A DNA stretch of 64,000 bases from Eubacteriales bacterium (lineage in GTDB: Bacteria; Bacillota; Clostridia; Oscillospirales; CAG-272): positions 1,765 through 65,764 of the forward strand of contig JAZRTS010000155.1 of NCBI GenBank assembly GCA_045652135.1, written 5' to 3'. The notes under the pieces were generated by a model. The model was not told the DNA's origin and ran no database searches. It saw only the letters and a list, made by a program, of their open reading frames with translations. Both the position numbers and the translations under genes were made by a program. Shown piece by piece: positions 1 to 64,000 of the stretch; within the stretch, counting starts at the first letter, position 1, and each line of letters starts with the position of its first letter.

Positions 1-1638
1 GAAACCTGCAAGCACGCCCTTCTGCATTGATTCTTCAAGTCCTTTTACAACTGCGGGGTGGAAGTTCTTGGGAACTGAACCGCCGACACAGGATTCTGTA
101 AATTCAAGACCTTCACCGTCACCGGGGGCGAATCTTATCTTGACGTGACCGTACTGGCCGTGACCGCCCGACTGCTTCTTGTGTTTTCCTTCGCAGTCAA
201 CACTCTTCTTTATTGCTTCTCTGTAAGCTATGCGCGGCTCTGAGAGGTTCACTGATATACCGTAACGGGATGCAAGCTTTGCAATAGTTACGTCAACGTG
301 AATATCGCCGATGCCCGAAAGCACGAGCTGTTTTGTTTCAGCATCGTTTACAAAACTGAGGGTGAGATCTTCTTCAAGGAGTTTTGTGACGCCCTGCGAT
401 ATCTTGTCTTCCTCGCCCTTTACCTTGGGTGAGAGCGCAACACGGAGATACGGTTCTTCGTATTTTATCTTTCTGTAGGGATCGGCATTCGGATTTGCGG
501 AGAACGTATCGTTTGTGTTTACGCCCGCAAGCTTCGTTGTAACACCGATATCACCTGTGTAAAGTGAATCGACTTCTTTAAGGTCTTTGCCCTTGACCGT
601 ATAAATATGGGCAAACTTTTCGGAAACTCCCGTTTCGGGATTCGTAAGCACATCGTCACGGTTGAGCACACCGCTCATTACCTTGAAGTATGACATCTTA
701 CCTACAAACGGGTCTGCAACGGTTTTGAAGATAAATGCCGCTGTGGGATTATCGGGTGATATTTCACAGCTGATAACCTCACCGTTTCTTATTACCTTTT
801 CCTTTTCTCTTGCAAAGGGGGAGGGGAAGTATTCGATGATGTTGTCCATCAAATTATCAATACCCCACATTTTTGTTGCCGCGCCGCAGATAACGGGGGC
901 AATGGTGCGTCCTACAAAACCGATGTGTATTGCCTGAATGGCCTCCTCACGAGTTATCGGCTCACCTGCGCAGTATTTATCCATAAGCTCCTCGCTCGTT
1001 TCGGCGATGGATTCATAAAGCATATTGCGGTATGAGTGAGCAACGGGAGCGTAAGCGGGGGGAATTGCCGACTCCGTATGCTTACCTTCCTTGTCGAATA
1101 CCGTTACGCACATATCTATAAGGTCGATGAAGCCCGTAACCTTTTCACCGTCGATAAGCGGTATCAGAACGGGACAGACAGAAACACCGAATGCATCTCT
1201 TATTTCCTTGAATGCACGCGCAAAACGGCATTCGTCATCGTCAAATTTATTGATAAAGAACGCTCTGGGAACTTTGTTTTCAACGACCTTTTCCCAAGCA
1301 AGCTCAGTTCCTACTTCAACGCCTGCCTTGCCGTCAACAACGATGATGGCACTTCCCGCAACACGGAGTCCCTGAGAAACCTCACCGCAAAAGTCGAGGT
1401 ATCCGGGTGTGTCAATTATATTGATCTTCTTTCCTTTCCATTCAACGGGAGCAACAGACAGGGAAACGGAAAAGCCTCTTTTCTTTTCTTCGGCATCATA
1501 ATCGAGCACGGTATTTCCTTCGCTGACCTTTCCCAAGCGGTTTGTTGCCTTGGTGAAATAAAGCATAGCCTCAGCAACGGATGTTTTGCCATGTGATGAG
1601 TGACCTATCAAACATACATTACGAATATTGTTGTTCAT
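1..1638 (-). CDS. Elongation factor G family translational GTPase (N-terminal part; C-terminus lies beyond the window start)
   Basis: Absent from the ORF track because there is no stop in the window. Reverse translation from the ATG at 1636-1638 gives MNNNIRNVCLIGHSSHGKTS (G1), IIDTPGYLDF (G3), INKFD (G4), then EF-G-like domains. An AGGA-type SD lies upstream, with a TTGAAT-17-TATAAT promoter on the minus strand. Confidence 0.85.
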   Translation of the reverse strand, partial: MNNNIRNVCLIGHSSHGKTSVAEAMLYFTKATNRLGKVSEGNTVLDYDAEEKKRGFSVSLSVAPVEWKGKKINIIDTPGYLDFCGEVSQGLRVAGSAIIVVDGKAGVEVGTELAWEKVVENKVPRAFFINKFDDDECRFARAFKEIRDAFGVSVCPVLIPLIDGEKVTGFIDLIDMCVTVFDKEGKHTESAIPPAYAPVAHSYRNMLYESIAETSEELMDKYCAGEPITREEAIQAIHIGFVGRTIAPVICGAATKMWGIDNLMDNIIEYFPSPFAREKEKVIRNGEVISCEISPDNPTAAFIFKTVADPFVGKMSYFKVMSGVLNRDDVLTNPETGVSEKFAHIYTVKGKDLKEVDSLYTGDIGVTTKLAGVNTNDTFSANPNADPYRKIKYEEPYLRVALSPKVKGEEDKISQGVTKLLEEDLTLSFVNDAETKQLVLSGIGDIHVDVTIAKLASRYGISVNLSEPRIAYREAIKKSVDCEGKHKKQSGGHGQYGHVKIRFAPGDGEGLEFTESCVGGSVPKNFHPAVVKGLEESMQKGVLAGF

Positions 1639-1770
1639 AGTTTTATTCCTGCCTTTCTTTACAAAAATATACACATATATTTTGTATACCCTTATTATAC
1701 TGTATTACGGTTTTGAATTCAATACCTTTTGAGTTTATTTAAAACGCCGAATATGTAGAAATTTTTTGTT

Positions 1771-1829
1771 GAAAATTGTGCATAATGCACAAAACGGTTA
1801 TGTATATTTCTCCGATACATAACCGTTTT
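1771..1829 (-). terminator. Tandem hairpin terminator downstream of the 1855-2667 gene
   Basis: 15-bp inverted repeat AAAACGGTTATGTAT/ATACATAACCGTTTT (1791-1829). It is followed on the minus strand by TTGTGCA-tta-TGCACAA and a T-run. Confidence 0.55.
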
Positions 1830-1854
1830 GCATAATTTTCACTTTTGTTATAGC

Positions 1855-2667
1855 TTAATCAATGGGTCTATACGCAAATCTGAACTCTGCGCCAGAAGTT
1901 GACAGCGGTTCTACAGAAGGCTGTGTTGACTGAAGTCGTTTGTCAGAGCCTGCATCGTATCTGTAAAAGTTGCCGCGCGTTGCAGGGCCGGCACAGATGA
2001 ACACGTGCTTGGGATAATCCTTCAAATATTCGGGAACGGGAATGTTCTGGCTGTTGCCGACGAAGATTATATCTCCTGCCTTGACCTCTGATTCATCTGT
2101 TATCTTTTCAAATTTGAGATTTTTCAAAAGGTTTTCGATGGGGTTTGTTGTGTAGAGCGTAAAGCCCTTTGTGCTCGGCTGTCTTTTGGTGTAAAATCCT
2201 GCATCGTAAAGCGCCCAGCCTACAAATCTGTCACACGATACGATCTTTTCGGTCTTGTCAAGCGCAGGGTTTACGCTTGCATCTCCGTATGTGTAACGGT
2301 TGTCACGGATATAATCGGCAACTGCCTTGGCGTTATAAAGGATTCTTGCCGCCGCAAGAGTAGGGCAGGGGTTATATGCGAGATTCCCCTCTGAATCGTA
2401 TACGACATACCCTAACTGCGCATTGTCATCCGCTGCGCCTTTTGCTTCTTCGAGCGTTGTGTATTCACCCTTTTGTGTGTCTTCGGTGTTATAGGGTGAT
2501 CTTACGTAATATGTAAGTTCCATTTTATCCTCCGTTTGTGCATCTGTTACAGGTGCGCTTGTTTCTGTGCCTGCTGTGCTGTCTGTGTCTGTGTCGGTTG
2601 AAGTGCCTGAGCAGGCTGTCAACAAAAGCGATGATGTGATAAGCAAAATCAAAATTTTATTTTTCAA
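1855..2667 (-). CDS. Secreted lipoprotein with a papain-fold (NlpC/P60/CHAP-like Cys-His-Asp) domain; short outlying paralog of the 19.9-28.2 kb family, lacking the C-terminal beta-sandwich
   Basis: Signal/lipobox MKNKILILLITSSLLLTAC. Shares VADYIRDNRYTYGDASVNPA, IVSCDRFVGWALYDAGF, VKAGDIIFV, HVFICAG, YRYDAGS and FRFAYRP blocks with the array proteins. Confidence 0.8.
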   Translation of the reverse strand: MKNKILILLITSSLLLTACSGTSTDTDTDSTAGTETSAPVTDAQTEDKMELTYYVRSPYNTEDTQKGEYTTLEEAKGAADDNAQLGYVVYDSEGNLAYNPCPTLAAARILYNAKAVADYIRDNRYTYGDASVNPALDKTEKIVSCDRFVGWALYDAGFYTKRQPSTKGFTLYTTNPIENLLKNLKFEKITDESEVKAGDIIFVGNSQNIPVPEYLKDYPKHVFICAGPATRGNFYRYDAGSDKRLQSTQPSVEPLSTSGAEFRFAYRPID

Positions 2668-2773
2668 TTTCAGATACCCCTCATTGTTTTATTTGAGAAC
2701 ATTATATATCTTTGCGTCTTTTTTGTCAAGTGTTTGACACCATATATCGTATTCCCGTATATAATATACCGGG

Positions 2774-3145
2774 GTGAATAATGTGAAAAAAGTATATATC
2801 GCTGTCGGAGGTCTTGCTTTTGTCCTCGGCACGGTCGGTTGTTTTGTTCCTTTTTTACCGACGTTTCCGTTTTTTCTTCTGACGGGTGTGTGCTTTGCAA
2901 AAGGTTCGGATTTTCTTTATGAAAAATTCGTATCGTCAAAGCTGTACGAAAAAAATTTCAAAAGCTTTCAAGACGGCAAAGGAATGAAAAGAAGCACAAA
3001 GGTGCGTGTCATACTGTCCGTGGGCATCTGCTGTGCGGCAGGCTTTTTTCTCACAGAGAGTGCTGCGGTGAAAATAATTATTACCGCCGTCTTTGTGCTT
3101 CATATTCTGTATTTTGTTTTCGGAATAAAAAATTATGATAATTAG
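2774..3145 (+). CDS. YbaN/DUF454 family small inner-membrane protein
   Basis: 123 aa, hydrophobic, with the FVPFLPTFPFFLLTG motif typical of the YbaN family. Confidence 0.7.
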   Translation: MNNVKKVYIAVGGLAFVLGTVGCFVPFLPTFPFFLLTGVCFAKGSDFLYEKFVSSKLYEKNFKSFQDGKGMKRSTKVRVILSVGICCAAGFFLTESAAVKIIITAVFVLHILYFVFGIKNYDN

Positions 3146-3146
3146 G

Positions 3147-5075
3147 TCATATTTTCGGAAATGTCAGAATGACCTTGAAAAGGTCGCCGTCTGTCGTTAT
3201 GGCTATTTTACCGCCCTGAAGCTCCGTAAGGCTTTGGGCGATTGATAATCCCAAACCGTTTCCGTCAGTGTTACGTGAGCTGTCGCCCCTTGAAAAACGC
3301 TCAAAAAGCTCATCGGCTGAAATATTCAGCTCGTCACGTGAGGTATTTTTAAAGGTTATTTTTGCCTCGTTTCCCATATCCTCAAGGGAAATATACACTC
3401 TTGTGCCGCTTAAAGAATATTTGCAGATATTATTCATCAGATTGTCAAATATGCGCCACATACGTCTGCCGTCAGCCATTATCATCACGGGATGATCGGG
3501 TACGGATAAGACGGTGCTGAGCATACTTTTTTCAAGCTTGTCACGGTACTCGGCAACGGCTTGGTTTACGAAAACGTCTATCTGCATTTCCTCAAGCTTT
3601 ACCTCAAGGTTTCCCGTTGATGCCTTTGAAGCCTCGATAAGGTCATCTATAAGCCGTTTCAGCTTTTCCGACTGCCTTAACAAAACAGATGAATATTCCG
3701 TTATTTTTCCGTTTTCGGTGCGTTCCTTTGAAATAAGGTCGGAATAATTTATTATCGAGGTAAGCGGTGTTTTGATGTCGTGAGATACGTTTGTGATAAG
3801 CTCCGTTTTTATTCTTTCGCTTTTCAGCCGTTCATCAACGGCTGTTTTCATTCCGCCGGCTATACTGTTCAACGCTTCACCGTGGGATTTAAAATCAAGA
3901 ATGAGGTTGGAAGTATCGATTTTATGCGACACTTCACCTTTTGCAAGTGCCGATGCGCCCTTTAAAAGACGGTTCCACATAAGCACGCACAAAAGAATTA
4001 CACCAAGCTCAAAAAGCTTGAAGAGAACCCATATCACGAGCATAATATCCTTTTCAAATAAAAGTGCTGAAAATATGAAATCTGCGATAAAAAAGACCGC
4101 TGCAATACCGCACACCTTTGCAAGAATATGCATATTACGGAAAATAACACATAAGAAGCCGAATGCCTTTTTTAAAATACGGTACAAAAGGCGGCATATC
4201 ATATAAATAACGGTGTTTTTAAAAAGTGTGTTTGTCTTTATTCTTGCCGCAACGCTCATTGACAGTCCGAGCGCTGACGATATTGCCGCTGTGATGTACA
4301 TCGTAAGTACAACTATATCCTGCGGCTCTGCCAATGCACCTATTTCTTCTAAAACAAACAGAGCGAAAACAAAGAGACCTATTACTGATGCCAAAAACAA
4401 GTCAAGCGGAATTTTCACCCCGAAGCTGGGTTTGATTTCCGATGTATCTTTCTGTCTTCCGGATGCATACATAAGAAATACAAAGCCTATGACAGAGCAT
4501 ATTATACACAGCAGTGTAAGAGGGAAGACCGTATATCTTACGCTGTAAAGAGTTGTGACGAGGCTTTCAATAAATGAGTATTTATCCTGTGAGGTAAGTT
4601 CAGACGATAGTATAAGCGATGCGGAAATAAACGTTTCTCCCTCATTCGGCTCACCTCTGAATTTGTTTACCGGATGTAAAAATATACTATAATTATAATT
4701 GTGATTTTCGGGATAGTATTCTTCGCTTGAAATGAAGTTTTCCTTGTAAACGGTGCCGTCTGTTTTTTCTCCGTAGGAGCACAATATTTCAGATGTCGTG
4801 TGATCCTTTATTTCAAAATATGAAATGTTTTTTGACGGAATGTATGAGGAAATATCATCACTGATGCAGTAATAATTGTAAACTGTATTTTTGATGTCCA
4901 TAAATGCCGTGTTTTTGAAAAGACTTTCTTTATACTCGTTTTCAGATGTTGTATATACGTTTGTTGCGATTGAGTAGTACATAGTAACAACACCGCCGCA
5001 GCTCATAAGAATAAAAAGCACAGTTAGTATAAAAACCGTTACCTTTAGCCAAGGACAAGCTGTAAGCTGTTTCAT
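3147..5075 (-). CDS. Sensor histidine kinase (multi-TM sensor, HisKA + HATPase_c)
   Basis: H-box SHDIKTPLTSI, N-box NLMNNICKYS, G-box DGNGLGLSIAQS. ATGA overlap with the upstream response regulator gene. Confidence 0.9.
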   Translation of the reverse strand: MKQLTACPWLKVTVFILTVLFILMSCGGVVTMYYSIATNVYTTSENEYKESLFKNTAFMDIKNTVYNYYCISDDISSYIPSKNISYFEIKDHTTSEILCSYGEKTDGTVYKENFISSEEYYPENHNYNYSIFLHPVNKFRGEPNEGETFISASLILSSELTSQDKYSFIESLVTTLYSVRYTVFPLTLLCIICSVIGFVFLMYASGRQKDTSEIKPSFGVKIPLDLFLASVIGLFVFALFVLEEIGALAEPQDIVVLTMYITAAISSALGLSMSVAARIKTNTLFKNTVIYMICRLLYRILKKAFGFLCVIFRNMHILAKVCGIAAVFFIADFIFSALLFEKDIMLVIWVLFKLFELGVILLCVLMWNRLLKGASALAKGEVSHKIDTSNLILDFKSHGEALNSIAGGMKTAVDERLKSERIKTELITNVSHDIKTPLTSIINYSDLISKERTENGKITEYSSVLLRQSEKLKRLIDDLIEASKASTGNLEVKLEEMQIDVFVNQAVAEYRDKLEKSMLSTVLSVPDHPVMIMADGRRMWRIFDNLMNNICKYSLSGTRVYISLEDMGNEAKITFKNTSRDELNISADELFERFSRGDSSRNTDGNGLGLSIAQSLTELQGGKIAITTDGDLFKVILTFPKI

Positions 5076-5770
5076 TCTTTTTTCTCCTTTTCAAATTTGT
5101 ACCCCTGTCCCCATACTACCTTAATGTAACGTGGCTCGGCAGGGTTTATCTCTGTTTTTTCACGCAGGTGGCGAATGTGTACGGCAACGGTGTTGTCGCA
5201 TCCCGTCGGGTCATCCTTCCACACGCGTCTGTATATTTCCTTCGGTGAAAATACCTTGCCCTTGTTTTGCAAAAGCAACTTTAAAATATCGTATTCTATC
5301 GGCGTCAGATTTATTTTTTCTCCGTCAACGGTGACCTCTTTTTGCTCGTCATCAAGCTCAAGTCCTCCCGATGTCAGTACGTTTCGGCTTGATGTGCTTC
5401 CGCCGAGACGCATATATCGGCGGAGCTGTGAATTTACTCTTGCTATTACCTCAACGGGATTGAACGGCTTTGTTATATAATCGTCAGCACCGAGATTGAG
5501 TCCGAGTATCTTGTCGCAGTCCTCACTTTTTGCCGTCAGCAGTATTATCGGTACGTTGCTTGTTTTTCTTATTTCAGCCATTGCCGCTATTCCGTCAAGC
5601 ACGGGCATCATTATGTCAAGCAGTATTAGATGTATGTCTTCGTTTTTTATCGTTTCGACGGCATCAAGCCCGTTGTGCGCTTCAAAAATTTTATATTCCG
5701 GATTTGCAAGGTATATTTTAAGCGCATTTACAATGTCATGCTCGTCATCGCATATCAGTATGTTGTACAT
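5072..5770 (-). CDS. OmpR/PhoB-family response regulator
   Basis: Receiver domain (ILICDDE...LILLDIMMPVLDG...LTAK) plus winged-helix C-terminus (LTPIEYDILKLL...VAVHIRHLREK...WGQGYKF). Confidence 0.92.
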   Translation of the reverse strand: MYNILICDDEHDIVNALKIYLANPEYKIFEAHNGLDAVETIKNEDIHLILLDIMMPVLDGIAAMAEIRKTSNVPIILLTAKSEDCDKILGLNLGADDYITKPFNPVEVIARVNSQLRRYMRLGGSTSSRNVLTSGGLELDDEQKEVTVDGEKINLTPIEYDILKLLLQNKGKVFSPKEIYRRVWKDDPTGCDNTVAVHIRHLREKTEINPAEPRYIKVVWGQGYKFEKEKKE

Positions 5771-5872
5771 TCTTATCTTCCTTTCGGTTTATGGTATAAT
5801 TATATCACGTTGTTTATTAAAATCAAAGATGATAAAATATTAAGATTTTTTTAATATCGGACAAAATACGCA

Positions 5873-5901
5873 TTGACAAAAAAATCACCGTATGATAAAA
5901 T
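5873..5901 (+). promoter_or_regulatory. Sigma-A-type promoter for the 5966/6064 transcription unit
   Basis: TTGACA (5873-5878), 17-nt spacer, extended -10 TGATAAAAT (5893-5901). Confidence 0.45.
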
Positions 5902-5965
5902 AAACTGTTCTCACCTTTTTTGAATACCGAACACAAAACGGTGCACAATTTCAAGGGGTGATGAA

Positions 5966-6064
5966 ATGAAAAGTATAATTATGAGGTTTGCGGTCGGATT
6001 TACGGTAGGGCTTGCACTTTTTGGGTTGCTCGGCTATGTATTTTATACCGCAGTAAATTTGTAA
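5966..6064 (+). CDS. Possible 32-aa hydrophobic micro-protein (MKSIIMRFAVGFTVGLALFGLLGYVFYTAVNL)
   Basis: Below the ORF-track size cutoff. AAGGGG SD 7 nt upstream of the ATG. The TAA stop overlaps the ATG of the pseudouridine synthase gene by 1 nt (TAATG). Single predicted TM helix. Confidence 0.35.
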   Translation: MKSIIMRFAVGFTVGLALFGLLGYVFYTAVNL

Positions 6065-6768
6065 TGAGGCTTGATAAATTTTTTACCCATACGGGAACGA
6101 TGTCAAGAAAAGAATGTGCGCAGGCGGCAAAAAGAGGGCGCATAAGCGTAAACGGCAAAGTCATGACAGACTCTGCCGTACATATAAATGAAAATACCGA
6201 TAAGGTAACACTTGACGGCGTGCCTGTTGCTTATATGAAATATATTTATATAATGCTGAACAAGCCGCAGGGCTATGTCAGTTCTTCGGACGAGCCGGGA
6301 GAGCATACGGTGCTTGAACTGTTACCTGAAAACATCGTGAAATGCGATGTCTTTCCATCGGGAAGACTTGACAAGGATACAACGGGGCTTATGATAATAA
6401 CAAATGACGGGCCTTCCTCACACAAGGCGCTTGCGCCGAAAAGCCACGTAAGCAAAAAGTACAGGTATGAATGTGCCGACGTGCTTTTGCCGTCAGATGC
6501 CGAGAAAATGAGGGTGGGCATAACTCTTGCCGACGGTTACACAACGCTTCCGTGTGAGCTTGAAATGCTCGGCGAAAAACACGGCGAGATAGTTTTGCAT
6601 GAGGGTAAATACCACCAGATAAAAAGAATGTTCGGTGCGGTGGGGAATAAAATAACCGCGCTCAAAAGGCTGTCATTCGGGGATATACTGCTTGACGAAA
6701 AGCTCGAAGAGGGCGAATGGCGGTATCTGACGGATGACGAAATAAAAATTTTTACGGGAAATAAATGA
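6064..6768 (+). CDS. RsuA/RluB-family rRNA pseudouridine synthase (S4 domain + PseudoU_synth_2)
   Basis: N-terminal S4-like MRLDKFF...SRKECAQAAKRGRISVNG and catalytic motif GRLDKDTTGLMIITNDG. Confidence 0.9.
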   Translation: MRLDKFFTHTGTMSRKECAQAAKRGRISVNGKVMTDSAVHINENTDKVTLDGVPVAYMKYIYIMLNKPQGYVSSSDEPGEHTVLELLPENIVKCDVFPSGRLDKDTTGLMIITNDGPSSHKALAPKSHVSKKYRYECADVLLPSDAEKMRVGITLADGYTTLPCELEMLGEKHGEIVLHEGKYHQIKRMFGAVGNKITALKRLSFGDILLDEKLEEGEWRYLTDDEIKIFTGNK

Positions 6769-6783
6769 TAAGGAGAGATAAAT

Positions 6784-8949
6784 ATGGATATTTTAAAGAC
6801 AATAGCGCAAGAGTTCAATCTTAAAGAAACACAGGTGGTTAATACGGTTGAACTTATAGATGCAGGTAACACGATTCCCTTTATCGCACGTTACAGAAAA
6901 GAGGTAACGGGCGCACTTGACGATACGGTTTTAAGAAATCTTTTTGACAGACTTAATTATCTCCGCAATCTTGAAAAGAGAAAAGAAGAAGTCCGTTCCT
7001 CCATTGAAGAACAGGGCAAGCTGACAGACGAGATAATCGAAGCGCTTGACAAAGCGCAGATACTTACGGAGGTTGAGGATATATACCGTCCGTACAAGCC
7101 CAAGCGTAAAACAAGGGCATCTGTTGCAAGAGAAAAGGGACTTGAGCCTTTGGCACAGCTTATTTTTGAACAGAAAGAAAAATATGACGAGCCAATAATA
7201 AAGCTTGCGGAAGCTTTTATAAACGAAGAAAAGGAAGTAAATACGGCGGAAGAAGCGCTTGCAGGTGCGCTTGACATTATCGCCGAGGATGTTTCCGATG
7301 ATGCAAATCTTCGCAAGGAAATAAGAAAGCTTACATATGACACGGGACTTATCGTAACAGTGAAAGCCAAGGATGAGGAAAGTGTATATGAAATGTACTA
7401 TGAGTATTCCGAGCGTATCAACAAGATACCCTCTCACCGTGTGCTTGCCATCAACAGAGGTGAAAAGGATGAATTCCTGAAAGTCAGCATCGATATCGCA
7501 AAGGAAACGGTGATAAATCTCATTCTTTCCAAAATTATCACGAATAAAAACAGCGAAGCGAACGAGTATGTAACAGCCGCCGCAACAGACGGATATGAAA
7601 GACTTATCGCACCGTCTATCGAAAGGGAAATAAGAACAGACCTTTTTGACGTTGCAAGTGAGGGAGCTATCAAGCTTTTCTCCGAAAACCTCAAAAATCT
7701 GCTTATGTCGCCGCCGCTTAAAGGCAAAACAACGCTCGGACTTGACCCCGGTTACCGCACGGGTTGTAAGCTTGCCGTTGTCGATAAAACGGGAAAGGTG
7801 CTTGATACAGCGGTAATTTACCCGACGATGAAGCAGGAATACCGTATAGAGGAAGCGAAAACTATCGTAAAGAAGCTTATAAAGCGTTACGGTGTCGATG
7901 TTGTTGCAATAGGTAACGGAACTGCATCGAAAGAGTCTGAAATATTTATTTCCGGTGTTCTCAAGGAAATGGATTGCGGATGTAAATACATAATGGTAAG
8001 CGAGGCGGGCGCATCGGTTTACTCCGCATCGAAGCTTGCCGCGGAAGAATTTCCCGACTTTGACGTTACTCAAAGAAGTGCTGTTTCTATCGCAAGACGT
8101 CTTCAGGATCCGCTTGCTGAGCTTGTAAAGATAGATCCGAAGTCTATCGGTGTCGGTCAGTATCAGCACGATATGAAGCCTGCAAGACTTGACGAGGCGC
8201 TCAACGGTGTCGTTGAAGACTGCGTAAACTCGGTAGGCGTCGATCTTAATACAGCATCCCATTCGCTTCTTTCGTATATCGCAGGTATAAACGCGACGTC
8301 AGCGAAGAATATCGTTAAATACCGTGAGGAAAACGGTGAATTTGAAAGCCGTGCGGAGCTTTTGAAAGTTCCCCGTATAGGCGCAAAGGCTTATGAGCAG
8401 TGCGCAGGCTTCCTGCGTGTTTCGGGCGGCGACGAAATACTTGACAATACCGGTGTTCACCCCGAATCTTACAAGGCGGCGAAGCAGTTGCTTAAAAAGT
8501 TCGGTTATACGGACGACGATGTAAAAGACGGAAATCTCGTTCTTCTGGGCGAAAAAATAAAAAAGGAAAATAAGGCAAAACTTTGCGAAGAACTCGGAGT
8601 AGGCGCTCCGACGCTCGACGATATCGTAAAAGAACTTCAGAAACCGGGACGTGATGTTCGTGATGATTTTCCGGCGCCCATACTCCGTGAGGATATACTT
8701 GATATGGCAGACCTGAAGCCGGGAATGGAGCTTACGGGTGTCGTACGTAACGTAATTGATTTCGGTGCGTTCGTTGATATCGGTGTTCATCAGGATGGAC
8801 TTGTTCACATATCACAGCTTTCAAATAAATACATAAAACATCCTTCCGAAGCTGTATCCGTGGGCGATCAGGTGACAGTCTGGGTGCTTGAGGTCAATGT
8901 TCCGAAAAAGAGAATATCTCTTACTATGAAGAAACCCAAGAATGTTTGA
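6784..8949 (+). CDS. tex: Tex transcription accessory protein (Tex_N, YqgF-like, HHH, S1 domains)
   Basis: 721 aa. NTIPFIARYRKE N-terminus, LGLDPGYRTGCKLAVVD (YqgF/RuvX-like), C-terminal S1 GVVRNVIDFGAFVDIGVHQDGLVHISQL. Confidence 0.92.
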   Translation: MDILKTIAQEFNLKETQVVNTVELIDAGNTIPFIARYRKEVTGALDDTVLRNLFDRLNYLRNLEKRKEEVRSSIEEQGKLTDEIIEALDKAQILTEVEDIYRPYKPKRKTRASVAREKGLEPLAQLIFEQKEKYDEPIIKLAEAFINEEKEVNTAEEALAGALDIIAEDVSDDANLRKEIRKLTYDTGLIVTVKAKDEESVYEMYYEYSERINKIPSHRVLAINRGEKDEFLKVSIDIAKETVINLILSKIITNKNSEANEYVTAAATDGYERLIAPSIEREIRTDLFDVASEGAIKLFSENLKNLLMSPPLKGKTTLGLDPGYRTGCKLAVVDKTGKVLDTAVIYPTMKQEYRIEEAKTIVKKLIKRYGVDVVAIGNGTASKESEIFISGVLKEMDCGCKYIMVSEAGASVYSASKLAAEEFPDFDVTQRSAVSIARRLQDPLAELVKIDPKSIGVGQYQHDMKPARLDEALNGVVEDCVNSVGVDLNTASHSLLSYIAGINATSAKNIVKYREENGEFESRAELLKVPRIGAKAYEQCAGFLRVSGGDEILDNTGVHPESYKAAKQLLKKFGYTDDDVKDGNLVLLGEKIKKENKAKLCEELGVGAPTLDDIVKELQKPGRDVRDDFPAPILREDILDMADLKPGMELTGVVRNVIDFGAFVDIGVHQDGLVHISQLSNKYIKHPSEAVSVGDQVTVWVLEVNVPKKRISLTMKKPKNV

Positions 8950-9011
8950 TTTTAATATATTAAAAAAATACACTGAACATATAACTTTTTAAAACTTATT
9001 CTGAAAAACCG

Positions 9012-9046
9012 TTGTGCATGTTGCACAAATTAAAGTTTTATTTTTT
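9012..9046 (+). terminator. Putative terminator after tex
   Basis: TTGTGCA-tgt-TGCACAA hairpin followed by a T-rich tract. The same stem sequence occurs at 1776-1792. Confidence 0.4.
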
Positions 9047-9169
9047 GGAAAACTAACTTCTTTAAAAGTTCATATTTGTTTGATATAATTGATTTCATAA
9101 ATAAAAAGGTGAATTGTACCCTTTTTTCAGGGTACTTAAAATCTGAAGTAATAAAAGGAGATTTTTATA

Positions 9170-10282
9170 ATGGCAAGCTTATCACTTAAGCACATTTACA
9201 AAAGATATCCCGGCGGCGTTGAAGCTGTTTCCGACTTCTGTCTCGAAGTTAAGGATAAAGAATTTATTATTTTCGTTGGTCCTTCCGGTTGCGGTAAGTC
9301 AACGACTCTCCGTATGATCGCAGGTCTTGAAGAAATCACAGATGGTGAACTCTTCATCGGCGACAAGCTTGTAAACGACGTTGCTCCTAAGGACAGAGAC
9401 ATCGCAATGGTGTTCCAGAACTACGCTCTGTATCCTCATATGACTGTGTTTGAAAACATGGCATTCGGTCTTAAGCTCCGCAAGACACCCAAGGCTGAGA
9501 TCAAGCGCAGAGTTGAAGAAGCTGCACGTATCCTCGATATCGAACACTTGCTTGACAGACGTCCGAAGGCTCTCTCCGGCGGTCAGAAGCAGCGTGTTGC
9601 GCTCGGCCGTGCTATCGTTCGTAATCCTAAGGTCTTCCTTCTCGACGAACCGCTTTCAAACCTCGATGCTAAGCTCCGTGCTGCCATGCGTTCAGAGCTT
9701 ACAAAGCTCCACAAGAAGCTCGAAACAACGTTCGTATACGTTACGCACGACCAGGTAGAGGCTATGACAATGGCTACACGTATCGTTGTTATGAAGGATG
9801 GTAAGATCCAGCAGGTAGATACACCTCAAAATCTCTACGACAAGCCCAACAGAGTATTCGTTGCAGGCTTTATCGGTACACCTCAAATGAACTTTATCGA
9901 AGCTAACCTCACAAAGGAAGGCAGCGATGTTTACGTTGAATTCCAGGGTAACAAGATGAAGCTTCCCGCTGAAAAGGCAAACGCTCCCGAACTCAAGGAA
10001 TATATCGGCAAGGAAGTTATTGTCGGTATCAGACCTGAGTGTATCCACGATGAGCCTATGTATCTTTCACAGTATGCTGAATCAACAATTGATACATACG
10101 TAGAAGTTACAGAGCTTATGGGCGCTGAAATCTACCTCTATATCAAGACAGGTGAGCAGAACCTTATTGCACGTGTTTCCTCACGTTCACAGGCAAGAGC
10201 AGGTGACAATATCAAGGTTGCATTTGTCGTTTCCAGAATGCACATCTTCGATAAGGACACAGAGGCTTGCATTATCCACTGA
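9170..10282 (+). CDS. MsmX/MalK/UgpC-type sugar ABC transporter ATP-binding protein (orphan; no permease adjacent)
   Basis: Walker A GPSGCGKST, signature LSGGQKQRVALGRA, Walker B VFLLDEPLSNLD, C-terminal TOBE-like regulatory domain. AAAGGAG SD. Confidence 0.92.
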   Translation: MASLSLKHIYKRYPGGVEAVSDFCLEVKDKEFIIFVGPSGCGKSTTLRMIAGLEEITDGELFIGDKLVNDVAPKDRDIAMVFQNYALYPHMTVFENMAFGLKLRKTPKAEIKRRVEEAARILDIEHLLDRRPKALSGGQKQRVALGRAIVRNPKVFLLDEPLSNLDAKLRAAMRSELTKLHKKLETTFVYVTHDQVEAMTMATRIVVMKDGKIQQVDTPQNLYDKPNRVFVAGFIGTPQMNFIEANLTKEGSDVYVEFQGNKMKLPAEKANAPELKEYIGKEVIVGIRPECIHDEPMYLSQYAESTIDTYVEVTELMGAEIYLYIKTGEQNLIARVSSRSQARAGDNIKVAFVVSRMHIFDKDTEACIIH

Positions 10283-10382
10283 TAACGGCGGAAATTAATT
10301 GATATATCCAAAGCAGCCGGCATATTTTGTTCGGCTGCTTTGTCGATAGAACAATAGTTACTATATGAAAGGAATTTAAGCT

Positions 10383-12383
10383 ATGAAGAAAAAGATCATA
10401 TCGGGCGGTTTATTGCTTGCAATGCTCGTTTCGGCTGTTCTTACGTCTTGTTCAGGCGGTGATACGACTGACACAAACGCTCCTTCCGATACTTCTGCTT
10501 CTGTTGTTACCGATGCTGAAGGTAATACAGTTACGGATGCTGAAGGTAATACGGTAACGGAAGCCGTGGATACTGAACCCGAACCCGAAGCCCCCTATCC
10601 TACGGAAAATGATAATTTTGCAGGAACGCCTGCATATACGGTTGAAGGCGACAACATAATTGTTGACGGAGTCGCTTATCCCAATAAAAACAACTTTAAT
10701 TGCGGTCCGCTCGTTGCTGTTGACGATGTGGATCGTGAACTTAAAACCGCTGAAACGTCTAAAAATTACGTATCTGAAGGCAAATACGTCGGTCTGTTCT
10801 ACTTCCTTTGGATGGGTGAACACGGCGACAGCGGCATATTCGACATTTCCAAGATACTTGAAGAAGGCGGCGCTGCTGCAAGACGTTCCACATACAGGGG
10901 TTGGGGACCGCAGGGCGCGATGCATTTCTTTGCAGAACCCCTTTACGGTTACTATTACAGTTCGGACAAATGGGTTATGCGTAAGCATGCAGAGGAACTT
11001 GCAAATGCAAATGTCGACTTCCTCTATATCGACGTAACAAACGGTTATCCCTACGTTGAGAACGCAAAGGCACTTATGGAAGTGCTTCATGAAATGAATG
11101 AACAGGGCTGGGATGCTCCCCAGATAGTATTCTATACACACACAAATTCTGCTGATGTCGTTTCATCTCTCTACGGCTGGATCTATGCAAGAAACTTTTG
11201 TAAAGACACGTGGTTTATGGTTGACGGTAAGCCCCTCATTATTGCTTACGAAAATGAGATCTCGCAGTATCATATAAAGAACTTCTTCTCATACCGTGTT
11301 CCGCAGTGGCCTAATCAGGATGCTGTTCCTTCGGGCGGTTGGCCCTGGATGGACTTTGAGCGTCCTCAGCGTGTATTCAAGAATAACGGTGTTGACGAAG
11401 CGATAAGTGTTTCTATAGCGCAGCACTCAGGTACTGTATGCTTCTCCGACTCAGCTGTTTACGGAAGTAACAAGAACTGCGGCAGAAGCTACCACAACGG
11501 CAGAAATGACAGATCTGAGGGTGCATATCTCTACGGCTATAACTTCCAGGAACAGTGGGATCGTGCGCTCGAAGCGGACGTACCGTACGTTCTTGTTACA
11601 AGCTGGAACGAATGGGTCGCACAGCGTCAGGATGGCGGTACGAACAACAGAGTCGTATTTATAGATACGTGTGACATCGAATTCTCACGTGATGCCGAAA
11701 TGATGCGCGGCGGTTATTTCGATAACTACTATATGCAGCTTATCGACAATATCAGAGCATACAAGGGAACTGCTCCCACACTTGTTCAGGATACAAGAAA
11801 GATAATAGACATAAACGGCTCATTCGATCAGTGGAATGATATTCTCGTAACATACAGCGACTTCAAGGGTGACACGGCAGACAGAAACAATATGTCCTTC
11901 GGCAAAAAGACATTGACTGATACATCGGGCAGAAATGATATCGTGGCATCCAAGGTCGTTTACGATACAAAATATGCTTACTTCTACGTTGAAACAGCTG
12001 CTGATATAACGGCGGCAGATACGAATTCCACATGGATGCAGCTCTTTATCAATTCTGATAATGCTACAACAGGCTGGTATGGTTATGATTACATAATCAA
12101 CCACAAGGCTTCATCCGACGCAAAGACAACGCTTGCAAAGTCCACATCAGACGATGCATTTGCATTTGAAACTGCAGAAGAACTCGATTATAAGGTAGAG
12201 GGCAACAAGATGATGATCAGAGTTCCGTTGAAATCTCTCGGTATCAAGGATTACACGAAGATCAAGTTCTCGTTCAAGTGGGCTGACAGTGACGATGTCA
12301 TCGATACGATGGAAGAAATGTATACATCCGGTGACTCAGCACCTCACGGAAGACTCAACTTTATATTCCAGAACTACAAATAA
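10383..12383 (+). CDS. Secreted lipoprotein, putative glycoside-hydrolase-like catalytic domain plus C-terminal beta-sandwich (family not identified)
   Basis: Lipobox LTSCSGG. The VGLFYFLWMGEHG, VDFLYIDVTNG and LVTSWNEWVAQ blocks resemble TIM-barrel hydrolases that carry a (S/F)NEW motif. Functional assignment is tentative. Confidence 0.55.
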   Translation: MKKKIISGGLLLAMLVSAVLTSCSGGDTTDTNAPSDTSASVVTDAEGNTVTDAEGNTVTEAVDTEPEPEAPYPTENDNFAGTPAYTVEGDNIIVDGVAYPNKNNFNCGPLVAVDDVDRELKTAETSKNYVSEGKYVGLFYFLWMGEHGDSGIFDISKILEEGGAAARRSTYRGWGPQGAMHFFAEPLYGYYYSSDKWVMRKHAEELANANVDFLYIDVTNGYPYVENAKALMEVLHEMNEQGWDAPQIVFYTHTNSADVVSSLYGWIYARNFCKDTWFMVDGKPLIIAYENEISQYHIKNFFSYRVPQWPNQDAVPSGGWPWMDFERPQRVFKNNGVDEAISVSIAQHSGTVCFSDSAVYGSNKNCGRSYHNGRNDRSEGAYLYGYNFQEQWDRALEADVPYVLVTSWNEWVAQRQDGGTNNRVVFIDTCDIEFSRDAEMMRGGYFDNYYMQLIDNIRAYKGTAPTLVQDTRKIIDINGSFDQWNDILVTYSDFKGDTADRNNMSFGKKTLTDTSGRNDIVASKVVYDTKYAYFYVETAADITAADTNSTWMQLFINSDNATTGWYGYDYIINHKASSDAKTTLAKSTSDDAFAFETAEELDYKVEGNKMMIRVPLKSLGIKDYTKIKFSFKWADSDDVIDTMEEMYTSGDSAPHGRLNFIFQNYK

Positions 12384-12391
12384 TCAACACA

Positions 12392-12427
12392 TGCGGACGC
12401 TTGATTTCAAGCGTCCGCAATATTTTG
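12392..12427 (+). terminator. Rho-independent terminator
   Basis: 13-bp stem TGCGGACGCTTGA/TCAAGCGTCCGCA followed by ATATTTT. Confidence 0.75.
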
Positions 12428-12458
12428 CAAAAAAAATAATTTTTTTTGCAAAAAGGTA

Positions 12459-12486
12459 TTGACAAATCGAAAAAAATGTGTATAAT
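12459..12486 (+). promoter_or_regulatory. Promoter of tRNA-Leu
   Basis: TTGACA (12459-12464), 16-nt spacer, TATAAT (12481-12486). Confidence 0.5.
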
Positions 12487-12525
12487 ATACAATGTTGTGT
12501 GAAACACACGACAACAACGAAATAC

Positions 12526-12610
12526 GCGAGAGTGGCGGAACTGGCAGACGCGCACGTTTGAGGGGCGTGTGGATTTCACCGTACGGGTTCAAGTCCCGTT
12601 TCTCGCACCA
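12526..12610 (+). tRNA. tRNA-Leu (anticodon GAG), type II with long variable arm, encoded CCA
   Basis: Acceptor GCGAGAG/TTCTCGC, anticodon stem-loop CACGT-TTGAGGG-GCGTG, T-arm ACGGG-TTCAAGT-CCCGT, 3' ACCA. Confidence 0.9.
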
Positions 12611-12616
12611 TGAAGA

Positions 12617-12652
12617 AAATCTCTTTTGTCCGATAGACAAAAGAGATTTTTT
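12617..12652 (+). terminator. Rho-independent terminator after tRNA-Leu
   Basis: 14-bp stem AAATCTCTTTTGTC/GACAAAAGAGATTT, loop CGATA, T-run. Confidence 0.8.
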
Positions 12653-12660
12653 CAATGATT

Positions 12661-12820
12661 CCGTTCCTTGCGGTAACGGATGATATAGCTGACGCTATGA
12701 TATCTGCTTCGAAGATGATATACGCTTCGCGTGTGAAGGAACGGATATTATATCATATTTGCATAGCAAATATATCATACGGCACAAGCCGTATATCATA
12801 TCGCATAGAGATGTATCATT
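12661..12820. repeat. Hairpin-array element A: 10-mer GATGATATAC family, about 3 forward copies then about 4 reverse copies, separated by short unique hairpins
   Basis: Forward copies at 12679, 12696 (degenerate) and 12714. Reverse copies (TATATCAT core) at 12748, 12771, 12791 and 12813. Spacer hairpins include ATTTGC-ata-GCAAAT and ACGGC-acaa-GCCGT. Long-range inverted repeat CCGTTCCTT (12661) / AAGGAACGG (12736) encloses the left half. Confidence 0.6.
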
Positions 12821-12909
12821 TAAAATGGGAATGAGGATTTATGTCGGAAAATAAAGTGCTTTGAAAGAAAATATAAAGTAACAAAATTAAAATATTTTCC
12901 GTTTTACTA

Positions 12910-12938
12910 TTGACAAAACGAGTGTTTTGTGATATATT
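12910..12938 (+). promoter_or_regulatory. Promoter of the tRNA-Ser pair
   Basis: TTGACA (12910-12915), 17-nt spacer, TATATT (12933-12938) preceded by TGA (extended -10). Confidence 0.5.
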
Positions 12939-12956
12939 TATACCGTTGATTGTTGT

Positions 12957-13047
12957 GGAGGGATGTCCGAGCGGTTTAAGGAGCTGGTCTTGAAAACCAG
13001 TGACTCGTTCACTCGAGCCGTGAGTTCGAATCTCACTCCCTCCGCCA
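12957..13047 (+). tRNA. tRNA-Ser (anticodon TGA), type II, encoded CCA
   Basis: Acceptor GGAGGGA/TCCCTCC, anticodon stem-loop CTGGT-CTTGAAA-ACCAG, long variable arm, T-loop TTCGAAT. Confidence 0.92.
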
Positions 13048-13084
13048 ACTTTACAACAAAAAAAGAATAAAAGATCCTCACCGT

Positions 13085-13175
13085 GGAGAAGTACTCAAGC
13101 TGGTGAAGAGGCGCCCCTGCTAAGGGTGTAGGGCGGGAAACCGTCGCGAGAGTTCAAATCTCTCCTTCTCCGCCA
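13085..13175 (+). tRNA. tRNA-Ser (anticodon GCT), type II, encoded CCA
   Basis: Acceptor GGAGAAG/CTTCTCC, anticodon loop CTGCTAA, long variable arm, T-loop TTCAAAT. Confidence 0.92.
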
Positions 13176-13177
13176 CG

Positions 13178-13218
13178 TTATGCTTGCTGTTGCTATTCAA
13201 TAGCAAGCATAATCTTTT
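13178..13218 (+). terminator. Rho-independent terminator after tRNA-Ser
   Basis: Stem TTATGCTTGCT/AGCAAGCATAA followed by TCTTTT. Confidence 0.7.
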
Positions 13219-13469
13219 ATTACGGTTGCTTACATAGTAGCCTTTACTATTTCATTGCCCTTTGAGGACAGCCCCGGTATTAAGCCGCAGCGCACACTTA
13301 AAAGCGTGCAAGTATCATTTATCCCCTTGCTATGTCGTAGCCCATAATCGGGAAGGCATCCCGAAGTTGAAACGCTTGTGCGTTTTCGGTCAATGGCTTG
13401 CCGTAGAACGGCGGCAAGTGGAAAGTAAAGCAGTGCCGTTATTTGATTGTCAATGAACAAATATTCAAA

Positions 13470-13512
13470 AAAAACAATAAATATCCCCCCGTTTTACGGG
13501 GGGATATTTATT
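13470..13512 (-). terminator. Strong terminator of the 13529-14434 gene (symmetrical, possibly bidirectional)
   Basis: AAATATCCCCCCG-tttta-CGGGGGGATATTT, with a T-run on the minus strand (A-run 13466-13474). Confidence 0.8.
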
Positions 13513-13528
13513 GCCGTTATTTAATTTT

Positions 13529-14434
13529 TTAATAAAGTAAATATATATTGTAGCCGTCACCTATTGGCTCAAAATATACAGTAAAATATTTTAAAGGGTG
13601 AGCACCGCCGTACATCATATACATATCATTAAATGTAAGGACTTCATCATGCAGACGATTTTTAAGCCATTCGCCGCTTAATTCTGCATCCGCATATTGC
13701 GGAACAAACCACGACGAATTATCGGGAGTAACTACAACACCGTCGTTGTATACGGTGATATGTTGCATACCCACGGTTGCACCGAGGGCGGCAAGGTCGT
13801 TTTGTATAGCTTCGACGTCAAGCGGATAATCGCAGGGACTTTTTACCGGGGGTGTCGTTTCCGCATCTGTTACGGGTGCTGTTGTTTCTGTAGGCTTCGT
13901 TGTTTCAACAGGCTTTGCTGTTGTTTCGATAGGCTTTGTTGTATCAACGGGTTTTGTAGTTTCAACGGGTTTCGACGTTGTTTCAATCGGTTTCGTTGTA
14001 TCTTTTGGTTTTACTGTTGTATCGTTCTGCTTCGATGTCGTTGTGCCGGGTGACGTTTCATCGGGGGAAGTTGTCATAGCATCGGTGACAGCTTCGGTGT
14101 CCTCTACAGGTTCGGATATATCGGGTATGTCCTCGCTCGGTGTTTCTCCCGCCGTTTCGTCGTTTGTATTATCTTCGCTTTCATTCGGTATATCTTCTAA
14201 TATATCCCCGTCGGTGTCGGTCGGTGTATCTTCGATCGGCGTGCCTGTATTCGTATCGATCTCTATATCGATTCCCGTACTGTATTCGGTATCATCATAG
14301 GTATCTGTCTGCTCGGTCTGATGCTCTGTGTGTATATCTTCGGTGTATTCGCTTTGATATGTGCCTTTAGGCTCACAAGAAATGCACATTACCATCGATA
14401 ATGCAAGAATTGTCAATAAAGCTCGTCTGAACAC
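13529..14434 (-). CDS. Hypothetical lipoprotein with acidic and Thr/Pro/Lys-rich repeat linker and a ~100-aa C-terminal globular domain
   Basis: Start re-assigned to the GTG at 14434 (AAGGAG SD 7 nt upstream, signal FRRALLTILALSMVMCISC). The extra 97 N-terminal residues of the track ORF (to 14725) lack SD or signal logic and overlap the divergent promoter. Confidence 0.75.
   Translation of the reverse strand: MFRRALLTILALSMVMCISCEPKGTYQSEYTEDIHTEHQTEQTDTYDDTEYSTGIDIEIDTNTGTPIEDTPTDTDGDILEDIPNESEDNTNDETAGETPSEDIPDISEPVEDTEAVTDAMTTSPDETSPGTTTSKQNDTTVKPKDTTKPIETTSKPVETTKPVDTTKPIETTAKPVETTKPTETTAPVTDAETTPPVKSPCDYPLDVEAIQNDLAALGATVGMQHITVYNDGVVVTPDNSSWFVPQYADAELSGEWLKNRLHDEVLTFNDMYMMYGGAHPLKYFTVYFEPIGDGYNIYLLY
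13880..14014 (-). repeat. In-frame tandem repeats encoding KP(I/V)(E/D)TT units (6-7 aa period, about 7 copies)
   Basis: Protein segment VKPKDTTKPIETTSKPVETTKPVDTTKPIETTAKPVETTKPTETT. Matching 18-21-bp periodicity is visible in the DNA. Confidence 0.65.
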
Positions 14435-14462
14435 GGTATCACTCCTTTTAAATTTATTGGTA

Positions 14463-14491
14463 TTGACAAAACTGATTGAATATGCTATTAT
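14463..14491 (+). promoter_or_regulatory. Promoter of the 14552 gene
   Basis: TTGACA (14463-14468), 17-nt spacer, TATTAT (14486-14491). Confidence 0.45.
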
Positions 14492-14551
14492 ATATATGTA
14501 AGGAGCGCATCCGGTAATGTATTTGACTCCTAGTTGTAAAGGAGATAGTTC

Positions 14552-15202
14552 ATGGAACATGTTGAGACTCAGAGAAAGGCCGTTTTTCCTATTGTGCTTG
14601 CTGTACTCCAAGTTGTTGTGGTACTGGTTCTGATATCTTTCAGTTTTATGACTGGTGGATATCAGAAGGGTTTTTTTGATTTGGATGATATTCTTTTTGA
14701 AGGTATTTCCTCGTTTGCCAATCAATCCGATTATGATATTGTCATTGCAGCAGGTCGCCGCCTTGCTTTCCTTTCCCTTTTGGTTTTTGGCAGTATTTTA
14801 CTGGTGATATTTTTGAAAAGCAAGGCCAGAAGCTCTTTGCCGTCGTCCATCAGATCCCGTATTGTGGCACAGATCCTTTCCAATGCAATATTTTTGTTCT
14901 TTGCTTTTCTCCTTGTTGTGTACGAATTCAGCGGTTTTACCCGGATTTTGCTGTACCCTGCGGTGCTTGTCTGCGCCGTGATCTATGTAATCGTTACCAC
15001 CAAATATTCTGTTCGTGCAGGCGCAACCGCATTGATTTTACAGGCTTTGGCTTTTCTGGCCGCGTTCTATATTGTGTGGCTGATATGTCCGCTTTTCGGC
15101 GCACTTATGGTAGTTCTCGGTGACATTTTCTCCTTCCTGCTGGTATTGCTGCTGTTGAGCGGAGGATCTTCCACCTTTGTGCGCATTATCATCCGCTTGT
15201 AA
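14552..15202 (+). CDS. Hypothetical polytopic membrane protein
   Basis: AAGGAG SD 7 nt upstream of the ATG. About 6 hydrophobic helices. No recognisable family. Confidence 0.7.
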   Translation: MEHVETQRKAVFPIVLAVLQVVVVLVLISFSFMTGGYQKGFFDLDDILFEGISSFANQSDYDIVIAAGRRLAFLSLLVFGSILLVIFLKSKARSSLPSSIRSRIVAQILSNAIFLFFAFLLVVYEFSGFTRILLYPAVLVCAVIYVIVTTKYSVRAGATALILQALAFLAAFYIVWLICPLFGALMVVLGDIFSFLLVLLLLSGGSSTFVRIIIRL

Positions 15203-15260
15203 TCAATGAAAAAGAGCGGATTTTTTAGATGCCCGAGCTGAACAATTCCACCCCCCACCA

Positions 15261-15292
15261 AAAATCGACAGGTTTCGACCTGTCGATTTTTT
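15261..15292 (+). terminator. Rho-independent terminator
   Basis: TCGACAGGT-ttcg-ACCTGTCGA (UUCG tetraloop) followed by TTTTTT. Confidence 0.85.
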
Positions 15293-15294
15293 AT

Positions 15295-15463
15295 CCATTG
15301 CGAAAGCAATGGTATATCATCACGCGCAAGCGTGCATCTCATCACCGAAGGTGTATATCATCAGACGCAGGCTGCATTTCTTTTCGCAATGATGATATAC
15401 AAAACTTCGTTTTGATGATATGCAATTCCTGCGGAATTGATGATATACACGGCTTTTGCCGTG
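15295..15463. repeat. Hairpin-array element B: same 10-mer as element A, 3 reverse copies (GTATATCATC) then 3 forward copies (GATGATATRC), each followed by a unique short hairpin
   Basis: Reverse copies at 15312, 15334 (8/10) and 15353. Forward copies at 15391, 15414 and 15439. Spacers are CACGC-gcaa-GCGTG, CACC-gaa-GGTG, AAAAC-ttc-GTTTT, AATTCC-tgc-GGAATT and ACGGC-tttt-GCCGT. CCATTGCGAAA (15295) has its complement TTTCGCAATG at 15382. Confidence 0.65.
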
Positions 15464-15483
15464 GTTTATGTGAGAGTTCGAAT

Positions 15484-15574
15484 TCATACGCAAAAATGCA
15501 GAATATATCTTTTTTGTAGCCCATAGACAGAAAAAAGCACACATTTGTCTATCAAGACAATGTGTGCTTTTTTC
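15484..15574 (+). repeat. Direct repeat copy 1 (~91 bp, contains a terminator-like hairpin)
   Basis: TCATACGCAAA...AGAAAAAAGCACACATTTGTCTATCAAGACAATGTGTGCTTTTTTC. By eye it is roughly three-quarters identical to 16397-16486. Confidence 0.6.
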
Positions 15575-15577
15575 AAC

Positions 15578-15756
15578 GAAATTTGCCCTGCGGGCAAGTG
15601 AAATAGCTTCGCTGTGAAATATTTGCTTTGCAGATGTGAAATATTCGCTGACGCGAATGTGGGCAAATTTCATTTCACATTGCTACGAAGGAGCAATATT
15701 TCACAATGTGCGATAGCACATTATTTCACATTCGGCAACGCCGAATATTTCACTTG
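15578..15756. repeat. Hairpin-array element C: 10-mer GTGAAATATT, 3 forward then 3-4 reverse copies (AATATTTCAC), separated by short unique hairpins
   Basis: Forward copies at 15598, 15614 and 15636. Reverse copies at 15672 (partial), 15695, 15720 and 15744. Spacers include TGC-ttt-GCA, AATGTGC-gata-GCACATT and CGGC-aac-GCCG. GAAATTTGCCC (15579) has its complement GGGCAAATTTC at 15661. The last copy abuts the -35 of the 15805 gene promoter. Confidence 0.65.
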
Positions 15757-15782
15757 AAAAACGAACGGTTTTATGATATAAT
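15754..15782 (+). promoter_or_regulatory. Promoter of the 15805 gene
   Basis: TTGAAA (15754-15759), 17-nt spacer, TGATATAAT extended -10 (15774-15782). Confidence 0.55.
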
Positions 15783-15804
15783 AACGGCAGAAAGGCGGGG
15801 GAAT

Positions 15805-16344
15805 ATGAAGAAACAAATATTGACTAAATATGATGTTCAAAAAGAACTGCTTACGAGATTAAACAAGCTTAAAGGCATTTCTGTATTTTTAACCTCTATC
15901 GTAATCGTTTGTATAATTCTTTACCCAATACACCTTATAAATTATTTGGACGATGCACCTTTTGATTATACGGGTATAAGAAGATTTCCTGACCTTACAC
16001 CGGTGGTTGTGATGTTCATTATGCCGCTTTTGATAATATTTTTTGTCATTAGCGTTTTTTACTTGTATTACATAGATCTGTATAAAATCAAAAAAGGCAA
16101 ATTTGAAATTATAGAAGATACAGTTTATCAAAAAGACAAGGAATGGCGGTTTTATTACAAAAATTCACAAAAAGAAAATTCACTATATTTTCATTGCGGC
16201 AGAGTGGCGGTTGAAGATGAAGTGTATTCATATTCTGATATAGGAGATAATTTTTATATTGTGATGTTGAAATCAAAATTAAAATCAAAAAACAATCCTC
16301 GCTTAGCATATCATACAAAACATTATGAAATGGATTTAAATTGA
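15805..16344 (+). CDS. Hypothetical membrane protein (2 TM helices + ~90-aa soluble C-terminal domain)
   Basis: Start moved from 15706 to the in-frame ATG at 15805 (MKKQILTKYD; G-rich SD GGCGGGGG). The upstream part of the track ORF is made of the array-C repeats and precedes the promoter. Confidence 0.7.
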   Translation: MKKQILTKYDVQKELLTRLNKLKGISVFLTSIVIVCIILYPIHLINYLDDAPFDYTGIRRFPDLTPVVVMFIMPLLIIFFVISVFYLYYIDLYKIKKGKFEIIEDTVYQKDKEWRFYYKNSQKENSLYFHCGRVAVEDEVYSYSDIGDNFYIVMLKSKLKSKNNPRLAYHTKHYEMDLN

Positions 16345-16396
16345 TATATGCCATCTGTTTCGGTCTTAAATTATTAAAAATCGTTTGAGTTGTAAA

Positions 16397-16486
16397 TCAT
16401 ACGCAAACTTTTGAAAATATCTTTTTCGTATTCCAATACAGCAGAAAAAGCACACGTTTGTTATCAAGACAATGTGTGCTTTTTTC
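16397..16486 (+). repeat. Direct repeat copy 2 (~90 bp, terminator-like hairpin)
   Basis: TCATACGCAAA...AGAAAAAGCACACGTTTGTTATCAAGACAATGTGTGCTTTTTTC. Likely terminates the 15805-16344 gene. Confidence 0.6.
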
Positions 16487-16580
16487 TCAATATGACAAAT
16501 TCCGTATTTACAATGATATAAAAAAATAGTACTGATACGATATATTTATTAAATCACACATTAAACTTTACAATACACCC

Positions 16581-16609
16581 TTGAACTTTCTGTTTCGGTA
16601 GTGTATAAT
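16581..16609 (+). promoter_or_regulatory. Promoter of the kinase/PqqD/peptidase/NTase cassette
   Basis: TTGAAC (16581-16586), 17-nt spacer, TATAAT (16604-16609). Confidence 0.55.
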
Positions 16610-16692
16610 TGTATACGGATATTTATATCAATTTCCAAAAGACATAAATAAAATTATTGAAAAATAAAAACTGATTAGGGAACTTTTGTTTA

Positions 16693-17412
16693 ATGCCAAA
16701 AATTATCTGTAAAATCGCCGATATAGTCACAGAAGTGCCTTCTTCGGGCGGTATGGAGCTGCGATGTGGGGATTATATTTATAACGGCGATGAATTGCCC
16801 GATATTATAATCGATGAGGGCAAATATCACCCTGAAAAATACGGGTGCAATTTTTCTGCTGATAATATAGCATATATGGAGTCTGCACGGCAATTTTATA
16901 CACAGCTTTTACATAGAGACGGTTTTTATTTACATGCTTCGGCTGTTGAGCTTGACGGACAAGCTTATCTTTTCTCCGGTAAAAGCGGTATCGGAAAATC
17001 AACACATACACGCCTGTGGCAGCAGTTTTTCGGTGACAGGGTTCATATCTTTAACGATGACAAGCCTGCACTCAGGTTTATCGACGGAAAATGGTATGCA
17101 TACGGCACTCCCTGGTGCGGAAAAGACGGTATCAATAAAAACGTAAAGGTGCCTCTTGCAGGAATATGTTTTTTAAAACAGTCGGTGCGTAACGAAATAC
17201 GTCGCATTTCTACCCTTGAAGCAATACCAAGGATAACGTCACAGACGATATACAAGTTCAGAGACACGGAACGGCTCGAACTTTTGCTCGGACATCTTGA
17301 CAAATTACTTACGATAGTTCCGATATATGAGCTTGAAAATAAGCCGGAAAAAGAAGCTGTGCTTTTAAGTTATAATACTATGCGGCGCGGTGCGGAGGAA
17401 AGCAATTTATGA
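16693..17412 (+). CDS. HPr-kinase-C-terminal-like P-loop kinase (HprK-related, peptide/protein-modification type)
   Basis: LHASAVELDGQAYLFSGKSGIGKSTHTRLW P-loop block characteristic of the Hpr_kinase_C fold. 239 aa, with no HPr-kinase N-terminal domain. Confidence 0.75.
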   Translation: MPKIICKIADIVTEVPSSGGMELRCGDYIYNGDELPDIIIDEGKYHPEKYGCNFSADNIAYMESARQFYTQLLHRDGFYLHASAVELDGQAYLFSGKSGIGKSTHTRLWQQFFGDRVHIFNDDKPALRFIDGKWYAYGTPWCGKDGINKNVKVPLAGICFLKQSVRNEIRRISTLEAIPRITSQTIYKFRDTERLELLLGHLDKLLTIVPIYELENKPEKEAVLLSYNTMRRGAEESNL

Positions 17413-17687
17413 AATTAAGTGAAAATTTTGTGTTGAAGCAGGTTGCAGGATCATACATAGTGCTTCCTATAGGTGGCTCAATAGTTGATTTTAACGGTAT
17501 GCTCACGCTTAACGAGTCGGGTGTTCTTCTGTGGAACACTCTCAAGCAAGGATGTGATATCGAAGGGCTTGTTGATGCGCTTACGACCGAATACAAGGTG
17601 TCGCGCGAAGTAGCGCGTGACGATATAAATGAATTTTTAACTAAACTGGCAAATGCCGGATGTATAGAAGGAGCGCTTGATGAATAA
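17409..17687 (+). CDS. PqqD-family protein (RiPP recognition element-type peptide chaperone)
   Basis: 92 aa. FVLKQVAGSYIVLP...LTLNESGVLLWNTLKQGCDIEGLVDALTTEYKVSREVARDDINEFLTKLANAG matches the PqqD pattern. ATGA overlap with the kinase gene. Confidence 0.85.
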   Translation: MKLSENFVLKQVAGSYIVLPIGGSIVDFNGMLTLNESGVLLWNTLKQGCDIEGLVDALTTEYKVSREVARDDINEFLTKLANAGCIEGALDE

Positions 17688-18108
17688 GGTACTGTTAATA
17701 TTGCTGGCCGCGACGCTTATCCTTGCCGGTGTATCTTGTGTAAGGGCGGATGATGCGAAGGGAGATTCTTCGGAATCGACAGATAAAGCTGTAACTTGTA
17801 TAGATACGGATGATACCGGCGAAAAAGAGGAAGATCGTGCAACTGAAGACGAAACCCAAAACTTTACTGCAGAGTCTGATTCCGCTGACTCTGTTGTAAC
17901 GAAAACCCCGGATGAAATGCCTAACATTACTTATGAAGATTATATTAACATGACGGCGCAGCAACAGACTGACTTTATAAAAAGCTTTTCATCCGTTGGA
18001 AAATTTACCGAATGGTATAATGCCGCTAAATCAAAGTATGATATAGACAACGATAAAATATATATTGGTGAGGAAAGTATCGATTTAGGGGATATTTTCA
18101 ACAAGTGA
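17677..18108 (+). CDS. Secreted acidic protein with a conserved 59-aa C-terminal module (candidate substrate of the cassette)
   Basis: Signal MMNKVLLILLAATLILAGVSCVRA|DD, then a D/E/T-rich linker. The C-terminal TYEDYINM...EWYNAAKSKYD...IDLGDIFNK is shared with the 24637-25224 product. The start lies 11 nt inside the PqqD gene. Confidence 0.75.
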   Translation: MMNKVLLILLAATLILAGVSCVRADDAKGDSSESTDKAVTCIDTDDTGEKEEDRATEDETQNFTAESDSADSVVTKTPDEMPNITYEDYINMTAQQQTDFIKSFSSVGKFTEWYNAAKSKYDIDNDKIYIGEESIDLGDIFNK

Positions 18109-18143
18109 AATGTATTACTTGGCAGATGAAAGGAGATATAACT

Positions 18144-18644
18144 GTGAAAAAAAATATTCCATCGCCTGCCAAGTCACGTTTTATATTTCTTGACGATTTG
18201 ATACCTGTGATTCAAGAGCAGATAGATGCAGGACGCAACGTAAAGTTTTCACCGCGTGGAGTAAGTATGCTTCCTATGCTGAGGCAGGGAATTGACAGTG
18301 TTGAGCTGTCAGGTGCGCCCGAGCGGCTGGAAAAATACGATATTGTGCTTTACCGCAGAGACAGTGGGCAGTACGTGCTTCACAGAATAGTCGGTATAAA
18401 TGGGACGTATACGTGCATAGGCGATGCCCAATTTGATAAGGAATTCGGAATCAGACGCGATCAGATAATTGCAGTTGTGACATCGTTTTACAGAGGAGGG
18501 CGACACCGTTCCGTTAAAAATGTTTTATACCGTTTGTACTGCCGCATATGGCATTACAGCAGGGGAATAAGACGTTTTATAAAGAACTTGGCCGGATGGC
18601 TTAAACGACACGTGAGCGCATTATTTTCTCATTCGGAGAAGTAA
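18144..18644 (+). CDS. S24/S26-family serine peptidase, apparently soluble, with an ER/SipW-type Ser-His motif pair
   Basis: SPRGVSMLPML (nucleophile Ser box) and YVLHRIVGINGTYTCIGD (His where bacterial SPase I and LexA have Lys). Start taken at GTG 18144 (AAAGGAG SD, 8-nt spacing). An alternative GTGA-overlap start exists at 18105. Confidence 0.7.
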   Translation: MKKNIPSPAKSRFIFLDDLIPVIQEQIDAGRNVKFSPRGVSMLPMLRQGIDSVELSGAPERLEKYDIVLYRRDSGQYVLHRIVGINGTYTCIGDAQFDKEFGIRRDQIIAVVTSFYRGGRHRSVKNVLYRLYCRIWHYSRGIRRFIKNLAGWLKRHVSALFSHSEK

Positions 18645-18647
18645 TTT

Positions 18648-19829
18648 ATGGATATTATAAAACAAGGTATTTTAATACTTATAAAAAGTGCCGTTTTGGG
18701 GAAAGCGTTAAAACTTCCCGACGGTTTTTCACTTGATGAGGCATTTACTGCCATTGCGGAGCACCGTATTATTTCTATGGCTTATACGGGCGCTGTTAAT
18801 TGCGGAATTCCTCTTTCATTGCCCATAATGCAAAAAATGCTTTTTTACAGTGCTAAGCTGATGATGATATCGGAAAAGCAGATGCAGGCTGTGGAAAAAG
18901 TTAGCAAGATCTTTTCTGAAAATGAAATAGATCATATGCCTGTCAAAGGCTGTATTATGAAAACGCGTTATCCCACACCTGCGCTTCGATATATGGGAGA
19001 TGCGGACATTTTGATACGCAAAGAACAATATGATAAAATTTCTCCCATAATGGAAAAGCTCGGTTTTTCCATTGAAGAAGAATGTGACCATGTTTTTGTG
19101 TGGAAATCGCAGGAGCTTTTGCTTGAGCTTCACGTGAAGCTGATACCGTCAAGTGAGCATCTGCTTTATGAGTATCTCGGCGACGGTTGGAGATTAGCGA
19201 AAGAAAAGAACGGCTATTGCTATGCAATGACTAAAGAAGATGAATTTATATTTTCATTTATTCATTTTGTAAAGCATTACCGTGACAGCGGCATAGGATG
19301 CCGTCACGTGGTTGACCTATGGATAATGGACAGACTTTTCGATGATGACAGCCGCGCGTATATCAAAAGAGAACTCACAAAGATGCGCCTTGACATTTTT
19401 TATGAAAATATGGTGCGCGTTATAAAAAGTTGGTTCGAAGACGGTGAAAGTGACATCATTACCGAACATATAACACAGTTTATATTTTCCTGCGGCAACT
19501 GGGGGCAAGCCAAGACGCAAGCAATGGCGCGGCAAATGCTCACGGTAGATACGGATGATCCAAAGAAAATGAGCAGAAAATTACTGTTAAAGGACATATT
19601 TCCACCGCGTGAGAGGATAAAGGGAGAATATCCGATACTCGAAAAGGCACGGTTTATGTTGCCTTTTGTGTGGATATGGCGTATAATCAAAACAGTGATA
19701 TTTAAACGTGACAGCGTTCGCCGTTCGGTCAAAAGGGCATCACTGCTGAATGAACAGGCAGTAAACGATTTCAGACAAAATCTCAAAATCGTTGGTCTTG
19801 AACCGAATACGAGGGTGGATCGAAAATAA
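18648..19829 (+). CDS. PF14907-like (NTP_transf_5) uncharacterised nucleotidyltransferase family protein
   Basis: 393 aa. IDHMPVKGCIMKTRYPTPALRYMGDADILIRKEQYDKISPIMEKLGF...LLELHVKL matches the family pattern. Starts 4 nt after the peptidase stop. Confidence 0.75.
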   Translation: MDIIKQGILILIKSAVLGKALKLPDGFSLDEAFTAIAEHRIISMAYTGAVNCGIPLSLPIMQKMLFYSAKLMMISEKQMQAVEKVSKIFSENEIDHMPVKGCIMKTRYPTPALRYMGDADILIRKEQYDKISPIMEKLGFSIEEECDHVFVWKSQELLLELHVKLIPSSEHLLYEYLGDGWRLAKEKNGYCYAMTKEDEFIFSFIHFVKHYRDSGIGCRHVVDLWIMDRLFDDDSRAYIKRELTKMRLDIFYENMVRVIKSWFEDGESDIITEHITQFIFSCGNWGQAKTQAMARQMLTVDTDDPKKMSRKLLLKDIFPPRERIKGEYPILEKARFMLPFVWIWRIIKTVIFKRDSVRRSVKRASLLNEQAVNDFRQNLKIVGLEPNTRVDRK

Positions 19830-19870
19830 AAAAAAGGCTGACTCAATTTATGAGCCAGCCATATTTTTTT
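19827..19870. terminator. Bidirectional terminator between convergent genes
   Basis: A-run, GGCTGACTCA-attta-TGAGCCAGCC (9/10 bp), T-run. Confidence 0.75.
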
Positions 19871-19872
19871 GA

Positions 19873-21165
19873 TCAAGAAGCTTTAATTGCGATATCGGTC
19901 ATAACTGTATTCGCTCTGTATGACCATACACCGAAGTAACCGTCTTTGTTGACCACTGCAGAGCCTGAATATACGATTCTGTTGTTATGATCTCGTACAA
20001 CAGCCTGATCGTATTCCTCGCTCAAGTGTATACTGCAGATCATATATTTGTTGCCGTCGGATGAGTACATATAGTATTTTATAACATCGCCGGCATCAAC
20101 AACAACGAGCTTGTGAGCTGTGGAGCAATCCTCGGGAAGTGTAACGAATGACGGTCTGTAATTCCAAGAATATCTGTCGCCGCCTCTGCCAAAGAACAAT
20201 GATGCTTGCTTTGTTCCGTTAAAGGCAAGATAAATTCCGCCGGGATCTCTTGCAGTCTTACGCTTGTCTGTGATTCTGACACCGACGAAGGAAGCATCTG
20301 TAGGCTCTGTTGAGTCTGCTATCTCACTTGTTGATGTGAGAGTCAAATGGAATTCATACTGGCTGTATTCTTTTCCGGGTTCATACTTCTGGCTGAGAGC
20401 AAGTGTGCCTTCCTTTGAGGGCTGTTCAAATATAACTGTGGAATTTTCTGCAATGACAGCCTTGTCATCTGACGGAGCTGTGTAAATGTCGAGCATTGCG
20501 GGGTTAGGCATCGTGGCAGGGTTAGGTCTGTAAGCGCGGACAAAATTGCCTATCGGCTCTGTGAAGGGCTGGGGGCCTTTTGTACCGTTGATTCTTTCAT
20601 TTGATCCGCCGTCATATCTTTTGTTGGTGCCTGCACACATAAATACGTGCGCGGGGTTACCTTTGGCATCGGGATTTACAAATACGATGTCACCCGCTTT
20701 GATGTTTCTTGTGCTTTCGATAAGCTCAAAATCGTGTTCTTCAAAATATCTGTAAAGGTTCAAGCCGTGGCGGTAATCCTGATCGATAAATCCTGCACGG
20801 AAAAGTATCCACGATACCATTCTGTCACATGCAACGATTCTTTCCTTGGGGTTTATTGCTTCTTTTGCATTGAGTGTACGCCAGTTGATAGCGGGGTTTA
20901 TTTCCGCATCTCCGTATATGAAGTTGTTGTCACGTATGAAGTCAGCAACAACCTTACCCTCTGTCATAAGTCTTTCAACAAGCTCCTCGTATGTAGGCGG
21001 AGTCCACTCATCAACAACGGGCGGTTCAGCTTCTGTAACAACATCTGTTGTTTCTGCATCTGTTGCTTGTTCGCTGCCGTTTGTTGTATCATCATTGCTT
21101 CCTCCGCAGGAGAGCATGGATAATGCGCAAATTAAACAAAGCGCACGAAGTAAAAATTTTTTCAT
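19873..21165 (-). CDS. Paralog family member 1: lipoprotein, papain-fold (Cys-His-Asp) domain + ConA/LamG-like beta-sandwich
   Basis: Signal ...CALSMLSCGG. Blocks RIVACDRMVSWILFRAGF, IKAGDIVFV, AHVFMCAGTNKRYDGGS. C-terminal domain ends DGYFGVWSYRANTVMTDIAIKAS. Confidence 0.8.
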   Translation of the reverse strand: MKKFLLRALCLICALSMLSCGGSNDDTTNGSEQATDAETTDVVTEAEPPVVDEWTPPTYEELVERLMTEGKVVADFIRDNNFIYGDAEINPAINWRTLNAKEAINPKERIVACDRMVSWILFRAGFIDQDYRHGLNLYRYFEEHDFELIESTRNIKAGDIVFVNPDAKGNPAHVFMCAGTNKRYDGGSNERINGTKGPQPFTEPIGNFVRAYRPNPATMPNPAMLDIYTAPSDDKAVIAENSTVIFEQPSKEGTLALSQKYEPGKEYSQYEFHLTLTSTSEIADSTEPTDASFVGVRITDKRKTARDPGGIYLAFNGTKQASLFFGRGGDRYSWNYRPSFVTLPEDCSTAHKLVVVDAGDVIKYYMYSSDGNKYMICSIHLSEEYDQAVVRDHNNRIVYSGSAVVNKDGYFGVWSYRANTVMTDIAIKAS

Positions 21166-21276
21166 TGTGTATCATCCTTTATCTTTTATTGGGTAATACC
21201 CTTGGAAAATTATATACTATAAGAGAAGCTATGTCAATAACAATGTTTGAATAATTTTTTACTTAAATATATGCAG

Positions 21277-21310
21277 TGAAAAAAACGGTCACAGCTTTGC
21301 GCTGTGGCCG
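21277..21310 (-). terminator. Terminator of paralog 2
   Basis: CGGTCACAGC-tttgc-GCTGTGGCCG, with a T-run on the minus strand. Confidence 0.7.
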
Positions 21311-21324
21311 TTTTGATATGAGCT

Positions 21325-22611
21325 TTAAGAAGCTTTGAGTGCAATATCGGTTATATTTGTGTTTGCTTTGTATGACCATACACCGAAATAACCCTCTTGG
21401 TTTATCGTTGTAGAGCCTGAATATACGATCTTACCGCTATGGTCACGGGCTACTGCCTGATTGTATTCCTCGCTGATGTGTATAGTGCAAATGAGGTATT
21501 CTGTGCCGTCTTCGAGATACATATAGTACTTGATAACATCACCTGTGTCAACAACGGCTATCTTGTGCGCTGTTGTAAATGTTTCGGGCAGAGTGATAAC
21601 GGAAGCAGTGTCATACCAACGGTGTCTGTTGTCCTGCTGTCCGAAGAAGAGACCTGCCTTGTTCGTGCCGTTGAGTGAAAGGAAGATTCCGCCGGGCTCT
21701 CTTGCGTTTTTGCGCTTCTCAGTCATTCTTACACCTATGTACGATGCTTCGCTTATCTCCGTTGAACCTGCGTTTTCACTTGTTGATGTAAGTGAAAGGT
21801 GAAGCTCATACTGGCTGTATTCTTTTCCGGGATCGCAAAGAGGATTGAGGGAAAGTGTGCCTTCTTTTTTATCCTGCTCATAAATCACGGTAGAATTACC
21901 GCTTACGGTTGCAACGTCGTCTGCAGGGACGTCATATATCTTCAGCATAGACGGATTTGGCATTTTTTCAGGACTCGGTCTGTAAGCGCGGACAAAATTG
22001 TTTATCGGCTCTGTGAAAGGCTGAGGACCTTTTGAACCGTTGATTCTTTCGTTTGAACCGCCGTCATATCTCTTATTAGGGCCGGCGCACATAAATACGT
22101 GCAAGGGGTTGCCGTTTGCATCGGGGTTTACGAATACTATATCTCCTGCCTTGATAGATCTTGTGTTTTCAACACGCTCAAAGCCGTGTGTATCGAAATA
22201 TTCATAAAGGTCTATGCCGTGGCGGTAATCCTGATCGATAAATCCTGCGCGGAAAAGTATCCAGGAAACGAGTCTGTCGCAAGCAACGATCCTCTCATTG
22301 GGGTCTATTGCTTCGTTTGCGTTGAGTGTGCGCCAGTTGATTGCAGGGTTTATCTGCGCATCGCCGTATATGAATTTGTTGTCGCGTACAAAATCCGCAA
22401 CGATCTTGCCTTCTGCCATGAGAATATCAACAAGCTCCTCGTATGTAGGGGGAGTCCAGTTGTCGACAACAGGTACATCTGCTTCTGTTGTCGGTGCTGT
22501 TGTTTCCGCCGATGTATCTGACGGTGCTGATGTGTCTGCGTTGTTGCCTGAGCAAGAGAACATTGACAGAGCACATATCAAACAAAGTGTACGTAACAAT
22601 AATTTTTTCAT
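21325..22611 (-). CDS. Paralog family member 2: lipoprotein, papain-fold domain + ConA/LamG-like beta-sandwich
   Basis: Collinear with member 1 throughout and highly similar to it (RIVACDRLVSWILFRAGF, LHVFMCAGPNKRYDGGS, EGYFGVWSYKANTNITDIALKAS). Confidence 0.8.
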   Translation of the reverse strand: MKKLLLRTLCLICALSMFSCSGNNADTSAPSDTSAETTAPTTEADVPVVDNWTPPTYEELVDILMAEGKIVADFVRDNKFIYGDAQINPAINWRTLNANEAIDPNERIVACDRLVSWILFRAGFIDQDYRHGIDLYEYFDTHGFERVENTRSIKAGDIVFVNPDANGNPLHVFMCAGPNKRYDGGSNERINGSKGPQPFTEPINNFVRAYRPSPEKMPNPSMLKIYDVPADDVATVSGNSTVIYEQDKKEGTLSLNPLCDPGKEYSQYELHLSLTSTSENAGSTEISEASYIGVRMTEKRKNAREPGGIFLSLNGTNKAGLFFGQQDNRHRWYDTASVITLPETFTTAHKIAVVDTGDVIKYYMYLEDGTEYLICTIHISEEYNQAVARDHSGKIVYSGSTTINQEGYFGVWSYKANTNITDIALKAS

Positions 22612-22729
22612 TATGATATATCCTTTTCTTTGGAAATTGGGAATTATCCCACTAAATTATATACTATGCCGTGCTTATTTGTCAATAGCAATATATAAAG
22701 AAAAAAATAATACTTAGCCAAGATAATTT

Positions 22730-22784
22730 GAAAAATAAAAAATGAGGCGGCTCATTTTGAGAATTGTTCCCAAGACGAGCCGCC
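22730..22784 (-). terminator. Terminator of paralog 3
   Basis: GGCGGCTC...GAGCCGCC long hairpin, with a T-run on the minus strand. The sequence resembles the hairpin at 33253-33290. Confidence 0.6.
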
Positions 22785-22901
22785 ACGTAAGTTCTTTTAA
22801 AATATTTTTCTGTGGTTTTTAACCGATTTATACATTTTGAAAAAGACGCCAGATGTGTCCCATATATTTCCTTAGATGAGACGGTTCCGTTTCAAAGTGC
22901 G

Positions 22902-24347
22902 TTAGGTTGCTTTTTTAATTGAGATGTTTGTTTGCGAAGTGTTGACATAATATTCCCAGGTGCTGAAATATCCCACCTGCTCGTATGTTCCTCTGCCTGA
23001 ATAAATAAACTTATTATTGTGGTCACGCACCGAGATGACATCGTATTCGGTGTTGATATTTATACTGCATATCAGATATTCTGCACCTGCTGATGTGTAC
23101 ATAAAATATTTTATCGTATTACCAGCATCGACAACAACTATCTTGTGAAGTGATGCTAAAGATTCGGGAAGTGCGATCTTTGCAAGAGGCTTGTACCAAA
23201 GCATACCTTCGCCGTGGTTTTCTTCCGAACAGCCTATACCTGTGTAAAGATATGCGTACGGTTCGTTACGGAATCCGAGCCAAAGACCGCCGTATTCTGT
23301 AGGTGAGTGTCCTGCCTTGGGAAGACGCGCGCCGACATACAGGCAGTTTCCTGCGTTCATCGAATCTGCTGTTGCGGAAACGTTCAAATGGAATTCATAC
23401 TGTGAATTAAAAGGATTATATCTGTAGTTCGCCGCAACATTTCCGTTGCTGTTTGCGGTGGTGTAAACTGTTGTTGTTGAAGCGGCAGGACGTGCGATAT
23501 TTGCTGTAGGTGTATTGTATATTTCCTTCAAAGAGGATTTGGGTAAGCCTGCGGGGTTGGGACGCCAAGCGTATGTAAAGCTTGAAATTCCTTCACGGAA
23601 CGGCTCTGTTGTTCCGTTAACGTAGGAATAAGCGCCTGTTCTCTGTATTCTTTCGATGGAGCCGTGGTCATATCTGAGGTTTGTACCTGCGCAAATGAAC
23701 TGATGCTCGCCGTTGAGTACGAGAACTATATCGCCTCTGCGTACATCGTTTACGTTTGTTATTTTTTCAAACTTGAATCTTTCGTAGTCAGATTCGCTGA
23801 ATCCGCCTCTGTAGAATCGCTGATCTGTATATCCTGCACGGTGGTATGCCCAGCTTACAAGGCGGTTACATGCAGATGCTCTTTCGCCGTCGATCGTTTC
23901 GTTGATGTTGAGATTCAGCCAGTTATATGCGGGATTGAGCTGTGCATCGCCGTATATAAAATTGTTATCGTCTGTGAATTTAACTATCTTTGCTGCTTCT
24001 TCGATGATTTTTTCTACAAGCTGGCTGTATGTGGGAGCGTTTTCGTCGGTGGGTACTTCGCAATGCTCACCGTAATAATTACGCAGTGCAATTATGTCAG
24101 ATCTTGTGATAGAGCCGTCACCGTTTATATCCACTTTTGCATCATAGGGGAAAAGTGCGGGCTTACGTATGTATTTCATAACACGTACGGCATCTTTTCC
24201 GTTAACGATACCGTCACGGTTAACGTCACAGTCAGATACCATAACAGCGGCAGACGTTCCGAAAAGATTCGGGAGTGATACCGCACCGACTATCATAAGC
24301 GCTGACAGACATATGCCGATGACCTTGAAAAGTTTGCTGTTTTTCAT
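22902..24347 (-). CDS. Paralog family member 3: signal peptide + type-I dockerin + papain-fold domain + beta-sandwich
   Basis: Dockerin Ca-binding repeats DVNRDGIVNGKD and DINGDGSITRSD (about 24063-24236). Blocks ASACNRLVSWAYHRAGY, HQFICAGTNLRYDHGS, VGYFSTWEYYVNTSQTNISIK. Confidence 0.82.
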   Translation of the reverse strand: MKNSKLFKVIGICLSALMIVGAVSLPNLFGTSAAVMVSDCDVNRDGIVNGKDAVRVMKYIRKPALFPYDAKVDINGDGSITRSDIIALRNYYGEHCEVPTDENAPTYSQLVEKIIEEAAKIVKFTDDNNFIYGDAQLNPAYNWLNLNINETIDGERASACNRLVSWAYHRAGYTDQRFYRGGFSESDYERFKFEKITNVNDVRRGDIVLVLNGEHQFICAGTNLRYDHGSIERIQRTGAYSYVNGTTEPFREGISSFTYAWRPNPAGLPKSSLKEIYNTPTANIARPAASTTTVYTTANSNGNVAANYRYNPFNSQYEFHLNVSATADSMNAGNCLYVGARLPKAGHSPTEYGGLWLGFRNEPYAYLYTGIGCSEENHGEGMLWYKPLAKIALPESLASLHKIVVVDAGNTIKYFMYTSAGAEYLICSININTEYDVISVRDHNNKFIYSGRGTYEQVGYFSTWEYYVNTSQTNISIKKAT

Positions 24348-24559
24348 TTTGTGATTCCTCGCTTTTGTACTGATTTAGATCGCTTGCTTATGAAAATGCA
24401 AGGAAATTTGTGATATATTTCCTTGCAAATATATGCAATAACAACTCATTACAGTATACACATCAAAATCTGTTTTGTCAACACTATTTAATATAATAAA
24501 TGGTATTTAATGATTTTTTGTACTTTTTGCATAATAATTGCGCTTTATATATGTTAATA

Positions 24560-24597
24560 AAGACTATAAAGGTCGGCAATGTAATATGCCGACCTTT
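24560..24597 (-). terminator. Putative terminator of the 25260-26549 / 24637-25224 pair
   Basis: AAAGGTCGGCA-atgtaata-TGCCGACCTTT. The stem is nearly identical to the one at 26675-26700. Confidence 0.5.
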
Positions 24598-24636
24598 AAT
24601 TAAGCTTTTGAAGCAGAGTATCGGAACGGATACTCC

Positions 24637-25224
24637 TTATTTACCGAAAATGTCACCGAGGTCGATGGTGTCATCGCCTATGTCTACATTTCCGTTATTC
24701 TTGTCATATTCTGCCTTTGCCGCATTGTACCATTCTATAAATTTACTGAGTGAAGGGAAATTTTTGATGAATTCCGTTTGTTCATTGGGAGACATATTGA
24801 TGTAGTCCTTGTAAGTGTACTCGGAAGGATCAAATTTTTCAGGTTCGGTTTCGGGCGCGGTTGTATCTTCGGGTGCTGTTTCGGGCGGTTCTACTTCAAT
24901 TACGGGATCATCGAGTATTTCGCACGTCTGACCGTAATATGAATACACTTGAGCAATGTCATTGTTATCAATAATTCCGTCACCGTTGACATCGGCTTTT
25001 TCGGGAAAGTAATAATCGTCGGTGAGAATATACTTCATTATGCGTATGACATCTTTGCCGTTTATGATACCGTCACGCGTCACATCACATAATGATATCG
25101 GATCTTCATTTGGTGGCTCAATTTCATCCCACGTTGCGAAAACGCTCGGAAGTAATGCCGCGCCGATCGTGATTAAAGCGGAGAAGCATATAATGACAGA
25201 CTTGAAAAAAACATATTTTTTCAT
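24637..25224 (-). CDS. Signal peptide + type-I dockerin + Pro/Glu/Thr linker + the conserved 59-aa C-terminal module (no catalytic domain)
   Basis: Dockerin DVTRDGIINGKD / DVNGDGIIDNND (about 24931-25092). C-terminal TYKDYINMSPNEQTEFIKNFPSLSKFIEWYNAAKAEYDKNNGNVDIGDDTIDLGDIFGK aligns without gaps to the end of the 17677-18108 product. Confidence 0.8.
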   Translation of the reverse strand: MKKYVFFKSVIICFSALITIGAALLPSVFATWDEIEPPNEDPISLCDVTRDGIINGKDVIRIMKYILTDDYYFPEKADVNGDGIIDNNDIAQVYSYYGQTCEILDDPVIEVEPPETAPEDTTAPETEPEKFDPSEYTYKDYINMSPNEQTEFIKNFPSLSKFIEWYNAAKAEYDKNNGNVDIGDDTIDLGDIFGK

Positions 25225-25259
25225 ATTTCACATTTCCTCGATTTAAAAAACATAACAAA

Positions 25260-26549
25260 TTAATTTGCTTTTATTACGATGTCAGAGGTTATTGTTTTTG
25301 CTCCGTGCGACCACACACCGAAATAACCGAAATCATTCAAAACGGCTGTACCTGCATATATGATATTGTTGTCGCTGTCGCGCACTACTATCTGGTCATA
25401 CTCTGCGCTCACACGTATCGTGCATATCAGTATCTCCTCGCCCGAGGTTGTATACATATAGTATTTGATAACGTCGCCCGTGTCTACAACGACTACTTTA
25501 TGAGCAGATTTGAAATTTTCGGGCAATTTTACAGATGCAACAGGTTCGTTCCATATTTTCGCCTTCGCGCCGCATCCAACGTATAAGCAAGCCTCGTTTT
25601 CTCCTCGCAGAGCGATAAAAATACCGCCGGGCTCTGTTGCATTTTTTCGTCTTTCGGTAAGCCTTGCGCCTACAAACGATGCTTTCCACGGGCTGTTGTC
25701 ATTGACTTCCGAATACGATGTGAGATTAAAATGAAATTCGTATTGTCCGTATTCCTTTCCGGGCTCGTACGATTCGGAAATTGTCAGCGTTCCTTCTTTT
25801 TCGCCGCTTTCGAAAACGGTTTTTGCATCTGCCGATATCTTTGCGGAGTCTTTGTCGGCAGGCTCATATATTTCAAGCATTGACGGATCCGGCATATAAT
25901 CGGGCGAAGGTCTGTAAGCACGGACAAAATTGTTTACAGGCTCGTTGAACGGCTGAGGGCCTTTCGTGCCGTTTATTCTTGCGTCACTTCCACCGTCATA
26001 TCTCAAGTTCTTTCCCGCACATATAAATACGTGTCCGGGAACACCGTTTGCATCGGGATTAACGAAAACGATGTCTCCTGCCTGTAACTCTTTTACCGAG
26101 TCTACCCTTTGAAATCCGTGCTCGTTGAAATAATCTTCAAGATCGATACCGAAATAGTAATCCTGATCGATAAATCCCGAACGGAACATTATCCAGTTTA
26201 CAAGTCTGTCGCAGGCGACTATTCTTTCTTCGGGCTTTATAGCATCCTTCGGGTCAAGCGTGCGCCAGTTAACAGCAGGATTTATTATTGCGTGTCCGTA
26301 TATGAAATCGTTGTCACGTATAAAGTCCGCAACTATCTTGCCCTCACGCATCATTATTTCAACAAGCTCCTCATAAGTCGGACGCTTCCATTCGGTAACG
26401 TCATTATCCTCGGGAGCAGTAGTGTCTTGTGTGGTTTCAGCAGGCGCTGTATCGCTTTCAGCGTGAGATGTTTCCGTTTGATTGCCTGTGCACGAAAAAA
26501 GAGAAGCGGCGCATAGCAAACAAACACATTTTAATATGATTTTTTTCAT
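25260..26549 (-). CDS. Paralog family member 4: lipoprotein, papain-fold domain + beta-sandwich
   Basis: Start moved to the ATG at 26549 (MKKIILKCVCLLCAASLFSCTG; AAAGGA SD). Blocks RIVACDRLVNWIMFRSGF, GHVFICAGKNLRYDGGS, FGYFGVWSHGAKTITSDIVIKAN. Confidence 0.8.
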   Translation of the reverse strand: MKKIILKCVCLLCAASLFSCTGNQTETSHAESDTAPAETTQDTTAPEDNDVTEWKRPTYEELVEIMMREGKIVADFIRDNDFIYGHAIINPAVNWRTLDPKDAIKPEERIVACDRLVNWIMFRSGFIDQDYYFGIDLEDYFNEHGFQRVDSVKELQAGDIVFVNPDANGVPGHVFICAGKNLRYDGGSDARINGTKGPQPFNEPVNNFVRAYRPSPDYMPDPSMLEIYEPADKDSAKISADAKTVFESGEKEGTLTISESYEPGKEYGQYEFHFNLTSYSEVNDNSPWKASFVGARLTERRKNATEPGGIFIALRGENEACLYVGCGAKAKIWNEPVASVKLPENFKSAHKVVVVDTGDVIKYYMYTTSGEEILICTIRVSAEYDQIVVRDSDNNIIYAGTAVLNDFGYFGVWSHGAKTITSDIVIKAN

Positions 26550-26667
26550 AAATACAAGTCCTTTGTAATATTTAAACTTATTTTTTAATATAAGTATACA
26601 CTCAAATTCCCGTTTTGTCAATATGTATGATACCGTGTGAGGCTGGTGCTGTATTTGCTTCGGCTTC

Positions 26668-26700
26668 AGAAAATAAAGGTCGGCGATTTCGCCGACCTTT
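26668..26700 (-). terminator. Terminator of paralog 5
   Basis: AAAGGTCGGCG-attt-CGCCGACCTTT, with a T-rich tract on the minus strand. Confidence 0.65.
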
Positions 26701-26708
26701 GATGAAGA

Positions 26709-28208
26709 TTATTTTTTAGCACACTGTATGGATATATTGGACTGGGTTGAATTTGAAAGATGAGTCCATACACCGAAATAACCCGTGTGTCCGATCTCTG
26801 TAAGACCTGCATAAATGAATTTGCCGGAGTTGTCACGAATACAAATTGTATCATAATCAGGGGATACCTTGATACTGCATATTAGGTAAGTATCTCCCGG
26901 GTTATGCGTCACCATATAGTATTTGATGACGTCACCCGTATCTACGACCATGATCTTATGCTCTTGCGTTAGCGGCTCCGGTACACGTGTTGAAGCAAGC
27001 GGCTCGTACCAAGCGTTTCCGAAACCGTCATTTCCTGATCCTCTCTGACCCTTGGAACAGCCTGTGCCTGTGTAGAAGTATACGTAACCGTCATCACGCA
27101 GAGCTATCCAGATACCGCCTTTGTTTGTGGGGTTATGGTTGGGATAAGGCAAACGAACGCCGACGTATGTCGAGCTTGACGGACTGCGGTCGCTTGTTGA
27201 AGGCGAAGATGAGATGTTCAAATGCAATTCGTAGTTTGCGTTGTAGGGATTGTAAGCAAAGTTGAACTGTCTTGAGCCTGAACCGTTAGCTGCTGTGTAA
27301 ACAGTATCGGTGTTCGGTGCGGGACGTGCTATGTTAGCATCGGGAGTTTTATAAATATTTGCTACCGATGTTGCGGGAAGTCCTTCGGGATTGGGACGCC
27401 ATGCGTATGAGAAGTTGCGTATCGATTCTCTGAACGGCTCGGTTGTATTTTCAACGTAAGCGTATGCGCCTATACGCTGAATACGCTCAACGCTTCCGTG
27501 GTCATATCTGAGGTTGGGGCCTGCGCAGATGAACTGGTGCAGAGTGTTGTTTACAAGCACTATATCGCCTGCTCTTACATCGTTTACGTTTGTTATCTTT
27601 GTGAACTTGTATCTTGCGTAATCTGCATCGGTAAATCCGCCGTAGTAGAATCTCTGATCAGAATAGCCCGCACGGTGGAATACCCAGCTTACAAGACGGT
27701 CGCAGGCGGAACGTGTGCCTGTTACAAAGGACTTATCAAGACCTTCGTCATAATTAAGATTGAGCCAGTTGTATGCAGGGTTTATTACCGCATCGCCGTA
27801 GTTGAAGCCGTAATTGTTAGTGAACTCCGTTACCTTTTTTGCTTCCTCGAGTATCTTTGCAACGAGCTGATCGTATGTAGGCTTCGGCTTTTCCACTTCA
27901 ATTACACGGTCGGGAAGTATTTCGCATGTCTGACCGTAGAAGGAACGTATTGCCACAACGTCCGCAGAGTTGATAGTTCCGTCTCCGTTTACATCTGCCT
28001 TGTCGGGGAAATAGTAATCGTCTGTGTGGATGTATTTCATTACACGTATCATATCTTTTCCGTTTATAATACCGTCACGGTTTACGTCACAGTCGGTAAC
28101 AACAACGGCTGCGGATATGCCGAATAAATTCGGGAGCGATATAGCACCCAGAATAAACACAACGGAAAGACAGATTCCGAGTGTCCTATAAAGTCTGCTG
28201 TTCTTCAT
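26709..28208 (-). CDS. Paralog family member 5: signal peptide + type-I dockerin + papain-fold domain + beta-sandwich
   Basis: Start moved to the ATG at 28208 (MKNSRLYRTLG; AAAGGAG SD). Dockerin DVNRDGIINGKD / DVNGDGTINSAD (about 27933-28094). Blocks RSACDRLVSWVFHRAGY, HQFICAGPNLRYDHGS, TGYFGVWTHLSNSTQSNISIQ. Confidence 0.82.
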   Translation of the reverse strand: MKNSRLYRTLGICLSVVFILGAISLPNLFGISAAVVVTDCDVNRDGIINGKDMIRVMKYIHTDDYYFPDKADVNGDGTINSADVVAIRSFYGQTCEILPDRVIEVEKPKPTYDQLVAKILEEAKKVTEFTNNYGFNYGDAVINPAYNWLNLNYDEGLDKSFVTGTRSACDRLVSWVFHRAGYSDQRFYYGGFTDADYARYKFTKITNVNDVRAGDIVLVNNTLHQFICAGPNLRYDHGSVERIQRIGAYAYVENTTEPFRESIRNFSYAWRPNPEGLPATSVANIYKTPDANIARPAPNTDTVYTAANGSGSRQFNFAYNPYNANYELHLNISSSPSTSDRSPSSSTYVGVRLPYPNHNPTNKGGIWIALRDDGYVYFYTGTGCSKGQRGSGNDGFGNAWYEPLASTRVPEPLTQEHKIMVVDTGDVIKYYMVTHNPGDTYLICSIKVSPDYDTICIRDNSGKFIYAGLTEIGHTGYFGVWTHLSNSTQSNISIQCAKK

Positions 28209-28485
28209 AAGCAGTATCTCCTTTCGCACGGGCGGTATTTTCCGCCGTATTTTGACGCTTAATTTTACACTATAAAAGAAATTTTGTCAACAATGCAAAA
28301 TAATTAGAAATATAACAAACGGATTAATATATATATAAAGTATGAACTTTGGAGTGCTTTACGGTGGTTTTGTTGTGATAAATGCACAAAATTTTAAACG
28401 GTGATTTTGTGTATTTGCTGAATTTCATATTTTTTTTATTGCGGTAAAACGCTGTGGTTGATACTGCCTTGTTCACATAAAACTA

Positions 28486-28514
28486 TTGACAAAGAAAAAG
28501 CAAAAGTGTATAAT
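28486..28514 (+). promoter_or_regulatory. Promoter of rpe
   Basis: TTGACA (28486-28491), 17-nt spacer, TATAAT (28509-28514). Confidence 0.5.
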
Positions 28515-28554
28515 ATAACGGTAATGCAATCAAGAAACAGAAAGGAGAGAAAAC

Positions 28555-29232
28555 ATGGAAAGAAGGATAAAAATGTCACCGTCTATTTTGTCGGCAAACT
28601 TCAATAATTTGCTTGCTGATGTAAAGGCGACGGAAGAAGCAGGCGCTGAATATCTTCACATAGACGTTATGGACGGTATTTTTGTGCCTAATATATCATT
28701 CGGTAAAATAGTACCGCAGACGCTTCGCAAACATTCTAATCAGGTGTTTGACGTGCATCTTATGATAGTTGATCCTATGCGCTATATCGATGATTTCGCA
28801 AAGGCAGGCGCTGATATTATAACTATTCACCACGAAGCGTGCCACGACAGGATAAAGGTGCTTGAATATATACGCTCTTTAGGCATAAAGCCGTGTATTT
28901 CGATAAAGCCCGACACGAATCCCGCTGTGCTTGAGCAGTATCTGCCGTACGTTGATATGGTGCTCATAATGTCTGTACAGCCCGGCTTCGGAGGACAGAA
29001 GTTCATCCCGTCGGCTATAGAAAGCTGCAAGGTCGCACGTGAGCTTATCAAGAAATCCGGACGTGATATTGACATTGAGGTGGACGGCGGACTTTATACC
29101 TATAACGTCAATCTTGTAACAGAGGCAGGTGCAAACGTTATTGTTGCCGGCTCGTCAATATTCGGTGCAGAAGACATTGGCGGTGCAGTTGTTGAAATGA
29201 CAAAGCGTGCCGAAGAAACATTCGTCTGGTAA
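28555..29232 (+). CDS. rpe: Ribulose-phosphate 3-epimerase
   Basis: SPSILSANF...LHIDVMDGIFVPNISFG...DVHLM...MSVQPGFGGQKF...EVDGG. AAAGGAG SD. Confidence 0.93.
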   Translation: MERRIKMSPSILSANFNNLLADVKATEEAGAEYLHIDVMDGIFVPNISFGKIVPQTLRKHSNQVFDVHLMIVDPMRYIDDFAKAGADIITIHHEACHDRIKVLEYIRSLGIKPCISIKPDTNPAVLEQYLPYVDMVLIMSVQPGFGGQKFIPSAIESCKVARELIKKSGRDIDIEVDGGLYTYNVNLVTEAGANVIVAGSSIFGAEDIGGAVVEMTKRAEETFVW

Positions 29233-29322
29233 AATTATTTTACTGACTATTTTAAAAATTGGTATTGACATTATTGAAAATATAATGTATAATTCACAAA
29301 AATACTCTAAAGGAGAAATTTT

Positions 29323-30918
29323 ATGAAAAAAGCACTTTCATTGATATTGACAGTTGTTATGGCACTGTCGATGGCGCTTACAGCCTTCGGCGCAGTTGAA
29401 CAGGAGTTCAACACAGAAGGTCTGGAAATCAATCTTGATGTAAAGTACAACGCAACTGCCCCCAAAATGGACGGTAAGATCAATGCAGGCGAATATTACG
29501 AAATGACATTCGCTGATTACAAGCAGTATTTTAACCTTATAAAGGGTTCACAGCACACAGAAACTCTTGAAGATGTTGCAAACTATCTCAAGAACGATAT
29601 GAAGGTTTATATGACTTGGAACGGCAACGATTTTTATATCGCACTTCAGGGTAAGGCTCCCAAGTCTGAATACAACTGCGAATTTTCAGGCAACGAAGTT
29701 TACCTTTTCCGTGCTTGGTCATTCCAGGTTGCTATCACAAGCATCGAAGCTGAAAACCAGGACAGAGCAGAAGTAGGTATCGGCTATGATCCCGCTTCGG
29801 GCGGAAATATGATCTCCTACACAATGTGGGGTACAAGAAAGAACATCAAGCTCAAGGCAGGCGAAAACTATGCGGCTGATTGGGATAAGGATGAAGAAGT
29901 TGTTACATACGAAATGAAGCTTGATCTCGCTTCCGTTCTCGGCGGCAAGGCACAGAATAACAGCCTTTTCCGTCTTGGCTTCTGTCTTAACAGAGGCGAC
30001 GGCGATATCGCAACAGATGACAGACAGAGACAGATAGAGCTTGGCGGCGGTATCGGTTCTTCAAAGCAGGTAGAAAACCTTGCAGTTATAGCTCTTACAG
30101 GTAAGGGCGCAGGCGACGGTGACGTTGATGTAGACATTCCCGTTGAAACAGCTCCCCAGGAAGAGGAGCAGGCAGGCTTTGACGCTGCTGACCGTTTTGA
30201 CGTAGCAGGCGCTGCTGAACTTTTCGACATCACAAACGGCTCACTTGAAGCTAAGGATATGGATGAAAACGGCGAAAAGTTTGTAAGACTTACAGTTACA
30301 GGCGAAAACCCCATTATCGGTTCAAAACAGCTCACACAGGGCCTCAACATGGATGCTCAGGGCGTGTACCTTGCTATTAAGTACCGTACGTCCAGCCAGA
30401 AGAGCAACCGTTTCGCAATCAACTTCCTTAACTCTGTTTCCACAACACTTGACAGAGATCTTGACTGCGACCTCGGCTTCGGTATAATGACTGACGGCGA
30501 ATGGCACACAATGGTATTTGAAATGTCACTCTACAGCGAGTGGTCACAGTTCATCTCCGAATTCTATCTCTGCCCCTTCTTCATTACTGATGAAGACGTT
30601 ACAGGCGAAACGATAGACATTCAGTGGATCAAGTATTACTCTGAACCCCCTGTATTCGAGGATGAAGAATATGAAAACCTCAGCTTTGGCGATGACGAAG
30701 CAACAGAGGGCGACACAGAAGCGCCCGCTGAAGATACAGCGGCAGCTGATACATCAGCTACAGAAACAAAGGGTGATACAACAACAAAGGCAGGCACAAC
30801 AACAGGTACAGATGACGAAGGCGGTTTCCCCGTTGGCGCTATTATCGGTATCGTTGCAGCAGTTGTTGTAGTTGCAGCAGCAGTTGTAATCATCATAATG
30901 AAGAAAAAGAAGGCGTAA
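29323..30918 (+). CDS. Cell-surface protein: signal peptide, CBM9/DOMON-like domain(s), acidic Thr-rich linker, C-terminal TM helix + poly-Lys tail
   Basis: MDGKINAGEY opening typical of CBM9-like domains. C-terminus GGFPVGAIIGIVAAVVVVAAAVVIIIMKKKKA. No LPXTG. Confidence 0.7.
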   Translation: MKKALSLILTVVMALSMALTAFGAVEQEFNTEGLEINLDVKYNATAPKMDGKINAGEYYEMTFADYKQYFNLIKGSQHTETLEDVANYLKNDMKVYMTWNGNDFYIALQGKAPKSEYNCEFSGNEVYLFRAWSFQVAITSIEAENQDRAEVGIGYDPASGGNMISYTMWGTRKNIKLKAGENYAADWDKDEEVVTYEMKLDLASVLGGKAQNNSLFRLGFCLNRGDGDIATDDRQRQIELGGGIGSSKQVENLAVIALTGKGAGDGDVDVDIPVETAPQEEEQAGFDAADRFDVAGAAELFDITNGSLEAKDMDENGEKFVRLTVTGENPIIGSKQLTQGLNMDAQGVYLAIKYRTSSQKSNRFAINFLNSVSTTLDRDLDCDLGFGIMTDGEWHTMVFEMSLYSEWSQFISEFYLCPFFITDEDVTGETIDIQWIKYYSEPPVFEDEEYENLSFGDDEATEGDTEAPAEDTAAADTSATETKGDTTTKAGTTTGTDDEGGFPVGAIIGIVAAVVVVAAAVVIIIMKKKKA

Positions 30919-30930
30919 AGCTTAAAATTA

Positions 30931-30962
30931 ATTGCCTCCCGAAAAATCGGGAGGCAATTTTT
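30931..30962 (+). terminator. Rho-independent terminator
   Basis: ATTGCCTCCCG-aaaaat-CGGGAGGCAAT + TTTTT. Confidence 0.8.
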
Positions 30963-30975
30963 GAAAGGTATTATT

Positions 30976-31764
30976 ATGAAAAAAGCATTTATAAAAACAC
31001 CTATTGCACCGCTTTTCAGAAAGCCCGATTCAAATATTTCACTTGAAGATGAGGTGCTTTTTGGTATGGAGGTTGAAGCAGAAGAAGCCGAAAACGGTTT
31101 TTATTTTGTCACAACCCATTACGGATATACAGGATACGTGAGCAAAAAAGACCTTTTATTCTGTCCGCGCCGTGTTAAAAAATTCTCCGAAATGAAAGAT
31201 AAATATAAAGTAGTAAAAAAATCATTTTGCGATATTTTGAGTGAGCCGAAAATGCAAGGCATACGCCTGATAACACTTCCGAGGGGAAGCCGTGTGGCAC
31301 TCACCGAGATACTTGAAAATAATTGGGTGCGTGTGTATCTTTGCGACGGTGTCGAAGGATACACAAGAATCGAGCATCTTGACGATTACAGAACTACATA
31401 TGACATAAACGATGAAAATTTGCGTGATGCTCTTGTTAAAACTGCCGAGAGCTATCTTGGCACACAATACCGCTGGGGCGGTAAAACACCGTCAGGTATT
31501 GACTGCTCGGGGCTTTGCTCAATGGCATATATGCAGTGCGGTATTATTATCTACCGTGATGCAAAGCTTATGGAGGGATATCCCGTCAAGGAAATACCGT
31601 ATGAACAGCTCAAACGAGGTGACCTTGTTTATTCCCCCGGTCACATAATGATGTATATCGGTGACGGTAAGATAATTCACTCCTCATCGTCAATGTGCGG
31701 TGTTTCGTATTCGTCTCTTCCCGACAAAGATAAAATAACCGCTTGCGGAAGTATTTTCGCCTGA
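30976..31764 (+). CDS. SH3b + NlpC/P60 (C40) peptidase without signal peptide (YkfC-like murein-peptide endopeptidase type)
   Basis: GTQYRWGGKTPSGIDCSGLCSMAY (catalytic Cys) and GDLVYSPGHIMMYIGDGKIIHSS (His-His). Start moved to the ATG at 30976 (GAAAGG SD). Confidence 0.85.
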   Translation: MKKAFIKTPIAPLFRKPDSNISLEDEVLFGMEVEAEEAENGFYFVTTHYGYTGYVSKKDLLFCPRRVKKFSEMKDKYKVVKKSFCDILSEPKMQGIRLITLPRGSRVALTEILENNWVRVYLCDGVEGYTRIEHLDDYRTTYDINDENLRDALVKTAESYLGTQYRWGGKTPSGIDCSGLCSMAYMQCGIIIYRDAKLMEGYPVKEIPYEQLKRGDLVYSPGHIMMYIGDGKIIHSSSSMCGVSYSSLPDKDKITACGSIFA

Positions 31765-31851
31765 TTATAAAAATTTATTTTTACGCATAGATTTATAAAT
31801 GATTTTTGCGTATAATAATATGGTATACAGTTAGTGAAGGAGGAAATACAT

Positions 31852-32286
31852 ATGGGATCTGTATGGTTCATATGGGCATCGCTTCTGGTGATGTTTGTCA
31901 TAATTGAAGTGGTGACACCTCAAATGACGACTATATGGCTCGCACTCGGCTCGCTTGTGTCGCTTCTGATATGGTGTGCGTTTCCTAATCTTGTTTGGGT
32001 GCAGGTCGTTGCATTTGTGGCAGTATCTGCCATTTCGCTTGCATTGACAAGAAAATTTGCACGCAAAATTATGAAGGGCAGCACTGAAAAAACGAACGCC
32101 GACAGATGCATAGGTCAAGAGGGAATCGTTGTTGAGGAGATAAACAATCTTCTCGGAAAAGGTCAGGTGAATGTAAAGGGTGTTATCTGGACGGCACGCT
32201 CGTCATCTGATGACGTTATTCCCGAAGGTACGCTTGTTACGATTGAAAAAATCGAAGGCGTGAAAGTTATTGTAAATAAAAAATAA
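31852..32286 (+). CDS. NfeD-family membrane protein (partner of the SPFH protein)
   Basis: N-terminal TM helices plus C-terminal OB-like GQEGIVVEEI...GQVNVKGVIWTARS. GAAGGAGG SD before the ATG at 31852. Confidence 0.85.
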   Translation: MGSVWFIWASLLVMFVIIEVVTPQMTTIWLALGSLVSLLIWCAFPNLVWVQVVAFVAVSAISLALTRKFARKIMKGSTEKTNADRCIGQEGIVVEEINNLLGKGQVNVKGVIWTARSSSDDVIPEGTLVTIEKIEGVKVIVNKK

Positions 32287-32303
32287 AGAAAGAGGTTTGT
32301 ATT

Positions 32304-33248
32304 ATGGGACCGGTATATATTTTAATAGCGCTTGCACTGTTTATTATTGTAGTGGCAATTGCCAACATTAAGATAGTGCCCCAGTCAAAGGCATTTGTAA
32401 TCGAAAGACTCGGTAGATATCACGAAACGTGGGAAACGGGACTTCATATAAAGCTTCCGTTCCTTGATAAGATACAGAAAATGGTATCTCTTAAAGAGCA
32501 GGTCGTTGACTTTCCGCCTCAGCCCGTTATCACGAAGGATAACGTAACGATGCAGATAGACACGGTTGTGTTCTTCCAGATAACAGACCCGAAGCTTTAT
32601 GCGTACGGCGTTGAAAATCCTATGGCGGCAATCGAAAATCTTACAGCTACAACACTCCGTAACATCATCGGTGATATGGAGCTTGATAATACGCTCACAT
32701 CACGTGATACGATAAACGCACACATAAGAGTTATACTTGATGAAGCTACAGACCCATGGGGCATCAAGGTAAACCGTGTTGAGCTTAAAAACATCATTCC
32801 TCCGTCCGAAATTCAGGATGCGATGGAAAAGCAGATGAAGGCGGAGCGTCAAAGACGTGAAGCCATCCTCAAGGCAGAGGGTGAAAAGGCAAGCCGAATT
32901 CTCGTTGCCGAAGGTCTTAAGGAAAGCCAGATTCTCGCCGCACAGGCTGATAAGGAAGCGCAGATACTCAGAGCAGAAGCTGTCAAAGAGCAGAAGATAA
33001 AGGAATCCGAGGGTGAAGCGCAGGCTATCCTCGCTGTTCAGAAGGCTATGGCAGAGTCTATCAGAATGATAAACGAAGCATCCCCTGAAGACGGTTACCT
33101 CACTATCAAGAAGCTTGAAGCGTTTGCAAAAGCTGCCGATGGTCAGTCAACAAAAATCATTATCCCCAGCGAGCTTCAGTCACTTGCAGGTCTTTGCGCA
33201 GGTGTAAAAGAAATAGTTACAGATACGGAAAATAAACAGCAAGCATAA
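32304..33248 (+). CDS. SPFH/band-7 (stomatin/prohibitin-like) protein
   Basis: N-terminal TM, PHB domain (VPQSKAFVIERLGRY...DNVTMQIDTVVFFQITDP), Ala/Glu/Lys coiled-coil tail. Confidence 0.92.
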   Translation: MGPVYILIALALFIIVVAIANIKIVPQSKAFVIERLGRYHETWETGLHIKLPFLDKIQKMVSLKEQVVDFPPQPVITKDNVTMQIDTVVFFQITDPKLYAYGVENPMAAIENLTATTLRNIIGDMELDNTLTSRDTINAHIRVILDEATDPWGIKVNRVELKNIIPPSEIQDAMEKQMKAERQRREAILKAEGEKASRILVAEGLKESQILAAQADKEAQILRAEAVKEQKIKESEGEAQAILAVQKAMAESIRMINEASPEDGYLTIKKLEAFAKAADGQSTKIIIPSELQSLAGLCAGVKEIVTDTENKQQA

Positions 33249-33252
33249 AAAA

Positions 33253-33298
33253 GGCGGCTCATTTCAGAAATTGTTTCTAAAATGAGCCGCTTTGTGTA
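33253..33298 (+). terminator. Terminator after the SPFH gene; a second hairpin (33313-33337) probably serves the convergent 33402-34664 gene
   Basis: GCGGCTCATTT...AAATGAGCCGC long hairpin + T-rich tract, then GGGAGTGCA-t-TGCACTCCC + TTTTTT. Confidence 0.6.
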
Positions 33299-33401
33299 TT
33301 TTTTAAAAATTAAGGGAGTGCATTGCACTCCCTTTTTTAAACAATTAATACTACAGTCAGTGACCGTATAATGTGTACCGTCGAATGATACGGACACTTT
33401 T

Positions 33402-34664
33402 TTATTCTTCTTCCTCTTCCGCTTCGGGCTTTTCATTTACCTTTACGGATATCTTTTCGGTTCTGTGAATGTCCATTTCAAGTACGGTGATGTCAAGATG
33501 CTCATACGAGAATGTGTCGTTTACATTCGGTACGTCACCAAGCTTTTCCATTATCCAACCGCTGAGAGAAATGCTTTCTTCATCGGGCTTTAGCTCGAAA
33601 AATTCAAAAAATTCTTCCGTAGTTATTGAACATTCTACGGTATAAGTGTTGTCGCCCGTTTTTATGAAGCTTTCAACAACCTCGTCGTGTTCATCCCATA
33701 TTTCACCGACAAGCTCCTCAAGTATGTCCTCCATTGTGACAATACCGAGCGTTCCGCAATACTCATCAAGTACCACGGCAACGTGGGATTTTTCTTTCTG
33801 GAGCGTTTTCAAAATGTCGTTTATCTTATCAGACTGCTGAACGAAAACCGGGGCTGACATTATTTCGGATACACTCTCAGGTGATATTGCACCGTCTATG
33901 TAAAAATCCTTCTGGTGGATGACGCCCACGATGTTGTCAATACTGTTATCGTATATAAGCAAACGCGAAAATTTCGTTTGTGAAAACTTTTCTGCAATTT
34001 CCTGCTTGTCAGCATCGATTGAAACCGCTTCAAGGTCCATTCTGTGTGTAAGGATTTCTTCAGCCTTGAGATCGCGGAACTCGATAGCGCTTCGTATAAG
34101 CTCACCGCTGTTGTCATCAATGCTTCCTTCCTGCTGAACCTCCTCAACAAGCATAAGCAACTCTTCCTGCGATATTCCCTGACTTTCTTCGATTTTAAAG
34201 ATTTTCGAAAGCAGCTTTTTCCACTGTGCGAAAATGAAATTGAGCGGTGTCAAAACTATTATAAACACATTTATAAGAGGGGCAGAGAACATTGCAAATT
34301 TTTCCGGTGAATCCTTTGCAAGGCTTTTCGGCGATATTTCACCGAAAATAAGAACCACGACGGTGATTACGGCTGTTGAAACGGTTGCGCCTATGTCACC
34401 GTACAAGCTTATGAACAAAACCGTTGCAATAGATGCCAAGCTGATGTTTACGATGTTGTTTCCTATAAGTATTGCCGACAGAAGCTTGTCATAGTTGTCG
34501 GAAAGCTTTAAGACGAGCTTTGCACGCTTGTTGCCTTTTTCAACAAGTGTCTTTATTCTTGTTTTGTTAAGGGAAGAAAACGCTGTCTCCGTTGCGGAAA
34601 AGTATGCGGAAAATAATACCAGAATTACCATCACGATAATTTGCGGTATACTGTCGGTGGTCAT
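33402..34664 (-). CDS. CNNM/DUF21-CBS-CorC_HlyC family transporter (TlyC/CorC-type hemolysin-like protein)
   Basis: DUF21 membrane domain (FSAYFSATETAFSSLN), CBS pair, C-terminal CorC_HlyC domain. Confidence 0.9.
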   Translation of the reverse strand: MTTDSIPQIIVMVILVLFSAYFSATETAFSSLNKTRIKTLVEKGNKRAKLVLKLSDNYDKLLSAILIGNNIVNISLASIATVLFISLYGDIGATVSTAVITVVVLIFGEISPKSLAKDSPEKFAMFSAPLINVFIIVLTPLNFIFAQWKKLLSKIFKIEESQGISQEELLMLVEEVQQEGSIDDNSGELIRSAIEFRDLKAEEILTHRMDLEAVSIDADKQEIAEKFSQTKFSRLLIYDNSIDNIVGVIHQKDFYIDGAISPESVSEIMSAPVFVQQSDKINDILKTLQKEKSHVAVVLDEYCGTLGIVTMEDILEELVGEIWDEHDEVVESFIKTGDNTYTVECSITTEEFFEFFELKPDEESISLSGWIMEKLGDVPNVNDTFSYEHLDITVLEMDIHRTEKISVKVNEKPEAEEEEE

Positions 34665-34940
34665 AATAAACTCCTTTTTTTATTTGAACTCATTGGACTT
34701 TACAAACGCAAAAAGGCACGCCTGCAAACAGAATTTCTGCGTGCAGGTATGCCTGATATTCCACTATAAAATACTACAATCGCCGTCGGCTGAGTCCATA
34801 ATTAGTAAAAAATCCTCAATTCATTAAATTAATTGCTGTGTTGATGCGCATTATATCATAAAATATATGCTTTGTCAACTGCATTTAAAACAGTTAATTA
34901 AAAATTTACTATTTCACACAAAGCGACTTATGAATAACGC

Positions 34941-36233
34941 TTATTTGCAAGCGTCGGGCATATATTTTCTGAAATACGAAAGCTTTACGCAGATGCAAAC
35001 GATGTGTATTGCAAGTGCCAATTCCTCGTCAGACGGATACGTGGGCGCAAGACGAAGGTTTTTGTCAGAGGGGTCTACACCGTATGGGAATGTTGAGCCT
35101 GCCTTTGTCAGCGTAACACCGGCTTCTGCCGCAAGGTCGTATGTTGCCTTTGCAAGTCCGTCTGCTGTGTTAAGGCTTATAAAGTAACCGCCCCTCGGTC
35201 TTACCCAGCTTGCAATACCTGTGCTGCCAAGCTCATTTTCAAGTGCTGAAAGAACGATTTCAAACTTCGGACGGATATGACGTGCGTGAAGCTTCATATG
35301 ATCAAGAATTCCTTCGGCATTCTTGAAGTACCAAACGTGACGGAGCTGGTTTATCTTGTCAGAACCGATAGTCTGAACTGTCAGTATGCTCTTTATCTGC
35401 TCGCGGTTGTTATCGCTTACAGCCATAAGCGCAACACCTGAGCCGGGGAATGAAATTTTTGATGTTGAGAAGAACATGAACAGCTTATCTTCGTTTTCAG
35501 TACCCTTGATAAGATCGAAAAGATTGAGAAGCTTGTCGCCCTCGTCTTCAATATCGTGTACCGCATACGCATTGTCCCAGAAAATTCTGAAGTCTTTTGC
35601 GGCTGTTTTGAGATTTGCAAAACGGCGTACTGTTTCATCGGAATACGTAATACCGTCGGGATTTGAATACTTAGGTACGCACCAGATACCCTTGATGGAT
35701 GCATCTTCCGCTACGAGCTTTTCAACCATATCCATATCGGGGCCCGTAGGTGTCATAGGTACGTTTACCATTTTGATGCCGAGAGATTCGCAAATTGCAA
35801 AGTGTCTGTCATAACCGGGAACAGGGCAAAGGAACTTTACCTCAGGTAAACGGCACCAAGGTGTTTCAGAACCGTATACGCCGTAAAGCATCGCTCTTGC
35901 CAGTGTGTCATACATCATATTAAGGCTGGAGTTACCGCCGAGGATTATGTTGCCTGCGGGAATGTCAAGAAGCTCAGCAAACATCTGTCTTGCTTCGGGA
36001 AGACCGAACAAAAGACCGTAGTTTCTGCAGTCTGTTCCGTCCTGCGTGCGGCACTGTTCGCTTTTGTTAAGTACACCGAGCAAAGATTCTGTTAAATCAA
36101 GCTGTTCTGTATTCGGTTTACCGCGGGACATATCCAAAGAGAGTTTTTTTGTTTTTATTTCTTCGTATTCTGCAAGCAGAGCATTATATTCCTTGCGTGC
36201 TTCATCATTTGTCATGTTGATATATTTTGCCAT
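34941..36233 (-). CDS. PLP-dependent class I/II aminotransferase
   Basis: 430 aa. SRGKPNTEQLDL N-terminal block and FFSTSKISFPGSG (PLP-lysine motif). Confidence 0.8.
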   Translation of the reverse strand: MAKYINMTNDEARKEYNALLAEYEEIKTKKLSLDMSRGKPNTEQLDLTESLLGVLNKSEQCRTQDGTDCRNYGLLFGLPEARQMFAELLDIPAGNIILGGNSSLNMMYDTLARAMLYGVYGSETPWCRLPEVKFLCPVPGYDRHFAICESLGIKMVNVPMTPTGPDMDMVEKLVAEDASIKGIWCVPKYSNPDGITYSDETVRRFANLKTAAKDFRIFWDNAYAVHDIEDEGDKLLNLFDLIKGTENEDKLFMFFSTSKISFPGSGVALMAVSDNNREQIKSILTVQTIGSDKINQLRHVWYFKNAEGILDHMKLHARHIRPKFEIVLSALENELGSTGIASWVRPRGGYFISLNTADGLAKATYDLAAEAGVTLTKAGSTFPYGVDPSDKNLRLAPTYPSDEELALAIHIVCICVKLSYFRKYMPDACK

Positions 36234-36472
36234 ATCTGAGCCAAGCCTTTCAAATTTTTATAATTAAATGTAATTAATATAAAACATTTCATCTACATTT
36301 CGACTTTATATTATACAATATATCCTTTTATTTTTCAATACCTAAATTTGAACTTTTTAATAAAACGCACACTTTTTTATTAAAATATGCAAAGTACGCA
36401 TACTGTATCTTGCATTTTGTTTTATGCTGAAAGTGTTAAGCCTAAAAATATGATAAATTTCTCAAAAACCTA

Positions 36473-36501
36473 TTGACAAACCGAATTAAATGTGATATTA
36501 T
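36473..36501 (+). promoter_or_regulatory. Promoter of the tRNA-Gly/Arg/His operon
   Basis: TTGACA (36473-36478), 17-nt spacer, TATTAT (36496-36501). Confidence 0.5.
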
Positions 36502-36525
36502 ATTCGGGTAAGGTCAAAAGCCTAT

Positions 36526-36599
<74 letters not shown>

Positions 36600-36606
36600 T
36601 TTTTAT

Positions 36607-36683
36607 GTACCCATAGCTCAGCCGGATAGAGCAACTGCCTTCTAAGCAGTAGGTCGGGGGTTCGAATCCCTCTGGGTACGCCA
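36607..36683 (+). tRNA. tRNA-Arg (anticodon TCT)
   Basis: Acceptor GTACCCA/TGGGTAC, anticodon loop CTTCTAA, T-loop TTCGAAT, CCA encoded. Confidence 0.92.
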
Positions 36684-36686
36684 GAT

Positions 36687-36764
36687 GGTGGATATAGCGC
36701 AGTTGGTCAGCGCGTCAGGTTGTGGCCCTGAAGGTCGTCGGTTCGATCCCGATTATCCACCCCA
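36687..36764 (+). tRNA. tRNA-His (anticodon GTG) with encoded G-1
   Basis: Extra 5' G before acceptor GTGGATA/TATCCAC, anticodon loop TTGTGGC, T-loop TTCGATC, CCA encoded. Confidence 0.92.
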
Positions 36765-36767
36765 CAC

Positions 36768-36797
36768 AAGCAAGTCCGAAAGGGCTTGCTTTTTTTG
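36768..36797 (+). terminator. Rho-independent terminator of the tRNA operon
   Basis: AAGCAAGTCC-gaaa-GGGCTTGCTT + TTTTTT. Confidence 0.85.
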
Positions 36798-36837
36798 CAC
36801 TTATAAGAAATACGGGCTGTGAACAGCCCGTATTATA

Positions 36838-37530
36838 TTATTCAAGAATAAGCTCATTTGTTTCTGCGAATGCAGATGCGGTGATGCCTTTCGGAAAAAC
36901 GTATTTTGCTCCGCACGTCGAACACTCTAAAACGAGTGATTCGCCGTCGAATGTCAGCTGCGGCGTACATGTACAGTTGTTTTCGTATAATCCTGTTATT
37001 GTCAGCATATCTTCGGGGTTATATAATTCTTCGCCTTTTTCCGTACACGCACACTTGATCTTACCGTCTGCGGCAAGCTCTTTTATCGTGAGAACTATAC
37101 CTGCTATCTCCGAAATATCGGGAATTTCATCATATTCTTCTGTTTCGCCGAACAAATCTTCGGGGGAGGTGTCAAGCAATTCGGAAAGCTCATCAAGCGT
37201 CTTGTCTATTTCCTCTGCAACCTCATTTTCCTTGCCCGTAAAGCAGATATCAACGCCTGAATATCTGCAGTTGAGATAAAACATTTCACCGGAAAAAATA
37301 ACGGATTCGTTTACCGTATACGTATGATCTGTTCTGCAAACGAAGCAGGGAACGGTTATGCGTATTTTTTTGTCTGATGAATATTTAATTGTCATTTCGC
37401 TTTTTTTGCAAGGACATTTTATTTTAAGCATTTCAGCATTGAGCGCAAAGACACCGACAATGCTTTTTATTGCGCCTCCGCAGTGCGGACAGCGGTATGC
37501 TATTGTTGTTTCTTTCGGTTTAATTATCAT
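36838..37530 (-). CDS. Hypothetical zinc-ribbon protein
   Basis: CPHCGG...CPCKK, CFVCRTDH and CSTCGAKY Cys pairs with a central acidic segment. Lies 12 nt downstream of ogg, probably co-transcribed. Confidence 0.65.
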   Translation of the reverse strand: MIIKPKETTIAYRCPHCGGAIKSIVGVFALNAEMLKIKCPCKKSEMTIKYSSDKKIRITVPCFVCRTDHTYTVNESVIFSGEMFYLNCRYSGVDICFTGKENEVAEEIDKTLDELSELLDTSPEDLFGETEEYDEIPDISEIAGIVLTIKELAADGKIKCACTEKGEELYNPEDMLTITGLYENNCTCTPQLTFDGESLVLECSTCGAKYVFPKGITASAFAETNELILE

Positions 37531-37542
37531 TTTTTTCTCCTG

Positions 37543-38424
37543 TTATGTATCGGCTTTTACATATCTTTCGTAATAAAATAAATACTGCTGTGCAATTCCC
37601 GCATAATCTCCGAGCGATGCGATATCGAGGTTTCCGTCATAATATTTGTCAATGACCTTTTTTATCCATACGTCAACGGGAAATGCGTTGTATTTTTCGC
37701 CTGCAAATAAAAGCACGCAGTTTGCAACCTTTTCGCCGATTCCCTTGACGGTTAAAAGCCTTTCCTTGGCGTCGTTGTATGAAAGTGTTGCAAATCCATC
37801 AAATGTTCCTGCCTGCCACTTTTCGGCGCAGTCTATAAGATATTTCGCACGGAAGCCTGTTTTAAGCTCCTTCAACCCCTCCTCACCGCATAAAAGAAGC
37901 TGTTCGGCTGACGGAAAATCATATCTCGTCTTCCCGTCAAAGCATTCGATTTTATTTCCGCATTCAGCTGAAAGGGAGGCAATTATCTTTTTAATTCTCG
38001 GAATGTTGTTATTCTGTGATATGATAAATGAGCATAACGTTTCCCAAAGCGGCTGTGTGAGTATGCGTATTCCACGTGACACACTTTCGGCTTCTTGTAT
38101 TACCCCTGTCGGAAAATGAGCAAAAATATCTTCGTTTATTTTACCGTAATCACGGTCAAGTCCGAGATAATGGGCGAGTGATGAATAAAAGTTGTTTTCA
38201 TCACAGCCGTATATACGAATCTTGTCATCACTTTGTACAAAATAAAGGTACATTCCGCAGGCAATACCTGCAATACCGCCCTCGCACGGATCAAAACGGA
38301 ATGTCTGTCCGCAGTCGAATATTTTGTAAATATCGAAATATTCCGGACGATCAAATTCGACGTACTGACCTATTGAATCGGTACTTTTTGTAACGTTTGG
38401 ATAAAGTGTCTTTTGCATAGTCAT
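37543..38424 (-). CDS. ogg: 8-oxoguanine DNA glycosylase/AP lyase (OGG1-type HhH-GPD)
   Basis: OGG_N-like FDCGQTFRF. HhH-GPD LLTVKGIGEKVANCVLLFAG...AFPVDVWIKKV with the catalytic Lys and Asp positions conserved relative to OGG1. Confidence 0.85.
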   Translation of the reverse strand: MTMQKTLYPNVTKSTDSIGQYVEFDRPEYFDIYKIFDCGQTFRFDPCEGGIAGIACGMYLYFVQSDDKIRIYGCDENNFYSSLAHYLGLDRDYGKINEDIFAHFPTGVIQEAESVSRGIRILTQPLWETLCSFIISQNNNIPRIKKIIASLSAECGNKIECFDGKTRYDFPSAEQLLLCGEEGLKELKTGFRAKYLIDCAEKWQAGTFDGFATLSYNDAKERLLTVKGIGEKVANCVLLFAGEKYNAFPVDVWIKKVIDKYYDGNLDIASLGDYAGIAQQYLFYYERYVKADT

Positions 38425-38489
38425 AAATTTTACCTTGACATATTTAAAAAAATTGCTTATAATTAACTAAATAAAATTTGGAGTGGAAT

Positions 38490-39185
38490 ATGAAAGAACA
38501 AATATATACAATCCCGGTCACAGAAACGGTTGACAAAATAAACGAGGGCGGAGAATGTACGTGCCTTCTTTGCTCGCTTTACAAGAAACTTGAAGATGAT
38601 GAACTTAATCTTATTCTGGGAGCTTCGATGATGGAGCCCGATATAAGAATAAGAACCAACAAAGAGGGTTTTTGCCGTAAGCACTTTGATATGATGCTGA
38701 CGATGAAAAACAAGCTCGGGCTTGCTCTTATGCTTCAAAGCCATATTGATGAGGTGCGTCATACGATATTCCCGAAGGAGGGGTTGTTTTCACCGAAAAA
38801 CAAATGTGATGCATCGCTGAAGCCTCTTGAGGAACATACAAAAAGTTGCTATATCTGCAATAAGGTGGATTTCCACCTCGGAAAAATGGCAGAAACCATT
38901 GTGTATTTGTGGGAACATGAGGAAGAATTCGCAAAGAAATTTTCTAAAATGCCTTATTTCTGCGTTGAACACTACAGACTTCTTTTGCAAACAGGTGTTT
39001 ATAAGCTACCCAAAAATAAACAAAACGATTTCTATACGGCTGTTTCGTCTATACAGAAAGCATATATTGACAGTCTTTATGATGATGTCAGCTGGTTCTG
39101 TAAAAAGTTCGATTACAGATTTGAGGACGAGCCTTGGGGAAATGCCAAGGATTCGTGTGAGCGCGCAGTCAAATTCTTATCTTAA
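38490..39185 (+). CDS. Hypothetical Cys/His-rich protein (probable Zn-binding)
   Basis: GECTCLLCSLYKKLE, FCRKHF, KSCYICNKVDFH, YFCVEHY motifs. Start moved to the ATG at 38490. Confidence 0.65.
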   Translation: MKEQIYTIPVTETVDKINEGGECTCLLCSLYKKLEDDELNLILGASMMEPDIRIRTNKEGFCRKHFDMMLTMKNKLGLALMLQSHIDEVRHTIFPKEGLFSPKNKCDASLKPLEEHTKSCYICNKVDFHLGKMAETIVYLWEHEEEFAKKFSKMPYFCVEHYRLLLQTGVYKLPKNKQNDFYTAVSSIQKAYIDSLYDDVSWFCKKFDYRFEDEPWGNAKDSCERAVKFLS

Positions 39186-40609
39186 TAATATTTTGCGGGG
39201 AAGTTTTTGTCAAAGAACTCTCCGCTTTCTTTTTCGTATTTTTCCTTATACTGCTCAAATGTCATATCACCCTTGACGATCGATGCGTAAGCACCCATCG
39301 TGTATTTGTTTATGCTTGCATAAGCACCTGAGAAAATATATCCGAAATCGTAGTTTACGTTCTTGGTTATGATGTGAAATGCAGTTACGGCGCTGTTATC
39401 TCTTACGAAATGATTCATATTTGTGTCGATATATTTTTGTATCATATATCCGCTTGATGCAGCATTGAGTGCCATTATGACAGCCCCAAGCTCCACTGCG
39501 CTTCCGGAGGTGGCAGGGATAGAGAGTGCGACGGAACTAAGCGAGGCGAATGATGTATATTCGCTGTCCTCATTGTATTTAGGATGCGGCGCGATACTCC
39601 ATACATCTTCCATATTTGCAAACTTTTCGGCTTTTGCAAGGGAGTCCGTGAGGAAAAGCACGTTTCCTTTAGTAAAATCTTCGTTTTCGACGGGAGAAAA
39701 TTCTAAAAGTGCTCCAATACTGCTGGAAACGTTTTTGAATTTTTCATCAAATGATGAAAGCCTTACGGGAGTATCTACTTCATTTTTTGAAAATGAAAAT
39801 GATGAAACCAACAGAATATCGCTGTATCTTGCATCCGCATTGTTACAAACAACCGTTCCTTCGTATGACGATGCGCTTTTTAAATATTCATAAAATTTAT
39901 CAAGTGTCCATTTGCCTTTTTTAACAAGCTCTGATACAGATTCGAGTCCGAGTGATTCTATGTCAGTTCTGTTGTAGTACAATCCGCTTAATTTATCGGG
40001 TTCAAAGCAACCGTCGCCGGAAACTGCGAAAACGTCGTTACCGAGAGTAAAAGCGTCAACCGCGGAATTAAAATACTCTGCATTTTCATCGAAATAAGGG
40101 CTTGTACGGAGAGATTTCAGGTATCCGCCGGCAACGAGAGATGCTGTAACGTCCATAGGTAATGCGAATATGTGTCCGGGGGCAGTACCTGTTTTATATT
40201 CTGCGGCAATTTCGTCAAATGCTGAGGCAGGTGATGTTTTCACAGTTCTGAACGTAAGGTCGAATTTTTCCTCAACCTTTCTTATTCTCGCTATTCTGTC
40301 GGAATTCAAAACCGTTTCACGTCCGTCACCGCTGAAAAACGTGTCGTCAGTGGTGTATATTGATACTACTTCGTGTTCAAATGATAAGTCGGGAATCTTG
40401 TCGAGAAGAAATTGTGCCCTTTTTTCAAGGTCAACGGTGGATGCGGGCTTTTCATCCTCATCCTCCGTTACATTCTGCGTTTGTGTATCAACGTCGGTTA
40501 TTTCATCTGTCTGTGAGCCTTTTTTCTCGTTTACAACGATAAGACCGCACGACTGAAAAAGCACTGACAATATAAGAAGTAACGATACTATAAAACGCTT
40601 CATTTTCAT
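39182..40609 (-). CDS. Lipoprotein resembling ABC-transporter extracellular solute-binding proteins (orphan)
   Basis: Start moved to the ATG at 40609 (MKMKRFIVSLLLILSVLFQSCG lipobox). The size and general composition suggest an SBP-like protein, but I could not identify a diagnostic motif, so the family is tentative. Confidence 0.6.
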   Translation of the reverse strand: MKMKRFIVSLLLILSVLFQSCGLIVVNEKKGSQTDEITDVDTQTQNVTEDEDEKPASTVDLEKRAQFLLDKIPDLSFEHEVVSIYTTDDTFFSGDGRETVLNSDRIARIRKVEEKFDLTFRTVKTSPASAFDEIAAEYKTGTAPGHIFALPMDVTASLVAGGYLKSLRTSPYFDENAEYFNSAVDAFTLGNDVFAVSGDGCFEPDKLSGLYYNRTDIESLGLESVSELVKKGKWTLDKFYEYLKSASSYEGTVVCNNADARYSDILLVSSFSFSKNEVDTPVRLSSFDEKFKNVSSSIGALLEFSPVENEDFTKGNVLFLTDSLAKAEKFANMEDVWSIAPHPKYNEDSEYTSFASLSSVALSIPATSGSAVELGAVIMALNAASSGYMIQKYIDTNMNHFVRDNSAVTAFHIITKNVNYDFGYIFSGAYASINKYTMGAYASIVKGDMTFEQYKEKYEKESGEFFDKNFPAKYY

Positions 40610-40821
40610 AACCGACCCTTTAAAATTAATTCTCTTTATATTATACCTATTCAAAAGAATAAAATCAATATATAATTCTTTAATTTTCAGTACAATAAAT
40701 TCACTTTGGGACGAGCAAAAATATGAAATTTCGATATTAAAATCAATAAAGACACACTATGTTAATAATTATGTGGTATAATACAATTTACAAATTTATA
40801 GGAACAAAAGGAAATCTGAAA

Positions 40822-41550
40822 ATGCTCAGACTTGAAAATATATCTTGGAGTACACCTGACGGTGTTAAAATACTTGACGGACTTTCTTTATCCGTCAAGG
40901 ACAATGAACTGACTGTTATCACAGGCCCTAACGGCGGTGGAAAGACAACGCTTGCAAAAATAATTGCAGGAATTGAGAAACCAACATCCGGCAGAATTTA
41001 TCTTGATGACATTGATATAACAGACAAAGACGTTACAGAAAGGGCGAAAATGGGTGTAAGCTTTGCATTCCAACAGCCCGTGAGATTCAAGGGAATAACT
41101 GTAAGACGTCTTTTGGAGCTTGCGCACGGCGGTAAAATGCCCGAGGATGAAATTTGTAACGTTTTAAGCCGCGTGGGACTTTGCGCGCGTGAGTATACGG
41201 AAAGAGAAGTGAATGCCACACTTTCCGGCGGTGAGATAAAGAGAATAGAAATTGCCTCTGTTCTTGCGCGTCACACAAAGCTGTCTATATTTGACGAACC
41301 GGAGGCGGGAATTGACCTTTGGAGCTTTACAAATCTTATCAAGGCGTTTGAACAGATACGTCAGACGCTTGAAGGCACGCTTATGATAATATCCCATCAG
41401 GAGAGAATACTGAATATTGCCGACACCATTGTTGTTGTAGGCGGAGGTACTGTCCAGAGAATGGGAAGCCCTGCAGAGCTTAATGATGAGCTTTTCGGCG
41501 GCAGATTCACTATTGCATCTTGCAGAAAACAGGAGGCGCTGTTTCAATGA
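40822..41550 (+). CDS. sufC: SufC-like Fe-S cluster assembly ABC ATPase
   Basis: Walker A GPNGGGKTT, LSGGEIKR, Walker B LSIFDEPEAGID, H-loop ISHQ. Start moved to the ATG at 40822. Confidence 0.8.
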   Translation: MLRLENISWSTPDGVKILDGLSLSVKDNELTVITGPNGGGKTTLAKIIAGIEKPTSGRIYLDDIDITDKDVTERAKMGVSFAFQQPVRFKGITVRRLLELAHGGKMPEDEICNVLSRVGLCAREYTEREVNATLSGGEIKRIEIASVLARHTKLSIFDEPEAGIDLWSFTNLIKAFEQIRQTLEGTLMIISHQERILNIADTIVVVGGGTVQRMGSPAELNDELFGGRFTIASCRKQEALFQ

Positions 41551-42464
41551 ATGATATAGCAAAAAAACTGCTTGAGGAGGTCGCTGATTTCAGTGGCGAA
41601 TTCAAGGGCGCATACAATATCCGTGTTGACGGAACCTGCGCAGGCAGACAAAGCAGTGAGAATATAGATATACAGAACAAAGAGGATAATCCGGGACTCG
41701 TTGTAAGAATCCGTCCCGGTACAAAGAAAGAAACTGTTTCGATACCTGCCTGTGTTACACAGGGCGGCGTGGACGACCTTGTTTACAACGACTTTTTCGT
41801 GGGAGAGGATGCCGACGTTACTATTGTTGCAGGTTGCGGTGTTCACACGGAAACGGGCGAGGCGGCAAGACATAACGGTATACACAGATTTATTCTCGGT
41901 AAAGGCTCAAAGGTTAAATACATTGAAAAGCACATCGGTACGGGCGAGGGCAACGGCACTCGCACTATAGACCCCGTAACGGAAATTATAATGGGCGAGG
42001 ATTCAACGCTTGAAATGGATACAGCACAGATAGGCGGTGTTGACAAGTCTTCCAGAACGACGACGGCTGTACTTGAAAAGGGTGCAAAGCTCCTTATCAG
42101 AGAAAGACTTCTGACGGAGTATTCGCAGTATGCCGAAACCGATTTCAAGGTTGAACTTAACGGCGAAGGCTCAGGCGCTGACGTTATATCACGTTCGGTT
42201 GCAAAGGATAACTCCCATCAGGTGTACCGTTCCATAATCATCGGAAACGCGCCGTGTACGGGACATACGGAATGTGATGCAATAATCTCCGAAAACGGTG
42301 TTGTTGATGCAACGCCCGGACTTTTTGCAAGAAACGAGGATGCGGCACTCATTCACGAAGCTGCAATAGGAAAGATAGCCGGTGAGCAGATACTTAAGCT
42401 CCGCACGCTCGGAATGACAGAGGAAGAAGCACAGAACACTATAATACAGGGATTTTTAAGTTGA
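41547..42464 (+). CDS. SufB/SufD-family Fe-S assembly protein
   Basis: C-terminal LIHEAAIGKIAGEQILKLRTLGMTEEEAQNTIIQGFL typical of SufBD. The ATG overlaps the sufC stop (ATGA). AGGAGG SD. Confidence 0.8.
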   Translation: MNDIAKKLLEEVADFSGEFKGAYNIRVDGTCAGRQSSENIDIQNKEDNPGLVVRIRPGTKKETVSIPACVTQGGVDDLVYNDFFVGEDADVTIVAGCGVHTETGEAARHNGIHRFILGKGSKVKYIEKHIGTGEGNGTRTIDPVTEIIMGEDSTLEMDTAQIGGVDKSSRTTTAVLEKGAKLLIRERLLTEYSQYAETDFKVELNGEGSGADVISRSVAKDNSHQVYRSIIIGNAPCTGHTECDAIISENGVVDATPGLFARNEDAALIHEAAIGKIAGEQILKLRTLGMTEEEAQNTIIQGFLS

Positions 42465-42482
42465 CGTTATACGGAGGTAAAA

Positions 42483-42845
42483 ATGAGTATACACGAATCG
42501 GGTGAAATGTATCTTGAAAGCATACTTGTTTTGCGTGAAAAGCAGGCAAGAGTGCGCTCAATAGACATTGTAAACCAAACGGGTTATTCAAAGCCGAGTA
42601 TAAGCAGGGCTGTGGGGCTGTTGCGCCGTGACGGACTTATCGAAGTGGATGCTGACGGATATATAACGCTTACCGAGGTAGGCGAATCACACGCAAAAAA
42701 GATATATGAAAGACACAGAGTGCTTTCGGAATATCTTATCAGCATCGGCGTAAGCGAGGAGACCGCCCTGCGTGATGCCTGCAAAATAGAGCATGTCATA
42801 AGCGACGAAACGCTGAACTGTATAAAAAAGATAATACAAAAGTAA
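42483..42845 (+). CDS. DtxR/MntR-family metal-dependent transcriptional regulator (no SH3-like third domain)
   Basis: MYLESILVL...IDIVNQTGYSKPSISRAVGLLRRDGLI (wHTH) and ERHRVLSEYL...ACKIEHVIS (metal-binding/dimerisation). Confidence 0.85.
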   Translation: MSIHESGEMYLESILVLREKQARVRSIDIVNQTGYSKPSISRAVGLLRRDGLIEVDADGYITLTEVGESHAKKIYERHRVLSEYLISIGVSEETALRDACKIEHVISDETLNCIKKIIQK

Positions 42846-42979
42846 GATTCCCACGCTTTGCATCACCCCAAAACGGGGAACTTTTTATTGCACGTAAAAT
42901 ATAGGCACGTTTGATGTACTTTTACATAATATATTACGGGAGGGAGAATCCTTCCTAATTAAACCTTACGGAGGAGTAT

Positions 42980-43072
42980 ATGAACTGCCTTTGCAATCTT
43001 TTCAATGACGACAGCTACGGCTGGCTTATCGTAATCGCACTTATTCTTATTCTCTGTTGCTGCAACAACTGA
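42980..43072 (+). CDS. Possible 30-aa Cys-rich membrane micro-protein (MNCLCNLFNDDSYGWLIVIALILILCCCNN)
   Basis: Below the ORF-track cutoff. GGAGGAG SD about 6 nt upstream. Followed 10 nt later by a strong terminator. Confidence 0.45.
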   Translation: MNCLCNLFNDDSYGWLIVIALILILCCCNN

Positions 43073-43082
43073 TGATATAACC

Positions 43083-43120
43083 AAACGGCATACTCAAACA
43101 TTGTTTGAGTATGCCGTTTT
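43083..43120 (+). terminator. Rho-independent terminator
   Basis: 18-bp stem AAACGGCATACTCAAACA/TGTTTGAGTATGCCGTTT + T-run. Confidence 0.8.
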
Positions 43121-43154
43121 AAAATCTCACCGTGTCAATGGCCGGTGTACGAAT

Positions 43155-43192
43155 ACACAAAAAGCAGAGCACCGAAAAGATGCTCTGCTTTG
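43155..43192 (-). terminator. Terminator of the 43231-44409 gene
   Basis: AAGCAGAGCA-ccgaaaaga-TGCTCTGCTT, with a T-run on the minus strand. Confidence 0.75.
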
Positions 43193-43230
43193 TTTTTCAC
43201 ATTTATATTAGAAGTTGTTAGCTTAGAAAA

Positions 43231-44409
43231 TTATTTCTTTTTCTTAGCGATAACGATTACTACAACTGCAACTACTGCAACTGCTGCAACTGCGATGATG
43301 ATCCAAAGTGCAGCACCGCTGCCTTCTCCGGAACCGCTGCCATCTGTTGTAGTTGCTGTGTCCTTAGCGCCTGCGTTTGTGCCTGCTGCTGTATCTGCAG
43401 CGTTTGTTTCGTTGCCTGCAGGAGCATTTGTTTCTTCACCTGCATCGGGAGCTTCTGTTTCTTCTTCGTCGCCTGTTTCGAATGCGGACCAGTCAACGTC
43501 TGTGAAGATACCCATAAGGTCTTCAACTGTGTAGTATGTAACAGTTTCGTCGTCAGTGCTTTCGCCTTCCATATAGAACTTAAGTGTGATGTCGTAAGTA
43601 CCAACACTCCACTCGTTTGCCTTGCCGGCTTCTGTAACTGTTCTACCTGTGTTTGTTACGCCGTCAACGGATTCCATATCAACGTATGCGATGATAGCTT
43701 CTGTGAATGCCTTTGTTCTGTCTTCATTCTTAGGATCGAGAACGGAGCAGAATGCGCCTTCTGTATCATAGTCGATGATATCCCAAACTCTGTCCTTAGT
43801 AGAGATAAGGCTCCAGGGAAGAATAACTTCCATGTCCCAACCGTCTTCAGTTACTGTGTATGCACCCTGGTAACCTGCTTCGATAACGTCCTGCTGGTCG
43901 TCTGTGTTTTCTTCCCAGTTGTGCTTACGTGCGCCAACTGTACCGGATGTTACTGTTGCGGGGTCTGTACCGTCAGCGTATGTAGGATAGAAGGAGAAGA
44001 AAAGACCGGAAGCATCATCATACATAAGACCGCAGGGATTGAAAGCGATCTGGAATCTGTCTTGAGGTGTGTTAGCACCGTCTGCTGTAACAGATGTGAG
44101 TGTAAGTGTGCTGTCTATAACCTTTGCAGCCATGTAAAGGCCGTCATCACCCCAAGAGTAGAAGAACTGGATCTCGCCGGGGTAATCTGTTGTCCAAGTC
44201 TGCATATTTGTGCCGCACTTGAGCTTAAGGCTGTTTGTTTCATCCCATTCGGATGCATTGATTGTACCGTCAACTGTGATTGTGTCTGCGCCTGCATAAA
44301 GAACCTTAACAAGACCGATGCCGATGCTGTCGGGTGCTGCGAAGGCTGACGTAAGCATCATTGCCATAAGCATTGTTGCAATTACGATAAAAGAAAGAAC
44401 CTTTTTCAT
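43231..44409 (-). CDS. Cell-surface protein: signal peptide, CBM9/DOMON-like domain, acidic linker, C-terminal TM + KKKK tail
   Basis: ITVDGTINASEWDETNSLKL. C-terminus GSGAALWIIIAVAAVAVVAVVVIVIAKKKK. No LPXTG. Confidence 0.7.
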   Translation of the reverse strand: MKKVLSFIVIATMLMAMMLTSAFAAPDSIGIGLVKVLYAGADTITVDGTINASEWDETNSLKLKCGTNMQTWTTDYPGEIQFFYSWGDDGLYMAAKVIDSTLTLTSVTADGANTPQDRFQIAFNPCGLMYDDASGLFFSFYPTYADGTDPATVTSGTVGARKHNWEENTDDQQDVIEAGYQGAYTVTEDGWDMEVILPWSLISTKDRVWDIIDYDTEGAFCSVLDPKNEDRTKAFTEAIIAYVDMESVDGVTNTGRTVTEAGKANEWSVGTYDITLKFYMEGESTDDETVTYYTVEDLMGIFTDVDWSAFETGDEEETEAPDAGEETNAPAGNETNAADTAAGTNAGAKDTATTTDGSGSGEGSGAALWIIIAVAAVAVVAVVVIVIAKKKK

Positions 44410-44584
44410 TATTAATCCTCCAAATTAAAAATTAATAAATGTGAAAATAGACGGCATTGATTATCTGCGGCTTTTTTATTAAGTTCACAGAAATGCTTTC
44501 AACGCCATTATAATTACGATGACATTATATCACAGATGCTCTTATTTTGTCAATATGTTAATTTTGAATTTTTTATATAAACAT

Positions 44585-44620
44585 ATAAAGAAAGCCAAGC
44601 GGTTGAAATATCCGCTTGGC
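44585..44620 (-). terminator. Terminator of the polA-lipoprotein-44631 transcription unit
   Basis: GCCAAGCGG-ttgaaatat-CCGCTTGGC, with TTTCTTT on the minus strand. Confidence 0.75.
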
Positions 44621-44630
44621 AGAGCTAAAA

Positions 44631-45563
44631 TTATTTCTTTTTAGATTTCTTTATGCGTATTACGGCGAATGATGCAATGACAATTACCGCAGCCGATACC
44701 GCAGCGATGATAAGAAACGACGGAAATGAGTTTCCGGAAGCAGTATTTTGAACGGGAGCTGTTTCGGTGATACCCGCCGTTTCGCTTTCGGGGGCGACAG
44801 CCTCAGCGCCGAGATTCAGAACAACATTGTAGGAATCTGTATTGAAGTTAGCACCGTAATTATCTGTGCAGGTTCTGTAAACGGCGCAGTACTGCAAGTC
44901 TTCATCGCCGTTAAGACGGCAGACCGTTGCCGTGAGAAATGCGCCTTCTTTGTGTTCAAAATCTGCAAGAAGATTGTCTGTAAGACGTCTGTTTATATAT
45001 ACTTCGCGGTTTTCGTCGCATATGTAATGCCACGGAATAAGTGCTTCGATCGTCCAGCCCTTATCCGTGGGCTTGCATTTCGTTTCAACATCGTACGCAT
45101 CGATTCCGGACAGAGATTCTTCGTCTATATTGTGACGTGTGCATTTTACGTTTCCTTCTTCGTCAGCGGGCCAGAACATAAAGAACATACCTTGAAGTTT
45201 ATCCTCCTTAGGAATAAGTCCACCCGGGTTGAAGGATATTTCAAAACAGTCATTCGCACCGTTGAAAACGGGATCGTTGTCGGTTATATCTGCATATACG
45301 TATATGCCTTTTTCACTCCACATAATATATGTGTCGACAGGGAGAATATGTTCTTCGCTTTCCATATCTGCCCACGTGCCCGTATTTTCCTTCGTGAGCG
45401 TTATATTTGCCGCGCTTTCCCACGGCCATTCGGTGTTTTCTCCGTCGATTACCATAACCTCGTCAGGAACAAGGGGCAAGTCAAGAGTTATTTTGCCGTC
45501 AGCCGAAACTGCTACAGTACAACATATTATAAATATAAATATTACCGAAAGAAATTTTTTCAT
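44631..45563 (-). CDS. Cell-surface protein: signal peptide, CBM9/DOMON-like domain, C-terminal TM + Lys-rich tail
   Basis: VMVIDGENTEWPWESAANITL. C-terminus SFPSFLIIAAVSAAVIVIASFAVIRIKKSKKK. Confidence 0.7.
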   Translation of the reverse strand: MKKFLSVIFIFIICCTVAVSADGKITLDLPLVPDEVMVIDGENTEWPWESAANITLTKENTGTWADMESEEHILPVDTYIMWSEKGIYVYADITDNDPVFNGANDCFEISFNPGGLIPKEDKLQGMFFMFWPADEEGNVKCTRHNIDEESLSGIDAYDVETKCKPTDKGWTIEALIPWHYICDENREVYINRRLTDNLLADFEHKEGAFLTATVCRLNGDEDLQYCAVYRTCTDNYGANFNTDSYNVVLNLGAEAVAPESETAGITETAPVQNTASGNSFPSFLIIAAVSAAVIVIASFAVIRIKKSKKK

Positions 45564-45565
45564 AA

Positions 45566-46627
45566 TTAATCTCCTGTATTTTGGTTTTTATTTTCACCGA
45601 ATGATATTGATCCGAGCATTTGCCTGAATTGCTCCGCTTCTCCGTCGGGAGCGTCGTTTGCACAAGCGTACGTGTATTCGTAGAAATATCCGCTTTGTGT
45701 GTATCCTGCGGCATACGCACCGTAGCTTTCATTTCCGTTATAAATGCAGGTGAAAGGGATGAAGATGTAATTTCCTTCGGCAGACGAAAGAAGCTCGCCT
45801 TTTGAAAGAGAAAGGTTGCTTATAAGACTGTCTGACACCTCTGTAATATGTGCATCGTCAATAACGAGTGCCATCTGCTCCGTTACGTCTGAAAGCTTTA
45901 AAAATGCTGTTTCGGACGGCGAGGTGATATACGATGCCGTGTAATATTTTCCCGATGCCGTTACTGATGTGTAAGGTGACGGAACGTGTACTTGTTCACC
46001 GTTTTCATCTGTTTCAACTGACGGCTCGTTTTCTTGTTCGGGCAGGAGCTTATAGCTGACGTTGGCAGGTATCTGAATGGAGAATTTATCTCCGAACAAA
46101 TATATCTTGTCGCTTAAAAGAGGGTTTTTCTTCGGGGTGTTTGCATATACGTCAAATTCAAACGAAAGACGGTCACACACAGCTTTATCATCTGCGCTGT
46201 CTTTGTCCGCATATTTATATTCCACTTTAAATATCATTCTTTTTGTTGCCGAGATAAGATAATACGAAGGCTCGTTGCTTTCTCTGTCGTCATAAATGAA
46301 CGTGTTTTGATTAACGCTTGTTATCTTATCTTTATCAAATCCGTTTTCGGTTGCATATTCGTAAAAATTGTCATTCGGATTGAATTTACAGGAAAGTGTG
46401 ATGACGCGGCCGCTGTCGGGATCTCTAAAGAAAATATCACATTCGTCGTTGTCTTCTTCGTTTTCAACGAGTTCTACCGCAGAGAATACCGCCGGACGGG
46501 TAAATCTGAAATGGTAGTCTTCGTTCGTATACACGGAAACTTCCGCCGTCTGTCTTTGAATCCCACACGATGCCAAGGGGAGCATCAGGCATACGGAGAG
46601 TAAAATACACAATATTTTTTTAACCAT
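45566..46627 (-). CDS. Hypothetical lipoprotein
   Basis: MVKKILCILLSVCLMLPLASCG lipobox. No recognisable domain. The stop abuts the start of the 44631-45563 gene. Confidence 0.7.
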   Translation of the reverse strand: MVKKILCILLSVCLMLPLASCGIQRQTAEVSVYTNEDYHFRFTRPAVFSAVELVENEEDNDECDIFFRDPDSGRVITLSCKFNPNDNFYEYATENGFDKDKITSVNQNTFIYDDRESNEPSYYLISATKRMIFKVEYKYADKDSADDKAVCDRLSFEFDVYANTPKKNPLLSDKIYLFGDKFSIQIPANVSYKLLPEQENEPSVETDENGEQVHVPSPYTSVTASGKYYTASYITSPSETAFLKLSDVTEQMALVIDDAHITEVSDSLISNLSLSKGELLSSAEGNYIFIPFTCIYNGNESYGAYAAGYTQSGYFYEYTYACANDAPDGEAEQFRQMLGSISFGENKNQNTGD

Positions 46628-46655
46628 AATTTATTCCGTTTCTCGGCTTAGCCGT

Positions 46656-49145
46656 TTATTTACAGTCATACCAACTGTCCGCGCTCTTTATTTCCACAGT
46701 AAGACGCACGGGCAGGGAAATGACGTTTTCCATTTCGTGTTTTAAAAGCTTCATGACTTCGTCGGCGCACTCCCGATCGGATTCTATTATCAGTTCGTCG
46801 TGTACCTGAAGTATCAGATGAGCGTCATATCCGCTTTTCTCAAGAGCTTTTTGTGTGTTTACCATTGCAAGCTTTATTATATCAGCCGCCGTTCCCTGTA
46901 TCGGACTGTTCATTGCCACGCGTTCACCGAAAGCGATCAGCGGCTTTTTTGATGACGTAAGTTCCGGGATATATCTTCTTCTTCCGAACAGCGTTTGAAC
47001 ATATCCAAGCTCGTGCGCTGTACGTTTTATATCGCTGAGATACGATGCAACGCCGGGATAATTTGCAAGATATCCTTCAATATATTTCTTTGCCGCCGCT
47101 TTCGTAACGCCGATGTCCTGCGAAAGCGTAAAGTCGCCGATGCCGTAAACTATTCCGAAATTCACAGCCTTTGCGCGGCGTCGGAGTTCGGGAGTAACTT
47201 CGTCAATATCAACTCCGAAAACACCGGATGCCGTGGCTGTGTGAATATCAATATCCGAAGCAAATGCTTCTATCATCTTTTCATCCTCCGCTATTGCGGC
47301 AAGAATACGAAGCTCTATCTGCGAATAATCGGCATCTATCAATACTCGGTCCGGTGCTTTGGCAACAAAGAAACGGCGCATCTCGCGTCCGCGTTCCGTT
47401 CTTACGGGAATATTCTGAAGATTCGGTTCGGTAGATGAAAGACGTCCGGTTGCGGTAACTGTCTGGTTAAAGCTCGTGTGTATGATACCGTTTTCGTCAG
47501 TCACCTTCAAAAGTCCGTCGGCGTAAGTACCTTTGAGCTTTGATACGGTTCTGTATTCAAGTATCTCATCTATTATCGGGTGATACGGCCTTAGCTTTTC
47601 AAGTACGTCAACGTTCGTGCTGTATCCCGTTTTCGTTTTCTTCTGAGCAGGGAGCATAAGTTCTTCGAAAAGCACCGTTCCAAGCTGCTTTGGTGAATTT
47701 ATATTGAATTCGCGTCCTGCGAGTGCGTATATCCTCGTCACCAATGCATCAAGCTCATCTGATAGCTGTTCTCCGAATTTTTCAAGTCCTTTCTTGTCGA
47801 CCTTGAAACCGCAGGCTTCCATTTTTGCAAGAACGTGCGAAAGAGGTAACTCAATTTCATAGTAAAGCTTTGATACGTTCTGCTCTGCAAGAAGCTTATC
47901 AAGTACACTGTAAAGTTCATACAAGATGCAAACGCGCTCAGCGTCGGAATTTCCGACGGCTTTGCCGAGATAAGAAAGAGCCAAAGAGGGAGCTGAGTAG
48001 TTGCCCTCGCTTGAATTCAAAACGTATCCCGCAAGAAACGTATCAAATTTTACGTTTATTTTGTCACAAAGCGAATAAAAACGCTTGCTGTCGTCGCAAA
48101 TAAAGCTATTGTTTCGGTAAAACGGTGAATCGGGCGAAAATTCTGAAATATATGCATCCTTACCGTTATAAAGCAAGACAAAGCCGTCATCGGTAAGAGT
48201 TATTGCAAAGTCACACCCTGATATTTTTTCAAGTGCATCTGCCGATATCTTTGAAAATTCGGGTGTTTCCGTTTCTATCTTAGGGGCATCAAGTCCGAAT
48301 TTTTTTATGAATGCGCCGAATTCAAGCTCCGTAAACAGATCGTAAAGCACGGCGTTGTCATATCCCTCGCGGAATAATGGCGAAAGGGAAGTGATGCACG
48401 GAACCTCTTTGAATATCTTTGCAAGTTCGTAAGACATATATGCCGAATCTTTTCCGTTTATCAGCTTCTCTTTTACGGATTTTGTAAGACCGTCAAAGTC
48501 AGATGCATATAATCCGTCAAGACTGCGGAAATCGGAAATGAGCTTCATTGCTGTCTTTTCTCCGATACCCGGTACACCCGGAATGTTGTCGGAGCTGTCA
48601 CCCATAAGCGCCTTAAGATCAACAAGCTTGTCGGGTTCGGCGTTGTATTCCTTTAAAAATCGCGCCTTGTCATAGACCTCAATGCCGCTGTTCTTTACCA
48701 AGAGTACCTTTACACGGTCACTTATAAGCTGCAGAGCATCTCTGTCACCTGTTAGAATGTATCCCTCGGTGTCATCGCTTTCGTCACACAGACGGGCGAT
48801 AGTGCCTAAAATATCGTCAGCCTCGTATCCCGCACACTCAAGCGTGTGGACACCCATTGCGTTGAGAACGCGTTTTGCGTATGGAAGCTGCATTGCAAGC
48901 TCATCGGGCATACCCTTTCTCGTTGCCTTGTAGCCGTCGTATTTCAAATGACGGAAGGTCGGCGCTTTCAGATCGAAGGCGGCGGCGCAAAAATCGGGTT
49001 TTACGGATTCTATATTGGAGTTGACGGTGTTTACAAGACCGTAGACCGCATTTGTGAAAAGACCGCTTTTTGTTGTAAGCGGACGTATGCCGTAATATGC
49101 CCTGTTGATTATACTGTTGCCGTCTATAGCAAGAAGCTTTTTCAT
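46656..49145 (-). CDS. polA: DNA polymerase I
   Basis: 5' nuclease N-terminus (LLAIDGNSIINRAYY), motif A DADYSQIELRILA, motif B RRRAKAVNFGIVYG, motif C LQVHDELI. Confidence 0.95.
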   Translation of the reverse strand: MKKLLAIDGNSIINRAYYGIRPLTTKSGLFTNAVYGLVNTVNSNIESVKPDFCAAAFDLKAPTFRHLKYDGYKATRKGMPDELAMQLPYAKRVLNAMGVHTLECAGYEADDILGTIARLCDESDDTEGYILTGDRDALQLISDRVKVLLVKNSGIEVYDKARFLKEYNAEPDKLVDLKALMGDSSDNIPGVPGIGEKTAMKLISDFRSLDGLYASDFDGLTKSVKEKLINGKDSAYMSYELAKIFKEVPCITSLSPLFREGYDNAVLYDLFTELEFGAFIKKFGLDAPKIETETPEFSKISADALEKISGCDFAITLTDDGFVLLYNGKDAYISEFSPDSPFYRNNSFICDDSKRFYSLCDKINVKFDTFLAGYVLNSSEGNYSAPSLALSYLGKAVGNSDAERVCILYELYSVLDKLLAEQNVSKLYYEIELPLSHVLAKMEACGFKVDKKGLEKFGEQLSDELDALVTRIYALAGREFNINSPKQLGTVLFEELMLPAQKKTKTGYSTNVDVLEKLRPYHPIIDEILEYRTVSKLKGTYADGLLKVTDENGIIHTSFNQTVTATGRLSSTEPNLQNIPVRTERGREMRRFFVAKAPDRVLIDADYSQIELRILAAIAEDEKMIEAFASDIDIHTATASGVFGVDIDEVTPELRRRAKAVNFGIVYGIGDFTLSQDIGVTKAAAKKYIEGYLANYPGVASYLSDIKRTAHELGYVQTLFGRRRYIPELTSSKKPLIAFGERVAMNSPIQGTAADIIKLAMVNTQKALEKSGYDAHLILQVHDELIIESDRECADEVMKLLKHEMENVISLPVRLTVEIKSADSWYDCK

Positions 49146-49251
49146 TTCGTGTGCCTTTCAATTTTTATTAATCAGCATTATATCATATCGTTCTGTTCAT
49201 TTCAAGTATAAAAATATTATTTTCCTTTTATACAGATAAATTTTAACTTTT

Positions 49252-50016
49252 TCATTTCATGAACAGCAGCGACAGGGCGATGGTGAGAAATCCGAGGCTT
49301 AAAAAAACAAGGCTTTTTTTCTCACCGCAGTATTTATAGGCAAGCGGTAAAAGCTCCTCAAAGCAAAGAAATACCATAATTCCCGCCGTGGCGGCAAATA
49401 CTGCGCCGTTAACGCTGTCACTCATTATCGGACGAAGCAAAAACCAGCCGATAACGGCTCCCAAAGGCTCAGCAACAGCTGTCAGGGATGCCATGAAAAA
49501 GCCCTTTTTCTTGCTGTTTGTTGCGTACATAGTGGGTAAAGCGACGGCAACTCCCTCGGGTATGTTATGTATTGCTATTGCAAAAAATGTGGGAAGCGCA
49601 GTTTCCGCACCGCCCAAAACTGCCATAAACGTCACGAGCCCTTCGGGAAAGTTATGCACTGCCGTGGCGACAGCCGTATAAATTCCCGCTTTTTTCATAA
49701 GAGAAGAATCGGTGTTTTCTTCAGGGAGAATCGCTCCGAGCAAAAACATAAAGGCGATCCCTGCAAAAAAGCCGAGGTTTGCGCGAAGAAAACCGCCAAA
49801 TGTGTCACCGCCGAGAAGACCTTGCGCTTTTGAAAGTATCTCGGTGAATGAAATGTAAAGCATGGCGCCTGCTGAAAAAGCAAGGCTTGAGCCTAAAAAA
49901 ACATCTATATTTTTGCTTTTATCGGTGAAAAATATGATACAACCGCCAAGACACGCTGACATGCCTGCGATAAAAGTCAAAAAAAATGCAATAGTTACGT
50001 TATCTATGATATCCAC
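49252..50016 (-). CDS. zupT: ZIP-family divalent metal transporter (ZupT-like)
   Basis: HNFPEGL and HNIPEGVA motifs. About 8 TM helices. Start codon uncertain (see findings). Confidence 0.85.
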   Translation of the reverse strand: MDIIDNVTIAFFLTFIAGMSACLGGCIIFFTDKSKNIDVFLGSSLAFSAGAMLYISFTEILSKAQGLLGGDTFGGFLRANLGFFAGIAFMFLLGAILPEENTDSSLMKKAGIYTAVATAVHNFPEGLVTFMAVLGGAETALPTFFAIAIHNIPEGVAVALPTMYATNSKKKGFFMASLTAVAEPLGAVIGWFLLRPIMSDSVNGAVFAATAGIMVFLCFEELLPLAYKYCGEKKSLVFLSLGFLTIALSLLFMK

Positions 50017-50132
50017 CTCCGTTTGTTATTATATTCGTTCTCATACCTCGACGTTACAGCCGTTTTTTCGACCAAAATTGTATAATTTACAAAAAGTTAA
50101 AAAAATTCTTTGCCATAAACGCACAAAAGCTA

Positions 50133-50161
50133 TTGCATTTTTTGAATGCATAATATATAAT
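50133..50161 (+). promoter_or_regulatory. dcw cluster promoter (Pmra-like)
   Basis: TTGCAT (50133-50138), 17-nt spacer, TATAAT (50156-50161). Confidence 0.5.
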
Positions 50162-50205
50162 GGCGGTGTTACCGAGTGTCACTGGATGTTACCAAAGTAC
50201 ATAAA

Positions 50206-50235
50206 TGTGGATAACTATGTGGAAAATGTGGATAA
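50206..50235 (+). promoter_or_regulatory. Triple direct repeat TGTGGA(T/A)AA between promoter and mraZ: probable MraZ operator (the sequence also equals the DnaA-box complement)
   Basis: TGTGGATAA (50206-50214), TGTGGAAAA (50218-50226), TGTGGATAA (50227-50235). Confidence 0.45.
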
Positions 50236-50272
50236 CTCGGATCGAAAACGTCAGAAATGGAGGCAGAACACA

Positions 50273-50695
50273 GTGTTTGTTGGTGAATTTGAACATACAG
50301 TGGATGCAAAAGGCAGAGTATTCGTTCCCGTCAAGTTCCGTGACGAGCTTGGTTCTGCTATTTATATTTCGTGCAGTTTCAGCGGTTGCGTTACACTTTT
50401 TACGGAAAAATCGTGGAATGAGCTGTCTGAAAAGATATTAAGCGCACTGCCTGCGATAAACGGAGAGGCGGCAAAGCGTTCGATATTCAGAAGAACTCAG
50501 ACTGCCGAAATAGATTCGGGCGGCAGAGTATTGCTTACATCTAAAATGCGTGAGCACGCAGGCATCGGCAAAAACGCAGTCATCGTCGGAATGGGCGACA
50601 GAATAGAAATATGGTCTGCAGAAAGATACGATCAGATCGTTGAAACGGAAAATATCGACGATATCAAAACGCTGTTTGCAAATTACGGTCTGTAA
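50273..50695 (+). CDS. mraZ: Transcriptional regulator MraZ
   Basis: Start set at GTG 50273 (GGAGG SD 9 nt upstream): VFVGEFEHTVDAKGRVFVPVKFR... with a second DxxxR half (EIDSGGRVLLTSKMR). The track ORF from 49862 is an upstream run-on. Confidence 0.88.
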   Translation: MFVGEFEHTVDAKGRVFVPVKFRDELGSAIYISCSFSGCVTLFTEKSWNELSEKILSALPAINGEAAKRSIFRRTQTAEIDSGGRVLLTSKMREHAGIGKNAVIVGMGDRIEIWSAERYDQIVETENIDDIKTLFANYGL

Positions 50696-50706
50696 GGAGA
50701 ATTGTT

Positions 50707-51663
50707 ATGGGCAAAAATACGTGTGCTGCGGACTTTTCTCATTATTCCGTAATGCTTTATGAGTGCATAGACGGTTTGAATATCAAAAAAAACGGTGTTT
50801 ACTGTGATCTTACCCTTGGCGGTGGTGGCCACAGCGAGCAGATAGCCGAAAGACTTGATGATGACGGCACGCTCGTTTGTGTTGATACGGATATAACGGC
50901 GATAAAAGCAGCAAGCGCAAGGCTTGCAAAACATAGCGGTAAAATAACGTTTGTAAATAATAACTTTAAGAATATCGGGGACGTTTTGGACGAACTCGGA
51001 ATAGAGAAAATTGACGGGGCGCTTATCGATCTGGGAGTGTCCTCTTTCCAGCTTGACTGCGCAGAGAGAGGCTTTTCATATATGAACGATGCGCCTCTTG
51101 ATATGCGTATGAACACATCGGATCCGCTCAGCGCATACGATGTTGTGAATACGTACAGCGAAGATGAGATAAAAAGAATAATATATACGTACGGGGAAGA
51201 AAACTTCGCGCCGCAGATAGCAAGTAAAATCGTTGCGTACAGAGCCGAAAAACCTATAGAAACAACGCTTGAACTTGTGGATATCATAAAATCGGCTATG
51301 CCTGCAAAGGCAAAGATAGGCGGTCATCACCCTGCGAAAAGAACGTTCCAGGCAATAAGGATTGCCGTTAACAGCGAGCTTGATATAATCGAGCCTACGT
51401 TGAAGACTCTTATTTCGCGCCTTAACAAAGGCGGAAGACTTTGTGTTATCACGTTCCATTCGCTTGAAGACAGAATTGTAAAGCAGACGTTTGCAAAGGC
51501 TTCATCGGGATGCACGTGCCCACCCGAATTTCCGGTGTGCGTGTGCGGAAAAACACCGCTTATAAAAGCGGTAACAAAGAAGCCGATACTTCCATCGGTA
51601 AATGAGCTTGAGGAAAACCCCCGTTCAAGAAGCGCAAAGCTTCGTATTGCAGAAAAACTGTGA
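50707..51663 (+). CDS. rsmH: 16S rRNA (cytosine1402-N4)-methyltransferase RsmH
   Basis: HYSVMLYECIDGL...DLTLGGGGHS...DLGVSSFQLD...FHSLEDRIVK. Confidence 0.93.
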   Translation: MGKNTCAADFSHYSVMLYECIDGLNIKKNGVYCDLTLGGGGHSEQIAERLDDDGTLVCVDTDITAIKAASARLAKHSGKITFVNNNFKNIGDVLDELGIEKIDGALIDLGVSSFQLDCAERGFSYMNDAPLDMRMNTSDPLSAYDVVNTYSEDEIKRIIYTYGEENFAPQIASKIVAYRAEKPIETTLELVDIIKSAMPAKAKIGGHHPAKRTFQAIRIAVNSELDIIEPTLKTLISRLNKGGRLCVITFHSLEDRIVKQTFAKASSGCTCPPEFPVCVCGKTPLIKAVTKKPILPSVNELEENPRSRSAKLRIAEKL

Positions 51664-51672
51664 GGAGAAAAA

Positions 51673-52197
51673 ATGACAGCGGAAAAACATGCACTTGTAA
51701 ATAAAATTGCGGATGTGCCGTCTGTTCAAAGCGGTATATCCCTTGCCCCGGAAAATTTAAAAGGACTTAAAATAAAAGAAAAAACATTTACAAAAACGGT
51801 CAGATCGAAAACGCCGATGCCGGTCGGTACTATGTTTACAGCGGTCATCTGCGCACTTTTGCTCATGTTCATCGTTTTCGTCGGCGTGCAGGTGAGCGAT
51901 TATTCTTCGCAGGTGTCCGAGCTCAGCCGCGAGCTTAAAGGACTTATCGAAGAGGAAGAAAAGCTGAATTTTGAACTGGCTGAGAAAAATGACCTCAACT
52001 ATATAGAACAGCAGGCGCAGGCAATGGGAATGGTAAAGGAAGATAAGCTTCCGAAAAAATATGTTGCCATAGCAGGTGAGGATGCATCCGAGGTGCTTAT
52101 TGCCGAAAAAGAAGAGGATGCAGGTTATTCTCTGTCGGGAATTTTATCTGCCCTTGGTGAAAGTTTCGGAGAAATTCTGGAATACATAAAGGACTAA
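51673..52197 (+). CDS. ftsL: FtsL-like cell division protein (bitopic, coiled-coil)
   Basis: Position between rsmH and the PBP gene. Single TM (MFTAVICALLLMFIVFVGV) followed by a coiled-coil LSRELKGLIEEEEKLNFEL. Confidence 0.7.
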   Translation: MTAEKHALVNKIADVPSVQSGISLAPENLKGLKIKEKTFTKTVRSKTPMPVGTMFTAVICALLLMFIVFVGVQVSDYSSQVSELSRELKGLIEEEEKLNFELAEKNDLNYIEQQAQAMGMVKEDKLPKKYVAIAGEDASEVLIAEKEEDAGYSLSGILSALGESFGEILEYIKD

Positions 52198-52209
52198 AGG
52201 AATATATTT

Positions 52210-54498
52210 ATACGGTATAACAGATATTCGAAAGGGTGCTTTTACATAAATAACAATATCAAGCCGAAAAGGGTAAGCTGGCAGGACAGAACGCTTATAT
52301 TTATCCTTGTTGCGGCATTAATAGTAATAAGCGGCAGGCTTTTTTATCTGCAGATATGGAGCTATAGCGATTATCAGAAGAAAGCTGCCGAAAATATAAC
52401 ACGCGAAACATCCGTGTCAGCTTCAAGAGGCCGAATTTATGACAGAAACGGCATTATTCTTGCCGATAACAACACGGTTGAACGCGTGTTTATTTCGCCT
52501 GCGGACATTGACGGAAATGCTGAAAGAAGACTGATTGCAGAAAATCTTTCACGTATACTTGACGTTGATTACGATATGGTATATGAAAAGGGCGGTCTTG
52601 TAAAGCGTAAGGACGAAACGATAAAAAAAGGTGTCGGAAAAGAAGAAGCGGATATGGTCCGCGCTTTTATTGCCGAGTATAAGCTCGACTGCGTGCATCT
52701 TGTAACAGGGACTGAACGGTATTATCCTTACGGAAATCTGCTCTCGCACGTATTAGGCTTTACAGGCACCGACGGACAGGGACTTTACGGAGTTGAATAT
52801 CAGTACGACAAATATCTGACGGGAACAGCAGGCAAAATAGTAACTGCTAAAAACGGACTCGGTCTTGATATGCCGTATAAATATGAAAGCTATGTTAAGG
52901 CTGTTGATGGCTGTGACCTTGTGCTTACTATCGATTACAATGTGCAGTGCATACTTGAAAAATATCTCGAAGAAGCGCTTGAAGCCTCCGACGCGCAAAA
53001 CCGCGTAACGGGAATTATTATGGATCCCGATACGGGTGACATACTCGCGATGGCAACAAAGCCTGACTTTAATTGCAATGAACCTAACGTACTCGACGCC
53101 GCTTCACAGCTAAAGCTTGATAAGAGCGGTTACGAGGTCGGAAGCGAGGATTACAATATCCTTAAAAGACAGCTTCTCGGCGTGATGTGGTCAAACAAAG
53201 CAATAAACGACCTTTACGAACCTGGCTCTACGTTTAAAATAGCGACCTGCAGTATGGCGCTTGAAGAAGATGTCGTAACGCAAAATACACCGTTTTATTG
53301 TCCCGGCTATCATATGGTAGAGGGGTACGGTAAGATCAAGTGTCACAAGGTCTATGGACATGGCGATTTGAATTTTGCAGCGGGACTTCAGAAATCGTGC
53401 AATCCCACGATGATGATAACTGCCGAAAAGCTCGGAGAGGAAACGTTTTACGATTATTTCGAATCGTTCGGATACAAAGAGCTGACGGGTATCGACTTGC
53501 CAGGTGAAGCTATGACGTACTGCCACAGCTTCAAAAATTTTCACCAGACTGAGCTTGCGGTATACTCCTTCGGTCAGACATTTAAAGTAACCGCAATAAG
53601 ACAGATAACGTCCGTTTCAAGTGTTGCGAACGGCGGAAATATAGTGGAACCGCGCGTTGTAAAGCAGATACTTGATGCAGACGGAAATATAGTTTCCGAT
53701 TTCAGAACGACTGTTAAACGTCAGGTTGTTTCATCGGGAACGAGTGAACAGATATGCGACATTCTTGAAAAAGGTGTTACGGGCGGAATAGGAGCGGCAA
53801 ACGCATACGTTGCGGGATATAAAGTCGGTGCTAAAACGGGAACGTCTGAAAAAAGAGATAAACCCGACGAACACGGTACGTTTACCCTGCGCGTAGGTTC
53901 GTGCTTTTCAGTAGCGCCTGCGGACGATCCGGAGGTAACGCTCATAGTTGTTGTTGATGAACCGAATACTGATATAAGCCGTACGGAAGGCTCTATAGTT
54001 GCTGCTCCGTATAACAGTAAGATACTTGCCGAGGTGCTTCCGTACCTTGGTGTTGAACCCGAATATTCAGGCGCGGACGCCGATAACAAGCAGACGGTCG
54101 TCAGCAGTTACGTCGGTGCGGACGTTAACACGGCAAAGAGTAAGCTTGAATCACTCGGTTATGAAGTCGTTGTAAAAGGCGACGGAAAGACAGTTGTTTC
54201 TCAAATGCCGAAAGCAGGCGACACACTTGTTATAAAAAGCGGAAAGATGATACTTTATACGTCGTCATCAGAACAGGAAAAAACGGTAAAAGTTCCCGAC
54301 GTTATAGGAAAGTCGCCGCTTGAAGCGAATAAGCTCGTCATTGATTCGGGACTTAATATAAGCGTCGGCGGTGCAGTTGCAACGAAAACGTCGTATGCAG
54401 TGAAGCAATATCCCGAAGCGGGAAGCATTGTTCCCGAAGGAACTGTCGTGACCATAGAATTTATGTATATGGATGAGATAATCGGAAACACCGACTGA
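52210..54498 (+). CDS. Class B penicillin-binding protein (FtsI/SpoVD/PBP2B type) with two C-terminal PASTA domains; start codon non-canonical or unresolved
   Basis: Transpeptidase motifs STFK, SCN, KTGT. PBP dimerisation domain. The TM anchor RTLIFILVAALIVISGRLFYLQIW is encoded upstream of the first canonical start (GTG 52414). The ORF is open back to the ftsL stop at 52195-52197. Confidence 0.85.
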   Translation: MRYNRYSKGCFYINNNIKPKRVSWQDRTLIFILVAALIVISGRLFYLQIWSYSDYQKKAAENITRETSVSASRGRIYDRNGIILADNNTVERVFISPADIDGNAERRLIAENLSRILDVDYDMVYEKGGLVKRKDETIKKGVGKEEADMVRAFIAEYKLDCVHLVTGTERYYPYGNLLSHVLGFTGTDGQGLYGVEYQYDKYLTGTAGKIVTAKNGLGLDMPYKYESYVKAVDGCDLVLTIDYNVQCILEKYLEEALEASDAQNRVTGIIMDPDTGDILAMATKPDFNCNEPNVLDAASQLKLDKSGYEVGSEDYNILKRQLLGVMWSNKAINDLYEPGSTFKIATCSMALEEDVVTQNTPFYCPGYHMVEGYGKIKCHKVYGHGDLNFAAGLQKSCNPTMMITAEKLGEETFYDYFESFGYKELTGIDLPGEAMTYCHSFKNFHQTELAVYSFGQTFKVTAIRQITSVSSVANGGNIVEPRVVKQILDADGNIVSDFRTTVKRQVVSSGTSEQICDILEKGVTGGIGAANAYVAGYKVGAKTGTSEKRDKPDEHGTFTLRVGSCFSVAPADDPEVTLIVVVDEPNTDISRTEGSIVAAPYNSKILAEVLPYLGVEPEYSGADADNKQTVVSSYVGADVNTAKSKLESLGYEVVVKGDGKTVVSQMPKAGDTLVIKSGKMILYTSSSEQEKTVKVPDVIGKSPLEANKLVIDSGLNISVGGAVATKTSYAVKQYPEAGSIVPEGTVVTIEFMYMDEIIGNTD

Positions 54499-54535
54499 AA
54501 ATATGAGGAAGTTTAAAGATATTTACTGAAAACGG

Positions 54536-56023
54536 GTGATATTTATTAAACTTTCCGAGGTTCTTGGCGGTGTTTGCATAATCCGTGCAAGCGAAAATCT
54601 CTTTTCCGCCGAAATAAACGAAGTAAAAGATAATTCAAACGATGTAAGACGCGGTGACCTTTTTATCGCACTCGGCGGTACGTCGCACGACGGATTTGAT
54701 TATATAGCAAAAGCAATATCAAACGGCGCGTCAGCTGTTGTGTACGAAAGCAGAAAAAGAAGCTTTGTGTGTGATGTTGGCGGTGTGTGCTTTGTCGAAA
54801 CAAACAATGCGCGACGCGCGTGCGCCGTTATAATGAGCAATTACTATTCCTCGCCTGAAAGATACCTGCGCCTTGTCGGTGTCACGGGAACAAACGGAAA
54901 AACGACCGTTTGCCGAATGGTAAAGCATATACTTGAAAATAACGGAATAAAATGCGGTATTATAGGAACGCTCGGAAACGGCGTGGGTGATGAGATAGAA
55001 CCGTCAGCGATGACGACACCGCCACCGAGTGAGTTTTACCGCTTGTTAGACCTATACAGAAAAAAAGATGCTAAGGTCGTTGTCAGCGAGGTGTCCTCGC
55101 ATGCATTGAAGCAGGACAGAGTGGCTTCGTGTATGTTTGACGTCGGCGCGCTTACGAACATAAGTGCGGATCATATGGATTTTCACAGGACGGCAGAGGA
55201 TTATATATCGTCAAAATGTAAGCTTTTTACACAAAGTAAAGTTTCCGTTTTGAATGGCGATGATCCGTCGTCGTCAGTCATAGCAAAACGAACGCGCGGA
55301 AAAAAGAGATTTTATTCCGAAAAGGGAAATACCGATATCGTTCTATCGGGTATCTGTGATAACGGTATAAACGGTACGGGATTTGATTATTTTGGAAAAA
55401 AATATGCAAAAGTCAGGCTGTTTTTGCCCGGCAGATACAATGTGCACAATGCTGCGTGCGCCATCGGCATTTGTGAGGAGTTTGGAATAGATGCTACGGA
55501 TTCCGCTTTGGCGCTTGAAGGTTTACACGCTATAAAAGGCAGGTGCGAGGTACTTGACCTTTCGGAATTTGATGTCGGTTTTTCTGTTGTCATCGACTTT
55601 GCTCATACACCCGATGCGCTTCTGAATATTTTGAATACTTGCCGTTCATTCACTTCGAAAAGACTTATTGCAGTGTTTGGATGCGGCGGTGACAGAGATA
55701 AAACGAAGCGACCTGAGATGGGGAGAATATCGTCACGTACAGCCGATTTTACAGTGGTAACGTCGGATAATCCGCGTACTGAGGAGCCCGAAAAAATAAT
55801 TTCCGATATATTAAGGGGAATTGATAAAACGTCGAGATTCAAGGTAATTGTCAACAGAACAGAGGCAATAAGATATTCTCTTGATATCGCGGATGACGGT
55901 GATGTTATAGTGCTGGCGGGAAAAGGACACGAAGAATACGAAATAAATCAAAATGGTAAAATACCTTACAGTGAAAAGGATATAGTTTTCGGATATCTGA
56001 AAGGTGAAATGTCTGAAGGATAA
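54536..56023 (+). CDS. murE: UDP-N-acetylmuramoyl-L-alanyl-D-glutamate--2,6-diaminopimelate ligase MurE
   Basis: GVTGTNGKTT P-loop. DNPR motif (SDNPRTEEP) indicating meso-DAP specificity. Exact start uncertain. Confidence 0.92.
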   Translation: MIFIKLSEVLGGVCIIRASENLFSAEINEVKDNSNDVRRGDLFIALGGTSHDGFDYIAKAISNGASAVVYESRKRSFVCDVGGVCFVETNNARRACAVIMSNYYSSPERYLRLVGVTGTNGKTTVCRMVKHILENNGIKCGIIGTLGNGVGDEIEPSAMTTPPPSEFYRLLDLYRKKDAKVVVSEVSSHALKQDRVASCMFDVGALTNISADHMDFHRTAEDYISSKCKLFTQSKVSVLNGDDPSSSVIAKRTRGKKRFYSEKGNTDIVLSGICDNGINGTGFDYFGKKYAKVRLFLPGRYNVHNAACAIGICEEFGIDATDSALALEGLHAIKGRCEVLDLSEFDVGFSVVIDFAHTPDALLNILNTCRSFTSKRLIAVFGCGGDRDKTKRPEMGRISSRTADFTVVTSDNPRTEEPEKIISDILRGIDKTSRFKVIVNRTEAIRYSLDIADDGDVIVLAGKGHEEYEINQNGKIPYSEKDIVFGYLKGEMSEG

Positions 56024-56026
56024 ATT

Positions 56027-57442
56027 ATGAAAAAGAAAGTGCTGTTTAAACTAAGCGAGGCGGCAAAGTGGTGCTCAGGCACACTCGTCGGAGAAGACTG
56101 CGACGTATGCTCAGCCGAGATAGATTCAAGAAAAATAACGAGTGGAGAGGGTATTATGTTTGTCGCGCTCAAGGGCGACAACACCGACGGACACAATTAT
56201 ATTGCCAAAGCCGTTGAAAACGGTGCCGCTTGTGTTCTTTGCCAAAGAGATGCCCTCGGTAATGCGCTTGTGGTTGAGGATACACTCAAGGCACTCGGAG
56301 ATATAGCAAAGGGATTTAAAAACAAAATAGAAACCTTAGAGAAAACGTTTGCCGTAACAGGAAGTGTGGGAAAAACCACCACTAAGGAATTTATGGCATC
56401 TGTTTTCGGAACAACATATAAAACACACAAAACCGACGGAAATTTCAACAGCGTTATAGGTCTGCCTTTGACGGTGTTTGATATGGAGAACGATGTAGAA
56501 GCGGCTGTTTTTGAAATGGGTATGAGCTCATTCGGGGAAATTGCGGCAATGGTAGATATTGCATATCCCGACGGAGCGATTATAACAAATATCGGAACGT
56601 CGCATATGGAAATGCTCGGAAGTCGCGAAAATATACTCCGCGCAAAGCTTGAGATAACAAAGAATTTTACAAGCGAAAGCGTTCTTGTTTTAAACGGTGA
56701 TGACCCGTATTTGTGGGGAGAACACGAAAAAAGTGTCGGATACAGACGCATATATTCGGCAATTTTCAACGAAGAAGCGGATTTTATCGGCAAAAATGTT
56801 ACCTTTTCCGATAGCGGACTTTGCTATGATATTTACATAAAAGCAGAGGGCCGAACCGTCAATGACATAAAAATTCCCGCAATAGGAATGCATAATGTCT
56901 ATAATTCGCTTTTAGTCTTTGCTCTTGCGTATAAGTTCGGAATTGATGAGGAAAGTATCAAAAAAGGTCTTTTGAATTACAAAACGACAGGTATGCGTCA
57001 GAAGATATATTCGGTTGCGGATTATACTGTCATTGCAGACTGCTATAACGCTTCCCCCGAATCGATGAAAGCGTCATGTAATACGCTTGCTGAACTTGCA
57101 AAAGAACGGAAAGTGTACTCTCATGCAGTTTTAGGTGAGATGAGAGAACTGGGGGCGGCATCCGCCTCGCTTCACAGAGAAGCAGGAGCCGAAGCGTACC
57201 GGGCAGGTGTTGACCACCTTTACACGTGGGGCACAAACGCGGGACGAATTGCCGAGGGAGCTGTTGAAGCAGGTATGCCTGCCGAGTGCGTACACACGTT
57301 TTCCGACGGAAGCTCATACGAGGAGCTTACGAGGACTTTACGCGGAAATCTTTCGCAAGGCGATGTTATCATGTTCAAAGCCAGCCGTGCTGTAAAGCTT
57401 GAAGAAGCAATAGAAAATTTTGAAGGATCTTTTAAAGAGTGA
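56027..57442 (+). CDS. murF: UDP-N-acetylmuramoyl-tripeptide--D-alanyl-D-alanine ligase MurF
   Basis: VTGSVGKTTTKE P-loop, Mur ligase middle and C-terminal domains, position after murE. Confidence 0.92.
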   Translation: MKKKVLFKLSEAAKWCSGTLVGEDCDVCSAEIDSRKITSGEGIMFVALKGDNTDGHNYIAKAVENGAACVLCQRDALGNALVVEDTLKALGDIAKGFKNKIETLEKTFAVTGSVGKTTTKEFMASVFGTTYKTHKTDGNFNSVIGLPLTVFDMENDVEAAVFEMGMSSFGEIAAMVDIAYPDGAIITNIGTSHMEMLGSRENILRAKLEITKNFTSESVLVLNGDDPYLWGEHEKSVGYRRIYSAIFNEEADFIGKNVTFSDSGLCYDIYIKAEGRTVNDIKIPAIGMHNVYNSLLVFALAYKFGIDEESIKKGLLNYKTTGMRQKIYSVADYTVIADCYNASPESMKASCNTLAELAKERKVYSHAVLGEMRELGAASASLHREAGAEAYRAGVDHLYTWGTNAGRIAEGAVEAGMPAECVHTFSDGSSYEELTRTLRGNLSQGDVIMFKASRAVKLEEAIENFEGSFKE

Positions 57443-57447
57443 ACGTT

Positions 57448-58446
57448 ATGTCTTCGCAAACAATATTTTTTATCGTATGTTTAGCATGCTCATTTTTGAT
57501 ATGCGCGTTTGCAACGCGTAAGCTTATTCCTGTTTTGAAAAGTCTCAAGATGGGACAAAAAATACTTGATATAGGCCCGCGCTGGCACAAGGGCAAAGAG
57601 GGAACACCCACAATGGGTGGGCTTGCAATGCTTATCGCAACGTTTATCACCGGTTCAGGAGCTGCAATCTACTGTATATATAACGGTGGGATTGCGCCCA
57701 ACGTTAAAATGATATGTACCGTCGTTATGGCGCTTCTTTACGGTGCTATCGGAATAATAGACGACAGAGTAAAGCTTCTTAAAAAACAGAACGAGGGGCT
57801 GACGGCAAAGCAGAAATATCTTTTACAGCTCGTTATTGCAGGACTTTATCTCGTTGTACTCACACTTACGGATAACCTTTCAACGGTACTTCACATACCG
57901 TTTACGTCGTTTGACCTTGATCTCGGATATTTTTACTACGTATTTGCTTTGATACTCATAACGGGTATCGTCAACGCCGCAAACCTCACGGACGGTATTG
58001 ACGGTCTTGCTTCAACCGTTACGCTTATAATCGGAGGTTCTTTTGCCGCTTTAGCTTCAAAAATAGGCGAAAGCGCAACAGATGTTTCCGCACTTTCGGG
58101 AATACTTATGGGCGTTTGCCTCGGCTTTTTGGTCTACAATGCGTATCCAGCGAAGATATTTATGGGTGATACGGGTTCGCTTTTCCTCGGAGGTCTCGTT
58201 TCAGGTCTTGCGTTTATGATAGATGAACCGCTTATCGTGGTGCTTTGCGGACTTGTATATATAATCGAGGCTTGCAGTGTTATCATACAGGTTGGTTACT
58301 TCAAGCTTACGGGCGGAAAACGTTTCTTCAAAATGGCTCCGATACATCACCATTTTGAAATGTGCGGTTTTTCCGAAATTAAAATTTGTGTTACATTCGG
58401 AGCTGCAACGGCGCTTTGCTCGGTTCTCGCATACTTCGCCGTCTGA
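57448..58446 (+). CDS. mraY: Phospho-N-acetylmuramoyl-pentapeptide transferase MraY
   Basis: GTPTMGG, NAANLTDGIDGLA, FMGDTGSLFLGG, APIHHHFE motifs. ATG 57448 preferred over the GTG at 57439. Confidence 0.93.
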   Translation: MSSQTIFFIVCLACSFLICAFATRKLIPVLKSLKMGQKILDIGPRWHKGKEGTPTMGGLAMLIATFITGSGAAIYCIYNGGIAPNVKMICTVVMALLYGAIGIIDDRVKLLKKQNEGLTAKQKYLLQLVIAGLYLVVLTLTDNLSTVLHIPFTSFDLDLGYFYYVFALILITGIVNAANLTDGIDGLASTVTLIIGGSFAALASKIGESATDVSALSGILMGVCLGFLVYNAYPAKIFMGDTGSLFLGGLVSGLAFMIDEPLIVVLCGLVYIIEACSVIIQVGYFKLTGGKRFFKMAPIHHHFEMCGFSEIKICVTFGAATALCSVLAYFAV

Positions 58447-58467
58447 TCTTATTAAGGGGGTATTGTT

Positions 58468-59814
58468 ATGGATGAAAAAGAAAAAAGAGATATTGCCCCC
58501 GTGTCTGAAAGAAAAAAAGAAACGGCTTCGTTTTCAGCGCAAAGAAAAAAAAGCGACTATGCAATAAGCCGTGACATCGTTCAAGGCGGTAAGCTTACTG
58601 TGTCGAAAGAGCGCGGAAAGCTCCGCGCAGAGAGAACGGTCAACCGTATAAAGACGGGATTTGACCGACCGCTTCTCGTCATAATCCTTATTTTGCTTCT
58701 GTTCGGAACGGTTATGGTTTTTTCAGCCAGCTATGCATGGGCGCAGAATGACTACGGCGACAGTTTCTATTGGGTGAAAAAGCATGTAATGTGGGTTGGT
58801 ATCGGCGTTGGTATGATGCTTCTCATAATGCAAGTGGATTACCGATTTTTTCGACTGATGTCACCTGCCGCATTCGGTGGTGTTTTCATACTTCTGTGCC
58901 TTGTTCCTATAATAGGAAAAACGGTAAACGGCGCCAAAAGATGGATAGTCATAGGCCCTTTGCAAATACAGCCTACGGAGCTTATGAAGGTTGCGCTTGT
59001 TTTAATGCTGTCGTGGTATATTTCGAAATATGTCGTTGCCGCACGCGATCTTGATTTACTTACGGTAAAGGAAAAAAAGAAAGCGGTTCTTAAACGTTCG
59101 CTTAAAGAATATTTGCCCGTTTTCGTAAGAGAAGTTCTGATACCGTTCGGTATAATCGGCGTTGTCTGTCTTGTTACGCTTGTCGAAAAGCATATGTCCG
59201 GTACGATAATTCTGTTTTCGATCGGTATGGTCGTAATTTTTATCGGCAAGGTATCGGCACGTTGGATAGGCGCGCTTGTCGCCGTAGGTGCTGTCGGCGC
59301 TGTTGTTATGATAACGTCCGTAGGTTATACGAGCGACCGTATTATGGCTTGGCTTGATCCGTTCAAATATGAGCTTGACGAGGGCTGGCAGATAGTGCAA
59401 AGTCTTTATGCAATATCATCAGGCGGACTTTTCGGCGTAGGACTCGGAAATTCAACGCAAAAGCATATGTACCTTCCCGAACCGCAGAACGACTACATAT
59501 TTGCAATTATATGCGAGGAGCTCGGTTTTATAGGAGCACTTCTTATGTTCCTTCTGTTCGGTATACTTATATGGCGAGGTGTCGCTGTTTCAAGACGTGC
59601 ACCCGACAGCTTTTCAAAACTTGTGGCAATGGGTATAACGGGCAAGGTTGCCATACAGACGATACTCAACGTTTTTGTTGTAACAAATCTTTTCCCTCCT
59701 ACGGGAATTTCTCTGCCGTTCTTTTCCTACGGCGGTACAGCGCTTATATTCCTGCTTTGCGAAATGGGAATATTGCTGTCTATTTCAAGATATTCATACC
59801 AGAATAAGGTGTAA
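58468..59814 (+). CDS. ftsW: SEDS-family peptidoglycan polymerase FtsW/SpoVE with a ~75-aa basic N-terminal extension
   Basis: GAKRWI, QPTELMK, LPEPQNDYIFAIICEELG, PTGISLPFFSYGGTA motifs. Confidence 0.9.
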   Translation: MDEKEKRDIAPVSERKKETASFSAQRKKSDYAISRDIVQGGKLTVSKERGKLRAERTVNRIKTGFDRPLLVIILILLLFGTVMVFSASYAWAQNDYGDSFYWVKKHVMWVGIGVGMMLLIMQVDYRFFRLMSPAAFGGVFILLCLVPIIGKTVNGAKRWIVIGPLQIQPTELMKVALVLMLSWYISKYVVAARDLDLLTVKEKKKAVLKRSLKEYLPVFVREVLIPFGIIGVVCLVTLVEKHMSGTIILFSIGMVVIFIGKVSARWIGALVAVGAVGAVVMITSVGYTSDRIMAWLDPFKYELDEGWQIVQSLYAISSGGLFGVGLGNSTQKHMYLPEPQNDYIFAIICEELGFIGALLMFLLFGILIWRGVAVSRRAPDSFSKLVAMGITGKVAIQTILNVFVVTNLFPPTGISLPFFSYGGTALIFLLCEMGILLSISRYSYQNKV

Positions 59815-59819
59815 TCGCA

Positions 59820-60938
59820 ATGAAAATATTATTTACGGGCGGCGGTACGGGCGGTCACGTTAATCCCGCGCTTGCAATTGCCGAAACGGTGAAAAAACAT
59901 AACCCCGAATGTGAAATAGCATTTGTCGGAACGCCTGCGGGGATAGAAAATAAACTTGTCGGCAAAGCAGGTTATAAAATTCATCACATTAACATACAAG
60001 GCCTTAAAAGAAAGCTCACATTGAAAAATATTAAAACGCTTTATCTTACGGTTACGAGCGTTTCAAAGGCGAAAAAACTTCTTAAAAAAGAAAAACCCGA
60101 TGCTGTTGTCGGTACGGGAGGATACGTCTGCTATCCGCTTGTGAAGGCGGCAGCGAAGCTGAAAATACCCACGGCTGTACACGAATCAAACGCAATACCC
60201 GGCGTTGCCATAAAAATGCTGGCACCTTATGTGGACGTTATTTTTACAGATTTTGAAAAGACGAAAGAATACATAAAAGAACAGTACAGACACAAAATCA
60301 TTCATGTTGGTAATCCGTTTTTTGAAAACGGAGAGAAACAAGATTATGCAAGCGCAAGAAAGAAGCTTGGAATCGACGGAGAATTCAAGTACAGCGTGCT
60401 TGTATACGGCGGATCGCTTGGGGCAGCAAACATAAACTCAAACGTTGTTAAGTGGGCTGAAAAATATCTGAAGGCTCACGGTGACGTAAAGCTTACTCAC
60501 GCAACGGGTGCTGCGGGATATGAAAAAACGAAGGCGGAGTATGAAGCGGCAGGATTTATAAACGATCCTTCTGCGGAAATACTTGAATATATATACGATA
60601 TGCCGTGCCGCATGGCGGCGGCTGACGTTATCGTGTGCAGAGCAGGTGCGATGACACTGTCAGAGCTTGCTTTGACGGGAAAGCCCGCTGTGCTCGTGCC
60701 TTATCCGTATGCTGCGGAAAACCATCAGTATAAGAATGCAAAGGTGTTGTCTGACGGAGGTGCGGCGATACTTATTGCCGACAGCGAGCTTACCGAAGAC
60801 AAAATAGAAAGTGCAATAAATAAGATACTGTATACCGAAAACACGGCAGAGGATATGGCGAAGAATATTAAAAAATTCGCAATGCCCGATGCAAACGAAG
60901 ATATATACCGAAAGCTTATTGAGCTTATCAAAAAATAA
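59820..60938 (+). CDS. murG: Undecaprenyldiphospho-muramoylpentapeptide beta-N-acetylglucosaminyltransferase MurG
   Basis: ILFTGGGTGGHVNPALA, CRAGAMTLSELALTGKPAVLVPYP, QYKNA. Confidence 0.93.
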   Translation: MKILFTGGGTGGHVNPALAIAETVKKHNPECEIAFVGTPAGIENKLVGKAGYKIHHINIQGLKRKLTLKNIKTLYLTVTSVSKAKKLLKKEKPDAVVGTGGYVCYPLVKAAAKLKIPTAVHESNAIPGVAIKMLAPYVDVIFTDFEKTKEYIKEQYRHKIIHVGNPFFENGEKQDYASARKKLGIDGEFKYSVLVYGGSLGAANINSNVVKWAEKYLKAHGDVKLTHATGAAGYEKTKAEYEAAGFINDPSAEILEYIYDMPCRMAAADVIVCRAGAMTLSELALTGKPAVLVPYPYAAENHQYKNAKVLSDGGAAILIADSELTEDKIESAINKILYTENTAEDMAKNIKKFAMPDANEDIYRKLIELIKK

Positions 60939-60959
60939 GATGAATGGGAGGGGACGAAT

Positions 60960-61862
60960 ATGGATAAGAAAAAACACGGACCGTATGAATTTAAAGACGG
61001 TAGAATAATTAAACGAACAGAAGAATCAGAGCCCCTCACACCGAGCCGAATGTTTATTGAAGGTCTCGTCAAGGAGGAGGACGAGGCTGACAACGCGGAA
61101 GCGCTTGAAAATGCGAAAACGAATTTCGACAGGCGCCGTGCGCGTGAGATCACAGCAAGGGTATCGATAGTGTTTATAATAACCGCCTTTATGCTGTTTT
61201 TGCTCATAACATTCGGCTTCCAATTAAAAAATGTTAACGTATCGGGAATGACGGTTTATTCACCTGACGAAATAGCTGAATGGGTGAATGAAAACGCCGC
61301 CGATAACGTACTGCTTATGGGAACGTCTGACCTTGAGGACAAGCTGTCTGCAGCTTTCCCGAAGCTCAAAAACGTATCCGTTGAAAAGGATTTTCCGAAT
61401 GCCGTTACGGTAACGGCGGAGGATGATTCGCCTGTATATTATATAACGCTTGACGGTGAGCACTATATTTTGTCGGAAGATCTTAAGGTTATTTCAAGAA
61501 CAACAGACGTATCGCTTACCAAGGAACTTCTTGCTGTCGAGATCAAGGATATAAAAAAAGCGGTAACGGGTGATATTTTGGAATTTTATTATGATTATCA
61601 GTATGATTATATAAAGGACTTGCTTACCGATATAATTACGCACGATATATCGCACGGTGTAATATCTGTTGATGCTGACGATAAATTTGACATAAAGATA
61701 AATTATGATGGCAGATTTACAGTAATGATAGGTGTTGGCGAAAATGTAAAAACTAAGCTCACACTTGCCAAAGCGTATATCGACAGTCTTCCGGACGGGG
61801 AAAAAGGAATAATAGATTCGACAAGTACTGAAAAAGGATCGTATATTTCGCTTATGAAATAA
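60960..61862 (+). CDS. ftsQ: FtsQ/DivIB-type cell division protein (TM + POTRA)
   Basis: Position between murG and ftsZ. TM IVFIITAFMLFLLITFGF followed by a POTRA-like LKNVNVSGMTVYSPDEI. Confidence 0.7.
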   Translation: MDKKKHGPYEFKDGRIIKRTEESEPLTPSRMFIEGLVKEEDEADNAEALENAKTNFDRRRAREITARVSIVFIITAFMLFLLITFGFQLKNVNVSGMTVYSPDEIAEWVNENAADNVLLMGTSDLEDKLSAAFPKLKNVSVEKDFPNAVTVTAEDDSPVYYITLDGEHYILSEDLKVISRTTDVSLTKELLAVEIKDIKKAVTGDILEFYYDYQYDYIKDLLTDIITHDISHGVISVDADDKFDIKINYDGRFTVMIGVGENVKTKLTLAKAYIDSLPDGEKGIIDSTSTEKGSYISLMK

Positions 61863-61937
61863 TCTTTCGATTTATTCCGAATTTGCAAATAAATTTAATA
61901 TATTTTGTAAAAAGTGATATTTTTTCTGAATTTGATA

Positions 61938-61966
61938 TTGCATTTGAAAAGAAAAAATATTATTAT
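61938..61966 (+). promoter_or_regulatory. Possible ftsZ promoter
   Basis: TTGCAT (61938-61943), 17-nt spacer, TATTAT (61961-61966). Confidence 0.4.
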
Positions 61967-62095
61967 GAGGTGTATACATTAAAAAAGACACGGTGTGCTT
62001 TGCAAAAGGCGTACTGTATATTACTTGGGTGAGCGTTTTCCACTCTGCGAACGCCGCCGTTAAAAATCATACAGCGGGTGGAGAAGGAGTAAGAA

Positions 62096-63226
62096 ATGGG
62101 ATATGAACTCGATGCAGGAATTGACAGCGTAGTTAAAATTAAGGTTGTTGGTATAGGCGGCGGCGGTAACAATGCCGTAAATAGAATGATTGCATCCAAT
62201 ATAGGCGGTGTTGAATATATCGCTGTAAACACCGATAAAATGGTGTTGTTCAATTCAAGCGCACAGCAGAAGATTCCGATAGGAGAAAAAATTACAAAGG
62301 GACACGGTGCAGGTGCTAACCCCGATGTTGGTTCACGTGCAGCTGAGGAGAGCATTGACGAGATCATTGCGGCTATTGAAGGCGCAGATATGGTATTTGT
62401 AACCGCAGGTATGGGCGGCGGTACGGGCACAGGCGCGGCTCCCGTCGTTGCAAAGGTTGCAAAGGATCTCGGAATCCTTACAGTAGGTATCGTTACGAAG
62501 CCCTTCGGCTTTGAAGGTAAGAGAAGAATGGAGCAGGCTGAAGCAGGTATTGCAAGACTCGGCGAGATCGTTGACTCTCTTATCGTTATTCCTAACGAAA
62601 GACTTAAGCAGGTATCGGATACACGCATCACACTTGCAAACGCATTTGATGTTGCCGATGACGTTCTCCGTCGCGGTGTTGCCAGCGTTGTTGAACTTAT
62701 CAACGGTCTTGGTATCATCAACCTCGACTTTGCAGACGTTACAACAATTATGCACGATGCAGGTTACGCTCATATGGGTGTTGGCTCCGCAAAGGGCAAG
62801 GACAAGGCAGAAACAGCAGCTCGTGCGGCTATTTCTTCGCCCCTTTTGGAAACATCTATCACAGGCGCAAGAGGTATTATCATCAATATCACAGCGTCTC
62901 CCGATATCGGTCTGGAAGAAATCGATATTGCTTCGAATATGATCAGCGCAGAAGCTCATCCCGATGCAACGGTTATCTGGGGTGCTGCATTTGACCAGAC
63001 TCTCGAAGACGAGATGCGCATAACGGTTATTGCAACAGGCTTTGAGGGCTCAACAAGAAACACAACTGTAAAGGCTCCCGAAGTAAGAAAAACACCTGCG
63101 GCAACAACAACTCCTGCTCCTGCAGCAGCTCCCGTTGAGGAGAAGAAAGAGGAGGAATCTGTAATTCCTCAGGATGAGTTTGATTATCTCATCGATATGC
63201 TCAAGAAGAAGCAGAGAAATGATTAA
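62096..63226 (+). CDS. ftsZ: Cell division protein FtsZ
   Basis: IKVVGIGGGGNNAVNRM, GAGANPDVG, GMGGGTGTGAAPVVA tubulin signature. C-terminal linker and conserved tail DEFDYLIDMLKKK. Confidence 0.97.
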   Translation: MGYELDAGIDSVVKIKVVGIGGGGNNAVNRMIASNIGGVEYIAVNTDKMVLFNSSAQQKIPIGEKITKGHGAGANPDVGSRAAEESIDEIIAAIEGADMVFVTAGMGGGTGTGAAPVVAKVAKDLGILTVGIVTKPFGFEGKRRMEQAEAGIARLGEIVDSLIVIPNERLKQVSDTRITLANAFDVADDVLRRGVASVVELINGLGIINLDFADVTTIMHDAGYAHMGVGSAKGKDKAETAARAAISSPLLETSITGARGIIINITASPDIGLEEIDIASNMISAEAHPDATVIWGAAFDQTLEDEMRITVIATGFEGSTRNTTVKAPEVRKTPAATTTPAPAAAPVEEKKEEESVIPQDEFDYLIDMLKKKQRND

Positions 63227-63245
63227 TTGATTTGAAATAATGAGG

Positions 63246-63318
63246 AGGTGAGACGGTTTTGTCTCCTGACAGTAGTCGATCATGTACAAAGTTCAAAACC
63301 GGCTCACCTGCTTTTTTC
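63246..63318 (+). terminator. Long-hairpin terminator after ftsZ
   Basis: AGGTGAGACGGTTTT (63246) / AAAACCGGCTCACCT (63296), 14/15 bp, followed by GCTTTTTTC. Confidence 0.6.
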
Positions 63319-63436
63319 GTGTCGGAATAACGCAAAAATACAATGGTGTTTTTGCGCCGTAAAATAAGTTCAAGTGACACCGGTTTATACAGTTTTGTAC
63401 ATAGTAAGCATATTCACTTTGAAAGGATGGTTTATT

Positions 63437-64000
63437 ATGGTAACTTATTATACTGTATCTGACGGTGTTTTTTCTTCTGTTGAAACACTTACCGAAGGAT
63501 GCTGGATATATGCAGTCGATCCGACGGATGCGGAAATAAAGAGGATATCTGCGGACACAAAAATAGAGGCTGATGTTCTTAAAGCGGCACTTGATGAAGA
63601 AGAAAGAGCGAGAATTGAGCTTGACGAGGGCACTACGCTCATCGTCTCCGACACGCCTATAGCTTCCAAAGACGAAAACAACGTCGTCACATACTCAACG
63701 CTTCCCGTTGGTATGATATTCACGAAATATTATTTTATCACGGTATGTCTTTCCGATAATACCGTACTTCAGGATTTTAAAAACGGATTTATAAGAAACG
63801 CAAATCCTTTGTTCAGAACACGCTTCTATTTGCAAATTATGCTTCAAACCGCAGGCAGATATTTGCAGTATCTGAAGCAGATCGACAAAATTACGGATTT
63901 TATCGAAAAAAGGCTGTATAAAGCTACGACAAATAATGAGCTTGTTCAGCTTCTTGATCTTCAAAAATCACTCGTTTACATTTCAACGGCGCTTAAAAAC
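63437..64000 (+). CDS. corA: CorA-family magnesium transporter (N-terminal part; continues beyond the window end)
   Basis: Absent from the ORF track (no stop in the window). AAAGGA SD. MVTYYTVSDG...CWIYAVDPTDAEIKRIS...ELVQLLDLQKSLVYISTALK resembles the CorA cytoplasmic domain. Confidence 0.75.
   Translation, partial: MVTYYTVSDGVFSSVETLTEGCWIYAVDPTDAEIKRISADTKIEADVLKAALDEEERARIELDEGTTLIVSDTPIASKDENNVVTYSTLPVGMIFTKYYFITVCLSDNTVLQDFKNGFIRNANPLFRTRFYLQIMLQTAGRYLQYLKQIDKITDFIEKRLYKATTNNELVQLLDLQKSLVYISTALKN

Follow-up and report, generated by a model that had tools for sequence, protein, structure and literature searches.

Element B belongs to a distinct subfamily of hairpin arrays within the Gut-1 class, designated here B-type, in which copies of the word GATGATATAC run first in reverse and then in forward orientation. 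It lies in the 64,000-nt stretch of DNA that was analyzed as a whole (the window), where it constitutes a gene-less module (15260–15529) with module C, which carries a cargo ORF, directly next to it. With moderate confidence, we interpret B as a horizontally exchanged B-type Gut-1 module whose array would serve as a single-stranded recognition platform for a trans-acting partner. The relevant features of the window are as follows.

12653–12830, + strand: array A, with words of the ATGATATA family in the canonical forward-then-reverse order, directly behind the tRNA-Leu terminator
15240–15260, + strand: CCA-terminated stretch GAACAATTCCACCCCCCACCA, which resembles a tRNA 3′ end but is not an intact tRNA
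15260–15292: bidirectional intrinsic terminator AAAAATCGACAGGT-ttcg-ACCTGTCGATTTTTT, a perfect 14-nt inverted repeat that heads module B
15292–15312, + strand: B leader, TATCC followed by hairpin h0 (CCATTGC-gaaa-GCAATGG), whose 5′ arm and loop are the 5′ strand of the predicted closing helix P1
15312–15374, + strand: B left half, three reverse words (GTATATCATC, GCATCTCATC, GTATATCATC)
15375–15391, + strand: B centre, including TTTCGCAATG (15382–15391), the 3′ strand of P1, which complements 15296–15305
15391–15463, + strand: B right half, three forward words (GATGATATAC, GATGATATGC, GATGATATAC) with hairpins h4, h5, and h6
15464–15529, + strand: conserved tail (..TATGTGAGAGTTCGAATTCATACGCAAAAATGCAGAATATATCTTTTTTGTAGCCCATAGACA), the gene-less ending of module B
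15530–15575: bidirectional terminator, a 16-nt perfect inverted repeat that is both the end of module B and the head of module C
15574–15755, + strand: array C, a canonical Gut-1 composite with the word GTGAAATA, forward half then reverse half
15754–15782, + strand: promoter TTGAAA-17-TATAAT abutting array C (11/12 matches in the promoter scan)
15805–16344, + strand: cargo ORF of module C, an orphan of 179 aa

The preliminary description of this DNA had read B as three reverse and three forward copies of GATGATATAC, separated by perfect mini-hairpins and with a long-range complement bracketing the first half; the layout is exact in the sequence, all of the listed hairpins are present, and the complement is confirmed. 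In the left half, GTATATCATC occupies 15312–15321 and 15353–15362, and GCATCTCATC (8/10 match) occupies 15334–15343. The forward copies of the right half begin at 15391 and 15439 (GATGATATAC) and at 15414 (GATGATATGC), with a spacing of 23 and 25 bp. The left-half hairpins are CACGC-gcaa-GCGTG, CACC-gaa-GGTG, and CAGAC-gca-GGCTG, the last of which contains an A·G mismatch where relatives have CAGCC. The right-half spacers are C-AAAAC-ttc-GTTTT-G, C-AATTCC-tgc-GGAATT-G, and C-ACGGC-tttt-GCCGT-G. The bracketing 11-nt complement pairs CCATTGCGAAA (15295) with TTTCGCAATG (15382). With at most one mismatch, the 10-mer occurs 19 times in the window (five copies inside B and three inside A), compared with 3.8 ± 1.9 in shuffled sequence; chance is excluded, since none of the 100 shuffles reached 19 copies.

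Both RNA and DNA folds of B are far more stable than those of shuffled controls (RNA, + strand, −71.9 kcal/mol, z = −6.7; RNA, − strand, −74.0 kcal/mol, z = −8.5; DNA, + strand, −42.3 kcal/mol, z = −6.8). Covariation, a test of which the preliminary description had proposed, was also found, the mini-hairpins showing strong compensatory change among 17 B-type homologues. In their columns 97.4% of cells are paired and both sides change in 12/23 pairs, which none of 500 shuffles reached, whereas slid controls are 26–45% paired. Full compensation was observed for the middle stems of the right half (AAA/TTT, ACA/TGT, AGA/TCT, ATG/CAT, CGG/CCG, CGC/GCG, and AGG/CCT), and the left-half hairpin hL1 covaries as well. 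The P1 columns are 92.9% paired in the same homologues, and both sides changed in 5/10 pairs, representing only about 1–2 independent events. In a second type of relative, h0 and the centre have changed jointly (CAAGCCGCAGG with CCTGCGGCTTG), and one B-type relative (L119) is a chimera that lacks P1. Judging from these substitution patterns, selection keeps each mini-hairpin paired and, less clearly, the P1 helix closing the first half.

By the same measure, the in-register complementarity of the words between the two halves is not kept by selection. The left half retains the variant TATCTCATC, while the complementary GATGAGATA is absent from the right half, and the number of units ranges across homologues from 2 to 4 on the left vs. 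3 to 5 on the right. The single long helix with side hairpins suggested for B is the computed minimum-energy fold of this sequence, but the inter-half pairing that it requires is not conserved in relatives. Mirror pairing of words into stacked four-way junctions was likewise rejected: the middle pair GCAT/ATGC of the window seems to covary, but the pairing fails in the 17 homologues, whose unit numbers are unequal.

A double-stranded array of protein-binding words (iterons or operators about two helical turns apart) that regulates an abutting promoter, the spacers being incidental, would be consistent with the word spacing of 21–25 bp, with the dyad-symmetric arrangement, and with arrays ending at a −35 box (TTGATT in five gene-carrying B-type copies and position 15754 in array C). 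We nevertheless consider it very improbable, because the spacers keep their pairing by compensatory substitutions, which a duplex binding site does not need, gene-less copies, B among them, lack a promoter that could be regulated, and the words vary among the arrays of one genome.

The left half of B, on the minus strand (15309–15384), matches the Gut-1 model (Rfam RF01706) with 28 bits (E = 0.0024), which is below the curated cut-off of 50 bits; the right half gives no Gut-1 match even at E ≤ 10. B does contain the three consecutive short hairpins with a repeated linker word that characterize Gut-1, the word being a variant (GAUGAUAUAC vs. GUGAAAU). A total of 40 Gut-1 matches were found in the genome (12 above the cut-off), mostly as plus/minus pairs; the genome has about 20 arrays, all of one common architecture. 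Nine of the 20 curated arrays in this genome (43 tRNAs, 2.46 Mb) are located 29–51 nt behind a complete tRNA on the same strand, and two further arrays follow tRNA ends cut by contig starts. Each array lies directly next to a terminator that is flanked on both sides by A- and T-runs. The words differ among arrays (GTGAAAT, ATGATAT, GTGATGT, GTGAAGC, and others), and decayed copies exist (e.g., C85). Stacked cassettes with small orphan cargo genes were observed for modules B and C of the window and at C211 and C163.

Across the order, Gut-1 is present in 65/151 genomes and 41/97 genera. Among the best 30 loci elsewhere, 19 have a tRNA gene within about 1.5 kb, and about 16 were found by inspection to lie directly behind it. 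One “master” canonical array is near-identical in at least 11 genomes from at least seven families, where it follows different tRNAs. The arrays of the order are modular non-coding blocks placed after an intrinsic terminator and before the next promoter; in most cases they are located immediately 3′ of a tRNA gene, and always on the strand of the tRNA. The modules have the form terminator, array, and then either a promoter with a small cargo gene or a conserved tail of about 65 nt, and they stack on one another.

B-type homologues with 70–99% identity were detected in 38/301 genomes and 25/153 genera of many families. The identity reaches 96–99% in other families, yet within the family of the window just one further genome contains a match. 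At least 12 of 21 B-type copies are located behind a complete tRNA and terminator, with 10 different anticodons represented. Downstream of the arrays lies either the tail and terminator, as in the window, or a promoter and cargo gene; in five gene-carrying copies (L121–L125) the end of the array coincides exactly with the −35 box of the cargo promoter. The cargo is Avd-like (PF05635) in four families, where the gene is 88–94% identical and follows tRNA-Leu, tRNA-Ser, tRNA-Cys, or tRNA-Glu; the protein encoded in the L004 cassette (10527–10871) has 115 aa. Near-identity in distant families, combined with so many different tRNAs, therefore indicates that B-type arrays and the Avd-like gene are exchanged horizontally.

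The borders of module B recur elsewhere. An identical heading terminator precedes B-type arrays behind different tRNAs at four other loci, and in other genomes the terminator and array found from 15260 onward directly follow real tRNA ends in CCA. The stretch at 15240–15260 has its best local match in the 3′ end of the genome's own tRNA-Tyr, a weak match (14/17 with one gap), and ARAGORN predicts no tRNA there. The tail of B also follows B-type arrays at six loci and near-identical canonical Gut-1 arrays at six loci of other families. It occurs just three times in the genome, and the second copy in the window (16380–16445) is accompanied by a near-copy of the 15530–15575 terminator (16446–16487), so that cassette C is flanked on both sides by direct repeats of tail plus terminator. 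The tail was also considered as an att repeat or the degenerate 3′ half of a tRNA; this was rejected, the TTCGAA core being all that is shared.

Array C, 110 bp to the right of B, is an unambiguous Gut-1 member (63.8 bits at 15574–15647 on the plus strand and 48.8 bits at 15667–15755 on the minus strand). The 179-aa ORF behind it belongs to no Pfam family and has no homologue among 300 genomes of the order. Array A has sub-threshold Gut-1 matches on both strands (27.9 bits, plus; 37.2 bits, minus), and an A-type homologue of another family (L107) follows tRNA-Val. The upstream gene and tRNA-Leu are kept in all congeners, and in all of them divergence begins exactly after the CCA end, which could mark the limit of the tRNA homology used in homologous recombination. 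No integrase was found between 12.6 and 16.5 kb of the window, and no group II intron family appears among the Rfam matches at 12000–16500 (E ≤ 1). The locus is a cassette hotspot.

The preliminary description had likened A and B, in mirror arrangement on either side of the tRNA-Ser/lipoprotein islet, to boundaries of a recombination or insertion unit. The two arrays do share a common word in opposite orientation order, forward-then-reverse in A and reverse-then-forward in B. Such a unit would also be consistent with the absence of the islet genes from 10 congeners and with relative L002, where an A-type remnant joins straight to the right flank of B and the entire segment between the right ends of A and B is missing. 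The synteny comparison thus bears out a variable locus, but not a unit extending from A to B: L004 has the B orthologue directly behind tRNA-Leu, without A and without the islet, the tRNA-Ser genes are present in L001 and L005 although A is absent or shortened there, and the breakpoints are different in every relative. Moreover, each of the B-type arrays in the 38 genomes has its own terminator, usually right behind a tRNA, no A-type centre is found within 1.5 kb of any other B-type copy, and B itself possesses its own terminator and tail, as in dozens of independent modules. The boundary reading is largely refuted, and we give it hardly any credence. From B's own terminator and tRNA context, the lack of A near other copies, the arrangement in L004, and the presence of array C, it follows that the arrays head separate stacked modules. 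The annotation of 12.6–16.5 kb is corrected accordingly to a series of stacked accessory modules behind tRNA-Leu, with no islet bounded by matched repeats.

With respect to the functional strand, internal G·T mismatches outnumber A·C mismatches on the tRNA-sense strand by 11:0 in first halves, a count partly biased through covariance-model selection, by 6:4 in second halves, and by 6:2 in B-type copies. The sense strand folds better locally in 19/24 arrays. The strand assignment from mismatches is suggestive only, and the loops, which are TTC or TGC in forward-word halves and, mirrored, GAA or GCAA in reverse-word halves, hint at dyad-symmetric use rather than at one functional strand. Metatranscriptome contigs are found for all three arrays (A, B, and C) and for the tRNAs, but not for the flanking genes. 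DNA metagenomes show the same coverage profile, with array-to-tRNA depth ratios similar to those of the RNA libraries, so the RNA-library pattern reflects copy number across the community, and strong expression of the arrays was dropped as an explanation. In gut metagenomes the arrays are as abundant as tRNA genes. A candidate minus-strand promoter in the right flank of B (TTGCGT-17-CATAAA) was rejected as poor, absent from the promoter scan, and not conserved in spacing in L002.

Gut-1 was rated as certainly RNA on the basis of covariation (Weinberg et al., 2010; Genome Biol 11:R31, PMC2864571). In the literature searched, the motif is named in only two papers, in both without a function, and it has been an orphan motif since 2010. 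That rating, together with the hairpin covariation confirmed in B-type homologues, would accord with a stand-alone sRNA gene, as implied by the Rfam class of Gut-1, producing a discrete, stable multi-hairpin RNA that acts in trans, e.g., as a GAA/GAU-linker sponge for an RNA-binding protein. Such an RNA may run opposite to the tRNA strand and end at the shared bidirectional terminator, as the A- and T-runs on both sides of the terminators could also stop antisense transcription; of the two strands of B, the minus strand has the slightly more stable fold, and metatranscriptome assemblies contain the arrays. We regard this as distinctly unlikely, however. The promoter scan finds none facing into B from the right, and the coverage of arrays relative to tRNA genes is no greater in RNA than in DNA libraries. 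About 20 divergent copies per genome, with differing words, are ill-suited to a single trans-acting protein, and both the patchy, near-identical spread across families and the decayed copies suit an exchanged element better than a housekeeping sRNA.

The genome contains four PF05635 genes, all located directly behind an array. Avd-like genes were found at 3/29 foreign Gut-1 loci and 4/21 B-type loci, i.e., at about 10–20% of arrays, and simple co-inheritance in one cassette could account for the association of Avd-like subtype with word type. No PF05635 gene is present near B in the window, and none in the genome adjoins a B-type array; since B thus has no cognate Avd-like gene beside it, it is most likely a recently acquired orphan and not the end of a paired recombination unit with A. 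No paper linking PF05635, tRNA flanks, and hairpin arrays was found within the literature searched.

As a horizontally exchanged recognition platform, the array would work as follows. In single-stranded form, either RNA or ssDNA, the array would present a row of short hairpins on a constant linker. It would be recognized by a partner acting in trans, the most plausible candidate being the four-helix-bundle Avd-like protein encoded beside complete versions, and this partner would help to maintain, spread, or insulate the cassette.

A related possibility, which we rate as rather unlikely, is that the array is a folded ssDNA recombination site, similar to attC or REP/BIME elements, at which a recombinase or HUH enzyme inserts and excises cassettes behind terminators and tRNA ends. 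Pointing in this direction are the stacked cassettes with small orphan cargo genes, the tail-plus-terminator direct repeats around cassette C, the conserved structure with variable sequence, and the near-identical copies that follow various tRNAs in several families. The reverse-word strand has, in addition, mostly C-GAA-G or C-GCA-G loops, which form very stable DNA mini-hairpins. On the other hand, no transposase, integrase, or target-site duplication was identified with the arrays of the modules examined, and no empty-site/filled-site pair with exact junctions was found. In contrast to integron cassettes, the cargo genes are preceded by promoters of their own, and the hairpins vary between copies, unlike REPs. 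RAYT (Y1 transposase, PF01797) gives only marginal partial matches (≤26 bits) on five contigs (C188, C141, C66, C215, and C101), none beside an array. Of the two reverse transcriptase genes of the genome (C193 and C211), the one on C211 lies beside a TIR gene and not an Avd-like gene. Both types of enzyme were rejected as mobilizing enzymes, having no association with the arrays.

In a broader and tentative proposal, to which we assign a low probability, Gut-1-type arrays would be the cis sites of a previously unrecognized gene-cassette system of gut Clostridia. Modules composed of a terminator, a hairpin array, and a promoter with a small ORF, or a tail, would be captured serially behind tRNA genes and terminators and would move between families, with the folded single-stranded array read by an enzyme that may use the Avd-like protein as a cofactor. 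Such a system, if real, would be a functional analogue of integrons; we know of no report of integrons in this phylum.

Several known systems resemble the arrays in part. REP/BIME elements are likewise extragenic hairpins with a short conserved word at the foot, present in many copies and in alternating clusters behind transcription units. REP stems, however, represent one sequence (in Proteobacteria), whereas array stems differ between units and between arrays, no RAYT gene accompanies the arrays, and the arrays are tied to tRNA 3′ flanks. Integrons share with them small stacked orphan-gene cassettes and a cis site, attC, that is conserved in structure, variable in sequence, and possibly active as one strand. 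The modules examined differ in having no integron integrase, attI, or common cassette promoter, their cargo genes having near-consensus promoters of their own, and the array is located 5′ of the gene, with many mini-hairpins in place of a single imperfect palindrome. Islands at tRNA 3′ ends and their gene-poor remnants (CIMEs) similarly accrete behind tRNA genes, with divergence from the CCA end and a possible remnant at 15240–15260, but the present modules are only 0.25–1 kb long and lack an integrase and clear att direct repeats. The PF05635 systems (ORFs of 23S rRNA intervening sequences and Avd of DGRs) also combine a small four-helix-bundle gene with structured inverted-repeat DNA in or beside stable-RNA genes. 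The arrays, in contrast, lie beside tRNA genes and not within the 23S rRNA gene, B is without such a gene, and, unlike in DGRs, the Avd-like gene has neither a reverse transcriptase nor a template/variable repeat pair next to it.

The closest system is Gut-1 itself, with which B shares runs of at least three short, variable, covarying hairpins, a constant purine-rich word with the core RUGAW, occurrence in the gut microbiome and in Clostridia, and the module layout of the bona fide copy 110 bp away. B differs in its sub-threshold score, confined to the minus strand of the left half, in its 10-nt word, which is unlike the Gut-1 word, and in the opposite order of its halves. The published description of Gut-1 covers one half only and mentions neither the inverted pairing nor the tRNA/terminator context, tails, cargo, and Avd-like genes, to which Gut-1 arrays are now tied. 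The vague notion of a “structured RNA” can accordingly be replaced by testable hypotheses, namely that the arrays serve as a cassette system, as a platform for protein binding, or as an insulator. The published 77-nt model represents one half of one subfamily within a much larger set of modular arrays, whole modules of which are near-identical across bacterial families.

The layout proposed for array B in the preliminary description was found in the sequence at 15295-15463 in all its parts, i.e., repeats, spacers, and complement. Reverse copies of the 10-mer word, the repeated linker between mini-hairpins, are located at 15312, 15334 (8/10 match), and 15353, and forward copies at 15391, 15414, and 15439; CCATTGCGAAA (15295) is complementary to TTTCGCAATG (15382). 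On the right, all spacers form perfect mini-hairpins, in which the final C of each word and the initial G of the following word make the closing pair; on the left, two spacers pair perfectly and the third (CAGAC-gca-GGCTG) contains a single mismatch. If up to one mismatch is tolerated, the 10-mer has 19 copies in the 64 kb, concentrated in arrays B and A, versus 3.8 ± 1.9 in shuffled sequences. Folding of B (175 nt) is far better than that of shuffled controls (z = -6.7 and -8.5 for the two RNA strands, -6.8 for DNA), and on this point the description holds.

An Rfam scan identified one recurring family, Gut-1 (RF01706; cut-off, 50 bits), across arrays A, B, and C.

Gut-1 matches in the three arrays
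15574-15647, + strand: part of array C, 63.8 bits
15667-15755, - strand: part of array C, 48.8 bits
Second half of array A (12653-12830), - strand: 37.2 bits
First half of array A, + strand: 27.9 bits
Left half of array B, - strand: 28.0 bits

Gut-1 was first described in 2010 from human-gut metagenomes (43 representatives) and graded as RNA from covariation, with no function assigned (PMC2864571); in the literature searched, the sole further paper naming it uses it in a folding benchmark. The window's own genome (228 contigs, 2.46 Mb, scanned at E ≤ 1) contains 40 matches, 12 of them above the cut-off and the majority arranged in +/- pairs approximately 20 nt apart. Compared side by side, these arrays have a single common architecture.

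Order of elements in Gut-1 arrays
1: bidirectional terminator (A6GC...GCT6)
2: leader CAAYGAWWT
3: 3-4 forward units, each a word plus a variable hairpin
4: centre, complementary to the leader and first hairpin arm
5: 3-4 reverse units

Words are the same throughout one array and different among arrays (GTGAAAT, ATGAAAT, ATGATAT, GTGATGT, GTGAAGC, AATGATG). The same word in another arrangement was observed in five tandem repeats of ~106 nt (own-genome contig C46, 9786-10329), each of which contains a mini-array of two words (CATTTCAT-GCCGAAGGC-ATTTCAT) together with a hairpin rich in GC (GGGGATGGCGCCCTCGACATCCC).

The organism represents an uncultured Eubacteriales/Clostridia MAG lineage from the guts of ruminants and other animals. 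Almost one-half of its curated arrays (9/20) lie 29-51 nt 3' of a complete same-strand tRNA, and two further arrays follow tRNA 3' ends truncated by contig starts; since there are only 43 tRNAs in 2.46 Mb, this association is far above chance. Of 151 genomes sampled from the order, 65 (41/97 genera) carry Gut-1, and a single genome may yield as many as 28 scored matches. Among the 30 best foreign Gut-1 loci, 19 have a tRNA gene within ~1.5 kb, and approximately 16, by inspection, are directly behind a tRNA with the terminator alone between; the tRNA types are many and different. All four own-genome genes for Avd-like proteins (PF05635, 23S_rRNA_IVP) are directly downstream of an array, and a PF05635 gene accompanies 3 of 29 foreign Gut-1 loci. 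On own-genome contig C211 (7000-14202, locus L138), two stacked modules of terminator, Gut-1 array, and small ORF lie downstream of two genes, one encoding a reverse transcriptase and the other a TIR-domain protein; the pair resembles a retron- or defence-type locus. This reverse transcriptase, ~3.7 kb from the two arrays and adjoining the TIR gene, looks unrelated.

B is a separate subfamily. When B alone was the query of a DNA search, 38 of 301 genomes from the order (25/153 genera) gave homologues at 70-99% identity, including 96-99% matches in other families and just one other genome with a match in the window's own family. All B-type copies share one layout: tRNA ...CCA, terminator, TATCC with leader hairpin h0, 2-4 reverse-word units, the centre CTTTCGCAATG, 3-5 forward-word units, and GATT. 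A complete tRNA precedes 12 of 21 copies (10 different anticodons), and the window's terminator (AAAAATCGACAGGTttcgACCTGTCGATTTTT) recurs identically before B-type arrays behind four different tRNAs. Downstream there is either a conserved tail, the ~65-nt ending of gene-less modules (GTTATGTRAGAGTTCGAATTCATACGCAAAA...ATATCTTTTTTGTAGCCCATAGACA), with another terminator, as in the window (15464-15575), or a promoter and a small cargo gene, with the -35 box (TTGATT) of the promoter overlapping the final hairpin at its end. Avd-like cargo is 88-94% identical among loci of four families (L004, L112, L124, L125), behind tRNA-Leu, Ser, Cys, and Glu. A mini-array of B-type words (CCGCAAcaggTTGCGG-ATGATATAC-ACGCCttcGGCGT-GATTGGGATGCG), appended to a canonical GTGAAATA array on own-genome contig C56 (23497-23560), matches L004's B orthologue at its right end.

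Four alignable local hairpins were tested in an alignment (A1) of 17 B-type copies. Here 97.4% of cells are paired and 12 of 23 hairpin pairs show both-side changes (46 cells), measures matched by none of 500 shuffles; slid controls are 26-45% paired. Three middle stem positions have at least 7 variants, all fully compensated. A rival reading of B as duplex iterons is to be weighed against these figures, which demonstrate that the mini-hairpins are under selection. The long-range closing helix P1 (15296-15305 with 15382-15391) is 92.9% paired, with both-side changes in 5 of 10 pairs that amount to about one lineage switch and one further change; one copy is a chimera without P1. Mutual pairing of left and right words into one long helix, as previously proposed, appears in the computed minimum-energy fold but is not conserved across the 17 copies: the left half keeps the TATCTCATC or TATCTTATC variant in 15 of them, the complement occurs in no right-half word, and unit numbers are unequal between halves.

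A stand-alone small RNA was also weighed for B. In metatranscriptome assemblies, 15258-15461 and 15528-15773 are covered by near-identical contigs and the flanking genes by none; the islet genes are strain-specific. Because four DNA metagenomes give the same profile, it reflects how common the arrays are in these communities, not expression. The array-to-tRNA depth ratio is 0.6-1.4 in DNA metagenomes versus 0.07-1.0 in RNA runs. Of 24 arrays, 19 fold better locally as the tRNA-sense strand. Internal G·T and A·C mismatches on that strand number 13:3 in the initial pooled count (24 arrays), 11:0 and 6:4 in first and second halves of canonical arrays, respectively, and 6:2 in B-type copies, a suggestive pointer to the tRNA-sense strand that is partly biased, the matches having been chosen by a covariance model. 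In the own genome and loci L080-L109, loops are mostly TTC, TGC, and TAC triloops closed by C-G in forward-word halves, and GAA or GCAA in reverse-word halves; the halves mirror each other even in loops. This mirroring fits dyad-symmetric use of the halves better than a single functional strand; an attC/REP-like single-stranded DNA site was among the readings weighed.

A further rival, also from the preliminary description, takes A and B as boundaries of one unit. The 666-aa gene and tRNA-Leu are kept in all congeners at ~85% nucleotide identity (84-87% for the gene in L001/L005), and similarity always ends exactly after the tRNA-Leu CCA end. The suggested synteny comparison confirmed a variable locus, in which the content after tRNA-Leu is different in each congener.

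Content after tRNA-Leu
Window, L005: A-type array (shortened in L005), then tRNA-Ser genes
L002: A-type remnant joined straight to the tail of B
L004: B-type array and Avd-like gene
L003: B-left half and an array with another word
L001: unrelated 500-nt hairpin-rich stretch, then tRNA-Ser genes

The L001 stretch (4130-4620, between the tRNA-Leu terminator and tRNA-Ser promoter) is ~500 nt of GC-rich, hairpin-dense non-coding DNA replacing array A, for which Rfam gave no match (E ≤ 0.01). Ten congeners lack the two islet genes, apart from one genome with a copy of one of them at 67% identity. Within 1.5 kb of the other B-type copies there is no A-type centre, and an A-type array stands alone behind tRNA-Val in another family (L107). 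A and B are therefore separate module heads, and the locus is a hotspot accumulating modules. The segment 12870-13299 (tRNA-Ser promoter and two tRNA-Ser genes), 96-97% identical to L001 and L005, may have been exchanged recently, its identity exceeding that of the adjacent 666-aa gene. Four ORFs (10383-12383, 13529-14395 on the - strand, 14552-15202, and 15805-16344) gave no Pfam match at the E ≤ 0.01 threshold; the 666-aa protein, despite having no Pfam family, has hundreds of homologues in gut Clostridia.

The window reads as stacked modules.

Modules around arrays B and C
15240-15260: CCA-terminated remnant, weak match to a tRNA-Tyr 3' end
Module B: terminator, B, tail
Module C: terminator, C, promoter, orphan ORF 15805-16344, tail, terminator

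The tail (~65 nt) with a bidirectional terminator occurs twice (15464-15575 and 16380-16487), flanking C and the orphan ORF; the tail motif has only 3 occurrences in the own genome. B-type arrays share it with near-identical "master" arrays of other families (L083, L086-L089, L091). This master, a canonical Gut-1 composite (190 nt, CAACTAAATCCACCCTTGCGGGTGGGTGAAATATTGC...), recurs almost unchanged in at least 11 genomes, which represent at least 7 families (L080-L091); the tRNA ahead of it varies (Tyr, Pro, Leu, Gln, Trp, and others), as does the preceding terminator, which is different for each copy.

Our comparison demonstrates that B belongs to a modular, horizontally exchanged family, in which array orientation is fixed relative to the upstream terminator and tRNA. 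In single-stranded form, the array would be a platform of hairpins and constant linkers recognized by a partner, for which the Avd-like protein would be the obvious candidate. No cognate Avd-like gene flanks the window's B, and B-type arrays adjoin none of the four PF05635 genes in the own genome. Hairpins that are nearly perfect, together with 98% identity to a copy in another family, suggest that the window's B was acquired recently as a gene-less element. The arrays show no link to a Y1 transposase. Exchange could also proceed by homologous recombination, with the conserved tRNA gene as anchor, and this would also explain why divergence begins at the CCA end.

The element and features first noticed at B are real, and their structural interpretation needs correction. 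The family-level picture opens Gut-1, an orphan motif for 16 years, to experiment; B itself is real and non-trivial, a variant within this known family and not a new kind of element.

Follow-up and report, generated by a model that had tools for sequence, protein, structure and literature searches.

Organisation of the locus

Positions 15575-15753 of the window (the whole stretch of 64,000 nucleotides that was analysed) almost certainly represent one complete 'Gut-1 doublet', a non-coding unit that heads a small accessory-gene cassette (Table 1). There is equally little room for doubt about the order of the cassette, which runs terminator, doublet, sigma-A promoter, 5'UTR, cargo and 3' module plus terminator. 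Both the architecture of the array and its cassette context can be read directly from the DNA.

Table 1. Features of the cassette and its neighbouring elements (positions in the window)
Feature	Position	Strand	Content or evidence
Element A	12655..12827	.	ATGATAT-type doublet immediately following the tRNA-Leu(gag) terminator
Element B	15297..15463	.	ATATCATCA x3, then TGATGATAT x3; weak Gut-1 match (28 bits)
Left 3' module copy GAGAGTTCGAATTCATACGCAAAAATGCAGAATATATCTTTTTTGTAGCCCATAGACAG	15474..15529	+	Together with the terminator, the left direct repeat
Bidirectional intrinsic terminator	15530..15574	.	A-run, 16-bp perfect stem, T-run
Terminator-proximal half-array	15575..15660	+	ACGAAAT, GTGAAAT x3, four hairpins; Gut-1 match and repeats
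Centre segment GGGCAAATTTC	15661..15671	+	Inverted-repeat analysis, single-strand fold
Promoter-proximal half-array	15672..15753	-	ATTTCAC (+ strand) x4, three hairpins; Gut-1 match
Sigma-A type promoter	15754..15782	+	TTGAAA-17-TATAAT with upstream TG; promoter scan 11/12
5'UTR and ribosome-binding site AACGGCAGAAAGGCGGGGGAAT	15783..15804	+	BLAST homology
Cargo gene	15805..16344	+	179-aa predicted membrane protein of no assignable family
Right direct repeat	16387..16486	+	Second 3' module and terminator, closing the cassette

The preliminary description of this DNA had reported forward and reverse repeat units, small unique palindromes as spacers and a long-range inverted repeat around the forward half, and inspection of the repeats and palindromes in the window located all of these features where they had been placed. 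The forward unit GTGAAAT occurs at 15598, 15614 and 15636, the reverse unit ATTTCAC at 15672, 15698, 15723 and 15747, and an additional, degenerate forward unit, ACGAAAT, lies at 15576. Each spacer between units is a unique palindrome, with hairpins at 15583-15597, 15605-15613, 15622-15634 and 15644-15657 in the forward half, and at 15680-15696, 15705-15722 and 15730-15746 in the reverse half. GTGAAAT reads toward the centre in both mirror-image halves, each of which carries 4-5 heptads separated by unique mini-hairpins with stems of 3-7 bp. The long-range inverted repeat spans 14 nt (15575-15588 versus an arm from 15661, 93%), and the centre segment repeats the right arm of hairpin 1 and complements 15578-15588; this pairing is referred to below as the bracket. 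When folded as a single strand, the terminator-proximal side prefers the long-range bracket helix, the promoter-proximal half folds into three independent hairpins (z = -5.0), and the whole doublet reaches -63.4 kcal/mol (z = -5.2). The ORFs that cross the region had been regarded as repeat artefacts, which is indeed what they are, since coding sequence is not conserved there.

The terminator stem pairs 15530-15545 with 15559-15574 at 100% complementarity, and the array begins directly after it; near-identical terminators were also found ahead of other doublets. At the other end, the last unit had been said to abut a promoter, and the -35 element begins one base past the last heptad, as it does in many relatives. 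The promoter itself was recovered in the scan as described, and the junction ATTTCAC TTGAAA...TATAAT recurs in C56, C211, L052, L070, L053 and L057. BLAST homology of 88% to C56:24038-24328 spans the 5'UTR and ends at the start codon, and the cargo is unrelated to that behind the homologous C56 module (E = 0.1). The same 5'UTR also precedes genes for four-helix-bundle (4HB) proteins in L052 and L070. Doublet, promoter and 5'UTR make up a module common to cassettes with unrelated cargo. The cargo product belongs to no Pfam or PADLOC family and has only a sub-threshold NCBIfam match. The direct repeats of the cassette, of about 100 bp, were recognised by self-BLAST (C155:17238-17338, ~82% identical to 18151-18250), and their homology stops exactly at the terminator T-run. 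The 3' module also trails gene-less doublets in several genera.

The two neighbouring ORFs at 13529-14725 and 14552-15202 had no match in Pfam, NCBIfam or PADLOC, and profile searches rejected the 398-aa ORF beside the tRNAs as an integrase. Element B has the reversed order of halves, is gene-less and is followed by a 3' module; its right half is homologous to the promoter-proximal GATGATATAC module of relatives, and the two show that the promoter can face either half orientation. The site of element A is polymorphic within the genus, whose species show there a complete doublet, decayed doublets, no doublet or other DNA, and a filled/empty pair was recovered for it behind tRNA-Leu. No such pair was found for the present cassette among the relatives examined; in G009, whose operon is the nearest ortholog (66% identical) of the one downstream of the cassette, the sequence upstream differs. 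GTTCGAATTCATAC was considered as a tRNA 3' end remnant, a reading that is unsupported because the segment has two genomic copies only and 10 nt of identity to tRNA-Ser; GAGTTCGAAT resembles tRNA-Ser over 10 nt only.

Family assignment and genomic distribution

The plus-strand half (15574-15647) matches the Rfam family Gut-1 (RF01706) with 63.8 bits, above the gathering score of 50, and the minus-strand half (15667-15755) matches it at 48.8 bits (E 1.7e-8), just under the threshold of 50. The array is therefore confirmed as a convergent pair of Gut-1 matches on opposite strands. It has the hallmarks of the family, namely at least three variable hairpins, conserved GUGAAAU linkers between them and covariation support, and the flanks of the published Gut-1 alignment already contain the reverse array. 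Gut-1 has been in Rfam since 2010 as a single small RNA of unknown function, and was rated a probable RNA by Weinberg et al. 2010, Genome Biol 11:R31 (PMC2864571). One half of the element had therefore already been catalogued, which the preliminary description had not anticipated, any more than it had the place of the element in a cassette-like module behind terminators and tRNA genes. The loop signature, the cassette context and the partner protein described below are new points beyond the Rfam entry.

Chance can be excluded as the origin of the array. With up to one mismatch, the 10-mer of the preliminary description occurs 20 times in the window versus 8.65 expected, with five copies inside 140 bp. 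A genome-wide search for the grammar alone (any 6-mer at least three times, then its reverse complement at least three times, at a spacing of 12-34 nt), which had been proposed as a check, returned 16 loci, versus 0, 0 and 0 in three shuffled genomes. The existence of further instances agrees with the earlier view of a generic family with one grammar and words that differ from element to element: this genome contains about 20 doublets, with heptads varying as RTGAWRY in at least six different words, and tens per genome in relatives. What did not stand was the claim that the 10-mers are unrelated, since those of elements B and C (the present array) are both RTGAWRY variants covered by one covariance model.

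In this genome and its relatives, 49 doublets are convergent versus 2 divergent, the latter being artefactual, and both halves of every doublet share one heptad. A bracket of at least 8 nt is present in 34 of 58 doublets, on the terminator side in 26 versus 1, and the brackets use at least four different sequences. Doublets occur widely among gut Clostridia, in most cases at a distance of 30-70 nt behind a tRNA gene, and it is nearly certain that these bacteria accumulate doublet cassettes behind terminators, chiefly those of tRNA genes. REP/BIME or MITE repeats do not account for the elements: each hairpin is unique, identity between the closest copies is 88-89%, and other families contain copies that are just as similar.

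This distribution raises the question of mobility. The doublet might be a cis site of cassette mobility, similar to an att site or a terminal repeat, served by a host or unlinked enzyme independently of any 4HB protein, with the mirrored arrays as folded single-strand substrates of recombination or priming, comparable to integron attC sites or ssi signals; natural mini-hairpins do mark priming sites such as the G4 ori and RSF1010 ssiA (PMC13037366). The ~100-bp direct repeats around the cassette point in this direction, as do the duplicated terminators and flanking sequences bordering other doublets (L049, L068), the differing content of the tRNA-Leu site among species of one genus, the 85-90% identity of the doublet module between families of the order, and an excess of doublets over 4HB genes, including doublets without any 4HB. 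We nevertheless consider this explanation unlikely. Profile searches found no recombinase, relaxase or primase genes in or next to the cassettes, no exact empty/filled pair that defines a cut site was recovered, and BLAST of 15530-15800 gave no match in plasmid and phage collections. Moreover, with the same heptad in both halves of each doublet, the hybrids expected from recombination at the centre are missing.

Selection on the hairpins and loop signature

Folding spacers make up 190 of the 256 distinct spacers of the family. In copies that are 88-89% identical, stems have undergone compensatory changes or wholesale replacement while the heptads are invariant, showing that the spacers are under selection to be hairpins. 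The loop is 3 nt long in 119 of the 190 hairpins, and a C:G pair closes it in 165. Loops of the form T..C on the GTGAAAT strand, equivalent to G..A on the ATTTCAC strand, number 113 of 190; as triloops of the latter strand, GAA (46), GCA (18) and GTA (10) occur. G.T wobbles also favour the ATTTCAC strand (12 vs 4, p = 0.08), which is suggestive only. Ordinary terminator hairpins of the same genome, used as a control, have C:G closing in 42% and mostly 4-nt loops. The hairpins of the family therefore bear a strand-asymmetric loop signature, carried by the strand complementary to the one given in Rfam. C(UUCG)G tetraloops were ruled out, because the stems put the loops in triloop register. DNA folding of each strand showed that thermodynamics does not distinguish the two.

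The signature has counterparts among DNA hairpins. Mini-hairpins of the d(C-GNA-G) type are exceptionally stable in DNA (PMC13037366, PMC3201870), and the promoter hairpins of phage N4 extrude at physiological supercoiling given C:G closing, a 5' G and a 3' A (PMC4496689). The features of the N4 loop, that is C:G closing and G..A in a 3- or 4-nt loop on one strand, are all present here.

These observations bear on the RNA under which the family is filed, either as two convergent small RNAs, each half being transcribed toward the centre, or as a single transcript forming a long branched hairpin in which forward heptads pair with reverse ones. Both halves match a covariance model with covarying hairpins, the published rating is that of a probable RNA (PMC2864571), and the doublet folds well as one strand, all of which speaks for such an RNA. 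However, a strong terminator stands immediately upstream of the terminator-proximal half, the promoter scan found no promoter-like site driving either half, the loops have the register of triloops rather than of UNCG loops, the strand that carries the stable G..A loops and most G.T wobbles is the reverse of the one annotated in Rfam, and the genuine RNA terminator hairpins of the genome look different. On balance, an RNA element seems improbable. The heptads were also considered as -35 or extended -10 elements; they match weakly, and the promoter scan does not support this.

The preliminary description had allowed for a regulatory role as an operator array, and as such this is possible. Two inverted sets of units that end at the -35 element and an iteron-like mean spacing of about 22 bp would suggest operators or iterons recognised as duplex DNA by a common type of transcription factor or replication initiator, but this conventional reading is very hard to defend. 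The spacing of the units ranges from 16 to 29 nt (n=347, sd 3.3) and follows stem length, which rules out helical phasing, and a protein that binds the duplex has no need of palindromic spacers with strand-specific loops. The classical double-stranded array fits poorly on both counts; in addition, some 20 copies with at least six words per genome have no regulator or Rep gene alongside.

It may also be supposed that the doublet is a purely structural buffer or insulator, a set of mini-cruciforms between a busy tRNA gene and the next promoter that absorbs supercoils or blocks read-through from either side and has no sequence-specific reader. Its constant position past a bidirectional terminator and ahead of a promoter would suit this function, as would the mirror-symmetric design, by which the element looks alike from both sides, and a loop signature of hairpins that extrude at physiological supercoiling (PMC4496689). 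This role is quite improbable, however: it leaves unexplained both the conserved bracket and heptads that are constant inside one element, differ from one element to the next and change together; behind the same tRNA, moreover, close relatives have no such element, a decayed one or other DNA in its place, and Gut-1 is missing in 11 of 41 related genomes.

Association with four-helix-bundle proteins

The archetypal cargo of the cassettes is a gene for an Avd-like 4HB protein (TIGR02436/PF05635). The GTGAAA-clade copy of this genome (G000:C177:26516-26863) encodes a protein that matches TIGR02436 at 101 bits (cut-off 24) and PDB 2RLD, the closest solved structure, which has five chains, at E 1e-22. 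Among the 41 relatives, Gut-1 and PF05635 are both present in 26, Gut-1 only in 4, a 4HB only in 1 and neither in 10. An inverted array lies upstream in 27 of 59 4HB regions versus 4 of 1006 control regions. Mapped on the 4HB tree, heptad class requires 17 changes against 39.9 when shuffled, none of 200 shuffles being as low. 4HB genes are thus associated with heptad arrays. Plain linkage of neighbours in diverging cassette lineages could also produce the match between heptad class and 4HB clade.

The association extends to other bacteria. On plasmids of five other phyla, all 11 sampled 4HB genes are flanked by inverted arrays of short tandem units, with its own short unit for each gene and a heptad in most. 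The heptad arrays of other phyla are located inside the transcript, at the ATG and just past the stop codon, and those around the 4HB genes of Cyanobacteria, Bacteroidota and others lie within the mRNA. Avd is known to bind an RNA stem-loop, and in its pentameric barrel all five protomers contact one stem-loop through the same residues (bioRxiv 10.1101/2023.10.23.563531). The in-transcript arrays, together with RNA binding by Avd, favour an interaction at the RNA level, in which the RNA could sequester a protein such as an Avd-like 4HB; alternatively, it could be processed.

A 4HB gene is the cargo of only about 5 of 49 doublets. Twelve other genomes, mostly doublet-rich (G002, G007, G009, G012, G026, G027 and G036 among them), were queried for the cognate protein, and 11 were without a GTGAAA-clade 4HB, having 4HBs of other clades at 49-61% identity or none, and the twelfth, G023, had a 72% pseudogene; doublets therefore often lack their cognate protein. 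Among public proteins, the GTGAAA-type 4HB has at least 8,000 matches (90% identity clusters). Inspection of 4HB loci revealed neither a reverse transcriptase nor template or variable repeats. Among the papers that could be searched on Gut-1, four-helix-bundle proteins and heptamer repeats, a functional study was found for neither partner.

Possible mode of action and implications

From the loops, the position and the protein association we infer DNA rather than RNA as the acting form, a 4HB protein as the reader and an effect of binding on the cassette. The doublet may be a landing pad of folded single-stranded nucleic acid, most probably DNA, read by a pentameric Avd-like 4HB protein, a model that is favoured over the alternatives yet tentative. 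The ATTTCAC-reading strand of each half would fold into C:G-closed GNA-loop mini-hairpins, which negative supercoiling or transient unwinding of the DNA could allow to form, and such extrusion is plausible just upstream of an active promoter. This would leave the 4-5 heptads per half unpaired at periodic intervals, where a multimeric reader could dock; the pentameric TIGR02436/PF05635 protein is the best candidate for this role. Once bound, it might control how active the adjoining promoter is, label the cassette for gain or loss, or do both.

Several observations count against parts of this model. For the 11 nt of the bracket to pair over a distance of about 75 nt, some 100 nt must be single-stranded, which exceeds local extrusion from duplex DNA. 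The use of either half orientation next to a promoter, seen in element B and the GATGATATAC module, is a further objection, as are the signs of an RNA-level interaction in other phyla. With regard to the reader, few cargos are 4HB genes and doublet-rich genomes occur without a cognate 4HB.

More speculatively, the PF05635 4HB proteins could be sequence-specific pentameric readers of short heptad words across bacteria, with minimal elements and non-autonomous doublets. If so, a heptad array, a 4HB gene and an inverted heptad array would form a minimal selfish or regulatory element, represented in one form by the ORFs found in 23S rRNA intervening sequences and in its Clostridial version by Gut-1 doublets, where DNA mini-hairpins separate the heptads. 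4HB proteins would have their cis sites in the orphan heptamer repeats of cyanobacteria and Beggiatoaceae, and doublets without a 4HB, such as that at 15575-15753, would be non-autonomous copies that place unrelated cargo under the same control.

Gut-1 is abundant, with tens of copies per genome in many uncultured gut Clostridia. If it is a mirrored, DNA-folding heptad array rather than a small RNA, different experiments are needed and the family should probably be re-filed. The Avd-like link would join Gut-1, stand-alone 4HB genes, 23S rRNA intervening sequence ORFs and cyanobacterial heptamers, making all four testable together, and bears on how gut bacteria gather and express variable accessory genes behind tRNA genes.

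Comparison with known systems

The elements share with DNA mini-hairpins of the d(GCGNAGC) type and with phage N4 promoters short variable stems, C:G closing and 3-nt G..A loops on one strand (PMC13037366, PMC3201870, PMC4496689). N4 promoters, however, are single hairpins read by a phage polymerase (PMC4496689). The doublet lies on a bacterial chromosome and comprises seven hairpins interspersed with one constant heptad in a mirrored pair of sets. We know of no polymerase of the N4 virion type for Gut-1 doublets.

The 4HB proteins belong to the same family (PF05635) as Avd of diversity-generating retroelements (DGRs), and the target hairpins of DGRs likewise combine variable GC-rich stems with a conserved G..A loop and act at the level of DNA (PMC3240598). 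The arrays described here differ in having many hairpins and heptads, and no reverse transcriptase was seen at the inspected loci. Tandem heptamers of cyanobacteria and Beggiatoaceae are similar in their element-specific 7-nt units near start codons or promoters, but they are contiguous, without hairpin spacers, and have no published link to 4HB proteins (PMC4679880; bioRxiv 10.1101/2022.06.06.494920).

Like integron attC sites, the doublets are imperfect palindromes with conserved structure, variable sequence and strand-specific folding that lie between stacked cassettes, and as in integrons and tRNA-targeting islets the cassettes accrete beside a fixed anchor and are flanked by direct repeats. 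Unlike in integrons, the cassettes have their own promoters and terminators, and a domain search of the neighbouring ORFs found no recombinase domain, IntI included; heptads and many mini-hairpins are also foreign to the attC architecture. A tRNA-integrating islet would carry an integrase and a copy of the tRNA 3' end, neither of which is present, the direct repeats being the 3' module and terminator.

The closest system is the Gut-1 RNA motif itself, which has hairpins spaced by GUGAAAU as in each half of the doublet and the same habitat, uncultured gut Clostridia. The elements reported here differ from it in forming a mirrored doublet with a bracket at the centre, in using further heptads, in their fixed place after a terminator and ahead of a promoter, within cassettes that follow tRNA genes, and in a loop signature that suits the opposite strand and DNA.

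A paired Gut-1 array abutting a promoter

The preliminary description of the region, an array of forward and reverse units with palindromic spacers that ends at a promoter, matches the sequence exactly. In element C, a mirrored array, all spacers are small palindromes, no two alike, and the promoter -35 begins one base past the final unit. The 10-mer first described occurs 20 times in the window, in clusters, against 8.65 copies expected. The proposed genome-wide search for the grammar rather than the sequence yielded 16 loci, while three shuffled genomes yielded none.

Features of element C, its neighbours and related loci (coordinates without a contig are window positions; the Gut-1 gathering score is 50 bits)
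Feature	Position	Detail
Gut-1 match, + strand half	15574-15647	63.8 bits
Gut-1 match, - strand half	15667-15755	48.8 bits
Strong bidirectional terminator	15530-15574	directly before the array
Forward units	15576; 15598, 15614, 15636	ACGAAAT; GTGAAAT
Centre segment	15661-15671	GGGCAAATTTC
Reverse units	15672, 15698, 15723, 15747	ATTTCAC x4
Near-consensus promoter (promoter scan)	15754-15782	TTGAAA-17-TATAAT, upstream TG
Element A	12655-12827	weak Gut-1 match
Element B	15297-15463	weak Gut-1 match
Direct repeats flanking cassette C	15474-15574; 16387-16486	~100 bp, 82% identical
3' module (GAGAGTTCGAATTCATACGCAAAAA..ATATCTTTTTnGTAGCCCATAGACAG)	15462-15529; 16387-16443	also L033, L035, L038, L039, L051
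GATGATATAC half-array module	15390-15463; C56:23500-23560	also right flanks of L035, L040, L054, L066
tRNA-Leu(gag) site, source genome		full doublet (element A)
tRNA-Leu(gag) site, G002 and G004		decayed doublets
tRNA-Leu(gag) site, G007		no doublet
tRNA-Leu(gag) site, G009		B-like array
tRNA-Leu(gag) site, G005		unrelated ~480-nt element, flanks 97% identical

Each half of element C is a match to Gut-1 (Rfam RF01706); the two matches lie on opposite strands and converge. Weinberg et al. (2010), who reported Gut-1 from human-gut metagenomes, called it no more than a probable non-coding RNA, and our literature search found no later work on it; the reverse array is already visible in the flanks of their alignment. 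The words of elements A and B (ATGATAT, GATGATAT) are variants of a single consensus, RTGAWRY. In the source genome (2.46 Mb, 228 contigs) 40 half-matches fall into about 20 paired loci. Of 41 related genomes, 30 have matches, and several of these have about 30 apiece. The named records in which hits are paired come from uncultured Clostridia (Ruminococcaceae, Oscillospiraceae, Acutalibacteraceae, Christensenellaceae) of human and ruminant guts. The halves converge in 49 doublets, the two exceptions being artefacts of tandem doublets. As a member of this widespread, half-catalogued family, element C is genuine and complete.

Other arrangements were also seen in the source genome. A run of four tandem ~106-bp repeats with weak Gut-1-like matches (C46:9816-10300) has a GC-rich hairpin in each repeat, together with two CATTTCA units flanking small hairpins. 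Single half-arrays of the ATTTCAY/GCTTCAC type (C46:3524-3591, C191:25753-25833, C108:2893-2962) lie just 3' of the stop codon and first hairpin of ordinary genes, and would be transcribed opposite to the Rfam orientation.

Surroundings and mobility of the doublets

A doublet has a terminator at one side, which in 23 of 49 is that of the last tRNA in a cluster, 30-70 nt away; the other side usually carries a promoter whose -35 abuts the final heptad. That element C is a structural insulator between such elements seems quite improbable. In 34 of 58 doublets the left arm of the first hairpin of the terminator-side half is complementary to the centre, and this bracket, built from at least four different sequences, lies on the terminator side in 26 cases against one. 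A separate half-array module of GATGATATAC units and hairpins, seen also as the right half of element B, often stands between a doublet and a TTTGCAAAAGTGTGATATAAT-form promoter, with its promoter-facing heptads oriented opposite to those of element C.

The part of cassette C that runs from the terminator through the doublet and promoter to the end of the 5'UTR, at the start codon (C155:17289-17577 on the window's contig), is 88% identical to C56:24038-24328, while the downstream proteins are unrelated. The doublet alone recurs behind tRNA-Gln (C56:23303-23500) at 89% identity, and at similar identity in genomes of other families. The copies differ in hairpin stems and loops, one stem being replaced entirely. 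Each direct repeat flanking cassette C consists of a conserved 3' module and a terminator, and the module is also found 3' of gene-less doublets in several genera. It is conserved across genera, always upstream of a terminator; its ATAGACA could pair with TGTCTAT of the terminator stem as an antiterminator-like alternative.

The site behind tRNA-Leu(gag) varies among species of the genus, which shows the doublets to be accessory DNA that can be replaced and lies outside tRNA biology. In the close relative G005 (L275, G005:C171, minus strand), the stretch between tRNA-Leu and the tRNA-Ser promoter, which replaces element A and its terminator, is GC-rich and hairpin-filled and had no match in Rfam. 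The kinase/PqqD/nucleotidyltransferase operon at 16693-19829 has its closest ortholog in G009, where a 39-aa ORF (MKEYIKPEAELIVFESEEITAPIGFEHGDKSNTLSDEWF; L072:829-948, G009:C329) stands directly 5' of the kinase gene and may encode a precursor peptide; no counterpart of this ORF occurs in the operon of the window.

Hairpins and the folding strand

Among 256 distinct spacers, 190 fold, with a 3-nt loop in 119, a C:G closing pair in 165 and, in 113, a loop T..C on the GTGAAAT strand (G..A on the ATTTCAC strand). Loops of the ATTTCAC strand include GAA (46), GCA (18) and GTA (10), with GCAA and GTAA among the tetraloops. The stems put CTTCG in the triloop register, so the hairpins are not C(UUCG)G tetraloops. 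A control set of 91 terminator hairpins of the source genome has 42% C:G closing pairs, mostly 4-nt loops and mixed loop ends. DNA mini-hairpins of extraordinary stability have C:G-closed GNA triloops as their signature (PMC13037366, PMC3201870). Of the internal G.T wobbles, 12 favour the ATTTCAC strand and 4 the other (p = 0.08), the promoter scan found no promoter-like sites directed into either half of element C, and the heptad spacing (16-29 nt) tracks stem length without helical phasing. Taken together, these sequence features favour, without proving it, DNA that folds on the strand opposite to that of the Rfam orientation. A classical operator, one of the roles initially proposed for the array in front of its promoter, is very improbable. 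On the other hand, the 11-nt bracket spanning 75 nt requires single-stranded nucleic acid over a long stretch, and the two strands cannot be told apart by folding energy. It seems unlikely that element C acts as RNA.

A candidate partner protein

A 115-120-aa gene of the Avd / 23S-rRNA-IVS protein family (four-helix bundle, 4HB; TIGR02436/PF05635) lies downstream of several doublets. Gut-1 and PF05635 occur together in 26 relatives, Gut-1 alone in four, 4HB alone in one and neither in ten. An inverted array of some 5-mer precedes 27 of 59 4HB genes against 4 of 1006 control regions, a count from a detector that misses variants, one example being TATGA/TCATA ahead of the C51 gene. The heptad class tracks the 4HB tree (17 changes against 39.9 on shuffling), although linkage by itself could yield this agreement. 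All 11 4HB genes sampled outside gut Clostridia, from plasmids of Cyanobacteriota, Bacteroidota, Spirochaetota, Chloroflexota and Monoglobus (L263-L273: Nostoc, Planktothrix, Gloeocapsa, Euhalothece, Pseudanabaena, Bernardetia, Chondrinema, Treponema, Chlorohelix, Monoglobus), are flanked on both sides by inverted arrays in which each gene has its own short tandem unit, in most a heptad, for example (TAATTCG)x4 ... (ACGAATT)x3, (GGTCGGA)x4 ... (TCCGACC)x5, (TTAGTGA)x18 ... AATCACTAA, and (RTGAAAG)n in Treponema. These genes are often wedged inside operons, such as hsdS/hsdR, RND pump subunits or DUF1156/Swt1-HEPN.

The source genome has one GTGAAA-clade 4HB gene (C177:26516-26863) and a truncated second copy on C29. 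A protein database search with this 115-aa protein gave at least 8,000 matches (clusters at 90% identity), the best 120 of which are all at least 88% identical to the source genome's copy, one of them on 318 contigs; such conservation and abundance are unusual for a protein of unknown function.

We tentatively propose, as a possible account of element C, that a folded single strand, probably DNA, would display the heptads and that an Avd-like protein would read them, thereby controlling the adjoining promoter, the fate of the cassette, or both. Two observations count against a simple reader model: 4HB is the cargo of only about 5 of 49 doublets, and, of 12 other genomes queried, mostly ones with many RTGAAAT doublets, 11 lack the GTGAAA-clade protein. 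A protein-independent recombination or priming site is an unlikely explanation. Avd is a pentameric barrel in which all five protomers contact one stem-loop (bioRxiv 10.1101/2023.10.23.563531); the solved structure closest to 4HB, 2RLD, has five chains, and each Gut-1 half carries 4-5 heptads. The doublet hairpins share their C:G-closed GNA-triloop features with the hairpins of phage N4 promoters, where these features allow short hairpins to be extruded from the duplex at physiological supercoiling (PMC4496689).

Follow-up and report, generated by a model that had tools for sequence, protein, structure and literature searches.

The closest described system is the linear polyphosphorylated peptide (LPP) cluster lppA-K-B-S-D-N, which Popov et al. 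characterised in Paenibacillus alginolyticus (Nat Commun 2026; PMC13381572). The kinase LppK polyphosphorylates Ser3 in the core of the precursor, and LppS (S29/H68/D93) removes the YxxP leader only when LppB, the residues N33, Y60, D70 and F74 of which hold the YxxP motif, is present; no activity of LppN could be detected in the heterologous system used there (PMC13381572). The 2026 definition of the LPPs drew on 126 sequences, mostly from Bacilli, their loci are associated with cps genes, and Bacilli systems in which precursors and RREs (RiPP recognition elements) are encoded away from the cluster are on record (PMC13381572). The same dataset already lists, without analysis, Clostridial relatives of two proteins described below (P and D), in sequence-similarity-network (SSN) clusters 4 and 9.

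Enzymes of similar types are found in the lasso peptide clusters for paeninodin, with the kinase PadeK (Zhu et al. 2016, as cited in PMC7533575), and pseudomycoidin, with PsmK and PsmN (Zyubko et al. 2019; PMC6993621). Like the locus described here, these clusters have an HprK-like serine-phosphorylating kinase and a PF14907 enzyme for placing hexose on the phosphate, and they have a B1-type RRE with a [Y/W]xxP leader. PsmN is required for the addition of hexose to phosphoserine, and mutation of its DxD motif inactivates it (PMC6993621). An HprK-like P-loop protein beside a PqqD-family protein, again as in our locus, is also a feature of the SynChlorMet (ScmC TIGR04249, ScmD TIGR04248) and HPr-rel-A (TIGR04352, TIGR04353) systems.

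The locus lies in a 64-kb stretch of DNA from a gut Clostridia genome (the window, meaning the whole stretch that was analysed) and consists of five tightly coupled genes, K-D-X-P-N, all on the + strand. Gene K (16693 to 17412, 239 aa) shares an ATGA overlap with D (17409 to 17687, 92 aa), and D is overlapped by X (17680 to 18108, or from an alternative TTG start at 17677; 142 or 143 aa) by 8 or 11 nt, depending on the X start. P follows at 18126 to 18644 (alternative GTG start at 18105; 172 or 179 aa), and N (18648 to 19829, 393 aa) starts 3 nt past the P stop. Public gene calls begin X at the ATG at 17680 and P at the ATG at 18126. A promoter-like site on the + strand at 16581 to 16609 (TTGAAC at 16581 to 16586, 17 nt, TATAAT at 16604 to 16609), identified from the sequence and by a scan with 10 of 12 matches, is situated 84 nt 5′ of the K start, in the intergenic gap downstream of a terminator-like hairpin. 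Promoter-like sites in the region were not enriched over shuffled sequences (9 found, 11.0 expected), and therefore it is position alone that supports a promoter at 16581 to 16609. A terminator-like hairpin with an A run and a T run at its flanks (19836 to 19870) is common to the operon and a convergent gene. The hairpin itself (19836 to 19860) is perfect on the - strand, with ten pairs including G-U pairs, whereas on the + strand a single A-C mismatch interrupts the pairing and the T run comes next. Everything that an earlier note on this DNA had listed was found as described: five tightly coupled genes, a promoter-like site and a terminator hairpin. The terminator, which had been called bidirectional, is plausibly so, but it is asymmetric.

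The K product belongs to the ScmC family (PF27840, precomputed Pfam), and the best fold matches of its AF2 model (pLDDT 92.7) were HprK/P and PEPCK. This agrees with the previous designation of an HprK-like kinase, although the expected Pfam family, Hpr_kinase_C (PF07475), was not the one into which K falls. The P-loop string LFSGKSGIGKSTHTRLW is present at residues 93 to 109 and includes GKSGIGKST at residues 96 to 104 (nt 16978-17004); the NDDK motif at residues 121 to 124 is invariant. All NCBIfam matches were sub-threshold, the best being ScmC (6e-8), with HprK_rel_A at 0.009. K was 30% identical over 145 aa to an LppK orthologue (E 2e-14), which is likewise a PF27840 ScmC protein, and matched a lasso kinase at E 3e-8; an HMM of the K clade found LppK at 4e-21. 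Judged from these sequence comparisons, K is nearer to LppK than to the lasso kinase, and we regard it as a putative LppK-like peptide serine kinase with the HprK fold. A SynChlorMet cassette was considered and rejected, K scoring 32.4 bits against the TIGR04249 cut-off of 125; no radical-SAM family was present among the neighbours with precomputed Pfam annotation in related loci, and the ScmE/ScmF radical-SAM/SPASM proteins that distinguish SynChlorMet were not evident there. An HPr-rel-A system was also rejected (HprK_rel_A 15.1 bits versus 200; PqqD_rel_X 16 bits versus 35).

The D product was confirmed to be a discrete PqqD-type RRE (PF05402, E 1.6e-17) resembling LppB and B1 proteins. Its best match among solved structures was the lasso RRE TbiB1 (E 4e-7), with weak matches to LppB (9x8z_B) and PbaB1 (9x90_B), and the pairwise comparison with LppB gave E 5e-7; by sequence match, D was not nearer to LppB than to PbaB1. 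D is 47% identical to an Anaerocolumna RRE labelled 'RRE others' in the dataset of the LPP paper. Residues N35, Y62, D72 and F76 of D align with N33, Y60, D70 and F74 of LppB, and D thus keeps the residues that bind a YxxP leader.

The P product had no Pfam match, including to the Peptidase_S24 family that had been anticipated, and its NCBIfam matches were weak hits to signal peptidases (TIGR02228 at 8e-4 and SipW at 5.5e-3), both below the cut-offs. Nevertheless, the assignment to the Ser-His S24/S26 peptidases holds: the AF2 model (pLDDT 83.5) has the S24/S26 fold, with SpsB, LexA and UmuD as best matches, and Ser47 (18264-18266), His86 (18381-18383), Asp100 (18423-18425) and Glu106 (18441-18443) are invariant in 26 homologues. 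P shares with the ER/archaeal-type signal peptidases (SipW and Sec11; MEROPS S26B) the β-barrel of this fold, the Ser-His pair and the GxSMxP, HR and GDx motifs. An S26B signal peptidase was nevertheless rejected, on the sub-threshold NCBIfam scores and because the model has no hydrophobic anchor, its N-terminal helix being amphipathic and its C-terminal helical tail basic. In further contrast to the S26B enzymes, P is encoded in a RiPP operon, and its predicted substrate is an RRE-bound leader instead of Sec signal peptides. P is 25% identical to LppS (E 2e-12), with the Ser-to-His spacing of 39 residues kept, and 38% identical to the Ruminococcus SpI of SSN cluster 9; the P clade HMM found LppS at 5.5e-21. 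In the model a helix at residues 22 to 34 precedes the catalytic Ser and may correspond to the LppB-docking helix of LppS. P is therefore described here as a probable soluble SipW/Sec11-type leader peptidase like LppS.

The N product matched NTP_transf_5 (PF14907) at E 1.3e-35, as the earlier note had proposed, and is thus a nucleotidyltransferase-fold enzyme like LppN and PsmN. Its DxD motif (D118/D120, nt 18999-19007) aligns with that of PsmN. N matched the N protein of a lasso cluster (E 5e-12) better than LppN of L090, the orthologous lpp locus used in our comparisons (E 0.003), and the same was found with the N clade HMM (5e-28 and 5e-16, respectively).

The remaining gene, X, encodes a clade-specific secreted protein, probably of lipoprotein type; besides its signal peptide and acidic linker it has about 65 conserved residues that form a C-terminal module (nt about 17899-18105). 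It matched no Pfam or NCBIfam family, as had been expected, but it is related to the 150-415-aa proteins that 61 of 70 loci encode between RRE and peptidase. The HMM of the module gave E 4.5e-25, and 571 representative clusters were counted among 1.84 billion proteins. X was not found in the Paenibacillus lpp locus. The module is also present on a dockerin protein encoded in the window outside the cassette, which points to an extracellular role. We propose that X is a secreted accessory protein of the Clostridia clade.

A kinase search yielded more than 7,900 clusters at 90% identity, and relatives are present in 236 species-level genomes, nearly all of gut or rumen Clostridia. The gene order of the window proved to be conserved, recurring in dozens of species as K-D-X-P followed by N or an ABC exporter, rarely both (the exporter in 14 of 70 loci), and a giant secreted protein is usually encoded on the 5′ side. 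In 56 of 75 related loci a precursor gene lies directly 5′ of K. The precursors are 35-55 aa long, and their YxxP leader, MK(K)xYxKPExExIxF, gives way to an acidic tail. Some of the related loci adjoin cps genes. In the window itself, no precursor gene was recognisable anywhere in the 64 kb, no giant secreted protein was found, and there was no dedicated MsbA-type exporter, the only candidates being generic ABC ATPase domains at 9176-9835 and 40819-41490. Since the window contains no precursor, we infer that the substrate is encoded elsewhere in the genome.

Comparison with the LPP system shows that the window has the ScmC kinase of the LppK type, a discrete PqqD RRE beside a soluble SipW-like Ser/His/acid peptidase, and the PF14907 NTP transferase, in the same enzyme order on a single strand and likewise with no lasso cyclase or B2 protease; the Tyr-type YxxP leader recurs in the precursors of the clade, and the cps association in some relatives. 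In contrast to LPP loci, the window has no YxxP...Px9Fx[T/A] precursor in or near the cluster and no MsbA-like ABC exporter in its core, its proteins are only 25-30% identical to the characterised ones, and the third catalytic position is Glu106 in P but Asp93 in LppS. The clade differs further in encoding the additional secreted protein X between RRE and peptidase, in the giant secreted protein usually on the 5′ side, in the choice of N or exporter, and in a leader whose Pro-to-Phe spacing is reduced by three residues (Px6[F/L]x[S/T] versus Px9Fx[T/A]). Popov et al. classify relatives of D and P not with the LPP groups but as 'other RRE' and in SSN clusters 4 and 9. From sequence, then, the operon appears to be a divergent relative of the LPP machinery, in a large Clostridia sister clade of the Bacilli type, and this LPP-like operon with an extra secreted protein and no nearby precursor extends a newly known system and does not found a new one. 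The remark in the earlier note that no characterised example of the architecture was known to its author is outdated by the 2026 description of lppAKBSDN (PMC13381572), whereas its general reading of a system for peptide phosphorylation or glycosylation and proteolysis, related to the tailoring kinases and nucleotidyltransferases of lasso clusters, is sound.

Given the homology, folds, catalytic residues and conserved synteny, together with the cognate precursor family of the related loci, the operon probably encodes the enzymes that mature an LPP-type RiPP, in the variant widespread among gut Clostridia; the product would be a linear peptide that is phosphorylated and probably decorated further. 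By homology with the lpp and psm systems, D would bind a small acidic precursor peptide by its YxxP leader and K would transfer one or more phosphates onto a core serine; P would dock through its N-terminal helix on the RRE-leader complex and remove the leader; and N would add a further group, which is hexose in its lasso homologue PsmN, onto the phosphate.

The alternative put forward in the earlier note, that the cassette modifies X itself by phosphorylation, nucleotidylation or glycosylation before cleavage by P, has in its favour that X is the sole non-enzyme gene of an operon with no small precursor in the window, that it is kept in the cassette more often than the peptidase (61 versus 48 of 70 loci), and that precursors as long as 200 aa have been reported for LPPs (PMC13381572). 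In addition, five related loci (L025, L035 and L075-L077) encode extra membrane-anchored proteins with tails resembling the C terminus of the local precursor. However, the dedicated small precursor does not replace X but coexists with it in most related loci, and the likeness between canonical X tails and the precursor tails of the same loci did not reach significance (117 of 2000 permutations). X lacks a YxxP motif but carries a Sec or lipoprotein signal, while neither a signal peptide nor a membrane segment is found in K, D, P or N. Its C-terminal module occurs outside the cassette on the dockerin protein, and the YxxP-binding residues are kept in the RRE. That X is the substrate is therefore not supported, and we consider it very unlikely. 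Somewhat less improbable, but still unlikely, is that the operon is an orphan remnant, idle or decaying after deletion of the precursor and the giant upstream protein. A related locus (L004, 85% identical) has a giant protein at exactly the position where the window has none, and about a quarter of the related loci have no precursor either. Against decay, the five ORFs are intact with their catalytic residues, a promoter-like site and a terminator of its own flank the operon, and dN/dS relative to L004, which itself has no precursor, was 0.13-0.27 for all five genes, showing that they are under purifying selection.

It was also considered whether the set serves another RiPP encoded elsewhere, such as a paeninodin-like lasso peptide. 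The leader of the clade (MKKEYxKPELEV...) is nearer to the paeninodin-like lasso leader MKKEWLKPELEV than to LppA, its layout is nearly that of the lasso precursor PbaA, and the clade precursor HMM matched PbaA and not LppA; the closer match of N to lasso-cluster N and of D to TbiB1 points in the same direction. Yet the window has neither the macrolactam synthetase nor the transglutaminase-like B2 protease of the paeninodin and pseudomycoidin clusters, K is in ScmC and not Hpr_kinase_C, and the leader has Tyr instead of Trp. In agreement with the earlier note, tblastn of the C and B2 proteins of L090 against the window gave only E above 2, and phmmer against the ORFs of 89 related loci, up to 8 kb from K, found no match, on which grounds a lasso peptide cluster was rejected. 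The closer match of K to LppK and the LppS-type leader peptidase, which defines the linear family, likewise argue for the linear LPP-type product, and a different RiPP as the substrate seems distinctly improbable.

The clade to which the window belongs is far larger than the 126-sequence LPP set, and X and the giant surface protein are conserved components that are missing from the LPP type system. As to annotation, there is no Pfam model for the peptidase family and no family for X. A speculative and, in our estimation, unlikely extension is that in gut Clostridia the LPP machinery is part of a larger conserved cell-surface module, running from the giant secreted protein through precursor, kinase, RRE, X and peptidase to N or an exporter. 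The phospho(glyco)peptide would then act extracellularly together with X and the giant protein, or be joined to them, and X-type proteins might have become the target in precursor-less operons such as this one; if so, this would be a protein-directed relative of a RiPP pathway. The leader of the clade stands between the lasso and LPP types, and the features of the clade may thus provide handles on how RREs discriminate between leaders, on whether such machinery acts on substrates encoded elsewhere, and on the role of the phosphopeptides, for which cell surface, capsule and cellulosome biology are candidates.

The cassette consists of five open reading frames (ORFs) on the + strand, at the positions that the earlier note gave: the ScmC/HprK-like kinase K (16693-17412), the PqqD-type RRE D (17409-17687, with an ATGA overlap with K), the secreted protein X (from a TTG at 17677 or an ATG at 17680, overlapping D, to 18108), the SipW-like peptidase P (from a GTG at 18105 or an ATG at 18126 to 18644), and the PF14907 nucleotidyltransferase N (18648-19829). 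The ATG starts are chosen for both X and P in public gene calls. The promoter and terminator that had been proposed are present as sequences, namely a promoter-like TTGAAC-17-TATAAT at 16581-16609 located by sequence scan and a terminator-like hairpin with A and T runs on its flanks at 19836-19870, but they are plausible, unproven signals, because promoter-like matches showed no enrichment relative to shuffled sequence and the hairpin has one mismatch on the + strand.

The earlier domain assignments were confirmed. The assignments of D to the PqqD domain (PF05402, E 1.6e-17) and of N to PF14907 (E 1.3e-35) are unambiguous. K gave only sub-threshold matches in NCBIfam, the best of which was to ScmC (6e-8), and is PF27840 ScmC in precomputed annotation; the top structural matches of its AlphaFold model (pLDDT 92.7) were HprK/P and PEP carboxykinase. 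A fold search was needed to find this HprK relationship, because among PDB sequences the K alignment profile picked up just ABC transporters, through their generic P-loop. The P-loop GxSGxGKST and the NDDK motif of K are unchanged across 23 homologues, and the DD of the latter aligns with the lasso kinase DD, corresponding to the predicted metal site at which mutation inactivates PsmK, the kinase of the pseudomycoidin lasso cluster. Membership in the SynChlorMet and HPr-rel-A systems was rejected on the basis of scores and missing partners.

For P, there was no match in Pfam or of its profile to PDB sequences, and the NCBIfam signal peptidase I matches were weak (archaeal-type, 8e-4; SipW, 5.5e-3). 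The P model (pLDDT 83.5) gave structural matches to SpsB, LexA, UmuD and SipA, in agreement with the proposed S24/S26-type fold, and a membrane anchor is absent. The motifs PRGxSMxPM, LHR, and GDxQ plus a downstream Glu are invariant in P across 26 homologues, a pattern that we take to be boxes B, D and E of ER/archaeal-type signal peptidases (S26B).

The earlier statement that this architecture has no characterized example is superseded by the lppA-K-B-S-D-N cluster of the "linear polyphosphorylated peptides" (LPPs) defined by Popov et al. (Nat Commun 2026; PMC13381572). In experiments with that cluster, LppK placed up to four phosphates on core Ser3, LppS (S29, H68, D93) removed the leader only if LppB was present, and an effect of LppN was not detectable in the heterologous host (PMC13381572). 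The lasso homologue PsmN is required for the presence of one or two hexoses on the pseudomycoidin phosphoserine, and a DxD mutant of PsmN is inactive (PMC6993621).

The window proteins were compared pairwise with those of a fetched Paenibacillus locus orthologous to lpp (L090), in which LppK shares the family of K, PF27840 ScmC, and the adjacent lasso kinase is PF07475. It was found that K matched LppK with 30% over 145 aa (E 2e-14) and the lasso kinase with E 3e-8, that P matched LppS with 25% over 111 aa (E 2e-12), that D matched LppB (E 5e-7), and that N matched the N protein of the lasso cluster (E 5e-12) and LppN (E 0.003). HMMs made from the Clostridial loci alone recovered LppK (4e-21), LppS (5.5e-21), LppB (8e-8) and LppN (5e-16). 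Residues S47, H86 and D100 of P align with S29, H68 and D87 of LppS, and the invariant E106 aligns with the catalytic D93. Similarly, N35, Y62, D72 and F76 are kept in D, aligned with N33, Y60, D70 and F74 of LppB, which hold the kink at Pro in place and form hydrogen bonds to the leader Tyr (PMC13381572). The general idea of modification plus proteolysis was a sound one, with every chemical step inferred by homology.

Popov et al. restricted LPP to SSN cluster 1 (Bacilli), and their supplementary table places Clostridial SpIs in SSN clusters 4 and 9 beside "other RREs", with no further analysis (PMC13381572). P is 38% identical to a cluster-9 Ruminococcus protein and 33% identical to a cluster-4 protein, and D is 47% and 37% identical to the RREs of those respective entries. 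Therefore, the window appears to lie in a sister group that was seen but left aside by those authors.

The kinase family is a very large one, with 7,960 matches scored among 8,000 candidates, and a scan for the pattern in a single genome of each species found relatives in 236 genomes. All 80 of the 80 fetched loci came from Clostridia MAGs (Oscillospiraceae, Faecousia, Eubacteriales and some Lachnospiraceae), mostly of animal guts. Our own ORF and HMM pipeline was applied to 90 loci, 83 of them non-redundant, and components were counted in the 70 with enough downstream sequence: D was present in 65, X in 61, P in 48, N in 18 and an ABC exporter in 14. The usual order is K-D-X-P, followed by N or by a 550-615-aa ABC exporter; 12 of these loci have the exact K-D-X-P-N order, and 3 more have it together with the exporter. 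X is linked more tightly than the leader peptidase to the kinase and RRE, since 13/70 loci (L016, L018, L022, L024, L042, L048 and L049 among them) have kinase, RRE and X with no recognizable SpI-like peptidase in the fetched region. Searches for a lasso cyclase and for a B2 protease came up empty both in the window and across the related loci. Directly before the cassette in locus L001, a capsule (cps) locus contains an NTP_transf_5 domain fused to a GT1 glycosyltransferase (1486-3837, 783 aa), a hint of cooperation between PF14907 enzymes and sugar transfer.

Directly upstream of K, 56 of the 75 loci with upstream sequence have a 35-55-aa ORF with a strongly conserved N terminus, MK(K)xYxKPExExIxFxxEExI, and a variable, acidic tail in which Trp or Phe is often last. 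These ORFs form a family of precursor peptides whose leader is of the YxxP type, as exemplified by the L010 peptide, MNMKEYIKPEAELIVFESEEITAPIGFEHGDKSNTLSDEWF. LPP precursors bear YxxPxVLxHQxIxFETxxS (PMC13381572), and the gap from Pro to Phe is nine residues in the LPP leader, whereas it is six in the window's clade. The Clostridial precursor HMM matched the paeninodin-like lasso precursor PbaA (MKKEWLKPELEVLEV..., L090 14444-14578) with E 8.5e-4 but not LppA; it thus looks as if the clade combines LPP-type enzymes with a Tyr form of the paeninodin-type lasso leader.

The existence of this precursor bears on the earlier proposal that X is the substrate. X has no family match. It begins with an N-terminal signal peptide, which in many homologues has a clear lipobox; a low-complexity linker follows, acidic or Thr/Pro-rich and very variable in length, and the C-terminal part is a conserved module of about 65 aa with the consensus LTYEEYLAMSAEEQQAFFESFESIEAFFAWYNAAKAEYEKENPSIEIGGDGSIDLGDIIGG. 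The module is represented by 571 clusters among 1.84 billion proteins, mostly small and with the module at the C terminus; its N-terminal half (TYEEY...EQ...F...F..WY) is also found, repeated 4-8 times in tandem, in larger proteins that reach 3,421 aa (including P0314-P0316, P0325 and P0335). X occurs alongside the small precursor and does not replace it, and the YxxP motif is absent from X. Overall, the tail of X did not co-vary with that of the precursor in its own locus: the observed mean was reached in 117 of 2000 permutations. Therefore, X is probably not the substrate.

Such tail resemblance as was seen comes from five loci alone, which carry atypical extra proteins (L025 3251-3787, L035 4067-4588, L075 1249-1926, L076 1366-1923 and L077 1310-1873). 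These are membrane-anchored and Pro/Thr-rich, and their last ~15 residues resemble the C terminus of the precursor in their own locus (...EGDMGVEDSIFG compared to ...DGDLGLSDAPSDW, and ...GGTGRPVIP compared to ...GGSGRPTPPGQ); a possible role is that of displayed or alternative substrates.

That the X module acts outside the cell is suggested by a second copy in the window that follows a type I dockerin, in a 195-aa paralogue with a signal peptide (24637-25224, - strand). This paralogue sits in a run of paralogous secreted proteins of 430-506 aa, convergent with the cassette (19873-21165, 21325-22611, 22902-24347 and 26709-28229, all - strand), of which two bear dockerins and none has another Pfam match. 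The dockerin proteins suggest a cellulosome-type organism.

In at least 50 related loci (for example, L004 1218-4082, L005 2641-9855 and L008 7082-9850), the gene for a giant secreted protein of 900 to >2,600 aa stops about 150 nt before the precursor or kinase; these proteins have a C-terminal domain of ~230 aa that is conserved. The nearest relative of the window, L004, has 85% nucleotide identity over the cassette and both flanks, and its 954-aa giant-protein gene occupies the very position that is taken up in the window by the promoter region alone. No precursor was detected in the 64-kb window by regex, by the clade precursor HMM (--max, E up to 10) or by tblastn with LppA and PbaA, and no exporter was found there; L004 likewise lacks a precursor. 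Two ORFs without a Pfam match were noted in the window, a Thr/Pro/Glu-rich, secreted-looking ORF of 398 aa (13529-14725, - strand) and a multi-pass membrane ORF of 216 aa (14552-15202, + strand), the start of which is overlapped by the former; the long TTG-started N terminus of the 398-aa ORF is probably over-called.

The dN/dS values between the window and L004 were 0.13-0.27 for all five genes, which is purifying selection; the operon is therefore probably a working one whose substrate is encoded at another place. An RRE or precursor encoded elsewhere in the genome is recorded for Bacilli LPP systems (PMC13381572). X, located between the RRE and peptidase genes, and the giant secreted protein are conserved in the window's clade, whereas the Paenibacillus lpp locus has no counterpart of either. 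Because the cassette differs from the published LPP family in leader motif and exporter, and its RRE is at most a candidate for the LPP clade, we regard it as a Clostridial variant of LPP-type RiPP machinery whose membership in that family is unproven.
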